Positions 1 through 64,000 of a stretch of 64,000 bases of DNA are shown piece after piece. The stretch's first letter is position 1. Every line of letters starts with the position of its first letter. The position numbers and the translations under genes are program-made. Under the pieces are notes generated by a model, which was not told the origin of the DNA, made no database searches, and saw nothing but the letters and a program-made list of their open reading frames with translations. The DNA comes from Anthoceros angustus (Eukaryota > Plantae > Anthocerotophyta): the NCBI GenBank assembly GCA_010909165.1, contig MU008184.1, positions 868,001 through 932,000 on the forward strand, in the 5' to 3' direction.

Positions 1-1308
1 GCACAGTTGCGGCTGACCTCCAATTGATCAATCTCCTTGTCAAAGCCTCAATTTGGTTGTTTAGACCTCCACCACACAGTGGCGTTGCTCCTCTCCATTC
101 GGTGCGCTCCTTTACCCTTCTTGTCTTTCTCGCTTGGCGCTCGGCCTCTTCTTGTCTTCGTCAATCTCTCCAAATCCTTCTTCATTCTCCTTTCGTAGGC
201 TCCGTCTCCTCATCCGTGGGTGACTCGATGACACTTCCTTGTTTCGGCGTGAAGAGGCGAAGAATGAGAGGACGAGGGAGGCGGAGGATCTGCCTCCCTT
301 ATGCTTCCCATGCTCCCTCCGCTTCTTCCTTGACGACCAAGCTCCCGTAATCTTCAGCCAACTTCAATGCTCCTTGCGTAGTCGTTCCTCTCGACAAGAA
401 CATCCATCTTAGTGGGCAACCCACTTACAAACCAATCTAACGCCCGCCATCAATAGCCTCGTGGTAGGACCTCCTCGAACAATGGTCTACACCTTGGAGC
501 GATCCAAGTAGGTAGAACCTCTCACGTAATCATACTTGCTTCTTCTTTCTCCTGCGGAGAGTCCTCAATCTCGCCAATGTATGATGTCCGTGACTCAACC
601 CTCTAAACCTTGTTAGGAACTCGATTTGAAGTCTTCCCAATGGCTTGTTGCGTCCCATACGCCCCATCGCATCATGCGTGTCCTCTTAACAAACCGGAAA
701 AATTCGCAAACGGTCCGCCGCTGAATCCTCTAAATTAGCATGAGAGACATGCTCAAGCGTGCGAATAAAAGCCTCCGCTCTCCCTTCTTCTTGTCTCCAA
801 ACTTCACATCTGCATCGACTATGTGGCGCAATGAGCCACCTCCTCCTACCGTGGTGCCTCCCACGACTCCACTCATGTTGGGCCTGGTTGGTGTTGCACC
901 CCTTGCGCTGCTCCCAACATCGATCGATCGACGAATCGACACCACCGGTGTCTGCCCTCCGGCGAAATCGCTACCGACCTTCCGTTGGTACACCGCAACG
1001 TGTCTCGCCGAGGGTACCGTCCCTTTTCGTGATTTGAGACTGCCCTTCCAATGTCGACCTGCATTTCGGATCACTGTTTCGTCCCTTCTTGGTTCTTCCA
1101 ACTCTTCACCTTCACTGTGAAGTGCAAAATCTTCTTCTTCAAGTGCGTCGAGTGAAGGCACAAAATCCTCTTCCTCCCCTCGATCGCGTCGTTCTCTCAG
1201 ACTTCTTTCTCGCAGTTGATTCCTCCGTGTCGCTCGCAACTCTCTTGGTGAAATATATGGAGATGACCTTCCTCCGGATGCTCTTCGTTCACCACGTCCT
1301 CCGGTCAT
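1..1308 (-). pseudogene. gag: gag-like remnant of Ty3/gypsy element X (continues past the left edge)
   Basis: Follows the tRNA-Asp PBS. ORF 730-1308 continues across frameshifts into gag-like segments (RLRTL..., YDYV.RF, WFVSGLP, ALKLAEDY). Confidence 0.55.
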
Positions 1309-1361
1309 CGACGTACATCTTCACACTCTCCATTCGAACAAAGAAAAAACACACAGCCCAC

Positions 1362-1379
1362 TCCCCGGCAACGGCGCCA
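1362..1379 (-). other. primer-binding site complementary to the tRNA-Asp 3' end
   Basis: Minus strand reads TGGCGCCGTTGCCGGGGA, 4 nt after an LTR-like end ...CCACCACA; matches the plant tRNA-Asp(GTC) 3' end TCCCCGGCAACGGCGCCA. Confidence 0.8.
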
Positions 1380-1779
1380 AAAATGTGGTGGGAGGTTCCC
1401 GGGACCCCCGGAACCCTCACCAGAAGGCCACACTTATCCCAATCGGTCACAAGAGGTTTCGCTCCCACGAAGGGTGGGGAGCCCTTCCCGCGGATGGAGG
1501 TGCGCCTCGACCGACCTCTCGACTTATCGACTGCAGTGCCCTGACCGACTAACCGCCTCCTACTACGCCTGGGTGACCCACCCTCGGTAAGTCACACTAC
1601 CCCACGCGATGACTCGTCGGCGCGGACCTCGTCGCGAGAGGCACCTAATCTGCACCTTGGGGACCCCAAATCACCGTCATGGGCAATCCTCCCACCAGCG
1701 CAGCTCCTACCCCCTAAGACCCTTCTCATGACAAATTTGGGGCCGCCCCTCAAGCTCACACCCCCCTCCTCACCTCTTC

Positions 1780-1945
1780 TTTGTCTTTTCTCTTTCTCTC
1801 TTGCTCCTTCCTTCTCCTCTCTTGCTCATCCTCTCTAGCTCCTCTCTCGCTCTCCTCTCGCCTCACTCTCGCCTCACCTCTCGCCTCTCTCTCGCCTCTT
1901 TCTCTTCTCTTCTCCTCTCTCTCTAATCTACCTCTTCCACTCTTC
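1780..1945. repeat. CT-rich low-complexity tract
   Basis: Imperfect (CT)n/CTCG runs. Confidence 0.85.
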
Positions 1946-2317
1946 CTAGCTAACTATCGCCCGGGCGCCTCCCCGCCTCCCAAAGAATCGCCTCAGATCA
2001 TAGGGCATTGCCTCACTACCTAGGCAGACGCCGCAAGTGACGCCCCGCGTCGGATTTTGCTAGGGGTCTTCCCTTTACCACTGCGCACTGCTATCGCAAC
2101 CACAATGCCGCCCCTCACCGCCGAACGCTACCCACTGCTACCTCAGAAGAAAGGTTTGGGGCCCCTCACCCCCGTCACCGCACCTCAAGACCCTACCACA
2201 CCATGCACCCTCACACGGCAAGACGCACGCTTGTGTAGCAAGACAAGCACACATGTCGAGAGAGCAAGGCATGACATTTTATTATGGAGCTCCTCCCCTC
2301 TTATAGGAGCTCCCCAA

Positions 2318-2598
2318 ACCCTAGCATTAATTAACTCGGGGGTGGGGTTGCTTATAAGTAGGTGGCCTCTTAAAGGTTCTTAACCTACCTCCCAACAATC
2401 CCACTAACCCCTAGCATTAATTAAGTCCGGTGGGGTAGGTTGCTTATGGTTTTTTAGGTGGCCTCTTAAAGGTTCTTAACCTACCTCCTAACAATCCCAC
2501 TAACCCCTAGCATTAATTAAGTCTCGGTGGGGTAGCTTTTTAAGTAGGTGGCCTCTTAAAGGTTCTTAACCTACCCTAACAATCCCACTAACCCCTAG
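2318..2598. repeat. tandem repeat, 3 copies of about 90-95 bp
   Basis: Unit CCCTAGCATTAATTAA...TAGGTGGCCTCTTAAAGGTTCTTAACCTACC...AACAATCCCACTAA starts near 2318, 2407 and 2503. Confidence 0.92.
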
Positions 2599-2630
2599 GG
2601 GTCTTAATGACCCATTCACTCCCCTACCAA

Positions 2631-3890
2631 CTATTTGCCTACTTCTTCTTGGTGTTGGCATGGCCGTGCGCCCAACCACCGCCTTCCTCCTCTTGGCTTG
2701 GGACCGCCCCGTCCGGATCTCTTCACTTCGTCGCGACAGAACCTCCACACTGCCTCCCCGATGTTGACTGCTGAGGCACTGAACGCCACCCCTCTTGCGT
2801 GCCTCTTGTAGAGGCACCTCTCAGTATATCTCAGACACCGAATTACCTCCGGTTGGGTGTTGGTGCCCTGCCCGCCGCCAGACACCCCACCAACTCTACC
2901 TACTGAAATCTCTTCCTCTTCCATTGGCTCCTCCCACATTGAGCCTTCGCATCCATTTCACTCTCCAAGTCCCGAATCTCCGGGTTGAGGGTCGCAATTC
3001 TTCCAAAATCTTCGCCATCGTGGGGACCCAACAACTTCCTTGTCAACAAGGAACGATCTCCTTGGCGAACTTGTTGACCCTAGCATGTAAGTGGACCCGC
3101 ATCTCCGGCCCTTCAAACAAATCTCATCAAATTCCTCGGGCCACTCTCACGAGGCTATCTTACTGCAACGCATCCCTCTCAAGCGCCACCTCACTCAAAC
3201 GGTCAGAAGTGACATTCTCGGCATCTCTCTTCCATGCCTCCAAGATCCCTTGCCGCCATGCATAATCAGCCGAAAGCGTGTGCTTCCGACGACCAAAGAT
3301 GCATCATTTTCCTCCGTGGGCTACCTCTTCCTTCCACCGCTGGTCAGCCTCCGTTGCTTGCTTCATGAGCTCCTCACGCCCTTACTCCATGTGGCCCGTC
3401 CTCCCTCCAGCCTCCTTGAGTTTGGCCTCCAGCTTCTTCATTCTTGGCTTGAGCAACTCAGCCTCCCCTCTACTTACATATATAGGGTGAGGAAGGATTT
3501 TCCACCCAAAGGCCAAGGACGAAATTTCCGTCCCAAGGACCTTTTCCCCTTCGACGTTGGAATTCCTCAACCACCAAGGCCAAGGACATGCGCCCGATTT
3601 CTTCCTCCGAGCGCCAAGGACGATTTCTATATATGCATGCATGCGCCTCCTCCTTGGTGCTTTTCTTCCTCCTTTCCTGTCTGCTGCAGACCACCTCCAA
3701 GCTCGCCGCTCCCGAATTGCTCGTCTGCAACTCAAGACCTTCTCACAAGGCCTTCCATTGGAGTAAGGACTTTACCCCCTGCATGTCCGGACTGTCGAAT
3801 CGTGACTCGCGCCGCCACTAGGCCTGCACCAGCCTCCTTCTTGGCAAGTTCGGCCTTCCGAACCTTCCTCACAGAACTTTCCTGACCTCC
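2631..3890 (-). pseudogene. frameshifted coiled-coil ORF inside the element X LTR or 3' region
   Basis: Segments MKKLEAKLKEAGG, EAWKRDAENVT..RLSEVALERDAL and EMRVHLHARVNKFAKE; a homolog lies at 63560-64000 (+). Confidence 0.5.
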
Positions 3891-4136
3891 GTCCTCCGTT
3901 TTGAATCATGTTTTCTCCTTCTCCGCTGGACCTGCTTTTGAATCATGTTTTCCTCCTTTCGTCTGGCCCGTGGGGACCGTAAACTCGCCCCGCCCGCTTC
4001 CACTTGCTCCTTGCTGCCTCTTCCGCCGTTGTTCTCAGAGAAAAAGAAAAAGAAAAATAAAACCTAACTAATATGAACAAAACTAAGAGGCATCCGCCCC
4101 TCTTCCAACCGTGGACCCAAAATTTGGCGTTCCACA

Positions 4137-4330
4137 ACTTAGCACCAAAATGCCCTAAGCTTTCATGCACCTGGGTGATGAGTCTCACCCGGTCCTCCGG
4201 CTTGGGTACAATTCTATCTTCCGCAGAATCACGGACATACATTATGTCCTCCTTCCAATAGTACCGAGCCACCTTCTCGCGTAGCTTGGCCTGCTTCTGA
4301 GATGAAAGCCCTTGTGGCAATTCCCGACCT
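4137..4330 (-). pseudogene. pol: integrase N-terminal zinc-binding fragment, interrupted at 4136
   Basis: RIVPKPEDRVRLITQVHESLGHFGA, then an abrupt switch to TGTGGAACG... Confidence 0.8.
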
Positions 4331-4399
4331 TAGGAAGGTCACCGCTATTGCATCCGCCTGGATGTCCTGACGGACTACAAAGCGATGAGTGGAGGGTCT

Positions 4400-5793
4400 C
4401 TTCAAAGATCCTCATAAAGATGGCCAACATGGTATCTGGACTACTCTCCCCCACCGTTGCTCGTCATCCGAATCTTGCCCGCCCCGTAGTGTCTTCGTTG
4501 AGGTAGAGGATTCCTTGACAACCCATCGATTAGAGTGAACTCTACCGCTTGTTCGATGACAAAGTCATACCCCGGAGAATGAGAGCCACCTCGCCTTTCC
4601 GTAGCTTGGCTCATCAACCAATGCAAGGGTTGATGGTGGTGATTAGTAAAATTGATGTCCAAACAAGTACACGAAAGTGTCCGATCGCCCACAGACATTC
4701 TCCTTCATAGGCGTAGTAGTTGGACTCACCGTTGTTGCTCCGATGCATAGGCAATGACATGTTCCTCTTCCTTGTCATTGATCCGCGCCAAGATCGCCTA
4801 TGCCGCATTTGCTCCAATCGTAAAGTACGAATGGCCATCAAGTTTGGATGACCAAGAATTGGCGAGCTCATGAGTCTACCTTCAACTCCATGAAAGCCGA
4901 CTCCTCTTGAGTCCAACGCCAAGTCACCAACTTCTTCAACAAGTCATTCAATGGCCGCAATCCCGCTCATCCGCGGAATGAACTTCCTGTAGTAACCCGC
5001 CAAACCCAAGAATGCCCTCAACTTGAGATGTCGCTTGGGAATGCGCGATTGCCTCCACCTTGGTGGCATGCGGCGAGATCCGTCGTGATCCAATGACCCA
5101 AGTACAACACCTTATCCTCTCCAAATCGACACTTCGGATGGGCCTTCAACCCACAAGCCCTAGCAAAGACCGCTCAAGATGTTGTAGATGCTCCTCAAAG
5201 GTATTGCTGAAGATGATGACATCATCAATGTAGCACTTGGCGAAATGCAAGTCCTTGAGCTCATTGTCCATGTATTTGAATGCTGCTATGTCTTCAACCC
5301 AAATGGCATGTAATTCCACTCGTAAGCAATCTACCCCAACGCCGCTTTCTTCTTGTCTTCTTGATCTCTACTTGGTGAAACCCTAGCCTCAAGTCCAATG
5401 TTGAGAAGAACTTGCACCCAATGGTGTCAAGATCTCTTGCCGTCGGCATGGGATAGTGGTCATGTGGATTCGCCGTTCAACGCCGATAGTCACCACACAT
5501 TCTCCTCTCGTCCACAATCCATTCTCATCCTTCTTTTCGGAAGCACCGCCGCATGCATCCGAGTTAGATCGTCGAATCAGCCCTAGCTTGAGAAGCTCTT
5601 GGCATCGATTCTCAACCAAATCCCACTCATTCGAGCGTGCCTCTGGAACACGGTTCATCCGTGGTCGTTCTATGTGGAACTTCCCTTTGGTGTACTTCCC
5701 CATCTCCGCAAGCGTGAAAGCAAACACATGTCGCGATGCCTCCAACAACTCCTTTAGCCGACGCTGATTGCTCTTCAACTCGACGCTAACCAC
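4400..5793 (-). pseudogene. pol: gypsy reverse transcriptase and RNase H, frameshifted
   Basis: LLKLGLIRRSNS, KKDENG, YEWNYMPFGLK, CYIDDVII; RNase H segments SNYYAYEGECL, NHHQPLHWLM and DGLSRNP. Confidence 0.88.
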
Positions 5794-5964
5794 TCATGTG
5801 GTGTGGCTCGATGGCTTGCACGCTTCCTCTACGTGCTCGCTCTCCTTGCCTCCAAACTCGCCTTCTCCGCTGAGATGCGAGTCGGAATGTCCTTCACCCA
5901 CCGAACCCGCTTCAACCCCGCCTTCGGTTTCGTTGGTAAGCGACTCCAGCTAAACAACCAGTCA

Positions 5965-6830
5965 TCATGTTCATGTCAAATGCTTGCCCAAGCAATCGAC
6001 ACTGCCTTCTCGGTCACTGTCTTGTGGCTCTGCAAATCCATGGCCAACTCCCTCTCGTGGCTGGGCTCTCCCAAGGCCTCGCCATGTCCGTCCACCACAA
6101 TGCCGGGCCATGGTTCCAAGGCGTAAGACTTGGACTTGGACACAAAGGTTGGCCAAGCCGCCATGGGGTGTCCAGCGTTCACAGTGCTTGTCACCTTGAT
6201 GACTTGTTGGGCATGCCTTCCGATGCTAGCACATCCTTGACAACATGATTAGGTCGCTTGGTGAACGACCTCGACACTTCAAATGTTCCAAGGAGCAAGG
6301 TTAGTCCACATGGACCTCAACCTATGAGCCCTCGAACCAAATTGAGTCGCATCCAATAGAAGCTCGACCCAACACTCCTCGGATCGTGGCAAAATCCTCG
6401 AACTTGCTTCTTCACGCCATGCATGCCGGCACATTCTCCAACATGTATCCACAAGGCCTTTCTTGCCCTTTCCGGATCAAGCGCAAGATCCTCATCGTCA
6501 TAGAACAATGCCGTGGATCCTTGACCTTGACCCTTGCCTCGCAGAGGATAGTCCTTGACACTCCCAACCCCGCGATGACAAGGTCCACCGCTGCCCAAGA
6601 CAACTCAAATGGGACAACCCTATCATGCGAACATCCATCGCGCCCGGTAACCCTTCACCGACTCCCACGCCGAGGTTAGGTACTCCCCATCAAGTCTCTT
6701 ACGCTCGTGACACAATCCTTGCTTTTGGATCCGGGTCACAATGCACGATCTTCGCACTTTGATGCCACACTTTAACTTGGCGTCGATGCCTCAAAGAGTT
6801 CCACGAGCACTATGCCGCCTTCCCGAGGTC
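5965..6830 (-). pseudogene. C5 cytosine DNA methyltransferase domain embedded in pol
   Basis: Motifs in canonical order across frameshifts: I IVLVELF (6793-6810); IV VDLVIAG-WECQGLS (Cys at 6558-6560); VI GYMLENVP (6430-6438); VIII LDATQFGSRAHRLRSMWTN (about 6290-6350); then WPTFVS and IX EPS.HERE.AM; weak X-like DCLG near 5990. Confidence 0.9.
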
Positions 6831-7199
6831 GCCATGTGATGACCGGTGTTTAGGTCACAAACAGCTCAACCCTAGGCAAGAACTTACATGCAGCCTCCGG
6901 CTCATAGGACACCGGTCCTCTTGCACCATCCTCCATGCCTTTTGCACGGCTCATTGCTGCAGCCACCACTCGTCTCGACTTGAAGAACCTCCTCAGGGTG
7001 GTTGCAACCCTAGCTTGTCTTCCTCCTCCTCGCCGAAATCCTCCATCGTCGGCCGGGTTGTTAGACACGCCAAGAGGTTCAAGCACGTATGGCGTGTCCT
7101 TCACCACGGCGCCAAACACGGGTAGACGCTGCTGGCAATGAGGTTCTCATGATCCTTGCCATGCAGAGGGATGCGGGCAATCCGCTCATCTGGTTTTGC

Positions 7200-7540
7200 T
7201 AGCTTCTCCATGGGTCGATAGTAGACTGCTCCGTCACAAATCCACCATGACCTGTGTTTGTACAAGCGCCCGCCCAAAGAAGACATCAAATGTCTCGTGA
7301 CCAAGATCAAGCAGGTACCTCGACAAAGGTGAAGTCTGCTGTTCTTGGTTTGAATGAAACCTTCAGCTTGTACCTTGTCACCCCAACACATGCTCCGTGG
7401 TCCCAAATCGGATCTTCCACTTGGTTTCCTTCAACCTTTCTTGGTGGAGACCCAACGCCTTCACTCTTCTTCCAACGATCACCTACGTGCTCGTGTCAAT
7501 CAACACCTCCTTGGTGCGAATCCATTGATTTCAATGTGCC
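7200..7540 (-). pseudogene. pol: retropepsin-like aspartic protease remnant
   Basis: INGFAPKEVLIDT(G/S), followed by a flap-like region and FDVFFGR; frameshifted. Confidence 0.6.
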
Positions 7541-7999
7541 TCCCGATTGTTGACCAAAGCCACCCCCACGATTCCGCTTCCACGAGATGCTTGGTTCGAG
7601 GTCAAATGACATCATTGCTACTGTGGCAAATCTTGACACTTGCTTCCTTCTTCAAGGGTTGTCAACATCCGCCGAGTCAAACCCGACTTCCTTCACGCCA
7701 ACCCCATGTCTTGTAGGTCAAACATGGCATCTCCGAAGCTTTTGTGCCATCGCTCACAAGAATCACGGGTTTCTCCACATCGCCCACTACTGACTTTGAT
7801 GTTGCTCCCACAGTTGCTTGTTGGCAATGGCTCAAACGACTTTGGCATCTTGGCATAGGTTCGGAAGAGGATCCCAAGCTTCCTTCCGTGTCTTCCGTGA
7901 CCGGTGTCAAGACATCCTCTTCCTCCTCGAGCTATCTTCTCTCGTAGCTGCAGGTTTCTTCCCTTGCCCTTGATCCGGGTCACGCCATGTATCCAAGCT

Positions 8000-9246
8000 T
8001 GTGCTCATCTTCTTCGCCCCTCCGATGATGAACGCCGCTCCTTGATCTTCGCCTTCGCACCAACTTCTCCAGCTTTGCAGGCGTGCCAATGAGCCCATCG
8101 CCTTCTTTGATGCTTCCGCTTTCTTTTGTCCACGGGACTTCGCCGGCCTCCTCCACGCCTTTGCTCTTGATTTTGTGGATGAGGTTGACGATGCATTGGC
8201 CGGGGTTGTCGATAACCCAGGCCGCAATTCGGATGCTTCTCCAACATGCCGCTTCATTGTGCCCATACCTCCCACACCTAGGGCATGGCTCCTCACCCTT
8301 GACTCCTCCGAATGCATGCTCGCACTCAGGGGAATGGTCCGCCCCTCGGCACCTCACGCAGGGCTCGCCACACGTGTGGGCTGGCTTGTCTCGCCGAGCT
8401 CCTCCACTGACCTCCGCGGCCATGTCGCCCACCACTCCTACTTGCCGGAGTAATCACTAACAAAGACGAGAGAAAGTGTCGGGCCCTATCTTGTCACCAT
8501 CTACACTTCCTTGAGGGTGTAGTTGCCTTCGCGGCCGCGTGCACCGCTTGTTGCACCTTCATGCGCAGCGCATATGGCAATGCTCGCAAGTACCGCACCC
8601 GGCCACTCATGATCTTGGTGTCATGCATCAACCGGTCGATTCTTCGATAAGCCATAGCCTCGCCGACTTCATCTTGAAGTGTGTCACCGAGATCTTCTCA
8701 TCCGTGCTGAAACTCCACCGAAGATGTCAAACATCTCTTCGATGGGATCGTGCTCACTCGCGACACCGCTCGCACCGTTCCTTCGGAGCTTGAATCGCTA
8801 CTCATCGGTCCTCCATGCTCAACAACCTCGCCTTGTGCTCGCGATAGCGCCAATGCTTCATCCCCAAGTACTTGCATTTGGATGGTGTATCGCTTCGTGT
8901 ATCGGTCTTCAATTCCATCTCCGCACACACCGCACGCATTTCGATGAAGTCCTCCGTGGCAGGTGCCCGCCGTCCCGTGAACAACTCCATTCGATCCTTG
9001 TCTCCTCCCATCTTGACGACTCCTAGACAAGTCCTCCTCGCCGCCCACTGAGTTGTCCCGGCAAAGACTAACGTGTCTTGTGTGTTGCCACCGATCCTTC
9101 AAAGATTGTTGATTGTGTCGGGTTCCTCCGTCCTTCGGTACCAAAATCGAGGTGTTCGTGACTTCTCCTCTTGGTCGGGACTTCAATTCGCCTCGATGGA
9201 CTTGCCGTTGGTAGCTCCGTCCGGATCGGTGTCCGTGCATGCACAC
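8000..9246 (-). pseudogene. gag: gypsy gag with two CCHC-type zinc knuckles
   Basis: CVRCRGADHSPEC and CPRCGRYGHNEAAC in ORF 7980-8435. Confidence 0.75.
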
Positions 9247-9456
9247 TGTGCGGTTAGTGGCTAGGTCAAACCCTTAATCAAGGTTAACACACCCCGCTAA
9301 CTTAGATCGTGATTAGTGAAACCTCTAAGTATCTATGCATGTTTAAATTGCATAGAAATACGCTGCAGGCTATCTTTCAACCAAAAATGTGAGCTGAGTG
9401 AGTTGGATAGCAAAGGCATAAGAACTCCAAAGGTAAGCACCCATGGGGTGGATCAG

Positions 9457-9474
9457 TACCTGGGTGGGGTGCCA
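9457..9474 (-). other. putative primer-binding site of the DNMT-gypsy (tRNA not identified)
   Basis: TGGCACCCCACCCAGGTAC upstream of gag; has the TGG start but no confident tRNA match. Confidence 0.35.
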
Positions 9475-9732
9475 ACTAACTAGGTGCCGTCATGCATGCT
9501 CAGTCTGATTGAGTCCCTCTGCCGATTCAGATGCAGTGCAGTCCTCCGCTCCCGGGTGCGGTCCGGAGTCCTCCGCCGACTCCGAGTGCGGTCCGGAGTC
9601 CCTCTGCCGACTCCCGGTGTCCGGGTCCTCTCTGCCGACTCGGTCACGGTCCAAAGTACTCGGCCTTATTTCCCCCTTTTACCGCCTTTTTCCCTCCATA
9701 CTTACAGAAAAAAACAAAACCTAGCTTACTGC

Positions 9733-12700
9733 TGTGGGCTCGTGCTTCCCTTGGAGGTTAGGAAATAAGTGGGGTTTTTTTTTAAATCGAAAGTGAAATA
9801 AGGAGGAATAAGCACGAAGCAGGCCCGGTGTGCTCGGTGTACTCGGTTTCAGCGGGGGCAGACCCGGTACCACTCTGACTACGAATTTTGCAGGGGTATC
9901 GGATAAGTCCGGACCCCACTCCGGGTCAAAACATGATAAGTCGCGAGAAGTAATTTAGAAGTTGAGTCGTGAAGTCATCGAGCGGCGCCACGGACGGCCC
10001 CGAGTGGAGGTCGGCATGCAGCAGCGACCGAGCTGGCCGAGGCAGGTGTATTCACGCCCGCGGATCGGCAGAAGGCCGTAGGCGCGAAGCGCGCAAGGCC
10101 GCAGAGTAAGCCATGCGCACTGTGGAAGGGCACCTCCCGCCCGCACTTCCCAACCCGCGGCCGACGAGGAGGTCATTTCGCGCGACTCGAGACACGCAGC
10201 CTCTGCGCCCGCAACCCCGCCCGGGCGCTATCTCGAACGCCAGCCCCGCTGCTCACCGCTGGTTGGAGCAACGCAGCCAAGAGGGCGATCGTGCCGATCT
10301 CGCAATCGCGCTCAAGGGAGAAGAAGGCGATGGGACCCAAGAAGGTCATGGAGGTATGGGAGCCATGGAACCCGGTAGAGCGCAACATTGTAACCCGCTA
10401 TCCGACTTTGGGCCGTCCGGAGGAGGCGGAGGATTGGTCAAGAGTGGCACTAGACGTGTTCCAGTCGTCCGACATGACAGTCACCCGTCCGGAGTTCGCA
10501 AGATGTTGGCAGCCAACAAGGAGGTTCGATCCAAGAACCTCCGGAGGATCCTGTGAGGTGGACCTTGAGGTCCCGAGGGCTACAACCGCCCAATGAGGAG
10601 GTTGGAGTCCCAACCTCAAGGCGAGGGAAAGATAGAGGCGCAAGGGCGCGTCAAGTCCCGAACGCAGCGACAACCCGGTTGATGCCTGACCCCGGATGTA
10701 GGGTGAGGGCGGGGATCATTGTCCATCGAACTTGCTCACCAAGGTGGATCACCTTGGTGATAATTTATTGGTGTTCTGCGCTGCGTGGGCAAGAGGGCGA
10801 CCGGGAAGGATCATCTTCGCCAGTTCAGCCTGAGGCCCCAAGCCGAGGAGAAGCCACTGCTGACTATCCCATACCGATCCATGTGGGGACATTACGACCT
10901 CAAGGATGGGGAAGAAGAGCGGCGCCCGAAAGGGTTGGCGGCTCCTAGCAGAGCGGCAAGGCGCCTGAGGTAGAGGCCCGACCCCTAGGGCCAAACGGGT
11001 CCGGAGGAGGACGATCGAAGGATACCGACTCCATACGTCGAACGGACCCCTCACCACCTAGGGAAGTGTGGAAGATATCCCGCTTCCTCCTCTTGGTGCC
11101 CCCACGGAGCAAGGCAAGCAGAGACGCCCCGCCCGACAAATTTCACCCACCACCCACAACGGCAGAGGAGCCCCGACGAACTCGGGCAATCAAGAGGCGG
11201 AAGACGGTGCCACACCGCCAACGCAGCACCCTGACGGCGCCTGCCCCCCGCCCACGGAGTGGCAAGAGGTCAAGAGGCGTGAGAAGGGCAGAAGGACGCC
11301 GCCAAGGAGCAGGAGGTCACCGCAACCCCACTGAGCCGGTCCCTGCCGCCGACCGGGAGAGGCAAGGGCCTGAACCCCTCACCCTCCGAGCCCTGTGACT
11401 AAGAGGGCGAATTGGCGCCAAGAGGGCTACAAGGAGGGTGAAGCTCCTGACTCGACTGTCAGACCTAAGGGACCCGATTAGGTCCGAGAACCCAGCCCGA
11501 CTGCCTCGGATCAGATGGAGGTCCTGACCGTGAGATGCCCGCCTCCCACGGACTTTTGGGGGCCTCACTAATGGCGGCCGTGGAAGAGACACGGGGGTCC
11601 TGCTACACATGGAGGATGCTGGGGTCTCATGGGACATGAGAAGACCTGTGAAGTGAAGCCACAAGGAGGCGATGGTGCTCCTCCGTGAGCAATTGGAGGC
11701 GGCCCAGAGGCGAGGAGGAAGGCGGCTCTCGCCGATCAAGAAGGGAAACGCCGAGGCCGAAGAGAAGTCCGTCCATTCGACAGACGGACTAAATTCCTTC
11801 ACCGGGTGAGCAAAGCAGCAGTGAGGCCCAAGCTGGGTCAAGACCTGCAGTGAGAGGGGTAGCGCAGAGGCAGAGGAGGCCCGAGCAAGCAGAAGGCTCG
11901 CGACCGGCCGAGGCGGCCTACCGACCAGCACTAAGTCGGGCGGCCTGTGAAGGCGGCGAGGGAGGCGAAGTCCGCTAAGATCGACCGCGATCACTATCGG
12001 CGTGATCGAACCGGTGGAGGGAGACGGCAGGATAGCCGCGCTAACTCAAGACGGAGCAGGAGGCGGCGAGCAGGGCCACCCATGCCGAGGAGAAGGAAGC
12101 CCGCGACAAGGAGATGGAGGATCTCCGACCCGGCGCGAGGTGGAGCAACAGTGAGATGGAAGACCGCAAGGAGACTCGAGTCGCAGCCCAAGTTACCATT
12201 GAGCGGAATGGCAATCTGGCGTGATCACGGATCACGAACGAGATAGAGCGCCCACCTGCTGGACGGAGGAGGTAAGGCGATGGAACAAGGAGCAGTGACG
12301 CCGAAATGGAGAAGGACTCGACAAGCACGCACGCAGAGTTGCCCGACCGCCCTGAGAGGAGATGGCGAGCTAAAGGCCGTGGATGAACGGGAGCGAGAGC
12401 ACCGGACGCAAAAGAAGCCGTCCGCTTAAGGAAGGCGAAGGAGCGCGCTATGGCGTAAGCCGGCAGCAGAGGAAACGACGGGAGCCGGAAAGTGAGCAAC
12501 AACAAGGTTGCGGTGGAGGTGACCGAGGCGCCTTGTGGCCTCGCGAGATTCGCCCGCCCACCAAACTCGGGTGGGAGATGGTCCAAAGAAGCCGACAAAG
12601 ACGCCTCCCGAGCACCAATGGCGAAAGGAGTATCGGTGCTCCACATGTGGAAGAGGCAATCCAAAGAATTGACTCGGATTTTGCCTACTACCACGCCGAG

Positions 12701-13977
12701 CTCCTTAAGGCATTGAAGCTCGCCATAAAACGGACGGACCCCTCCCCAAGGCCTGGGGATGAAGGACATGGGGACAAGACGGACCCTAGTGGCCCTGCTT
12801 GGAGACGACGGCACGGGGAGAAGAGCCTCGGGAGGACGCGCCAATACAACGGACCTCGGTAAGTCCACCGCAACCCGCCCGGGAGGATAGAGATGGGGGC
12901 CGAAGGAAGGAGAATCCAACCCGACCCAAGACAAGGGCCTGGGGTAGGGATGAGGGCCCAGAGAAGAGGTCCGCAGACAGGGGTCCGAGCTTGGGGACCG
13001 GACCCAGAATAAGTTCGGACCCCGAGGTCCGAACCCAGATGAGACCGACCTGCACGGACTCGGAAATAAGGCGACTCAAGTTCGACCGAGTCGAGACCGA
13101 CCCCGAGGTCCCGACTCGTGAAGCAAGGAGGAGTCCTCCGACTCGCCGGGGAGCCACGGGTTCTACCGGAGGGACCCACTGTGGGGAAGACGTTAGGTAA
13201 CGGCGTCGCCGACCGCACGAGCTCCAACCCGGTGATTCCGGAAGAGGAAGGGGTCCCGCGGATCATCCGATTGTGCGCCCGCAACTGTGACGGGAGATTG
13301 GACCACCAATACCGAGACGGAACCTGTGACCTCCCCAAGGAGATAGGAATATATGATGAAATGGCCACCACCAATAGGGTGTAATAAAGACGCCGACTTG
13401 GGCGTAGTATAAGAGGGCCGAGGTCGCTCAATAAATCATCTTCTTGGTGTTGATGCTGCTTGCACTTGTGTGTCTTCATGCTAACGTGAGTCCCGAGTCA
13501 TCGAAAGGTGCAATGGCCCGGAGAGATCGATCAAGGTCCCGTGAACCCTAACGCAGGTGGTGGTGTGTGCGGGGAAGAGCGACGGGGACCCGTGGTCGCA
13601 GAGCAGCCGCCCAGGCGTGCACCGGAACGTGGAGCCGGAGGGACTCGAGGGGCAGAGTCTGGACGAGAGGCCCGCTGAGCAACGAGGAGGTCCGACCGTG
13701 TAGCCACTTGCTTCTTTTCCAAGGTTGATGAGCGAGTGAGAGTGATGAGAGGAACGGACTAAAGGAGAGTGACGCGTGAACGATACAAAACGGGTCCTAA
13801 ACGCTCACACCGGCCTGCTCGTGAACATTATGAGTAGTTAGACGCAAACGACATTGTGTGTTAAAGTTGAGCCGGACGCAGGCGGCAATCGAACGCTGCA
13901 ACGAGCTTATCATTCTCTGAACGGACTCCTTACTACAACGACGGATTGTGCGCGCCTGGCCGTCAAAAGTCGCGCCA
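9733..13977 (+). mobile_element. LTR-like module A (about 4.2 kb) with degraded ORF at 10330-12862
   Basis: Starts TGTGG; TATAAGA near 13409 and AATAAA near 13431; alignable along its length to the reverse complement of 14933-19456. Right end approximate. Confidence 0.6.
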
Positions 13978-14932
13978 AACGTCCCGCCCGCCAAAGCCAT
14001 CGCCTAAGCCGGGCAGATTGATGGCCTGGGCGGCCTGACATCCTGGGCCTTCCGCCACTGCTCCTCCCCCAAAGCTCCACGCAGCCATGGCCTCCCGCCC
14101 ATAGCCGGACAGGCAACCGCCTTCCTCCTCCAGAGCCCTTGCCTCCGCCCATCCTGAAGTGCCACTTCCTTCTCCAAGTGCTTTATCTGCACGGCCCAAG
14201 CCTCCAGCCTCTTTCAATCACGCAACTCCTGATCGCTTCTCCTCCTTCGCGTGGATCCTATCTGCTGGGTCTTGATTCTCCGTGAAATCTGCCAGGGACG
14301 CATCTTGGAGTTGCCAGGATGTCTTGTCACCTTCAGTCCATATGCTCTGCCTTCCTATGAGCACATCTATTTTGGGTCACCATTTCTTCTTCTTGGCCGA
14401 GCCGTACCGCCACTGCTCCTATTAGCCACAAGAGTGTGTCCCATTCTAAGATAGTCGGTAGTGATCCTGCCACCCACAATATGATCAGCCTCGCCCGGGT
14501 TTGGTGTTAGTTCCATGAGCCGCCGGGCTGTGTCCTGCAAGCATCCTTACCCTCCTCCGCCTCGCGCCCTCCTTCCAGTGAGGTCCTGCTTACTCCCCGC
14601 ACGCTCCTCGTGATCCAAGGGTCTTGGTCTGTCTCAATCTACCTCCCGCTGCCTTTCCTCCTCGATGCCAGGGACTCCGGCCTCCGCCGCCCACCGCCAT
14701 TAGTTCCACCATCCTCCTAGGTGGCTCTCACTTCCATGGGCCCTTCTCCCTGACCAGAGGCTAAAGAACCGCCCATGGCCAAGAAGCTAAAACTTCGCTT
14801 CTTCCACGGGGTGGTCACCGGGAGATGCCTGCTTAAGTCTGGTGGGGGCATCTCTGGTCGTCAAGGACCGCCATATCGCTGGAGTGAAGTCCCGGGACTG
14901 GGCACCAATGGGACCTCAAGTCCCTCGAGTGT

Positions 14933-17900
14933 TGTGGTGTGGCGCGATTTCGGCCGATGGCCACCGCGCATAATCCCGGTTGCTGTAGGAAGGAGTCCGC
15001 TCCCAAGGGAATGACAGTTCGCTTGTGCCGCTTTCAGCGATTCTCGCCTTTACTTAGTTCCAACGCACACATTCACCGCTCACGCCTAACTACTGCAACA
15101 ATCACCGTGACAGTCTTGTGATGGCTAAACGCTTAAGGACCTGCCTCAGATTGCTCACGTCACACTCACACCTCCGTCTCCTCTCCACCACACTACACTT
15201 ATCGCCTTAGGGAAAGACGCTGCGTTACATGCCCGACCTCCTCCGCTGCTCTGCCTCCGTCCGGCTCAGACGCCTCCCGAGTCCCTCCGGCCACACGCTC
15301 CGCTGGCCGGGCTCGACGCAGCACGGGTCCCGCCACCTCCCCGCACACACCACAACACGTTAGGTCCGCTACCGTGACCTCGATCAATCTCTCCGAGCTG
15401 CCGTGCCGCTGACTCAGACTCACGTTAGCAAGAAGACACACAAAGGTCTGCAAGAACGCATCAACACCAAGAGAAAGATGATTTATTCAGGCAGCCTTTC
15501 TTATACTACGCCCAAGTCGGCGCCTTTATTACACCTATTCGAGCCGATGGCTCACCTAATCGCCGCCTACCATCCTATTCCTCCCTATCTCCTTCGTAGT
15601 GTGGGAAGGTCCGGGTTCGCCTTGGGATTGGTGGTCCAATCTCCCGTCACGATTGCAGGCGCGCAATCGGATGATCCGCGGCGGGCCCTCCTCTCTCCGG
15701 AATCTGCGGGTTGGGCTCGGCGTGATGCGGCCGGTACCACAACGTCATCCTCCCCTGGCCTCCCATGGGTCCCCTCCGGTGGGGCCGCTATCTGCTCCCC
15801 TAAGCGTAAGTCGAGAGGGGCTCCTCCTCTTGCCGAGTCCGGACCTCGAGGTCGGTCTCGACTCGGTCTGAACTCCGAGTCAGCTTATTTCACAGTCCGG
15901 TGGGTGGGTCCGGCCTCGTCTCTGAGGTTCGGACCTCGGTCGAACTTATTCAGTCCGGTCCCCAAGCTCCGGACCCCTTGCCTGTGGACCTCGTGCGCTT
16001 CCTCATCCCTACCCAGACCCTTGTCTTGGGTCGGGTTGGCTCCTCATACCGCCTTTCGGGCCGTCACCTCCCTTCTCACAGGCGGGTTGCGGTGAACTTA
16101 CCACAGGGTCCGTTGCGTCTCGCTCCTCTTGAGGCTCTTCTCCCCGTCGTCTCCAAGCAGGGGCCACTAGAGTCCCTGTCTTGTCCCCATGCCCTTCTTC
16201 CCCTCAGGCCTTCCGAGTCCGTCTATTTCTGGTGAGAGGCCTCAGCCGGGAGCTCGGTGGTAATAGGCAAAGTCGAATCCACTTGTTGGTGCCTCTTCCA
16301 TGTGCGGGCACCGTACTCCCTTCGCCATAGGTGCTCGGGGAGCGTCTTGCCCGGCTTGGACCACCTCCCTTGAGTTTGATAGGTGGGGCCCTTCTTGCAG
16401 CTGCCTCGGTCACCTCCTCCACCTTGTTGTTGCTCCACTGCTCCAACTCCCTTCCGCTCGCTGCCCGGCTTACCAGCCATAGCGGCGTTCCCCTTCCGCC
16501 TTCCTCAAGCTGGACCCGGCTTCTTATGCCTTCCGGTGCTCCTCTCATCCATTGTGCTCCGCCATCTCCCTCTCAGGTCGGGCAACTCTGCGGGCTGCCC
16601 AGGCCCTTCTCCATCTCGGCGTCACTGCTCCTGTTCCATCGCCGTCACACTCCGTCCAGCGAGGGCCGCTCTATTTCGTTCGCGTTCGCGACATATCTAT
16701 GAGACTACCATTCCTCTCAATGGTAGTTTGAAGGCTGACTCAAAGTCTCCTTGCGGTCTTCCATCTCCACATTTGCTGCTCCACCTCACGCGGTGAGTGG
16801 AGATCCTCCATCTCCTTGTCGCGAACTTCACAGGCTGGTGGTCGCTTGCTCCGCCTCCTGCTCCATCTTGAGGCGGTGGGCGCTCTATCTCGCTCGAAGT
16901 CTTGGATTCTCTGTTGAGAACCCCTTGCTGCTCAAGCGTCTTGGGTTGTAACTCCAAGGTGTCCTTCTCCTCCGGCTCCTGCCGCCTCCCTTCTACCTCC
17001 TCCTGCCGAGGTCCCCGATTTCCGGTCTTGGCCTCCGGTTTTTGCGGCTCGTGCTTGCTCTCTTGCCGCTGCTCGGCCTTGGCGTGGCTGCGCCTCCCTC
17101 CACCGTTCCGATCCGATAGTGATCGCGGTTGTGCCGTGGCTTCCGCCTCCTTGGCCACCTTCACGAGCCTCTCGGCAGCTCTGGTCTGGTCAGGCCGCCT
17201 CCGGTCCAGGCCCGCTCCGCCGGGCCTCTTAGCCTCTGCTGCGCTACCCTCCGCTGCGGTCCTCGGCGCTTGGGCCTCCTTAGCACCTTGGCTCCTCCGG
17301 TGAAGGAATTTAGTCGGTCCTTGCGGATGGACGGACTTCCCTCTCGGCCTCCCGTTTCCCTTCCTCAATCGGCCGAGCTTGGCCTTCCTCCTTGCCTCCT
17401 GGGCCCCTCAAGCTGCTCACGGAGGAGTACCATGCGCCTCGGGTGGCTTCTACCTCCACAGGTCTTCTCGGCCATCCAGAGACCCCAAAGCATACAAATC
17501 CATGGCCAGTAGCAGGACTGGTGTTTCTTCCACGGCCGCTGAGGCTCCCACAAAGTCGTAGTGGGGAGGCGGCATGATCCGCCGAGGACCTCCATCGCAT
17601 CAGGAGTAAGTCGGTGGGTTCTCGGACCTAATCGGGACCCTTGGGTCACGAGTCTTGACTCGGAGCTTCACCCTCCTTGGCCCTTTTGGCGCGAGCTCCT
17701 TCTCCTTTTTCTCACAGGGGCTCGGAGGAGGTGAGGGGTCGGGAGCAAGCCCTTTGCCCCTTCACAGCCGGAGGCAGGACCCGGCTCAGTGCAGCTGCGC
17801 GTGTCCTCTGCTCCTCGGCGTCCCTTTACGCCCTCCTTGCTTCCTCACTTCTTGCCACTCAGTAGGCGGGGTGAAATCTTGGCACCGTCCCGTCTGCGTT

Positions 17901-19456
17901 GCGTGATGTCTTGCGTCTCTTGGTTCCCTCAGTCGTGGGCTCCATGCGTGGTTGTGGTGGTGGGGGGCTATTGTTGGCCGCCTCTGCTTCACTCGGTTGG
18001 GGCACCAGGGAGGAAGCGGATTTCCTCCCATACTTCCACAGGTGGTGGGGGTCCGTTCAGACGTATGGAGTCAGGAATTCCCTCGATCGTCCTCCTCCGG
18101 GTCGTTTGGCCTTGGTCGGCCTCCACCTCGGGCGCCCGCTCCACTTCCGGCCTCAGTCCTTTGGGCGCTCAAGCTCTCCCTCCTTGAGGAGAAATGTCCC
18201 CATACATGGATCGGTATGGGGGCGGCCCAGTGAGGCTTCTCGGTCCACGAGCTTGCGGGCCTCTGACTAAGCGAAGATAATCCTTCCCAGTCCGCCCTCT
18301 TCCCAGCGCATGGCGCATGCGAGAATACCAGCGGTTATCACCAAGGTGATCCACCTTGGTGGCGAGTTCAATGGACAATGATCCGGGCTACCGCCCTTAC
18401 TCGGTATCCGGGTCGGATATCAACCGGCCGTTGGTGGTCCTGCTGCGAGCCTCGGCGCCGCTTGTTGCGGCCCTATCTTCCCCGCCGCCTTGAGGGGCTC
18501 GGCACCACCCCTTCTTCCTCCTTTGGGCGGTTGTAGGCCGCCCTCGGGACCTCAAGGTCCATCGCCTCGAGTCCTCCGGAGGTTCTTGGACCGCACTCCT
18601 TGTTGACCGCGCATCTTGAACTCCGGACGGTGGCCGAGCGTCGGACCGTCGGAGCGCATCCGGTGCCACTCCTCACTAATTCTCCGCTTCCTCCGGCCGG
18701 GGCCCAAAGTCCGGATAGCGGGTCACAATGTTGCGCTCACGAGGTTCCATGGCTCCCAAACTTCCATGAGCTTTTGGGTGCCATCGCCTTCTCTCCCCTT
18801 GTCGTGGCTGGGCCGGAGTTCAGCACGATCGCCCTCCTCGCCCGCGTTCGCTTCTCCAACCCAGGCGGTGAACTACGCTCGAAGGTCTTTGGGCGCTCAA
18901 GAGATAGCGCCGAGCCGGGTTGCGGGCGCAGAGGCTGCGGTGTCTCGGTGCGCGTGAAATGACCTTCCCTTGACGCCTTGGAGTAACGGCTGGGCGGAAG
19001 GCGCCTCTTCCACATCGTAGCGGAGTGCATGGCAGCCGACCTTCGCCTCCGCTTACTGCGGCCTTCGCGCATGCGTACTCGGCCTTCACCGCGCGGTCCC
19101 AGGCGTGAATACTGCCTGCGCGGCCAGTCTCGGTCGGGCCCGGTGCATGCCGACCTCCACTGGGCCGTCCACGTCACGTGGCGCCGCCTAGTCCGTCCTC
19201 ACGGCTCACTTCTAAGTTACTTTCCTGGCGTACTTATCACCTTGGACTGGGTGAGTCGGACTTATCCGTTACCCGGCGTAGTCGTGCACGCCATAGTAGT
19301 GGGTCAGGGTCGTTGCTCACTCCGGTCCGGAGTATACTCGGTGCGATCCGGAGTGCTATCCATGCTTATTCCTCCTTTTCCTTATTTTATCCTCCGCTCC
19401 TCGAAAAAACAAAACCCTACTTATTTCCCTAACCCCAAGGAAGTCCGTAGTCCACA
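14933..19456 (-). mobile_element. LTR-like module B (about 4.5 kb), diverged inverted paralog of A, degraded ORF about 16150-18784
   Basis: TGTGG...CCACA termini; shares peptide blocks with A (MEVWEPWN..ERNIVTRYP; VDHLGDN; PYRSMxG). No TSD found. Confidence 0.6.
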
Positions 19457-21843
19457 GTACCCAAGGGCTGTGTTTGTAATGTTTGAACTTGGCGGTCCTT
19501 TGTGAGCAGTCTGCATGTTGTCTTGATGTTTACATATTCCACCTTGCTGACCCTCTCGGCGTCTCTATATAATGGTGGTAATCTGTTCTATGCTTGGTCC
19601 TCGCATGGGCAAGGATTGGAGAAGAGTGCAATAGCGGACATGTTGTCACACCTAAGTTGAGTGGCTCCAATCATGTTTGTTTGATTGACTCAGAATTGGC
19701 GCTCCCATTCGCTTCTTTATCGTCTCAATGCCTTATACTCTGCTTGATGAAAGGCCAGGCTAACGACGTTGCTTCTTACAACTCAATTCGATACTAAGAG
19801 AAAAGCGATTATCTTGTGAGCTTTACGTGTGTCGGAATCGGCTGCCCATTTTGCATCGGCAAAGGAGGTAAGCACAAACTTCTTATCCCCACTAGCTGTG
19901 TAGTGTAATCCCCATGTCAACGTTCCTTTCAAATACCGCTGCCCAGTGGGCTCTGCCAGGTGACTTGAGAAATTGGGATACAAGACTCACGTATAGAGAT
20001 GTCTGGGCGTGTCGATTAGCTAGAAAATCAGCAACCAACGGCGCAGGGCGACCATGTCGAAACATCAATTGAACTCGAGGTGTCTGCGGTTAGTTCTCTC
20101 CCACCCGAAGGTGTAGTTCTTGACGCGCTTCATCAAGATGAAACCACTTGAGTATTTCCTTAATATACTTTGTTTGATGCATGTTTATGGTACCCTGCTC
20201 ACGTTGTCTGAGAATTTGAATTCCCAAGCAGAACTGCAGCTCACCTTGATCTGTCATTTCAAATTCAGATCTAAGCATGTCCTTGACCCTAGTGAGCAGC
20301 GATGTGTCATTGGTAACAAGAATGGCATCATCCACATAGAGTGCCAAGATGACAAACATGCTGCCATCAGCGAAGAAGAAAACATTTGAGTCTGCAGGGG
20401 ACTGGATGAAACCAAGCTTCTTCAAGAACTTGACGATCCGCTTGTACCATGCCCCTTTGCTTCAGGCCATACAAGGTTTTAAGCAATTTGCAAACCTTTT
20501 TGGGCCATTTTTTACTAACAAACCCCTCTGGTTGGAACATGTATAGGATCTCTTCAAGTTCACCGTGAAGAAACGCCGTGCATACATCCATTTGATGCAC
20601 TTCCAAGTCAAACTCACCGCCATTGCCGAGTATCCTAATGTATTTGGTTTAACTACGAGAAAGGTATCCCCATAGTCCAACCGTATTTGATCGAACCCTC
20701 CGCAACTAATCTTGACTTATATCGGGCAACTATACCATCTGCATGGAGTTTGGTTTTGAAAACCCATTTGCAGCTGATAGGCTTGCGTCCTGGTGGCAGG
20801 TCCACAAGCTCCCATGTTTGATTCTTCATCAAAGAGTTATACTCGTCATCGATGGACTATCTCCACTTGTTACCATCAGGTCCATTCAGTGCTTCAGATT
20901 AAGATTGTGGGTCAGGCCTCACGTCAGGTACAGTGACTTTTGTCACATTTGCCTGCCTGAGGTCAATGGATTCGTACGGTTTCTCCAACCAATTTTCACG
21001 AGTACGTCGCGTGATAACATGGTGGATCAGTTCGAGGTGGTTGGTTACGTGGAACACATCCGTTCAATGTTGGAGTAGGTCATCAGTCGTGATGCAGATG
21101 AACCTTCACTCTCTGAATAGTCTCCCACTGCTCCCACTGATTGCTCATCATTTGAGTCCTCAGTGAAGAATTCATGTATGTTAACATTGTCGGCATCCAT
21201 TTGTTCTCCATCCGACAATGGGAACTCATCAGCCTAGATAAATGTCTAGATCATCATCTTCTTCCTCGTCAGGATTCTAAATGTTTTGCTGTTGAACAGG
21301 TGCTTGGGCTGCTGCAGGAGTGACAAGATCACCACCCTCAGGTGGCAATTCTGAGGTAACCTCCTCAACATGTGCTTGGGCTCCCTCCCGTGGTGAGGAC
21401 AGCTCATCAAATGTTACACTCCTTGCCAAGGTAATCTTGGATGTTTTTGGATCATATAATTTATACGCCTTTGTTTCCTCAGAGTAGCCTAAGAATATCA
21501 AGGCCTTTGCCCTGTCATCTAACTTTCTACGTTTCTGTCTTGGAATGTAGGCATACGCAAGAGATCCAAAAACTCTTAGATGCAGCAGACTAGGTTTTCT
21601 GCCCCAGAAGGACTCATACGGTGTTGAACCTGGCAGAGACTTTGTCAAGACCCTGTTTAGTATGTATGTTGCAGCAACAATGGCTTCTACCCAAAACCGC
21701 TTGGACAAACCTGCCCATGTGAGCATGCTGCGAATCATTCCCATAAGTGTTTGGTTTTTGCGTTCTGCCACCCCGTTTTGCTGCTGTGTATAAGGTACAG
21801 CCAGCTGCCTTGTGATTCCGTACTCTTCAAGTAGTGAATCATA
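19457..21843 (-). pseudogene. pol: C0 integrase C-terminal part, RT and RNase H
   Basis: PYTQQQNGVAERKNQTL; [15 protein letters not shown]; YVDDAIL; RYLKGT..FADAKWAADSDTRK. Confidence 0.9.
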
Positions 21844-24800
21844 TGACAAAGACAACGGAAGCATATATTGAAAATAAGAGCAATGATACAAAAAGTACTG
21901 GTCCATGTTTAAATAGTATATTAAGGATAACCCTAATTAAACTAATCTACCACTAACGAGTTAGGGTAAACACAATTAACTCTAACACCCCACTTAACCT
22001 AACGAGGTTAAAAGGAGTTAAAGCCACACGAACCGAAACAACACCACACCAAGTCCAACACACGAGGAAACACAAAGCACAAGCAAGCGTGCAAACTAAC
22101 TCCACTGCAAGGACACATTTCTCTCGCGATAGCAGACACAAAGCCCGCCCGGGCTTAAAATCACACCCCGCGCACACCAGCACAGCACGGCACCGCGCCA
22201 CCAACACCACGATCGCGGTGGCCGCCACCGCCCGCGACGGAAAAAATCCATCGCGCCTTCCTCGACAATCGCAATGGCGTCCGATGGCGCCGGGAACCAC
22301 AAACGTATGGTGCCGGGCGTGATCGATTCTCCACCAGCGATCTGAATCGCACGCTCACCACACTCCGGCCACGGCGAAAAGGCGCCACCGCGAATCACGG
22401 TCGGCACCAAGTGACGGGATGGCCCTGCGGACGGCGAGCTTTGCCGCGGACGGCAACCAAAGCCGAGATTGAGTCAGTCCGAGGCTCAATCGCAACAAAG
22501 ACACGATCGCGATCTTTGTCAGGCGGATGAGACACAAGCCGAGAGCCACTCAGAAATACAAAAGTGGTAGCAGTCGAGATGAGGGCAAAGGGACTTGAGA
22601 CTTCGTGTTGCAACACACTCGGACTGTTTCCCTTTAAAGCATTGTTGTTTTTTTTTCGATTTGTGTGTTTCGATCTGTGACTGCGTTGAATAACAAAGTG
22701 ATGCTTCATCCACCAGTACGTAATCTCATTTCACTTATGTTCATTTTGCGTCCATAAATCCCAAAAATACATAGGAGAGTATAGCTGAAAATTAGATAGT
22801 AATTCCATATTGTAGAAAACCAAGTGTCACTCTCCTCATATATATAAAATCGATTTTGATATAGGGGTTGGGAGCTTAAACTCCCTTAAACCCAAACTAG
22901 CAAGATGCTTAAAATGCCTAGGTTGTGAAAGACCCTTTGTCAATATATCGAACGTTTTACAAGTCGCCACATATTGCACACGGACCAAACCACGTTACGC
23001 AACATCCCTAATATAATGATGATAAAGCTCGATATGCTTTGTTCTCGCATGAAACCTAGGATTAGCAACAAGAGATAGCGACATATTGTCACAAAACAAG
23101 GAAGTGGCATCCTCCTGTCAACTTGATAGAATCCAAAATTGCCGCTCCCATTCCACCTCTTTACAAGCATCGATTAGTGCCTTATATTCGGCCTCCGTAG
23201 AAGAAAGTGCCAAGGGCGCTTGTTTCTTGCATGACGCCATGACTCAAGCTAAAATGCACGCATAAGCCGACAAACTCCTTCTAGTGTCAAGATCATCCCA
23301 GTCTGCAAAGGATGTAAGAGTAAACTCTTGCCGCCACTTGATGTATAATGAAGACCATAAGCCAATGTACCCTTGAGGTAACGATATATCCTCTTCACGA
23401 TTCCGTTGAGGTTTACGGGTTCTTAAGCGAGAAACAACACGACGATAAGAAATATCGGCCTAGTCCAATTAGCAAAAATCAAACACCCAACCGCTTCAGA
23501 TAAGGAACAGTAGACATATCTTCCTTATCGCGATCATGGAGGCGCTCTATCGTAAGCTTCTCCCCGAATAAGGAGTTGTTGCGGTCGAGCATCCTCCAAA
23601 TGGAAACGTGTTAATATTTCCTTAAAATATTTTGTTTGATGAAGAACAATAACCCTTGTTGCCTCTCTAAGGATTTGAACTCCTAAACAAACTCCAGAGG
23701 ACCACAGTGGTCATCTCGAACTCCGACCGCAATATAGCCTTGACTTCATCCATCTGCTGCATACTATTACTAAGTAGGATTGCATCATCCACATACAAAG
23801 CTAAGATTACAAACAAGGCGCCTGCTAAAAGATAGAAAACATTTGTATCTGCCCAGGACTGAATGAACCCACAACGTTTCAAAAACTTCATAATCCGCTT
23901 AAACCAGGCTCTCGGACTCTGCTTTAATCCATATAAAGTCTTGAGCAGCTTACAAACCTTCTTTGGAAACTTCTTACTAACAAACCCTTCCGGCTGCGTC
24001 ATATAGAGAACCTCCTCAAGTTCACCATGCAAAAAAGCAGTACAAACATCCATTTGATGAAGTTCTAAATTAAACTCAGCCATAGCTAAAAGTATGCGGT
24101 GATGGAGGCTTAACAAGCTGGACTAAAGGTGTCTCCATAATCAATTCTCGGAATTTGACTAAAGCCCCTAGCAACCAATCTAGACTTATATCTAGCAATG
24201 GTCCCATCCCTTTAACTTAGTTTTGAAAACCCATTTACAAGTTATAGGCTTTCTCCCGTGGCGGATCCACAAGCTCCCAAGTGTTATTTTTAACAAGAGA
24301 GTTATACTCTCGCTATGGAGACCCGCCAATGTTCCCCATCGTGGCCATCTAAAGCTTCTCTATATGATCGAGGATCCGGTCTAACCTCGTATGGAAATAA
24401 ATGCTACATTAGTCAAGACTTCCTAAAGTCTATGATCGATACTACATCAATTCAATCGATCACGAGTACGACGCTCTCTCAATGAATACCGGGATCTGCT
24501 GCGGAGGGCGAACAACGATCATCAAGACCAGCAACCTCATCATCAAGGGAAGCATGAGAAGAAGTGGATCGCATCATCGAAGCAGTGAATCAACCACACC
24601 GGTATGGCACCGTATCATCTACAGTTCTGGAGCTAAAGGAAACTGTTCACCATCCAACGCTCCATCCGTCTGTGGAAACATAACTAGGGTCACTCATCCT
24701 CCTCGCGCACATCATCCATAGCGTCGGGAGCTAAAAGTAGTAGAATCAGTGTGGAAGTGATCTCCTTAAAGGTAACACTCCTCGCCAACGCGTCATCTTA

Positions 24801-27800
24801 TAGGTCGAGGATCAAACAACTTGTATGCTTTGGATTCTTCCGAGTAGCCAAGAAAAATAAGAGGCTTCGACCTTGCATCTAACTTCCCCTCTTGGCCTCG
24901 GAATGAATGCAAAAAGGAGATCCAAAAACACGTAAATGAAGAAGACTTGGCTTGCGCCCAAAAGGCTTCATATATGCAACAGTGTAACGCAGTCACAACT
25001 CTATTCAAAATATAAGTAGTCAACTACGGCCTCATTTCAAAAGGATTTAGGAAGACCCAAGCCAACATGCTCGAGTCATTCCCATCAAGGTTTGATTCTT
25101 CCTTCGCAACTCCATTACATTGTTGTGTATAAGGAATGTAAAGTTGACGATGATCCCATCTGCTGAAAAAGCCCATCAAACCTATGGCGATGAAACTCTC
25201 CACCATTATCGCGGGAAGCACTTGACCAAATGTCTGTTTGTCTTTGAACCATAGGAATCCATGAGGAGATATGCTCAAAGACGTCACTCTTCAACTGCAA
25301 GGGAAAGGTCCATGTATAGCGTGAAAAATCATCTGAGAGAAAGATAATACTCGGACCCACCAAGTGATTTCCGGAAGCTTTCCGCTAGATCCGCATGTAT
25401 CAACTCCAAAAGCGCTTTAGCTCGAGTAGCCGATTGATTCTTAAAAGGAAGCTCCTTCCGCTTGGACAAGATACACGCCTGCAGAAGCAAGGTGCTTGAA
25501 ACAAGGAGGCAGCTTCTCTCGGTAGCGACTTGAGTGAGACATCAAGTTGTTTAGCCTTATTGACATGACCTAGACGCATGCCATAAGCTAGCTTGATGAG
25601 AAGAAGAGGTTACTAAAGCATGAGCACTAGGAGTAAAAGTACAAGGAGAAATATCGTCATACAAATCATCAACTAAGGTAGCCTTTGCAACATAATTCCT
25701 CGCAATTGTAATCTATACATATAACAATGCAAATGTTCAAAGCTAAACCCAAAGTCACCAGCGTATAATGACTCTAATGAAAGCAAGTTTTGCTCATTGC
25801 GAGAACAAACAACACATCGTAGCAAGCTTGTACCATCTAACAAAGGTATGCAAACTTCACCACTACCTTCCACTTCTAGTCCCCTAGAATCACCAACATA
25901 AAGACGAAAAGGTGATTGATAGCTGAACTTAGAAAATAGCTTCCTGTTGTTACAAATGTGCGAAGTAGATCCAATCTACAAACCACATAAATGAATTCTC
26001 CTTACTCGAAATTAGACACACAATAACAGTAGCTGCTTTTATGTTGCTTGTTGTAAGATGCTCCTTGGTACTAACATGAGCCAAAGGACGAACTTCCTTC
26101 TTTGGTTCTTTGCCTTTTCTTTCTCGCAATCACGCTCCCAATGCCTGGAATTTGACACGCCATAAGCACCTGCCGCTTGACAGAGGAGAAGAGGCGGCGG
26201 ACAAACCTACTCCTTTCTTGTTCTTATTGTTGTGCCCTGGTCCTTTTCCTTTGCAACGTAAAGCACCTTCTCCCGAGGCGAGCGAAGGCCACGACTTATG
26301 GCGACTGCTCCTCTTGCAGGAGAGCCCCAATCAAGTCATTCAACGTTATAAGGGAAGGTCTACCAGCACTCACACGATAAGAAGCTCGAATGGAGGTATT
26401 TTGGCTTGACACGAAGTTCGAAAGAAGCCGGTGGATAGCAATTGAGCAAGCCCACTTGGCCATACTAGATCCAAGAGCATGAATGAGATCGCAAATGGCG
26501 AACTTCACAATATGTGGTCCCACGGATCTCCTTCTCGCAGCTTCGTGCCATAAAACTCATTCCTAGCATGTACAAGCGTAAGAATATTTTGCACTGATAT
26601 GTATCTTTCACCAACCCAAACCTCACCTGTTGGTAAGGACTCCACCTCCGTAACAGTAGTTTCATCTATACTTGAAAGTAGAATAGCAAAAGCTATTTTG
26701 TTCCCCTTTTTCCACTTGTCCACCATGTCTTGAGTAACACCTGGAATTGTGATATCAGGTTTAGGAAGAGAACCGTCAACATATTCCCACACATCTCTGG
26801 CATCCAAGAATGCTCGCATCCGGGCACGCCAGCTCTCATAACGGGAAGCTTTGCCATCAAACCGGTCCTTCTCCTTAAATTCACAGATAGGTAGCTCAAG
26901 AGTTGTCAAAGCACCACTAGCGTATCATGGTAAGAGGAATGGAACAGCAGGGGTCTAGATCAAGAGGTTGAGGAACTGAGGTATTTGTATTCAAACGTGC
27001 TAGCTGTTGAAGAGTTGAAGCAATTTGAGAATTTAACCTAGCACCTCGTTCGAGTCGAGAGTCATCCATAAGGGATCTGGTCTTACTGCATCATCATGCT
27101 CACTACTGGAAGATGAGTCCGACATACACAATCTAGAAAGAAAGGTAAATGACCTCTAAACTCTAGACTTACAGAGATAAACTATACAAGAGTTCTTATT
27201 CTAAAAGAAGAAACTAAGAAATCTCAAGTCGTTTCGCATCATAAAGCAGGTTCAACTTATAAAGCGAAACGTTATTACAACTTAAATGCACCAAAGACCT
27301 AAAAAGGAACCCAAAACGATATTCCAACTTATGCATCAATGCCCTAAAAGGCCACCCGAACCGATATTCCAACTTAAGCGCACCAAAGCCCTAAAAGGAA
27401 CCCGAAACGATATGCCAACTTAAGCGCACGAAGCCCTAAAAGAACCCATTTCGTTTCCGTTAAAACCACCGCGACAGGATGACGCACACCGCGACCAAGC
27501 AAGGCAAGCACCGCTTCAGATCACGCTCACATGTGCCGCGCCCATCCTGATCCGAGTTACAGCAATCCTGCATCGCGATGCGGAGGAAGCCGGCATCTTC
27601 ACGCGCTCCCTTCGCCATAAAGTCTCGGCGCAATTGACAGCCACAGTCGCAATACTGAGATGATTTCCGGCCCTGTGACTCACCAAATCTCTCCAGTAAG
27701 CCAGCAATTCTAACAGCGAAGCAATCGAGACGGGTCGCCTGCCTGCCTGCTCATCCAGGATGCGCCTAAGCAGAGTCTCGATGCTGTCCAGCCGGGAAAG

Positions 27801-28298
27801 AGACGTGAATTCAGGTGCTCTCCTCCTCCTGATCTGAACTGGCTAGGAAATCAGCTAGGATTCTTCCGAGACACCTGCATCCCATCATAGAACAGGTCGC
27901 GCCGTGACAGAGCATGTTGTGATCTCCTACCATGGCCCGATCTCAATGGCTGATTCACAAGCCTGTCAGCAAACCGAGAATGAATCCGTCAAAACACATC
28001 TTCCCGACGCGCCATCAGATTGTGAGAAATGAGGCATTTATCACGTAGATAAATACACCAGCAAATCTCCACAACAATTTCCCATAGACAATGGCTAGCA
28101 AATCATCTACAAAATACGGATTGTGGCAAAAGAAATTCCATGGCTCTGATACCATGACAAAGACAACGGAAGCATATATTGAAAATAAGAGCAATAATAC
28201 AAAAATCTTGGTCCATGTTTAAATAGTATATTAAGGATAACCCTAATTAAACTAATCTACCACTAACCGAGTTAGGGTAAACACAATTAACTCTAACA
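21844..28298 (-). mobile_element. Ty1/copia element C1, full length, degenerate gag-pol
   Basis: 144-bp LTRs at 21844-21987 and 28155-28298 (TG...CA); TSD TCATA on both sides; iMet PBS TGGTATCAGAGCCA 28141-28154; PPT 21988-22000; gag 26505-26909; [13 protein letters not shown] and YVDD. Confidence 0.95.
27278..27448. repeat. about 46-bp tandem repeat (3.7 copies) in the C1 leader
   Basis: CAACTTA..GCACCAAAGCCCTAAAAGGAACCCGAAACGATATTC-like units. Confidence 0.85.
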
Positions 28299-28303
28299 TC
28301 ATA

Positions 28304-29703
28304 TTTGTGGCCTATAAACTCACCTCCATTGTCTGATCGCAGGCACTTGACCCGATCGTCCGTCGCCTTTTGTACCATGGGAATCCACGGTTTTTATCAA
28401 AGGCCTCACTTTTCCTTTGAGTGGGAAGGTCCAAGTGTACCTGCTAAAGTCATATGTGAGTGACAAGTAATACTCAGCTCCTCCTAATGAAGGCACTTGC
28501 ATCTTTCCAGCAATGTCCATGTGGACCAGCCCTAGAACATCATTCGCTCTTGTAGCATTTTTGTTCTTAAAGGGCAGCTCCTTCTGTTTGGACAGGACAC
28601 ATGACTTGCATACAGGAAGATTTTTGAAGCATGAAGGTAACTTCTCTTTGTAGTAGTCACCTGCGGACATGAGGTCCAACTTGACCTTGTTCACATGTCC
28701 AAGTCTCACATGCCATAGGTTCGCTTGAGACCTAGATGTAGTAACATTTACTGCCGGATTATGATCTCCCACAGACAGCTGGTAGAGGTCATTAATCAGG
28801 AGTCCTTTTGCTAAGCACACATTAGGTTGTGATGGACTATACAAACAGCATGAGTCCTTCTCGAAGCGAAAAGCAAACTCTGACGTTTGTGTGAGGGCTC
28901 TGATTGACAGCAGGTTCTTTGACATAGCTGGAACATAAAGTACATCCAGCAGTTCCAACGTGAACCACCGGAAGCAGTACTGCTCCACTTCCATATACTC
29001 CCACGTGAATCTCCACATTACCGACCGTGGAGATTGCCGGTGGTGAATAGGTGGCGATTGTTACACACATGTGAAGTTGCCCCTGAGTCAATGAACCAGA
29101 GTGAACAGGTTTCTCTCGAAGTCAAGCGATCATTAAGATCGTCGCCTTATGAGCACTTTGAGAGCTTGACTTGTTGCCTTTTCAAAGAACATGCTTCGGT
29201 TTTGACTCCTTCTGAGCCTCACCAGCTTTCTTCTTACGACAATCTCGTTCCCAGTGGCCAGGCAGTTGGCACCAATTGCAGTTGCCTTGCCTTTTGGGAT
29301 TTCCAGACGAGGCTTTCTTCCCCTTATCCTTCCCCTTCCCAAAAGGTTTCTTAGAAGCAACTAACACCTTCTACCTCGACTTTTGCGAGCGAGAAGGTCG
29401 TGTTGCTCTTCTTGATAGAGAGCACCCACAAGCTCATTGAAAGTGAGTGTGGAGACACCACCCGGATGCACCAACGGACGTGTAAGGTACGTGTCGTGGA
29501 CACAAAGTTTTGATAGGACTGAGGGAGACTGGACAACAATTTGCTGTGATGTCTATATCGGATCTGGTTCCTCCCAGTATTATTGCTCATTGTCTTAATT
29601 AGCAGGCCGGAAATGTGAGTACCCATTGTGTCCCCATCCTTCATTCTGAGTCCATAGAAGTCGTTCCTTGCAGCAACAAGGGTTAAAATGTTCCTCACTT
29701 GAT
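28304..29703 (-). pseudogene. C0 gag C-terminal part, protease, GAG-pre-integrase and integrase start
   Basis: CNWCQLPGHWERDC knuckle; LWHVRLGHVN; HMDIAGKM; YDFSRYTWTFPL. Confidence 0.88.
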
Positions 29704-31734
29704 ACGTATGATGAGAATCATAGCTGTTCTAGGTAGCAAAACATAGCAAGCAGATAGTAGAAAGCTTTGCACAAAAAGAGTTGTATGCATTGATAATAGA
29801 AAGTACAAAGCCTTTATATAGGCTAAGTGGTTATAACCATAAGGTGGTTGTAACCATAAGTAGTTCTAACCTCTAAGTGGTTGTAACAACTAACTACTCA
29901 TTAAACTACCTAAAGCCCTAAGAACTAAATTAATTAATAGCCTTAGGTGCCCTAGTGAAGAGTGCCCTAAATAGGTCATATTTCATCACTCCCACTCACT
30001 ATGAACTAGGTGTGAAGAATGGCTTCAAAATGAGACTAAAAGGCTAGTTAGCTCCCACTAACTTGAAAGCTATCCACTAAGAAAACAATTAAAACTGGCT
30101 TAAGTTACATTTAAGCAGAATTTAATGTAATCAAAATTAATTACCAAAAACTTAATTAGGAAATGGTAAATTCCTAAACAAGGTAAAAGATAAAAGTAAA
30201 ACTTAAACTAGGTTAATCTTAAACCAAAGGTAAAAGTAAAACTTAAATGGGTAAGGCCCATATGATGCCGTCCGTATGCCCCTGGCATACGTTATGTACC
30301 CTCCCCTCATACGGTTTTATTCCTCCTCCCCTCGCCTCCCGCTCCCTCGCTCTCGCTCAAAGAAACTTGGCCATGGCCCTGAAAATCGTGGGGAAGGGCG
30401 CCTCGGAGGACGCGCCACCGGCGGGCGCCCGCGCGCCCGCCCATGTGCACACTGGCGTGCGGCGCCGATTAGAAGATGGCAGCCACTGCGGTGGAAGAAG
30501 AAGAGGAGTGCGGCCTGGGAGGGACGCGCCTCGAGGAGCAACGCCCCTCACAGGCGGTGCCACAGTGATCCTCCACGCCTAAATGGATTCCAACCTTTGT
30601 GGAGAGCCCACCACGTTTCCGGTGGTAGGAAGTGGTAGCTCGTGAGGTTGAAGTCACCGGAGAGAGGTGGAATTTGTTCCCGGTGGAGGTCGCCAGATGT
30701 GAGTGCTGCGGAGTGTCTCACCCAAGCCGGAGATTAAAGATCTTGCCCCATGTCTTGTCTCAATTTGTTGAAGTGCCCGCTGCTAATCCCAAGCCAACAC
30801 TCCAAATGCGGCAAGCCGTCACCAGTTGTGTGCGGATGAGAGATCGTCGAGGAAGATTCAAAGCTCTTGTGGAGAAGAAATCGCGAGATTGTTCTCTCGA
30901 TACAAGTGCCTTGGAAGAATCTTCATTGAAGGGCTTCCTCGATGATGAAGGAGGCTGAAATCTCAAGTAAAGCATGTGTGTAATAAGGCATTCCCCTGTC
31001 ATGAAGGGAGGCACCTTGGGCGATGGATGCCCCCCTTTTTTGAGGAGAGGCACCTAGTTGTAAGCCCGTTTGTGGGCATCTTCAAATGACCATTTTCCAG
31101 TTCAAAAATATTAATTGTGATGAATTTTCTGATACTATTTTCGCAGATTTATGTATGGAAAATTATGGAAAAAGGAAAATGAAAATGAAAATGAAGAAAA
31201 TGAGAAAATGAAAAGGTAGACATGCTTTTGTGACTCTAAAAGGTGTTCTAACTTATTTTCTCTTGCTAAAACTTGCCCATTTTATTAGATTTCTTTTGCC
31301 CCGAAAAGACATAGAATAGGAAACATAGATTGGAAGCCCGGCATATATCCCAAGGGTGATGATGTGAAGCTCATCTATATAATCACTAATATGAAAGGGG
31401 GAGACGTACCACCATGCTCCTATGTTTGCCAGGAAACTAAGATACACATGATACGGGTTATGTATGCTGTCTGTGAAGAATTTCCGGACATATGATCCAT
31501 GTCTATCGTAAGTATTCCTGAGGCTAAGAAAATATGGAAAAGTTTTAATTAGCAAAATATTATTTAATATTTTAATATTATTTTCTAGAGCACCTCAACT
31601 ATGTATGAAGGAGAGGATCAGGCCTATGTTAAGATTGAGGATGATTGTTCAAGACTTAGAATAGAATATTGGACTAGTTTTTAAGGTTATCTTAAGTAGA
31701 CCAATTTTTAAGGATGAACTATAGGTGGAGGCTT

Positions 31735-34138
31735 AGACAATGTGTCCAATATACCTAAACATTTCATATGTTTCTGTATTCAATGCCTAGTGACTTTGTT
31801 AATAAATCAGCGTTATCTAAAGTTTGAACATAACTAATATCTATAGTTTTATCCTCTATTTTCTCTCGATGTAATGATATTCGACAATATGTTTAGTTCT
31901 AGAGTGGAAGACAGGTTCCTTGACAAGGCTATAGCTCACGACTATCACTCAACAACAAGGTGGGCTTTTCACCTTGTGATGAAGTTCACTCAAGGTTAGC
32001 CTAGTCCATACTATGTCTTTAGCAACCGAGGTTAGTACTCTATACTCACTCGAGTCTGGACAAGGCTATGGTTGGTTGTTTCTTACTTGACCAGATATGG
32101 TGCTCCCCAATAGCGATCGTAACGATACGGATCTGCGTGTCGGTCACCGGCATAGTCGGCGTCGGTGTCGTTAATGTGCGTCTTTATGCGGTGTATACTT
32201 GAATGTCAATCCTGCATGGTACCCTTGAGGTATCGAATATGCGCTTAGTTGACATCCGGTGTTCACGTCGAGTTCTCGATTGTGAGCAGGGCGACTTCAA
32301 AGATATATCCGGTCGGTGAAGTTGGATAAATATATAAGTGTGCCAACAGATGTCGATATGGGACTGACATTTCCAACTTATCTTGTCTTGTCTTTGGACT
32401 CATATCCATGGTAAGCGGACTAGCAAAGGTGTAGGTGCGTTTCGCATCTTCAAGTCCAAACTTGGTTAAACTTTCTTTAATGTACTTGGTTTGAACAATA
32501 CTCGAGTCTTGTTTGCTCGATCTCTAATAATGTTGACACCAAGTGCATATGTCATTTCTCCTAAATCGGACATTTCATAAAAGTCTTGAGCCGACTTTTG
32601 ATCTCGGCTAGGAGAGTAAGAGTTTGTGGCCATGAATACGTCGACGAGAGCAATAAGTAAAAGGTATCATTGCGATATTAGGATATACATGCATGCATCG
32701 GCATCACTTTGCGGAAGCCTCTTTGATGAGTTTCACATGTATGTCCATATTCCAATTTTACCAGTTGCTTGAGACCATACAAGCCTTTAATTAGTCTGCA
32801 TACCCAATCTTCCTTGCCTTTAACCTCATAACCTTCGGGCTGTTTCATGTAGATTTCTTCTTGAAGACGGCCATAGAGATATGTTGTCTTCACATCCATC
32901 ATATGAAGCTCAAGATCATGATGGGCTGTTAAGGCGAAGATTATTCTAAGGGAAGCAAACTTTGCTACCGGCGAATGTGGCCCATGGGAGGTAATCTAAA
33001 CCCGATCCGGGTGAATCCCACAGCCACAAGGCGTGCTTTGTATCTCTCAATGGAACCATCTCCTTTTCTCTTAATTTTGAATACCCATTTTGCTGGTGAC
33101 TATCTTCCTACCCTTAGGTGGCTTAACCAATTCCCATGTAGAGTTACTAATGAGAGAGTTATATTATAATCTCACTACCTTCCATAAGGTCTTTTTCGAG
33201 AAAGCTTGTTTTAAGGTAAGAGGTTCTTGGATCTATGGTTGCCTTGTATACACTTGTGAGTAAAGTGATACGGGGAAGAGGATCATCAAAAACAGCTAGA
33301 TATCCTAAAGGAGGTTCCTTCCATCCTGCGGGTCCGGGGATTGCAGGACGGGTTCTTAAGTTGTACCTTTGTGTAGGTTCTGGTGCATCTTCCACTGGAG
33401 CAGGAACATCAATAGGATCATGGTGCTCCATGTCATTCACTGGAGGGTCATCATGCTCTTCATCAAGAGTGTCAACTGGCTCCTCGACTTGAATGTTGTC
33501 GCCATCTGGTGGTGTTTCATGTGGAATAGATGCTAACTCCTCCTCCTCCTGCAGAATAGGTTCAACTACGGGAACACGTAGAGCAGGAACTGGAAATTGA
33601 GTGATATAATCAGTATCATCAAATGAGGAGGTATCTGAGGGCTCTTCGGAAGAGACGTCCTCAGGGCCGGATGTACCAGCTCCCACTGCTGGGGAAAAGA
33701 GGTAAGACTCATGAAAAGTAACACTCCTGGCATATATAAGCTTCCGTGTGGTGGGTTCAAATAGCTTGTAACCTTTGATGCCTTGGTGTAGCCAATGAAT
33801 AGATATTTGGCAGCTTTTGGATCTAACTTCTTGCGTTGTACTTTAGGGATAAAGACATATGCAGGAGATCCAAAAATTGAAGGTGATCTATGGAAGGCTT
33901 GTTGCCGGTGAATGCTTCATATGGAGTCATACCTTGAGCGAGGAAGTCGGCGATTCATGAGATAGGTTGCTGTAAGGAGGGCCTCAGCCCAATAAGCTTT
34001 GGATAAGTTAGCTTGTGTTAACAGGCAACCTGTGATCTCTTGGAGGCCGAGATTCTTATTTTCTGCGACGCCATTTTGCTAAGGAGTGTATACGACACTA
34101 AGTTGTTGAGCTACGCCTTCAGCTCGACAAAATTCAGC
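31735..34138 (-). pseudogene. pol: C2 integrase C-terminal part, RT and RNase H
   Basis: FAEFCRAEGVAQQLSVVYTP; MDVKTTYLYGRLQEEIYMKQPEG; HSRTKHI. Confidence 0.88.
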
Positions 34139-34142
34139 AAAT

Positions 34143-34172
34143 AACATGGTAATTCTGTAAAGAGGTTTATAT
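34143..34172 (+). repeat. left terminal inverted repeat
   Basis: AACATGGTAATTCTGTAAAGAGGTTTATAT. Confidence 0.92.
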
Positions 34173-34460
34173 AACCCCTTCCTGTTGCGTGAGAACCCTT
34201 TGGAAAATCACTCGGTATCTAAATCACGCCAAAGCCATCACGGTCTCGACAATGGACCATTCTTGGCCCCTGACTAAGTCATGAACAACACAATTGAGGC
34301 ATACACGGTAGCGACAGCAGTGCGGCGGGCTGCGGCGCTGGATGAAGCCATGAATGATGGAAGAGGGACGTTTTAAATGTGCCATAAAATGGCACCGATA
34401 GACACATGGCATAATGAAGTTTATATGGAATCCTAATACATTGGATCCGGTTACTGCGGG

Positions 34461-35460
34461 CTATTCGGGTCTCAAGCGGGCCTGAGCGAGCGAATCTAAA
34501 ACTACGCTAGGTTTCGTATCGCTCCAGTTCTTAATCCATGTCATTCTCACCCAAAGCGTTGTCATCGTTGTTAACCTCCGCTTGGACAGACGCGCGTGGG
34601 AGGTTGCCATATGGTATCCGGCGTTTGTCCTTCCTCCAACAATTAGCCCGTTACGGTCTTCATCCTCCGCACTCAAAGAAACAACTTGGGCCTTTGAACA
34701 ATCCTTTTCACTTATACAAACCTCCTTTGCCCAATCCCAAGGGCCTGCGATGGGGCTCGAAGGTAAGCTCTTCTTCAGCATCCGGGAGAACCTCGTATCC
34801 GTGGATGCGCTGGGGGATGTATCCAGCACACCGTAAGTCTGCTTCGATGGCGATACAGTTTCTTCCATACAGCAAGGCTGCTAATACCGTTGTGCCACTT
34901 CCGGAGCATGCGTCCACCACCCAGTCTCCTTCTTTTGAGAAGGTCTTGATCAATTTCATCATCAGCCCAAGAGGCCTTTGGTATGGGCATACCACCAACT
35001 TGTCATGGGACAAGTACACCTTCTTTACCACGTCATGTCATGACGGACCTCCCATTGTTAAAAGTGCCATGCATGGCATTCGCATCATCGGAGCTCGATC
35101 CTTTGAACACCCATCTTCAAGCCCCATCCGACACATACTCCACGCTTTCAACCGCCCCTATCATTGCTCATGTTAGTTTTATCCCACACGAAGACACCAG
35201 CCACCCTTCTTACACCACTGCGCATCGATTCCCGTCTTGTGGGCTTCCTCCACTCCATGCATGACAATCATGCGAAGTCTTCGCTTGTAGTTTTCTCATG
35301 AAAACTTGAAAATCGTACTCAACATAGTGGCATCCATCCGCTTGTCCATAGGCCCAATATCAAAGCCTCCGGGCACATCCATGACTAATGTGGTGTACCT
35401 CCTCACCAAGGTAGCCCCGCATCTCCAAAATATCTCGCTTCTCCACTTGGTAATGAACCT
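34461..35460 (-). pseudogene. beta-class N6-adenine/N4-cytosine DNA methyltransferase domain (N6_N4_Mtase-like), frameshifted
   Basis: Order is the catalytic motif IV-like LVMDVPGG (35365-35379), GVFVWDK (35178-35189), CPYQRPLGLMMKLIKTFSKEGDWVV, SAM-binding DACSGSGTT (34888-34914), then AALLYGRNCIAIEAD. This parallels the canonical beta-class tail HPTQKP..L..LI..S..GD.VLDPF.GSGTT..AA...GR...G.E.D. Confidence 0.87.
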
Positions 35461-35787
35461 CCTTCTCACCGAACAGAAAATGTGCAGCCCTTCATGAAGA
35501 TCTCAGACACGCTGCTCGTCTTCCAAACTCTTCCAATTATTGATCTCGAAAATGAAATTCTTAAAGTCCTCCGGCATTTTCGCAAGTTGTCTATATCCTT
35601 CAATTCTTTGCAGGCAAAACGAGTAAGTGCATATATGCAGAAACAAACATTATGCACCCGTAGATCTCAGAGGCTTGAGGCGCCCGCCTCAAGCCCCTCG
35701 AGTTCTATGGAGTGGATCTGAGATGGGCGCCGGCCGCCTGTAAGGCACCCGTCCCCACATCACATGTGGAAGTGGCCTCGGCCAGCG

Positions 35788-35853
35788 CTGCAAGAACGTT
35801 AGGGTTTGTAACGACATATGAGAGAATTAGAAACGATGGGTAGTATGGCACAC
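35788..35853 (-). other. probable 66-bp spliceosomal intron in the cargo gene
   Basis: GAAG|GTGTGC donor, CTAAC branch-like site and TTCTTGCAG acceptor. Confidence 0.55.
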
Positions 35854-36338
35854 CTTCCAAATGCCGTCTGAACCGAGCTATCATTTCACCGAATGCAAAG
35901 GATATTCCACCTAACCTCTTCGAATGATGAGCAGCCCAAGTGTTTTACCATAGCCACTTGTATAACATGAAACTTCTTCCGTAAGGTAATCTCCTCATCC
36001 ATACCTTTTAGGTCGAGCACACTCAACACCTTCTCGTCTACGATGAGTATCCGACCGCACTCTCCAGTGGAATCCTTGAACGATTTCCACGGCTTTGCTA
36101 GCATATCCTTCTTCACGTAAACAGGTGTCAACAACGAGCCTCCTCTTGTACCTTCCGTTGCCTTTGCCCTTCTTACTTGTTAGAACATTTTTTTTCCCAG
36201 CAATTCTCCAGCCTCCCATTTTGAAAATATTCGATCCACGTTGTCCCAAACCTTCCCCTCTGTTCGCAATGCATAAGATGTGGGTCCGATTGTCCACCTT
36301 ATTCGCTTGTAAACATCGCCTTCCGACCTCCGTCGTCC

Positions 36339-36850
36339 TCAATCAAGCCCAATACACGGTATAGGTTGAATTTCCAATTCATGGTCATCGGACATCATCT
36401 CGCCTGCAAGTAGTTCGCCCTCAAGTACCGACCGCTCAATGAAGGACATCTTCTTCCTTTGTCGACATCGACAGTGGTCCGCTGCACATCGCATTTCCGC
36501 CACCGCCCCACAAGACATACATGAGCTTCCACATATTGGAAGCGTGTTTTCCTCGAGATATATCGCCAAATGTTTCATGGCTGCAAAGGTATGGTTCCCA
36601 CCAAGAACGCCCATAACATATTTCTTCGCCCGAACCTTTCCACCCAACTTCGAGGTTGTCACACTCGTCGGGTCGATCATGCAAAGGAGAGGCAACACGC
36701 CCTCCTCAATCCTTCCCTTCGATATTACACGAGCCAAATAATTTGCCCATGCCTCGTCCACTCTCCTTATCGCGCATCTGGTGTAATATGGGATGCTGGT
36801 TTCAAATTCTCCAGCTTCACTAATACTGTTTCCTGAACCACCTTCTTGGA
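36339..36850 (-). pseudogene. ParB/Sulfiredoxin-like domain of the same cargo gene
   Basis: IRRVDEAWANYLARVI, PLLCMIDP, VLGGNHTFAAMKHL (GGNH in the position of the ParB DGxHR motif), then after a frameshift FQYVEAHV and MSFIER. Confidence 0.65.
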
Positions 36851-37278
36851 GTAAGCTGAGTCCCGAATTCGTGTCAAAGGGTCTGCATCTCGGATAGCAT
36901 CCTCCAGCCTTTCCTCGTCTGTACGAACATGAACAGTGGCAATGTTTTCCGGATGGTCCCCTTTTCCTCCATCTCTTCGACTTCTTCTTCCCACTACCTG
37001 CCGCCACATCGCCATCGCCGTCCGTCACCGGGCAGAGAGACATCCGTAGGTGCTCTTCCGCTTTCCCACCTCGCTCCACCACATCACCGCCTCCTCTTCG
37101 CCCCTCGGCGGGCCACCGGCCCGCCTCCTCCTTCTTCAACATGCGAATGGCACCGGGCGCCGGCCGCCGCGCCTAGTCCATCTCCCCAACGGAAATCGGA
37201 CAAACCGGTTTGGGTTTGGGGTCATCAGTCTTCCCCATCCGCTTGGGTCGGCCGGCCGGCGCCCGATTGTCATCCGTG

Positions 37279-37570
37279 ATCGATGCGACGGTAGGAACAA
37301 GGTCCGCAAAGTTCATGATGTCCTCTGCATCCCTATCCTCGTCTTGGTCGCTGACCCTTCTCCATCCGAATGACCCAAAGACCCTGGGATCGGGCCATCA
37401 TCCTCGCTGGATGGTCCCGTTCACTATCCGCATCGATGCGGACGGTAGGAACAAGGTCGCAAAGTTCATGATGTCCATCCCTATCCTCGTCTTGGTCTGA
37501 CCCTTCTCCATCTGAATGACCCACATCTCGGATCGGGCCATCATCCTCGTCGGATGGTCCGATTCACTAT
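37279..37570. repeat. about 150-bp tandem duplication encoding an acidic linker of the cargo protein
   Basis: Two copies of ACGGTAGGAACAAGGTC...CCTATCCTCGTCTTGGTC...GATCGGGCCATCATCCTCG. Confidence 0.85.
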
Positions 37571-37589
37571 CTCTTGTGCCGCTATCTCT

Positions 37590-37850
37590 GCATCATCCTC
37601 ATTCCTGCTGCTTCTCTCGCTCTCCTCATAGACAATACGCACTGTGCTACAACAAGATCCGACCTTTCCACACAACAATGATAAGAGCTCTTCCTACTGG
37701 GTGGAAACAAAGAAACATGATGCAAATCGAGGAGAAAGCACATCAAGTGACACAAACCGAACAAAACAAAATTCACAGTCCATGGCATATCTGCTTACAC
37801 TCGGTTGCCGCATTGCTTCAAATACCTCGACAAGCTCGGGAGGACCACAT
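37590..37850 (-). pseudogene. possible PHD/RING-like Cys/His cluster in the cargo N-terminus
   Basis: Joining two frames gives DCEFCFVRF.HLMC...PPSRKSSYHCC, i.e. C-x2-C-x4/5-H-x2-C...C spacing. Confidence 0.35.
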
Positions 37851-39315
37851 TTCTTAGCATGAAACCCAAGGACGCTGAGCTCATACGCCCTATACATTTG
37901 AGGGTCTTGAATCACTGCGTCAAACTCCTGAGGCCTTGTTGTGCAAAACAACGTGAACACCGGGTTCTTCTCGTCCATGTCCAGGGTCGCCCATACTACC
38001 CATCCAGCCCTCGCTCTTTGGTTAGGCAATGCTCCCCTGATAACCCATGATCCACAATTTCAACAGTGGAGTCCAGAAAACGTTTTCATCCTCTGGCTCT
38101 GCATCCTGTGTCACCATCCAGTCTTTCTCAAGAACAGTGACAGGATCCAGCTGAGCATTCAGACGCCGAATGATCACAGCCTCCTCGTAGGTGAAGGGCG
38201 AAGGAATCGGCACCGCCGCCGAGGCTTTGTGACTTCTCCACCCAGCTCCCCTCTTTCCACTGCTGGCCTCGCAGACGCTCAGCGGATTTCGCTTGCCCGC
38301 CGATGCATGCCCACCCTTGGCTTGCTCACCACCTCGATCACGCGATGGCTGCCTTTCCCAAGTCCTCTCGCACTAGCCGCCGCTACTCCCCGCCTGGATT
38401 TCTTCGCTTGGGAGGAGGTCACCGGCACGCCGCATCCGCCAAATCCTTCTTGCTCCGTCCGCTTGCCATCGCTCACCGCACAGCCCGCCCGTAACGAAAA
38501 CAAAGTTGCATCACTCACAAATTGGGCTTGAATGGAAATTGTGGAGTTCTCGCCGCAGGATGCCTTGTGCACCGTTGACACGGAACACGCTCTTTGCAAA
38601 GGCGACACCGTAGGTCCCTCCTTCACACGCCCGCCACACACCGATGGAGGCCTCTCTGACCGTGGAGCGTTCCGAGTGCGCAACAAAGTTGCGTGGAACA
38701 CCGCTACCAAAAGGACTCTTAACCTGGACGATTAGGTTACCGCTCACCACGTTAACCAAAGTTAGAAACCCCGATGTCGTGTGAAAGGCTGGTAGTTAAG
38801 TGGACCTTATTCTCCTATGCATGTATTTATGACACCTGACTTATCCATCGATTGCGGCGTTATTCTTATCCGCGTGGCGACCGCGATATCCGCGCCTCAT
38901 TGGATTTCCTCGCCGTTATGTGCAATGAAGTCGCGTGCAGGCGTGGGTACTAAGTCGGCTCGACGCAAACCACACTTACCAACCATTTCGCTTGCAAGGA
39001 GTCTACCCGTGACTTGTCGGCGACTTGACTACGGCAATGTTGCGCGACACACACGATATATGGAGGACGTGAGTGGAAAGTGCACCCGATGTGTCCGATT
39101 CATTTGTGCTATCACCATGTTAACCCGAAATGCACATTTGCACGCAGCATCGGCTTATGTAGAAGAACCCTCCCGATACTTGAGGCCCGAAGGACTTAAA
39201 AAGGGCGAGGAGGCTTGATCTTTGAACCCTCCGCCACCTCGCCTCGCCATCCTCCGCAAGGTTAGTGTGTTAAGGGGCTTGTGAAGAGTCCGTTATAGCA
39301 CATTGTGGGAATCGA

Positions 39316-42300
39316 GTGGATGTCACTTGTGCGAAAGACGCCGACGTCGGAATTGTCTTCGCCAAGTATGCCGCATGGTGTTCCGATGACGCCAAGAAAT
39401 CGAACTTGTATGCAGCCATAGGCAGCCTCCAAATGAGGAGAGAGTTGGGGTTGAAGGACGCTGATGTTCGCATGATTGCCCGCCGTGGCTTGTTCATGGC
39501 GATGGGTATGGGAAGGCAGAACATACCTGGTCCCGAGGAGCTAGACGGTCGTCCGATAGAGGTCCCATCGAGCGACGACTTCCAATCACCTCCGGAGGAT
39601 GATGTGCAAAGATCGTTTCACCAAACCTTTGAGCGAGACATTGCAGACGCAAAGGACTCGTCTGCGTTATGTCAAGACGGCAGCCCTCCGGTGAGGAGAG
39701 TTGGGGTTGAAGGGGCTGATGTTCGCATGATTGCCGTGGCTTGTTCATGGCGATGGGTATGGGTAGGCAAAACATACCGGTCCCGAGGAGCTAGGCGGTC
39801 GTCCGATAGAGGTCCCATCGAGCGACGACTTTCACCTCCGGAGGATGATGTGCAAAGATCGTTTCACCCGAAACCTTTGAGCGAGACATTGCAGGGCGTC
39901 AAAGGACTCGTCTGCGTTATGTCGGCGAGCGGCAGCCGCGTGTCGTTGAGGAAGAGTGAAGTGGACATTGTGACGGTGACTCGGAAACCTTGTTGCAATC
40001 GAGTAAATTGACGAAAGAAAGATTTCGAGCGGTATAGATTCATTAGAATGTGCAGACAAGAGCAGGAGACATTCCTTCAGTCTCTAGTCCATCGCGACAG
40101 GGACCAATGATAAAGGAAAAGTTGTCACTCATGTTATGGGGAGTGTTCCGATACGATGTTGTCTGAAGGCTTTCAGAAGGGTTTATTGTGTGGGACACAT
40201 CAGGTATGAGGAGTTGAAGGCTAGAGTTCTTCAGAACTCACCGTGGGATGGTTTCAGAACAAACCCCATACATGAGCCTCTCGCGCTAGGGCCATAGCTT
40301 GGATGGATGACTTTTATGTACATGGTGAGAGGCTCCCAAATGTGGAGGTTTTCAATCTTCCCGACACGTACACAAAATTAGAAATATGGTTGCTATACAA
40401 ACGAGAGTGCGAAAGGTCGTGGCTCGATATGTCACCTACGCGTGGTTCTTAAAGCTATGGAAATGCAACTACAGTGAAGATCCCAAAGTCAAACCGGTTC
40501 TCGACATGCTGGTGCGGATTGAAGACAACTATACGGAACTCAACACGAAGGTCGATCAAGGTACCGGGCACTCTTGTTCCTCCGCATCTGTCCTTTCTAA
40601 CCTTTTTGTGTGAACTACTGCGGTTTGTCGTGGCCGTCTGGTCCTAGGTGTCGGTGCCGTCTTGGAGGTTTGGGCCATCTTGGATGGAGGTTTGGTTAAG
40701 CGGTCGGCGCCCCTTATATCACAGAGTGGCGCCGGCAGCCGCCCCTCTCTGCTTCACGAGGGGCGTCCGACCGCTGGATGGTTAGTTGTGCACTCCCTCC
40801 CCTCCCCGCCTCCTCCTCCTCTACAGGGCCGGCCCCCACCCAATGTCATTACCAGTGGCCGCCGGCACCACCCTTGTTAGCAGTGAGGGGTGGCCCGGCC
40901 CTATGTCCCGCTGGCCACGGAAACCCTTGGGTGGAACTCCATACCGACCTTGGCTCCCACCTACACCAAAATCCGCCCTCATGTGAAGTATATGTGTAAT
41001 GATAAATGAGAGGGCATGACTAGAGTGTTTGCAAAGAATGGATTTTGAAACCGACCGTGAAGTTCTTGTTTTATATGATGAAATATCAGTCGCTATGACG
41101 ACATCGGGCCGCATTTAGGAACACGGATGGCCAAACACAGAGCAAAAGTTACGAGATCCGCATAAGTACATATTACATCTATAGATGGGATGGACCAAGA
41201 AAAGCGAGGTACCACACTTTTGAGGTGGTCAAGAACTGGATGAGGAGTCCCGCATCTCTCCACGTAGTTGGGTGTATGATTCACAACTACACGTATAAAC
41301 GAGGGCCTTCTTGCATTACGCAAATTTGAGAAATGACGCCAATTTTGACTATCATCATACGGATGTGATACACAACTACGAGGAGTATCAAGGTTTTATA
41401 CTTGCAATTGGACAACACTTGTCGGAGAACAAGAATCAACTTCTTTTGCATATCCGAACATGTTAGTGGATATGGGAACTTTTGAGAAAGTAAAGGTGGG
41501 GTTTCTTCTCGTTGGACATACTCATGATCAAATTGACCAAATGTTTTCATGTTTTCAAAGAGCTTGAAACAGGAAGCTCATACTCTCCGCATTGGCGGCA
41601 ATTTTGAAAGAGGCGTACACTCCAACACGGTGAGGTGAAGGTATTAACGGAGGTTCCAGGACTTCCGCTCCTATGTTTGGCCGTTCGACAAGGGGATGGA
41701 CGCCAAGCATACGAGTCAAGGTGCGAAATTGAACAACTGTCATTCCAAAGACCATCAAAATTACAAGAGAAGAAAACGACCGTGGCCTTGTGTGATCATT
41801 AGAAGCAAACAATATTCGACATCGCCACAATGGGAAGCGGAAGCCGGTTTGGAGTTTTTGAAGTTTGTCCCATCCACGACGTAATACACGACATCCCTTC
41901 GTGCCGTGATAAGAAAGGCACATCGTGGTTATCCCCAACCGAGGTGTGGCTCACTTGAAGGAGGGCCTCTCGCGCTTAGACCATATGTCACCGCAGAGGA
42001 ATATAAATGGTGGGAAGAATTTTGGGTGGACCAAGAGGAGATCGTTATTGTGGAGAATAATATAGGGCTCGCACTCCAAGACGCATGGAAGTGGTTTCGC
42101 GATGAAGTTGAAGAAACCGAGGTTCTTCACGTGCACGATGAGGCGTTGCTAGAGGAGGCTTTACTCGGGGACCTTCCCCAACGGATATGTACCTTGGTGC
42201 ATATCAAACCGTTGTTAGACAAGAACAAGAAACCGCGGTTGAATGGTGACATTTCGGAAATAAGGAAAGACATGTTCATTGCGTCCACACCACCGATGCA

Positions 42301-42328
42301 ACAGCCGTTTTGGATTGGCGGTCATTGA
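39316..42328 (+). pseudogene. DDE/D transposase, Sola-like, frameshifted, with a probable intron at 40561-41089
   Basis: KPCCNR; RAIAWMDDF..GERLPN..FNLP; VKIPKSNRFSTC; SIDGMDQ; LYLQLDN..ENKN; FLLVGHTHDQIDQMFS. Confidence 0.85.
39421..39937. repeat. about 255-bp tandem duplication in the transposase 5' part
   Basis: Two copies of GAGAGTTGGGGTTGAAGG...CCGGAGGATGATGTGCAAAGATCGTTTCACC...; GGCAGCC at the junctions. Confidence 0.88.
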
Positions 42329-42466
42329 TGTTCACTTAGATGCACCGATCCTCACTTTGTCGCTCATTGGTACATGACCGGATGCGTATGAAGGAAGGTA
42401 TGTTGAAGAATTTATAATCCGACATGAAGGGACCCAGTGTGAATCGGGAAAAAGGAGGAAAGCTAA

Positions 42467-45400
42467 TTTGCACAAAACGCATAAAAGGTTTTTGTGAACA
42501 AAACGGTGATCATATATTATGGTTTCAACTTGAATGCTCGCAAACATTTATATCTGTGGACAAGAAGGCGATCGGACTAAAATTAAATGAATTGCGCCCA
42601 TAAATGCCTAGCCAAAGTGGCCCGGAAGATAGTGAAGATAGTGGTGGTGATGCGAGCCTTGCGATGATACCAATTCGTAAGACGACTGGAGTTCATGAAC
42701 ATCTGCCAAGATGTTTTGTCTTATGTGGACACGTTTTTCTTCCCTTCCTCTCAATAAGTTTCAATAGATTCTCCAAATTCTATTGTCCGTGGAAGGCTAT
42801 TTTTCCCACCGCACTTAACGAAAACCGTTGTCTTCCGCCAAGTTCTCATTATTATGCACATAAAGACCGGTGGAAACCAGCCTTCCTAAGCATAGCGACA
42901 AATCCATACGACGAGACATCGATGAAGATGGTGTTCATGTGCAAGACGCATTGCAGCGTTAACCAAACCAACGTTGTTTGTATGTCCATAGGCCTCCTCA
43001 CCGACTGTCTCGATGTATGACTTCTTTGCATGTTACGGTTCACCCCAGCAAGTGGGGAACACTATTTCTCTTCCGTGTACAATGGGGCCACAATTACACA
43101 CGGTCAAAGGGTGTCCATGGACGAGTGAAGAGGCCGGCCGCGCCCGTAAACAAAGAGCATTAGGATTGTGTTTTCCGAAAACAGGGCCCGACATTGACCT
43201 CGACCATTGTACTAACGGCGAGTTGTACTTAATGGAAAAGGACCCGCGCACCATGTTTTTCGCTGAGTTGCGGTTTTGCTCATCGGTCTTCATCATCACC
43301 GCACAAAACGGTCGTCCCATCCGGGTCCGAAATGGAGCCAAATGGATGTATGAGGGGTTATCAAAACCCTTTGCCTCCTACATCGATACACGAAATTTGT
43401 GTGCAGCAGATGAACACCCTATTTTCGAGGCATTTTGGACCACACGATTCAAAACCCTAAATGGAGACCCATTGGAAACCCTCATTGCCGAATAAAAGGC
43501 AGAAAACCCCCATGGTGCATATTAACCTCCTTACAGAATTACCATGTTAAATCTATGAGATGTAAACTCTCCACCGTTGTCGGAACGTAAGGTCTTGAGT
43601 TTGTGATCTGTAAGCCTTTTTGCCCATGCCATGTAATCCTTGAAAAACTGATAAGTTTCACTCTTTTGGGTGAGGATGTAGGAGAGGCAGAAACGGAATA
43701 GTCAGAAAAGTTAAGAAATATCTACTACCACTAAAGGAGGTGTAGAGAGGGTCCACAAATCAGGTACTATCTCTAAAGGTGACTTGGCCCTTTGAGGAGA
43801 TGGATTTTTGAAAGGTTCCCGTGACGTTTTGTGAGGACACGGGTTTCGCACCAATCTAAGTTGTGAACCTTGGAGAGGCAGGTGTTCTATCTGAGTTGTC
43901 TCTAGACATTTGGAGTAACCGACTATTAGGATGACCTAATCTACAATGCGAGCATCGTGTGTGTTGGTTGCAGAATGTTGGGAGGCTACATTGGCCGGAA
44001 TGTGGCTCCTACTTTGTGACAATCTATAGAGTCCATCTTCTAAGATGCCGGTCACGAGATATTGTGTGTTCTATTCTTGAGGTAGGAAAGAACAACTATC
44101 GGCATATAAAAGGACACGCATGTTGTGTTCTTTGCAAAGACTAGCGGTGACACTAGGTTTTGCACAAAACGCATAAAAGGTTTTTGTGAACAAACGGTGA
44201 TCATATATTATGGTTTCAACTTGAATGCTCGCAAACATTTATATCTGTGGACAAGAAGGCGATCGGACTAAAATTAAATGAATTGCGCCCATAAATGCCT
44301 AGCCAAAGTGGCCCGGAAGATAGTGAAGATAGTGGTGGTGATGCGAGCCTTGCGATGATACCAATTCGTAAGACGACTGGAGTTCATGAACATCTGCCAA
44401 GATGTTTTGTCTTATGTGGACACGTTTTTCTTCCCTTCCTCTCAATAAGTTTCAATAGATTCTCCAAATTCTATTGTCCGTGGAAGGCTATTTTTCCCAC
44501 CGCACTTAACGAAAACCGTTGTCTTCCGCCAAGTTCTCATTATTATGCACATAAAGACCAGCGTGGAAACCAGCCTTCCTAAGCATAGCGACAAATCCAT
44601 ACGACGAGACATCGATGAAGATGGTGTTCATGTGCAAGACGCATTGCAGCGTTAACCAAACCAACGTTGTTTGTATGTCCATAGGCCTCCTCACCGACTG
44701 TCTCGATGTATGACTTCTGCGTTACGGTTCACCCCAGCAAGTGGGGAACACTATTTCTCTTCCGTGTACAATGGGGCCACAATTACACACGGTCAAAGGG
44801 TGTCCATGGACGAGTGAAGAGGCCGGCCGCGCCCGTAAACAAAGAGCATTAGGATTGTGTTTTCCGAAAACAGGGCCCGACATTGACCCTCGACCATTGT
44901 ACTAACGGCGAGTTGTACTTAATGGAAAAGGACCCGCGCACCATGTTTTTCGCTGAGTTGCGGTTTTGCTCATCGGTCTTCATCATCACACAAACTCGTC
45001 CCATCCGGGTCCGAAATGGAGCCAAATGGATGTATGAGGGGTTATCAAAACCCTTTGCCTCCTACATCGATACACGAAATTTGTGCAGATGAACACCCTA
45101 TTTTCGAGGCATTTTGGACCACGATTCAAAACCCTAAATGGAGACCCATTGGAAACCCTCATTGCCGAATAAAAGGCGTAAAACCCCATGGTGCATATTA
45201 ACCTCCTCATGCACTACCATGTTAAATCTATGAGATGTAAACTCTCCACCGTTGGCGGAACGTAAGGTCTTGAGTTTGTGATCTGTAAGTTTTTGCCCAT
45301 GCCATGTAATCCTTGAAAACGATAAGTTTCACTCTTTTGGGTGAGGATGTAGGAGAGGCGTAAACGGAATAGTCAGAAAAGTTAAGAAATATCTACTACC

Positions 45401-45832
45401 ACTAAAGGAGGTGTAGAGAGGGTCCACAAATCAGGTACTATCTCTAAAGGTGACTTGGCCCTTTGAGGAGATGGATTTTTGAAAGGTTCCCGTGACGCTG
45501 AGGTGTGGTTTCGCACCAATCTAAGTTGTGAACCTTGGAGAGGCAGGTGTTCTACATAGTTGTCTCTAGACATTTGGAGTAACTTCGACTATTAGGATGA
45601 CCTAATCTACAATGCCGAGCATCGTGTGTTGCGTAATGTTGGGAGGCTACATTGACGGAATGTGTGGCTTCGACTTTAACTGACAATCTATAGAGTCCAG
45701 CTTCTAAGATGCCAGTGCAGATATTGTGTGTTCTATTCTTAAGGTAGGAAAGAGAACAGCTATCGGCATATAAAAGGACCTGCATGTTGTGTTCTTTGCA
45801 AAGACTAGCGGCAGACACTAGGTTTTTGCACA
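42467..45832. repeat. about 1.7-kb tandem duplication spanning the transposon right end and the adjacent C2 integrase
   Basis: Units 42467-44158 and 44159-45832; TTTGCACA at all three breakpoints; ORFs 42604 and 44295 start identically. Confidence 0.92.
43519..43548 (-). repeat. right terminal inverted repeat
   Basis: Reverse complement reads AACATGGTAATTCTGTAAGGAGGTTAATAT. Confidence 0.92.
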
Positions 45833-47047
45833 TTGCAGGAACATGGAGGACTTGGTGAAGATGAAGAGTCGGCTGAGATCACATGGGCCTAGAGCTATGG
45901 GAAGGTTGTGATCGCCGGAGAGCAGTCGGATGTCCTGTGACTGGGGTGTATGACTCGAAAGAGTCTTCGTTGTAGCAGATATGGAATGTTGCTCCACTGT
46001 CCAGGTACCAATAAGCGTTGGCCAGCTTAGAGGACGCGATGCAGACAGTGAGCACAGTTGTTGTTGATGAAGAGCGTTTCTTCGTAGTTACGTTAGCTCC
46101 AGGCGGGGCCTCTGTCCTAGGGTCCCCATTCTTCTTCTTTCTGTAGTCCTTTTCCATGTGATTAGGAATTCTGCACCAATTACAAATAATTCCACTCTTC
46201 TTGTTACCCCTGGAAGGCGTGGAAGAGCTGGATTCGCCATGATATTTGTTTGGTGTGGAATAAGCAGGTCTATTGGAAGGAGAACTTTTTCCGCGTCCTC
46301 TTCCTCTGCCTCTTCGACGCCACATCACTGTCGGCTGGACTTGGGCTCATGGCGTGGACTCCTCCTGAATCATGGCTCCGATGAGTTCTGCGACGATGTC
46401 GAGGTCGTAAATGCGCATCGAGCCGAATTCTTTTGGGCTTGTCGAACCACGGCGTTACGTGGTGAGAAATGGTCTATGGAGGGTGGGAGGGATATCAAGA
46501 GAACAAGGAATGCAACAAGTTCGGAGGCGGAGGTGTTGGTGGCGACTTCATATTGAGATCTAGCTTCTTTTGGAAAGTGTTGATATGGTGTTCGGCGTTG
46601 ATTCCTTCATCTTGATTGAAGAAGTTGCGCATCGCTGATCATCATACTCATCACATCTCTTGAAGAATATAATCGAGCAAGGTGATCCCATACATTTAGA
46701 AGTTTTTGCTTGCATTGTCTTACCATGTTAAGTGCTAGTCCGATCGGAGGTCTTGAGCTTTTTCATCACAGCGTCGGTTTCTTTGCTCTCGGAGCCCCAC
46801 TATGGTCTGGGTGTGGACCCACTTACAACGTCCCATAGGTCTCGATTGCGGAAAAGTGCACGCGCGTTCGCGTAAGCGTCATCGCTTTGCCCATTGAATC
46901 ATCCTTCTCCTTAAAACTGTCACCATAGTTGTGATTCACCACGGAAGGTCGTACTTCATCTTTGGGTGGATCCTTCCTCTCCTCTCTCTCTCTCTTGTCG
47001 TCATGTTGTTGTTTCTCCTCTCGTTCGTCCACGTCGGAACCAGCCAT
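45228..47047 (-). pseudogene. C2 gag, protease and GAG-pre-integrase
   Basis: FKEKD.., CNWCRIPNHMEKD, WYLDSGATFHIC, RHCRLGHPN. Confidence 0.85.
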
Positions 47048-47295
47048 TGCAGGTGGTCACTCTGCGACAAGGCTGCGCGCCTCGCATTTCCTCATCATCA
47101 TGCGTAATCTTTGGGCGCAAGGAGCAAGGCAAGGAGGAATCTTTTCTCTACTGGCGTGTTTGTCAGGATGACAAGCAGCAGTAAGGGAAAGGTTGTGATG
47201 AAGACAGCTCAGCATGTGTGGATCAGTGTGCTCAAGGAGGCGCTCATTGAGATCACGCACTTCTCTTGATAAACCCTCTATGCTTGTTCTGCGTT

Positions 47296-50200
47296 TGTGG
47301 AAAATCCTTATGCACCTAGCTAAGTTAGGAAGGCAAAGGAAAGCAAGAGATAATGAATGACGAAGTATATTCAATGAATAATCAAGAGTAAAGTACAAGC
47401 CTTTAAATAGGCTAGGTGGTTGGGTGGTTACAACAACAAGTTTGTTGTAACCATAAGTTATTCAACCATAAGTTGTTGCAACCATAAGTTGTTGCAACTA
47501 ATATAACAACTAACTACCTAAAGCCCTAGGCATAAATAAATGATGAGTCATAACCTAATTACGTAAACCTAAATAAGCTATGGGCATTTAACCCACGATG
47601 GTTATATATTTAACACTCCCACTTAACCTCGACGGGTTAAATCTGAAAATCTACTTTAAATAAAGTCTTATCCAGAAAATTCTCGGTCATATCAGCGTTT
47701 CGGGTTCCCGTTGCCTTGTACACCATGAGCGCGGAGATGAACGGAAGCAAGTGAAGCAAGTGACAAGGAGGTGAGCTGATTTCCATGCCCCAGGATTAGG
47801 TAGGTGTGTGGCTTCATCCACTAGATGCATGGAGAATTAGCTGTGAAGGACAAGAATTAGGACAAGAGCTTGTGAAGACATCACAGTAGGGAGACTAAGT
47901 TTGTTACAGAGCATGTGGGTCTGACCACAATGTAAGCTACCATGTAGTAAAATATTTGGTGAAATCCATGAGGCCCAAGCCCTCTACATGTGTCTGATGT
48001 TTGTGTTTAGGTAGAGGCTTAGTGAGGACATCGGTATTCTGGATGGATGTATACAGGATTGATGATCCCCTAGCCTTGACGTCCCTCACATAATGGTGTG
48101 CAATTTCTATATGCTTCGTCCTAGCGTGAAACCTAGGACGATCAACAAGGGCTAAGGCAGATTGGTTATCACAATACAGTACAGTAGGTGATACCTGCTC
48201 ACAGTGAACTGAGGAGAGGAAGGAACGTGCTCACTCAGCTTCTTTCGCAGCATCTGTAAGGCATTTGTATTCAGCTTCAGTACTTGAAAGGGCGATGCTG
48301 CTTTGTTTCTTACAACTCCATGTGACAGCTGCAGAGGATAAGAAGAACACATATACACCTTGTGCAAGTGGGGTGAAGCTCACCATGTCCCACCACTCTC
48401 GACAGGACATTCAGGATTTTCCCTCACCGTCATTGATTGGCGGTTCCATTTGTGAGCAATTGGACGGCGATATCACATATCGCTAGCACACTTACAGTTC
48501 TGGAATGCCAGCGTAATCACGGGTGCCATCAAGCGGTATTTCGTTATTTGAAGGAACACATCATTATGGCTTATGCTACAAGAGAACGGGGAGTACCTTT
48601 CGGCCTTTGGCCATGTTGAGAATCGATGGGGATACACGCAAGAGCTTGTATATTGGCGGGATGTGCATTGGTCATATTAGCGTTGAAGGATTTACAAATA
48701 TATTTGTGGTGTATGATCACGAGCCCTCTTCACGTATCCTCAACACTTGAATTCCAAGACAAAATTTCGGTTCCCCAACATCCGTCATTTCAAACTCTCG
48801 AGTTCTTCTATCTACTCGTGCTAGATTGTGTGTCATTGCCGGAAGATTGCATCATCAACATAAGCGGCAAGCGGTACATAGGAGGTGCCATCATCATAGA
48901 TATAAGCGGAGGGATCAGCAGGCTCTGGCGAAAGCCCGGCCCCTTGATCCCTTGCATTCCAACGCTCTGCGCTTTGTTTAAGACCATATATGCATTTGAT
49001 AAGTCGACATACATAGTCTCGATGATCGGGATCTTCGTATCCTTCGGCATTCCATACGCTCTTCCTCCAAAATTCCATGCAAGAAGGCCGTTTCACATCC
49101 ATCTGCTGCAGCTCAAAATCACGCTCAGCAGCTAAAGCAAGCATAAGACGGATTGATTGAGAGCGTACCACCGGAGAGAAGGTCTCTTGAAAGTCCAGAC
49201 CAGGTATTTGCGTGAACCCACGTGCACAGAGCCTTGCTTTGTATCTTGCTATGTTGCCATTAGCATCTAATTTATGCTTAAATACCCATTTGCATGTTAT
49301 GGGTTTACGCCCCTTTGGTCGAGGAACAAATTTAATAGCCTCATTCTGTATGAGGCTATTAAATTCATCATCCACTGCGTACTTCCACTTATCCCTATCT
49401 GGACCTGAACATGCTTCTTTGAGGGTGACAGTTCGAGGGAGGGATAGCAAGGAGGCATTGTGTGGGCAGTGTGCAAACTCCCACTGACTTGCGAAAGTCG
49501 ATGGATGTGTAAGGGGGCTCTATCCATTCAGATGGAGGACGATGCACACGGGTGGATCGACGCACCGGTTGAGGAGCATTCTCTTCAGGTAAATGGTCAT
49601 TCTCATCAGCAGAATCATAGGCATGAGAAGAACTGTCAGGTTCAGACTCTGAGTCTACATGATTTTCTGGGTTCTCAGGTTGTTCATGATCTGAATTTTC
49701 AGCATCGGCAGCAGGTGCATCTACTTGTGCATCAGCAATGGAGGATCAAGATCTGGTTGGTCGGGGCTCTGGAATTGGTGGGTTCTGGTGAGCGGCGGGA
49801 TGTACATGTTGCAAGGGTGGAATATCTGGAGCAGTATCTCCATCAACATCATCAGGGTAGTCAGAATGTTCCTCTGCGAATGTCAAGTTACCATCATGTT
49901 GAGCAGGCAAAACGCTGTCCCCTGTGATTGGTGGCTCCAATGTCTCCAGAAAGGTCACACTCCTTGCTACAGTTGGCTGTAAGGTGTCTGCATCAATGAG
50001 TTTGTAGGCTTTAGCAATTTCGCTGTACCCAACAAATACTAACCCCTTTGAACGATTGTCGAGTTTACGCCTTCTCTCAGCAGGTATGTATGCATAAGCT
50101 TTCGAACCAAAGATGCGAAGATGCATGATACTTGGTTTTCTCTTCCAGAATCTCTCAAAAGGCGTACAGTCAGGGACTGAATGTGATGGAAGTCTGTTGA

Positions 50201-53200
50201 GTATATATGTAGCTGTAACTACAGCTTCTGCCCAATATGGAGAAGGTAATCCTGACCACAAGAGCATTGATCTCGTCATTCCCATCAATGTTTGATTCTT
50301 TCGTTCTGCGACCCCATTTTGCTGTTGGGTATATGGAACGATAAGCTGATGAATAATGCCTTGGCCGGTCAGGAACTCCGTGAAGGCATGGCTGACAAAT
50401 TCACCACCGTTGTCAGTCCTGAAAAGCTTTAGCAAACGACCAGTTTGGCGCTGCACCATGGTTAACCAATCCTTGAAGATAGAAAATGTATCACTCTTAT
50501 GATGCATAGGGTATGTCCACGTATACCGGCTATAGTCGTCAGTTAATGTCAAATAATAGGTTGCACCACCTAGTGACCGAGTTTGTAGCACGATATGTCG
50601 AATGCACTAAGTCGAGGGGCGATGTTGACTGTGTGCAGTGCTCTTGGAAAGGGAGTCTCGTTGCTTGGCAAGAGTGCAAACTTCACAAATGGGGAGCTCA
50701 TTAAAACAACGTGGAAGAGGCTCACGATAGTAGTCCCGCTTAGAGATATCAATGAGTTTAGTTACATTAGCATGGCCAAGGCGTGCATGCCCTGCCGGCC
50801 CGCTGTTGTGAAAGCCAATGTAGTAGAAAATGCTTCATCGGAGGAGAAAATGTCTAGACGGTACAATTCAATCTACAAAGGCTTTGAAGATACAAATGTT
50901 TGGAGCACTACGTCTAGAGAAACAACAAGCGTCATCCGAGGCAAGGACTAGATCCTTCATCTTCATCAATTTGCTAAGTGACATCAAATTCTTAGCCATC
51001 TTTGGTACATACAAGAGGCGTCGGGAAGAACTAACACACTATCGTCGTGTAGGGAAACTTAGACTCCTCTACCAAGGATAAGACTACTCCCACACTCTCA
51101 TCACCCAAGTATACCTTTTCGATTCTTGATAGTGTCAAAGCGGTAAAGAGAGATGCATCCCGGAGATATGGGCCGTGGCCCCTGAGTCCAAAACCACCAA
51201 TCCACCTCACTCGTCAAAGTGTTATTAAGACAAGCGAGAATCTTCACTCGCTTGCAATTTGTGGATGTTGTTGAGGACTGTCTATCTTGAGCTTGTTGTG
51301 TGGTCATGTGTGCGGAGGGTCGAGAAAAAGCCCGTTGAGGCTCGCCACTTTCTTCTTAGGCATTCCGTGCCCAATGACCGAGTACCACACCAATTGCATG
51401 TACCTTCTTGCTTCGAGTAGAGGAAGATGAACCGGTGTTGCCGGTGTGTAAGAACCGGGCCAAGACGTTGATTATTTCTCCCCTTCCTCCGCCTCGCCTC
51501 TAGTTGCTGAAAAACTTTGTCGGTTTTGTGTTGCTTTTGCTGCCCTCTCATAAGTCGTGTCATTCTTCTTGGTATAGGGCTCCCACAACAGCCTCCAGCG
51601 AAGGGGTTGGAGTTCCAGTGAAGGGACTGCCCAGGAAGAGCAATGGGCATATTCTGAGTAGTGACAAAAGTTTGATAGCTTGCGGGAAGTGACCCATTGT
51701 GCCGCTGCGTCGACAGTCATAGGACTCCCAAGTGCATTGAGTTGGGATCGCAAGCGTCGAAACTTGCTAACATGATGTGACACGGACTCACCATCTCTCA
51801 TGCGCAGTCGCAAAGTTCAAGGATTGCACAAAAGGTCATCATGTTCAACCTTGTAAGTATTTGATAATTGGTCCCATATATCCTTGGCTTTAGTCAAGTA
51901 TTCGGTTTCAGGAATAAGGTCAGCATCCAAGCCGTTAACCAAAAGAGCAATGGCGATGCTATTGAAGCCATCCCACTTGTCCTTGTCAGCTTGAGTAACA
52001 TTTGCAGCAGTTCCTTGTGCACGAGGGACACCGGGGTCCGGATAGGAGCCATCAACAACACTCCAAACGCCACGAGCTACCAAGGTAGTCTTCATACGGA
52101 CCTTCCAAATGTCAAATCTCGTCCCATTGAAGCGGTCTTTGTCCTTGATATCAGATGTGAATGAAGGTGTTGCCATGGCGGTTGAATGTCAAGTGAGCAG
52201 AACTATAGTAGGACTGCTACAAGAGAGATGTCTACGAGTCAATAGAAAATGTGTGGGAGATTCATATATAGGTAACTGCCTAAATGTGAAGGGTGCCCTA
52301 AAAAATATAAAGGGTGCCCTAAAATCCAAAAAACTAACTTCAAATCTGAAACGTGCCCTAAAAACGAAGGGTGCCCTAAAATCCAAAAAAACTATCTTAA
52401 AATCTGAAACGTGCCCTAAAAACGAAGGGTGCCCTAAAAATTAATAAGAAAATTCATGTGAATTTTCTGGTGGCAGGGGAGGTGGTTATAATAACTGTTT
52501 TTTTTTTTATAACTACCTATTGGCAACAAAGAAATTGGGCAGCAAAGAATGCATGCAAAGAATTGCAGATTTGCAGCAAATCTCAAGCAAAAAACAAGCA
52601 ATTTCTTGCTCCAGCGTGATAGAAGTGGGCTCCCAAGCAATGCGCACCAACGCAATCATCCCCTCCGCAGTGTCAAAGAACAATATCATCAGGGCTTTGC
52701 CCTGATTGGCCCAATTTTTGCATTTTCTTCAAATCTGATTGTTGCATAAATAATTGGATCAAATGTTGGGTTGCAGATACACCATCACTTATATCCTTGG
52801 TGCATTGATTAATGCTATGCTGCAATCTCTTCTCCATATCATGCAAGGCTGTGAGAAAGAGATCTTGTCTTGCAATCAATTGAGAAATTCGAACATCAAG
52901 TCTTCCATAGTGATAGTTGATCAATTTTGATAGTGATTCACTAGAGTCTGGGACATAATCATCATTTTCTTCATCGATATTGCCTCCCTCTCGATCTCTC
53001 ACCTGATTACGATCGCTGCGTTCTTGTGCTTGCCTCCCCGCGCGCGGATGCGATGCGATATTCGTCAAAATATTGGCTCCATGGTCCGTTGCAAGTTGGA
53101 GGAACCGTTGTACACAGAGTTGCGTGGGAAAACCTCACGCATAAGTGGTGATGCACGGAGTCCCTCCTGAGGCATTGCACAAAGAACAAAAATCGTGAAG

Positions 53201-53540
53201 TGGCATCGGGCTCGATACCATGTGGAAAATCCTTATGCACCTAGCTAAGTTAGGAAGGCAAAGGAAAGCAAGAGATAATGAATGACGAAGTATATTCAAT
53301 GAATAATCAAGAGTAAAGTACAAGCCTTTAAATAGGCTAGGTGGTTGGGTGGTTACAACAACAAGTTTGTTGTAACCATAAGTTGTTCAACCATAAGTTG
53401 TTGCAACCATAAGTTGTTGCAACTAATATAACAACTAACTACCTAAAGCCCTAGGCATAAATAAATGATGAGTCATAACCTAATTACGTAAACCTAAATA
53501 AGCTATGGGCATTTAACCCGCGATGGTTATATATTTAACA
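47296..53540 (-). mobile_element. Ty1/copia element C3, full length and youngest
   Basis: 320-bp LTRs at 47296-47615 and 53221-53540 differing at 2 sites; TSD GCGTT; PBS TGGTATCGAGCCC 53208-53220; PPT from 47616; gag 51817-52176, integrase 49746-50591, RT 48833-49450. Confidence 0.96.
52289..52440. repeat. GTGCCCTAAA-motif array with about 61-bp higher-order repeat in the C3 leader
   Basis: Six GTGCCCTAAA motifs. Confidence 0.85.
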
Positions 53541-54334
53541 GCGTTGTTGTGAACCTGTATTGGAGACAGAAGAAAGAGGACCTGCATGTAGATTTGGGAT
53601 GTGATCAAGAGCGAGTTCTATTGCTTTCACTTGACTTAAACTAAAGATAGTAAGCAGGTGTCTTCTAGCAATTTCTATTTGCCTCCCTTGATCTTCTACT
53701 TTGATTAGAATAGAGCCAATGAAGTTAGCAATAAGTATGGAATCTCCTACTATCTGGCTATACTTCCTAGCAATTCTAATCTTTGCATTCCTGTATTCTA
53801 TATCTTGTTTTGCAGCCTTAATCTTCTTCCAATAACCTTGCTTGTAGGATTAAAAGAATCCATCGCATTGGAGCAAGGATTGGATGCACGAGTGTGCATT
53901 ATTGAAGATTAGGGAACTGCATGAAGCATCAATCTATGACATGCAATCTGAAGAATCTATACATCTTCTAAAAAGAAATGAAGAAGAAGATGAAGAAGAA
54001 GTGTAGATCGCATGTCAAGTTGCCCAATGCAAATGGAGAGCAGCAATGCTCGATACCATGATGAGAATCATAGCTCTAGGTAGCAAAACATAGCGGATAG
54101 TAGAAAGCTTTGCAAAAAGAGTTGTATGCATTGATAATAGAAAGTACAAAGCCTTTATATAGGCTAAGTGGTTACAACCATAAGGTGGTTGTAACCATAA
54201 GTAGTTCTAACCTCTAAGTGGTTGTAACAACTAACTACTCAATAAACTACCTAAAGCCCTAAGAACTAAATTAATTAATAGTCTTAGGTGTCCTAGTGAA
54301 GAGTGCCCTAAATAGGTCATATTTCATCAACGTA

Positions 54335-54660
54335 TCTGTCAATTGAGTCCATACTTCTGCTGCTGTTGACAAAAATTCAACTTCTGTCACTGTGGCCTCG
54401 TCTAGGCCCGACAGTAGTATAGCAAATGCAAGTTTGTTACCCTTCTTCCACTTATCTATGCCAGTTTGCTGTGCTGTAGATGCTTGTTTGGAAATGGTGC
54501 CATCGACATACTCCAGAACGTCCCTGGCATCAAGAATGGCTTTCATTCAAGCACGCCAGCTCTCAAAGCGGTGGGGCTTCCCATCAAAGCGATCTTTTTC
54601 CTTAAAGTCACCAGAGAAGGAACATCCCACTGTGAAGGAGGTTGATGCTGCAGTATTCAT
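54335..54660 (-). pseudogene. gag: C0 gag N-terminus
   Basis: DFKEKDRFDGKPHRFESWRA; AILDARDVLEYVDG; KWKKGNKLAFAILL. Confidence 0.88.
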
Positions 54661-55608
54661 GGCTCCAGTCCACCACGAAGCTGCAAAGCGTGCTTGAAGT
54701 TGATCAAGAGCATACGTATATGGGAATGTGTGCGCCCGTGACATGCCGCCACGACACGAACGACGTGGGAAGTAAGCAACAGACCCATCACTACGAAACG
54801 CTATCCTGTCATGCAAACTTATGCTTAATTTAACTTAATTAAATAATTTTACCCTAACCGTCACATGTCCCAAGACTTGGAACGTCATGTCTATCTGATG
54901 TTGTCTGTTGGTAGAGCTGCAGGCATCCTCCGTGTCAAGAAGAAATCAGGCATGAAGAAAAGCTGCGCCCTTTTGTCACCACCTTCCTCTGAAGATTGTG
55001 ACGTTTCAGATCTGGTTACATCAGCAAGGTAGGGAGCCCAAACTCTCAAGTGTGGGCATCAGGGATGCTAGCAGATCAGCAGCAGTTGGCTGGCTTGGAG
55101 CAAATCGTGTAAATGGTACTGGGGCAACATTCATTCTGGTCACTCCTGTTGAGATGTCCTCAAGAATTCGCAGTACTGTCTCCAGGCGTTCTTCCAATGC
55201 TGCAATTCTAATGTAGATTAGTTGCCGCTGAAGTTCTCCAGTATCAACACGAGCTCCGATTGCTGCATCCCTTTCTCTGAGTTCTTGTGCAGGATTCACG
55301 CGAGGAGTTGGGAGGCTGGCCTCTTCAGCACGGTGGTACTCAAAATCCGTGCATCAAAGTGGTGGAGAGTCTCTTGAAGCTTGCTATCCCGTTTCTGATC
55401 TTTGGCTTTGGGCAGGATTACTGTTCCTCCTAAAGCCGTGAGGACCCAGCTCTCCTCTCCTCCGTGTCTTCCTGGTTCTTACACCAGCATGATCGCTGTG
55501 AGGCCCTACTTGTAGTGTCCTGTGCTAGGATGCAGTGAGACAATGCCAATTCTGCATTGAGTCTAGACTACAATCAGCCACAGGGCTACAGCCAGGGCTC
55601 TAATACCA

Positions 55609-55782
55609 TGCTAATTTACGAGCATGTGTGCAAGACACCAACAATACTCAAAAGCAGGAATACAAGAACTACTATACTTTACTCGCAATTAAAGCGTCTT
55701 ATATACAATGCGTTTTCGTAACCCTAAAATACTTAACCCTAATGTAGGTTATAAACATTAAATAACCCTTCGTTATTCAACA
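55609..55782 (-). repeat. C0 5' LTR (174 bp) with PBS at 55596-55608
   Basis: TG...CA boundaries next to TGGTATTAGAGCC (iMet-type PBS, one mismatch). Confidence 0.75.
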
Positions 55783-56700
55783 TTGCTCTCTAAAATTAGC
55801 TTCATCCTCAATCTCTTCCACGCCCATTGCAAAATCATCTTCCGGGCACATCTCAGTCTTTCAAACTTATCAAGACACTCTTGATCAGGAACCACTTCTG
55901 GATGGGGGGCAACCAGAGGCATTGAAAACTCACCAACCTCAGAAGGCATGGCAGCAGCCTTGTTGGCCTGCTGCAACAAACCTGCCCCACAGACACTTCA
56001 CAGCATTCAGTACCATGGTGTCATTAGTGATCAAATGCTCATTTTCACCAACAAAATCCACTCCTCTCTCAGTAACAGGGACGTAGTTCGTGATCTCAGA
56101 TAAAGGGCCTTCCACAAAAGGAACTGGACGAGTGTCCAATCTTCTTCTCTTTTGAGCAAACTCGGCTGCGCGCCGAGCAGCCAATGTAGAAGAAAAACGC
56201 CTTGGCAACTTTGGACACTCCTTCATTGGAACCAAATACGTTCCCTCACTATGGACAAGAACGCCATGGGTTTTACCGTCATCATTGAGAGGATGAGTTG
56301 CAGTATGTGCAATGGCAGACTTGACTCGTTATCTTGTATAGGGCTTTGACATGACTTCAGACATATGTACTTGTTTTTTCCCGGGTCCAGCAGGTCCAGT
56401 AGGTTTTCTTTTTGGAGCCATCTGAAAAAAGAATAATGTGAGACAAGCACTACAGGAACACAAAGCAAAAATGTAAAACAACACTTGTTGGACTTACTTG
56501 TGAAAAACATAATTCGAGATAAAACCTGCTGGAAAGTTTAGAAGTTGATGATCAGATGATCGAGGCAGAAGCAACGACGATGGTAACAAGTGTGACAGCA
56601 ACAACATCTGACGATGACACCCATGCTTGACTTCCCTTTGCTTTTTGATAAAGATGCGACGGATAAACATCTTCCACCTTATCGTTCTAAACATGCACGC
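55783..56700 (-). pseudogene. unidentified spliced gene fragment, apparently interrupted by C0
   Basis: Consecutive overlapping ORFs 55773-56510 with a GTAAGT...TTTTTCAG intron near 56422-56498; includes the Cys-containing segment KYICLKSCQSP. Confidence 0.4.
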
Positions 56701-56899
56701 CCTCAAAAAAAGCATTCCAAATAACACATGCAATTCACCCATTTTGATACCCAACTGGCAAGAGAGACAAACACATATTAACATTAAACAACCCGAAATC
56801 AGGAAATCAACCACACGAAGCTTTTCGCCGCAAGATTTTCCAGAAGGAATTGGAGCAAACCCTCCCAAGCGTTGCAATCCCCTACAAACAACAGGGACC

Positions 56900-59810
56900 C
56901 TTTTGAGCAAGTGAAATGCCTCTACACTACCAAATCCTACAAATAGGATTGACAATTACTACAAACAATACAAAAGAAGCTTACAAATTAAACACACACA
57001 GTTATACAACGACACCTCACAGTTTCCTCGAGCACGGAGAACACAGACTTGCAACAGAAAACTTTAAAATCAATACTATGTTACAGTCAAACCGACGCGT
57101 GTCATATGCGATACAGAGACAAAAAAACATGCCTTACTTTCAGGAACCAATAAGTAAAGATACAAACAAGCTCAGTCAATAGTCAGACACTCACTCAGAT
57201 AGACAGTTAATTCAGAAACACACTCAGATGGTTAGTTAAAATTCAGACACAGATAGACAGTTAACACTCAGACCGGCGAAATAACACTCAGACAGACACC
57301 AGACAGGCAAAGAGACACATACACAATCAGACAAAGCAAAGACACAACACAGAAAGACACTGAACCAGCCAGGTACAGGTATGGATCAAACAACAGTGAA
57401 AGTCACACATAAGGTGAAAGTGTAACTGTTACTCAAGGGTAGCAGCTGTCACACAAACGGTGTATAAGAACAAAAACAAAGAAAGTCACACAACAAGACG
57501 AGATGACTCAAGTCGCAGAATAACACTCACATACAAAAGAACCCTGCATGTATAAAGACAAAAAGACATGGAATCAGACAACTAATATAAACAATCAACA
57601 GGACAGCAGACCTACTTCTTCAGCTGAGGCCTTGAAGTGATGCTAAAAACACCTTGGCCTTTAGAACCAACTTCGGAAGTAAACAACCTTGGCCCTTGAA
57701 ACAACACCATCAAAAACGACACAGACAGACCTTTGCCCTCGAAACATGAAAGACGTTGAACTTAACAAAAGAAAGTCCCTCCAACAACAAAAACATTGAG
57801 CACAGACAACGATGCCTTGGTCTCAGCCAATCTTACTCCCGACAACTAAACAAGCACTTCATGTAGTATAACGAGAAATAACCAATAACCAAAGGAGAAA
57901 ATTAGAAGACGTAACAGAGTAGCCAACTTCACAACGAAACAGAAGAGCTTAACCATATACCTTAGACAAGGACCGAAGGATAGCCCAAACTACAACCTGC
58001 ATAGACAGGTATTGAAACAGTGATCTTAGTTAACAGTAAAACAAGAAGACTATCATAAATGAACTAACAGACAAGAAGCCTGACAAAGAACTACAAATCT
58101 TAACTATTCTTACAGTTTGCACAGACAATTGAAGACCATCCAATCCCGTGTGGATTACTTCTTGCGGCCAATTACTCTCTGTGTCTCACGCAAGTACAAC
58201 AGACAGTAAGAACAGCACTGATCAACAACATGAAACAATGACGTAATGCTGACAGCCACATACCTGAGAGCATCTCCCGAGAAAACAACCTGCATGAAAG
58301 ACAGAGTAAGAATGATACCTTGACAAAATCAAATGTACTTGAAACAACGCGAGCAACACAACCAAACTACTATGCAGGACATTGTCTACTGACAGGCAAA
58401 AACTAAAACGACAAACAACAAAACTTAAATTGTGAAAACACAGGACACACAGTTGAAATACTAAACGATCCCGGTTTACATCCTGAAGTAATTCCCCTAT
58501 TACGTCTCGACCTAAACCGGCAAACTTGTCTGCATCAAAACAAGCAAGCAGATAGTAAGGAACAGAAAGAGAGGGAGGCCCGTGCAGTAAGACGGAAGCA
58601 ACCAACCACACAATATCCAAAATGAGAGGAAATCAACACGCTGTCACAACAACTTTGACTTATATAGAACGTTCAAGGTACTTTGAAAAACAGCTACATA
58701 CAAAAAGATTCAAACGAAAGTTGCAAGAAAAAACCTAACTACACGGAGTCAGAACGCAGGTCACAGCACAGAGCAGCAGTGTAAGCGACCACGAAACCAA
58801 AAGAAATCAAGAAGAACACACATACAGATTACTTACAACAAGCAAAGCAAAAAATAGCAACCAAATTGCTGGTTGGAAGGTGGGTTAGAGAATCCAGAAA
58901 TCACAACATGCAGCTGCGCTTGGCGAGAACTAAGCAAGCTACAATCGCAAAAGGTCGAAAGCTCTCAATCGAAAAGGATCTGAACTTGCGCTTCCGCCAA
59001 GTGTCAGTGCTGATCGTTTTAAAAAAAACGAAACAGATGGACGGGCTGGCGTAACGGAAAAGCTTAAGATCAACGACGCACGAGGAAGAGAAGGAATATC
59101 GACAAACTACATGCAGAAACAAAGCAAGAACTTCACAGCATACAAAGTGATAGGCCAAGAGACAACAAGCGAGGCCTAAGCGAGGCGCCATCAAACAAGA
59201 ATACCTTCAACAGCAAAAGCCCCGAAAGATACACAAATACAGGCCGCGATGCACACAGAGACCGGTAAGCGAGAGCCGAAAGCACTACCGCCATAGCAAA
59301 CAGACACAGCACCAAAAGCGCAGCAAACACAAACAAGAGCGATACTTCGAGCGTACAACTGAGCAAAAGAAAACTAAGCAAACCACAAAAGAGCCATGTG
59401 AAACAAGGACCGCGACGTCACATTGAGCAAAACGGCCTTAACCTTTAAGCTAACAAAGACCTTGGCCTTCGGTGCCGAAAAACACCTTGGCCTTCGGACT
59501 AAGAACCACCCTTGACCTTCAAAGCAGGAAAACAACTTGCCCTTCGGACCTAGAAGACCCCTTGGCCTTCGGAAGAACCTTCGGAACAGAGCAACAAAAC
59601 GACCTTGCCCTTCGAAACAAACTTGAGAAAGACCTTTGCCTTGGAACAAAGGCTGGAAAAAGGCCTTAGCCTTCGGAGCAGAGCCTGAAAGAACCTTGGC
59701 AAACGAAAAGACTGGACAAAGGCCTTGGCCTTCGGAGCAGAGCTTGGAAGCACCTTCAACTTCGAAATACAGCATGTAAAAAGACCTTGGGCTTTGGAGA
59801 AGCCATTTAA
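56900..59810. repeat. strand-asymmetric A/C-rich low-complexity region ending in CCTTGGCCTTCGG-like dispersed repeats (59400-59810)
   Basis: Strong A/C excess on the + strand; more than ten CC(T)TGGCCTTCG(G/A) variants. Confidence 0.7.
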
Positions 59811-60379
59811 ACAGGCCAGCAAACCCTAGACAATCTCCCTCTCTGTTGGCACCGCCATTCTCTCTCTACCGAAGCTCATTTGAATTCACCGAACCTAGTT
59901 TTCCGAGCGGATTCCAATCCTGCGTAGGTTCGCCAATCGCTGCCGCCACCGCCTGCTCACTCAAACCTAATTTCTTTGTTCCAAACCTAGCTTAACTACG
60001 CACTGTCTCCGAACCCCGGGCGTGAGGCAAGCCGCCGTCAATCACGGCACGCACACACACCATCAAACCATCCGAACCTAATTTTTCAGTACTTAAACAA
60101 GTTCCATCTGCTTTCCGCTGCATCACCATCACAGCCTCCCCACCTTCTTGTTGCTACCATCCTCGCGGAGATTTTGGCGCTCGGTCAAGGTCTTTATGCT
60201 CGGCGTTCTGGCCCTTGGCGAAGGATCCGCTCATGAGGTCTTGGCGCCGACGCTCGGGTGCTCACGAAGCTCGGCAACGCGAGGTTCCTGGAGCTGGCGG
60301 AGGTTCCGGCTCCGCATGAGGTGCTGAAGTCGGAGGTTTTCCGCTGGCGGAGGTTCTCATGGGTGCGCCCCTCATGCTT

Positions 60380-60950
60380 TTGAAGCCTCATCCACAGCCC
60401 CGTGGTGTCCTTGGAGAGCGTAACGCCATCCAGATCCGCGATCGCCTGTATTGCCCACCACACTAGCACTTGCGATGGGTTTGCCTTCCACTAGATTTTT
60501 AGACATCACCAACCCATCGAATGAGAAAATAGCCACCGACATCTCGCTTTTGCTTTTCAGTGGACGACATCCTCTTACGCCGCCCTTACGTGACCACAAC
60601 GCCAACCACAATTCCGCACCTAGCATCCTTGTAGAGGTTCTTGCGAAGGTGCGTCCCTTGGCGTTTTTGCTAGAAGCCTCATCCACACAGTCTGGCTGGT
60701 GTCCTTGGAGAGCGCCCAACGTCATCCAGATCTGCGATCAGCCAGGTATTGCCCACCACACTAGCACTTGCTTGCTGATGGGTTTGCCTTCCACTAGATT
60801 TTTAGACATCAGCCAACCTACTGAATGAGAAAATAGCCACTGACATCTCGTTTTGCTTTTCAGGCTGGACGACATCCTCTTACGCTCAGCGCTCCTTACG
60901 TGACCACAACGCCAACCACAATTCCGCACCTAGCATCCTTGTAGAGGTTC
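60380..60950 (+). repeat. about 290-bp tandem duplication containing an intron-like segment
   Basis: Two copies of GAAGCCTCATCCAC...GTATTGCCCACC...TTTTGCTTTTCAG...CATCCTTGTAGAGGTTCT. Confidence 0.85.
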
Positions 60951-61559
60951 TGTTGTCATCGGCAACTGTCAACAGCGCACGGTACTACCCACCACGCCTA
61001 GTCAAGTTGTGTAGTGCGCATCTTGTTTCCAAACACTATCCTCACACTTGTTTTGTCGTCCAGGTTCTAGCGCCCCAGCAAGCCCGACTTAGGCGCAAGA
61101 ACAACCGGCAAGGTAACCATCCTCCTCTCTGACCTGTTTGCTCGTTGTCCTATATAAGAGAGTTGGGCTCTGGGGGAGAGTCACCGTATGTTGTGTCTGC
61201 AACACATGATAGATTTGCTGTGTGCTGTTGTGTGTTGTTCTGTGACTGCTCATGTTTCTTGAACTGTGTAAGCTCAACCTTTTTGGCTCATAGAGCTTTG
61301 TCAGGTTCGTGGCCGCAGACCAAACGCGGGCTGCACTGTGCTTTGCTCACCCTCTGTTTGCTGTCCAAATAATCTTAAGGAAGGTGCCTGCAAGTTCCTG
61401 TTTGAGCATAAGTTCTCTCCAGTGTTTGTGCCGCCGCAGTAGTATTCAATAGCATACAGTTGCCTGCAGTTGCGTGTAGCATGATTTCCTCAGTCGCAAA
61501 AGCATGCATGCAAGCAGCCTGCAGTCGCATGCATGCTTGCTGAGACAATCATGTTCCCA

Positions 61560-63094
61560 CCCATGGGGATCCAGGATATGGTACCAGACCGGAGTTCGAA
61601 ATCCCACTCCTTGAAATACGGAAGATTGTTGAAAAAGGTACTACGTAGGAATATTCTGTTTTGAAGTTTTTGTCGCCACGTGACTAACTGAATGATGGTT
61701 TCCAGTTCTCACGGAGCACACTATGTTCACATCTATGGACAAGCAAGACTTACAGCTCCTTTGCCAGGTACCTGCCCAACTGGAAAAATTAAAAAGGTAC
61801 AGAGTTTTGCTCCCATCACGCCTTTACAAACTATAGGACTGTAAAATTGTTTTCAGCATGCTAACCATGTTTGTCTCAATAAATGTTCATATACAGGATA
61901 TCAAGAAGAATTTACGAACAACAGCACAGTTAGAGTTGGAGACAATGACTCTAGTGAGAAGGTTTAACGGACAACAAATCTCGATTCAGTCAATACTCGA
62001 GGTAAACCAAAAAATGTGTCGATATTATTTATTAGTGTTCTCCCAGATACTTAACAGTTTGTTTACAGAGTGCTGCAGAACAAGCGGCTGCAGCTAAAGA
62101 AATCAAAGACAAAATACACGGAATTGACGACAAAATCAACAACACAGACATCTCACATCAGGTTGGTCAAAGCAATCATTGAATTCTCATATCCTGTTTT
62201 TCCTCTACTTAACAAATTTCTCCATTTTTACAGGAAAAAAAGAGAAAAATAGAAGAGTCTGAAGACAATGCTCCAACTTATGGCCTTTCAAAAGAGTTCA
62301 CTAAATTTGGCAAATGGATGAATAACTTCCAGTATCCGCCAATTTTCCAAGATTTCAAGAACAAATATGTTCCAATTTGGGAGCATAGTCTTAAAGACCC
62401 AGTGCAGCCAATCCTCAATGAAGATGGGTCTACACCAACCTTTCAGCAGCATATAGAGATTCAGAAAAGTAAGTAGCTTTGGAATTTTTTATTTTATAAA
62501 GTTAATTATCTGCTTTAATTTTTCATTGTGATTTTGTAGAGATATCCGAAGCCATTCAAAATAAGGAGTTGAGAACTACAGACTTATTGTCCCTTATGGA
62601 GGATCTAGAGACGCCAAAAAATATCCAGAAGGTATTTTCCTGAATTTACAAGGTATATTCCTCAAATGGAAATTTCTAACATCTGCCCTTCTTCCATAAC
62701 TTAAAGTCACACTTTCGCAGTGTGGGGAATCTTCACATCACCTGCCTAACGTTAGTCAGAAAGATATTTATCGAGCAGGACGTACTTCGACTTGAAATGG
62801 AGGTAACTTACTAACTTGTTCCACCTTCGTTTGTAGCTATCGAAGAAACAAAAGGAGTTGTTTGCACTGTTTGAGGTTAGTACATAAAATTACTAGTTTT
62901 CAATTTTAATAAGTTCTATTTCTAATAAATGATATTGCTTGTAGAAATATTCACGTCTGGACGAAATCTTTGAGATGATAAACTTTTTATATGTACCGTA
63001 CAACGAGCAAAAGAAAAGACATTACTCTGAAGACTATGCTCCACCGAAATCGCCTGTTTACACCCCGTCAACCCCGATAGAATATGACTTCTGA
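61560..63094 (+). CDS. multi-exon gene of unknown function (5' end uncertain)
   Basis: Short exons (e.g. 61897-62001, 62069-62161, 62234-62468) flanked by GT-AG introns splice in frame: EKVLTEHTMFTSMDKQDLQLLCQ|DIKKNLRTT...|SAAEQAAAAKEIK...|EKKRKIEES...; ends ...TPIEYDF with a stop at 63092-63094. Later junctions less certain. Confidence 0.55.
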
Positions 63095-63559
63095 TTTTGA
63101 CACCATAATGTCCGTAAAACGGTTATAGGATTAAAACTGCTGGGACTTCTTATAATAGCGAAAGCAGAAATGGTAACTTGTGTTACCTCACAATTGACAT
63201 TAAAGAGAGAGAAAAAGAATATAAGCTAGGTGGGTAGGGCAGCAACCCCTTGGGGCTGAGACCAGACTGGCCATCGCCTCGGCTCACGAGCATGGGGCGC
63301 CCTCGGCCCCACCGGCCGCTCACTGTGAACGGACTGCCGACGGCCTAAACGGTCTCGGCCTAACGGCCTCAATCGTTCTCGGCCGTGACGGCCCTCCTCG
63401 TGTCCGTTACCTAATACAAAAATTGTGTGTCAATGTATCTTAAATACTACATATGTGACTCTTCATCAAATAACCCTAAGCATAGGCAACCCTAGCATTA
63501 TCTCTAATAAAACGAGTGTTGATTAAGTAATCTAACATGGGAACACATTGAAGACTATC

Positions 63560-64000
63560 CTAGAGGAGGCTGAGGTTGCCCAAGCCAAACATGGAGAATT
63601 GGAGAACAAGCTCAAGGAGCTGGAGGGGAGACAGGCCACTTGGGGTAAAGAAGCGAGGAGCTCACAAAGCAAGCAACAGAAGTTGAGCAACGGTGGAAAG
63701 AAGAGGTGGCCCACTGGAGGAAGGTCGTGCATTGCATGCTGGTCATCAGGAAGCAACGCTTACAGGCCGATTATGCTTGGCAACAGGGCGTCCGGGAGGC
63801 ATGGAAGGGAGATGCGGCCGAGAATGTTACCTTAAAGCTCCGCTTGAGTGAGGTGACCCTCGAGAGAGATGCTCTGCGCAACAAGTTGGCCTCAGGACAA
63901 TGGCATGAGGATTTTGATGAGATTTGTTTGAAGGGCTAAGAGATGCACGTCCACCTACATGCTAGGGTCAACAAGCTCGCTAAGGAGATGCGCTCCTTGT
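63560..64000 (+). pseudogene. second copy of the element-X coiled-coil ORF
   Basis: Nucleotide and peptide match to the reverse complement of about 3050-3480 (ELENKLKELEG; EAWKGDAAENVT; RLSEVTLERDAL; VHLHARVNKLAKE). Confidence 0.75.

Follow-up and report, generated by a model that had tools for sequence, protein, structure and literature searches.

The sequence at 34143-43548 of the analysed window (64,000 nucleotides of contig MU008184.1 from the hornwort Anthoceros angustus) is a real cut-and-paste transposon of 9.4 kb, bounded by terminal inverted repeats (TIRs), that has hit the integrase core of a Ty1/copia retrotransposon and duplicated the tetranucleotide AAAT upon insertion. It holds the remnant of a transposase gene and, on the opposite strand, a cargo gene with a DNA amino-methyltransferase domain of bacterial/phage type, and in the assembled sequence stops and frameshifts disrupt the two genes. 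From our point of view, the element is most likely a copy in decay, which probably is not autonomous, from a multi-copy DNA transposon family of the Sola1 type.

A repeat search located TIRs of about 30-31 nt (34142-34172 and 43519-43549; 94% complementary), and a 23-nt terminal pattern occurs twice in the window, namely at both element ends, with 0.00 occurrences expected by chance. The left TIR (34143-34172, plus strand) and the right TIR (43519-43548, minus strand; a single mismatch among its outermost 23 nt) were each recovered by both searches and are directly adjoined by AAAT, as can be read at 34139-34142 and 43549-43552, respectively. The 9.4-kb unit with 30-bp TIRs and an AAAT target-site duplication (TSD) that had been described from the letters of the sequence is thus borne out by the repeat and pattern searches and by direct reading. 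Two tandem repeats lie inside the element, one of about 146-150 bp x 2 at 37272-37571 (self-BLAST, 86%; direct repeats) and one of 250 bp x 1.9 in the intergenic stretch at 39421-39937 (TRF, 92% matches, score 815; self-BLAST). Arrays of short parS-like palindromes were not found between the two genes.

The host retrotransposon (29698-54329, minus strand) is delimited by a pair of LTRs at 29698-29988 and 54049-54329 that differ by 2.5% substitutions (self-BLAST, alignment). Pfam recognises gag_pre-integrs, rve, SH3_retrovirus and RVT_2 on its minus strand in copia order, together with Pol_BBD, and a younger LTR element resides within it at 47296-53540. When the transposon and one AAAT are deleted, the copia integrase frame is open across the junction ('...LRSDNGGEFTSHRF' running directly into 'AEFCRAEG...'). 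In addition, the flanking piece 43549-43701(-) corresponds to Pfam rve positions 35-83 with a match that stops exactly at the junction, and these two observations confirm that removal of the element restores the host integrase.

Later than the insertion, a tandem duplication of 1.7 kb arose across the right junction at an 8-bp microhomology, TTTGCACA, which is found at the duplication boundaries. The duplicated unit (42467-44166) comprises 1.08 kb from the right side of the element and 0.62 kb of flank. Its second copy, at 44159-45832 on the plus strand, contains the element's right end once more, in which the TIR is mutated, followed by AAAT and copia flank (self-BLAST, alignment). Self-BLAST finds the two copies 95.2% identical over 1714 nt, and in the alignment they differ by 2.65% substitutions (44) and by 52 gap columns. 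Neither this duplication nor the breakage of both genes had been noticed in the original prediction.

The transposase gene remnant extends from 40276 to 42325 on the plus strand, with its catalytic core at 41166-41624. A motif scan recovers IDGMDQ at 41181, LQLDN at 41402 and GHTHDQIDQ at 41514, but in separate reading frames, so what had been read as a plus-strand DDE/D transposase with these three motifs stands with respect to the motifs and a Pfam match, while the gene itself is a remnant. The match is to DUF7869 (E 1.2e-13 and 0.057, at co-linear profile positions). Eight relatives could be aligned, which have the conserved D/D/D blocks in common, and one of them (P0004), itself continuous, spreads over three frames here, internal stops included. 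The blocks that flank the core are shared with metagenome contigs. Four of these contigs (L005-L008) were considered as a test of whether cargo and transposase travel together and were rejected for this purpose, as the transposase blocks are all that they have in common with the element.

The AAAT duplication agrees with the AWWT target-site preference of Sola1, a 4-bp preference that is a hallmark of this group (PMC3845634). The putative assignment to Sola1 is based on the TSD, on how the genes are arranged and on published work, and not on a profile match. The earlier label 'Sola-like' holds for the target site; the profile match of the transposase itself is to DUF7869. In our literature search, no paper was found that names DUF7869 or links it to Sola.

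The clearest part of the cargo gene is its C-terminal end at 34711-35037 on the minus strand, which was recognised as the AdoMet-binding region of an N6_N4 DNA methyltransferase (PF01555, E 5.6e-13) and which upholds the prediction of a divergently oriented gene with a bacterial/phage-type amino-methyltransferase domain. The match covers positions 163-212 of 221 of the profile, lies above the gathering score and falls in the last ~70 residues of the gene. The stretch contains motifs X, I and II, with the FxGxG-type motif I present as 'CSGSGTT' (within 'DACSGSGTT'), motif X upstream of it and a stop ~40 codons downstream. Five independent libraries (Pfam, PDB, NCBIfam, PHROGs and PADLOC) recognise this region. 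Among the individual results are phrog_67 (E 5e-16), PADLOC MTase_II (E 4e-14), an Atlas score of 0.97 and PDB matches to 2zie, CcrM, DpnA, RsrI and MboIIA, and the identity to phage methylases is 40-48% over about 70 residues. A word-indexed search for eukaryotic relatives of the piece, the length window of which leaves out full-length fusions, yielded 0 matches, and a scan of viral contigs found none.

The C-terminal position of the motif X-I-II region implies the beta-class motif order, in which the catalytic motif lies upstream. The canonical motif IV, (D/N/S)PP(Y/F/W), is absent upstream of motif I in all frames of the cargo gene, and the sole candidate is 'LVMDVPGGFD' at 35368-35379, a DVPG without an aromatic residue, within a stretch in the motif I frame at 35299-35502 on the minus strand (motif scan, three-frame view). 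As a methylase, this stretch has neither a Pfam match nor, at full sensitivity, a match to a profile built from four phage methylases. The same profile matched only the C-terminal third when run against X-read-through cargo frames, and the catalytic half was undetectable with either Pfam or the phage-methylase profile even with filters off. The proposed beta-class methyltransferase is hence clear in its AdoMet-binding region and undetectable in its catalytic half, apart from the DVPG candidate. Judged from the sequence, the missing motif IV should be read as a statement on a decayed copy rather than on the family. The emphasis that had been placed on 4mC finds no support, as the motif IV candidate starts with D, versus the S typical of N4C enzymes, and the detectable part is mainly similar to the N6-adenine enzymes CcrM, DpnA, RsrI and MboIIA.

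The present copy yields no confirmation of the ParB/Srx-like domain that had been proposed for the cargo gene ahead of the methylase, with profile, sequence and fold tests all giving no support. The candidate (36540-36809; 'RRVDEAW...LPLLCM...VLGGNHTFAAMKHL') lies in a 277-codon open stretch at 36342-37172 on the minus strand and resembles ParB/Srx at the motif level only. Its segment VLGGNHTFAAMKHL (36570-36625), as read by eye, is what we take to be similar to the conserved G-x-H-R-type box that follows a beta-strand in ParB proteins, although without the arginine. Language-model leads for the 277-codon piece are weak (Atlas: DUF3723 0.92, ParB_N 0.88, DUF6551 0.87), and no relevant match, to ParB_N (PF02195) or otherwise, came from Pfam (even at E 10) or from NCBIfam, PHROGs, PADLOC and PDB. 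With the 277-aa piece as query, 0 matches resulted both from HMMER, run exhaustively on 1.84 billion representatives, and from a word-indexed protein search; tblastn against phages gave chance matches only, and the two single-sequence AlphaFold models (pLDDT 36 and 44) were of too low confidence for a fold search. Among the phage methylase genes, five of which were fetched, an N-terminal ParB domain was present in 0 of the 4 scanned with Pfam, and the two neighbour genes scanned were not ParB either. Farther upstream, the cargo gene region has another open piece at 37697-38059 on the minus strand, taken from the six-frame list, which has no family match. This piece is repetitive in the genome survey run X1, where contigs cover 37803-38073 at a word depth of 28-58.

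Much of the gene breakage might be due to assembly errors, in which case the copy would be less dead than it appears. The two copies of the duplication differ by more gap columns than substitutions (52 vs 44), and survey contigs differ from the present copy by many 1-nt indels, so that some of the frameshifts could indeed be assembly errors. However, the six in-frame stops of the methylase frame (three-frame view) and the stops inside the transposase core, which is spread across three frames, are substitutions rather than indels, and the indels of the duplication are not limited to homopolymers; as an account of most of the damage, assembly error thus seems rather improbable to us. Somewhat less probable still is that the element is a member of a different DDD/E superfamily, named or as yet unnamed, which also makes 4-bp duplications, and that 'Sola-like' is a mislabel. 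In favour of this view, the sole profile match of the transposase is to DUF7869, a domain of unknown function without a literature link to Sola, and we count on the same side that Sola transposases were still without a Pfam match in 2017 (PMC5751038). Against it, AAAT matches the AWWT hallmark of Sola1 (PMC3845634), and the sole published element with such an opposite-strand accessory gene has been classed as Sola-1 (PMC12477816).

A one-off capture of a methylase fragment by this particular copy (Pack-type capture), rather than a family trait, is suggested by the single copy within the window and by the absence of a methylase from the metagenome transposase relatives L005 and L006. Yet the DNA survey run contains parts of the cargo gene, methylase region included, as short contigs of high depth (word depth 28-160) that cover both the methylase and the upstream cargo regions, which places the cargo in a repeat family, and since there is published precedent for the gene pair (PMC12477816), we regard such a capture as highly implausible. 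The more serious competitor, though in our estimate still the weaker option, holds that the cargo protein is a family-wide pseudo-enzyme which has kept AdoMet/DNA binding and lost methyl transfer, and which serves as a DNA-binding or regulatory factor. The absence of (D/S)PP(Y/F/W) from every cargo-gene frame, the DVPG without an aromatic residue and the unrecognisable N-terminal two thirds of the methylase domain all point in this direction, whereas the motif of a decayed copy cannot represent the family and the closest phage enzymes themselves carry a non-canonical D-L-P-Y ('CDLPYGTT') at the motif IV position, so that an active enzyme can have a D-x-P variant. At the opposite extreme, intact members in the host might encode an active, ParB-guided amino-methyltransferase with a D-x-P-type motif, mark their own copies with 6mA/4mC and form the stock out of which hosts have domesticated enzymes like DN4MT1, an idea to which we give very little credence. 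We return to the reading of a decayed member of a multi-copy Sola1-type family.

Within such a family, one could speculate that the accessory protein would bind the DNA of its own element through the N-terminal domain and then modify it, and that, judged from the nearest relatives, the modification would more likely be 6mA than 4mC. Alternatively, given the non-canonical motif IV, the accessory protein may act as a non-catalytic DNA-binding factor. The present copy, for which marking of itself or its targets by 4mC/6mA had been envisaged, cannot mark DNA, since both of its genes are broken as assembled.

The original prediction knew of no description of this gene combination, and a previous description had been named beforehand as grounds for giving up that claim. 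The combination has already been published. The element Sola1-1_Ec32 of the brown alga Ectocarpus carries, on the opposite strand, an accessory gene with a ParB-like part and a DNA methyltransferase part for which 4mC or 6mA is the predicted product (Dinatale et al., Genome Biol 2025, PMC12477816), and its authors propose that the accessory protein binds and modifies its own transposon. By description, the two elements are alike in that the accessory gene lies opposite the transposase and has a DNA amino-methyltransferase part. Sola1-1_Ec32, however, measures 21.5 kb and has an intact accessory protein of 1104 aa, whereas the present copy, in another host, measures 9.4 kb, is broken, holds a mere ParB candidate and lacks the canonical motif IV. 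Novelty at the present locus is limited to a local detail, namely the 1.7-kb tandem duplication at the right junction.

Comparable systems exist in other transposons and hosts. The giant Plavaka elements (EnSpm/CACTA) of red algae encode the N6-adenine methylase PAG2 and PAG3 with a ParB-like N-terminal domain (Bostrychia preprint 10.1101/2025.02.11.637652) and are likewise DNA transposons with a DNA-modification accessory gene, for which self-binding and self-modification have also been proposed. They differ in belonging to another superfamily, in having ParB and methylase in separate proteins, in their SET and 2OG-oxygenase partners, and in the tandem inverted-repeat arrays that adjoin PAG3, none of which were found in the present element. 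With CcrM, DpnA, M.RsrI, M.MboIIA and the phage orphan methylases, the cargo gene shares the motif X-I-II region, but unlike the phage and bacterial N6_N4 enzymes it is a gene of a eukaryotic transposon with a long N-terminal extension and an unrecognisable catalytic motif. In chlorophytes and chytrids, ParB-HTH domains are fused to methylases of the Dam type (Iyer, Zhang, Aravind 2016, PMC4738411); these fusions also combine, in eukaryotes, a ParB-type domain with an adenine methylase of bacterial type that stems from phage ParB-terminase loci, yet their methylase falls into the Dam/DpnM group and not into N6_N4_Mtase. Marchantia DN4MT1 and bdelloid N4CMT are likewise bacterial-type amino-methyltransferases in eukaryotes, but these genes belong to the host and their 4mC activity has been demonstrated, and a paper on such domesticated 4mC methylases describes no link to transposons or ParB.

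Overall, with a DNA-modifying enzyme of its own, a transposon could place epigenetic marks on its copies or escape such marks, and it could seed methylation systems of its host. This idea has already been published for a brown alga as well as for red and green algae, and the locus described here, a further dead instance from a different genome, adds neither a working enzyme nor a new principle. Its value is that of a data point for a census of the family, and it documents that copies of such methylase-bearing transposons were mobile after a copia insertion.

The inverted repeats 34142-34172 / 43519-43549 (31 nt, 94% complementary, 9346 nt apart) form the top pair of the 33.5-44.2 kb region, and their outer 23 nt occur at two sites only in the 64-kb window, against 0.00 matches expected from shuffles. 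Since AAAT lies at the outer edge of both TIRs, immediately before the left and after the right end, the element comprises 34143-43548 and has duplicated a 4-bp target site, as originally predicted. When the two flanks were joined by script, solely for frame reading, an integrase-type frame crossed the junction ('...LRSDNGGEFTSHRF' before and 'AEFCRAEG...' after it), in agreement with the claim that removal of the element restores a copia integrase; the host has its own stops elsewhere. The 51-aa piece 43549-43701 (minus strand) matches Pfam rve positions 35-83 up to exactly the junction, and SH3_retrovirus, RVT_2, gag_pre-integrs and Pol_BBD on the same strand follow Ty1/copia order, which confirms Ty1/copia as the host of the insertion. 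Its LTRs (29698-29988 / 54049-54329) show a substitution divergence of 2.5%, and the 24 kb between them hold three later events, namely the DNA transposon, a tandem duplication and a young LTR retrotransposon (47296-53540; 320-bp LTRs, 99.4% identical) nested within the copia host. Elsewhere in the window, the GC-rich part has inverted-repeat pairs, one inside the other (69-nt arms 11655-11723 / 17382-17450; 82-nt arms 13243-13324 / 15613-15694), which may be marks of other TIR elements, and a 69-74-nt unit at 2316-2613 is present in three to four tandem-like copies, 90-96 nt apart.

The transposase motifs IDGMDQ (41181), LQLDN (41402) and GHTHDQIDQ (41514) are all present on the plus strand, as had been claimed for a DDE/D transposase, but the core is broken over three frames with stops. 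Pfam assigns 41349-41564 to DUF7869 (E 1.2e-13, profile 77-116), and the LQLDN piece covers the adjoining profile positions 59-76. Eight short relatives, each with PF25273, came from metagenome and Logan assemblies, and their alignment yielded the family pattern 'LQLDNT.RENKNQ....Y..MLVE...F.KVKVGFLLVGHTHDQIDQMFS', which is continuous in the relatives but in the element is divided among three frames and interrupted by stops; residues 3-107 of one relative, P0004, fall on 41258-41434, 41272-41448 and 41448-41561, each in a frame of its own. As assembled, the transposase of this copy is dead. Metagenome contig L005 has two further blocks in common with the element, in co-linear order (40276-40449 and 41648-41881), which extends the gene remnant to 40276-41881 at the least and probably as far as about 42325. 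L005 and a second contig, L006 (both from JGI metagenome 3300072920, 23-25 kb long), carry DUF7869 transposase relatives that reach 75-77% nucleotide identity in the catalytic core, and no methylase was seen on either; L005 also has copia-type ORFs, which identifies it as eukaryotic transposon DNA within a metagenome assembly.

For the cargo gene on the opposite strand, the predicted beta-class methyltransferase stands in its C-terminal part (34711-35037, minus strand), which matches Pfam N6_N4_Mtase above the gathering score (E 5.6e-13, profile 163-212 of 221). This piece also matches the solved structures 2zie, CcrM, DpnA, M.RsrI and M.MboIIA, NCBIfam CcrM, phrog_67 and PADLOC type II methylases, has an Atlas score of 0.97, and is 40-48% identical to methylase genes of roughly a thousand phage entries. 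Because the AdoMet-binding motifs stand at the extreme end of the frame, the catalytic motif must be upstream, which is the beta-class order. The region upstream, however, had no Pfam match, and a profile from four close phage methylases, run with all filters off against three cargo frames with X at stops, matched at positions 166-233 of 239 only. A motif scan found no motif IV (D/S/N)PP(Y/F/W/H) anywhere in the cargo gene. The sole candidate, 'LVMDVPGGFD' (35368-35379, minus strand), shares the frame of motif I, which follows 159 codons downstream, and corresponds in position to 'CDLPYGTT' of the closest phage enzymes; six in-frame stops interrupt the methylase frame from 35502 to 34711. That catalysis has been lost across the whole transposon family is a serious, if rather unlikely, alternative to an active methylase in intact relatives.

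The predicted ParB/Srx-like domain is the one unproven point of an otherwise largely correct observation. It must correspond to 36540-36809 (minus strand; 'RRVDEAW..LPLLCM..VLGGNHTFAAMKHL'), inside the 277-codon open piece 36342-37172, a stretch which by eye we take to resemble the ParB N-terminal box without the arginine. Searches with this piece against Pfam (sub-pieces included, E 10), NCBIfam, PHROGs, PADLOC and PDB were blank, as were an exhaustive HMMER search over 1.84 billion representatives, a word-indexed protein search and tblastn against phages, and two single-sequence folds (pLDDT 36 and 44) were too poor for use. The sole positive sign for ParB in the element is a language-model search, in which the nearest named clusters were DUF3723 (0.92), ParB_N (0.88) and DUF6551 (0.87), all weak by the tool's calibration. 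With 36342-36899 (minus strand) as query, the nearest were unnamed basidiomycete clusters and DUF3723 (0.92). In the Starship elements of fungi, DUF3723 is the conserved accessory gene.

The order of events at the locus is copia insertion, element insertion and then a 1.7-kb tandem duplication across the right junction (copy 1 42467-44166; copy 2 44159-45832), which contains the rightmost 1.08 kb of the transposon with its TIR, the AAAT and 0.62 kb of copia. An 8-bp microhomology, TTTGCACA, is common to both boundaries and points to a microhomology-mediated duplication rather than a second insertion. Between the two copies there are now 2.65% substitutions and 52 gap columns, with many small indels, and the second TIR has since acquired 4 or more changes. 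Divergence since insertion amounts to a few percent only, in contrast to the heavy damage in both genes. There are two explanations: the copy was defective before its transposition and moved by mobilisation in trans, which the Ectocarpus study (PMC12477816) inferred for many giant elements, or some of the indels stem from assembly error, for which the 52 gap columns and the comparison with contigs of the DNA survey run X1 are the bases. In these short contigs, parts of the methylase, of the ParB-candidate piece and of an upstream piece of the cargo gene are represented at word depths of 28-160, with likeness to the element from <90% to >99%, a signature of a repeat family with the cargo gene included. 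Judged from this depth, the cargo gene is very probably a family trait, and a one-off capture, which the original prediction had considered, is not borne out.

Cut-and-paste insertion with a 4-bp duplication was followed by local duplication and decay, and this copy is non-functional. In intact relatives, the N-terminal domain of the accessory protein would bind element DNA, which the protein would then methylate. We think that the product would be 6mA rather than 4mC, because adenine enzymes make up nearly all of the nearest relatives that could be recognised and because the motif IV candidate starts with D. Between the two genes, no parS-like palindrome arrays were found, and only two plain tandem repeats are present.

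The AAAT fits AWWT, the hallmark target-site duplication of Sola1 (PMC3845634), but the only transposase profile match is DUF7869, which had no mention in the literature searched; Sola had no Pfam family as of 2017 (PMC5751038). A Sola-type class, resting on target-site duplication, gene arrangement and literature, is nonetheless reasonable. The 21.5-kb Ectocarpus transposon Sola1-1_Ec32 has an opposite-strand ParB and N4C/N6A methyltransferase gene (PMC12477816), whereas in the present element the methylase C-terminus is confirmed and ParB unproven. Since Sola1-1_Ec32 is already published, the supposed novelty of the combination fails, an outcome for which the original prediction itself had allowed. 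Plavaka accessory genes with N6A methylase and ParB-like domain (Bostrychia preprint, 10.1101/2025.02.11.637652) and ParB-HTH fused Dam-type methylases of chlorophytes and chytrids (Iyer et al., 2016; PMC4738411) have also been described, and from the literature a ParB domain is plausible for the transposon family. The element hence adds another example of a published arrangement and its importance is modest; the DUF3723 lead suggests that ParB-like accessory proteins may be recurrent in large eukaryotic transposons.
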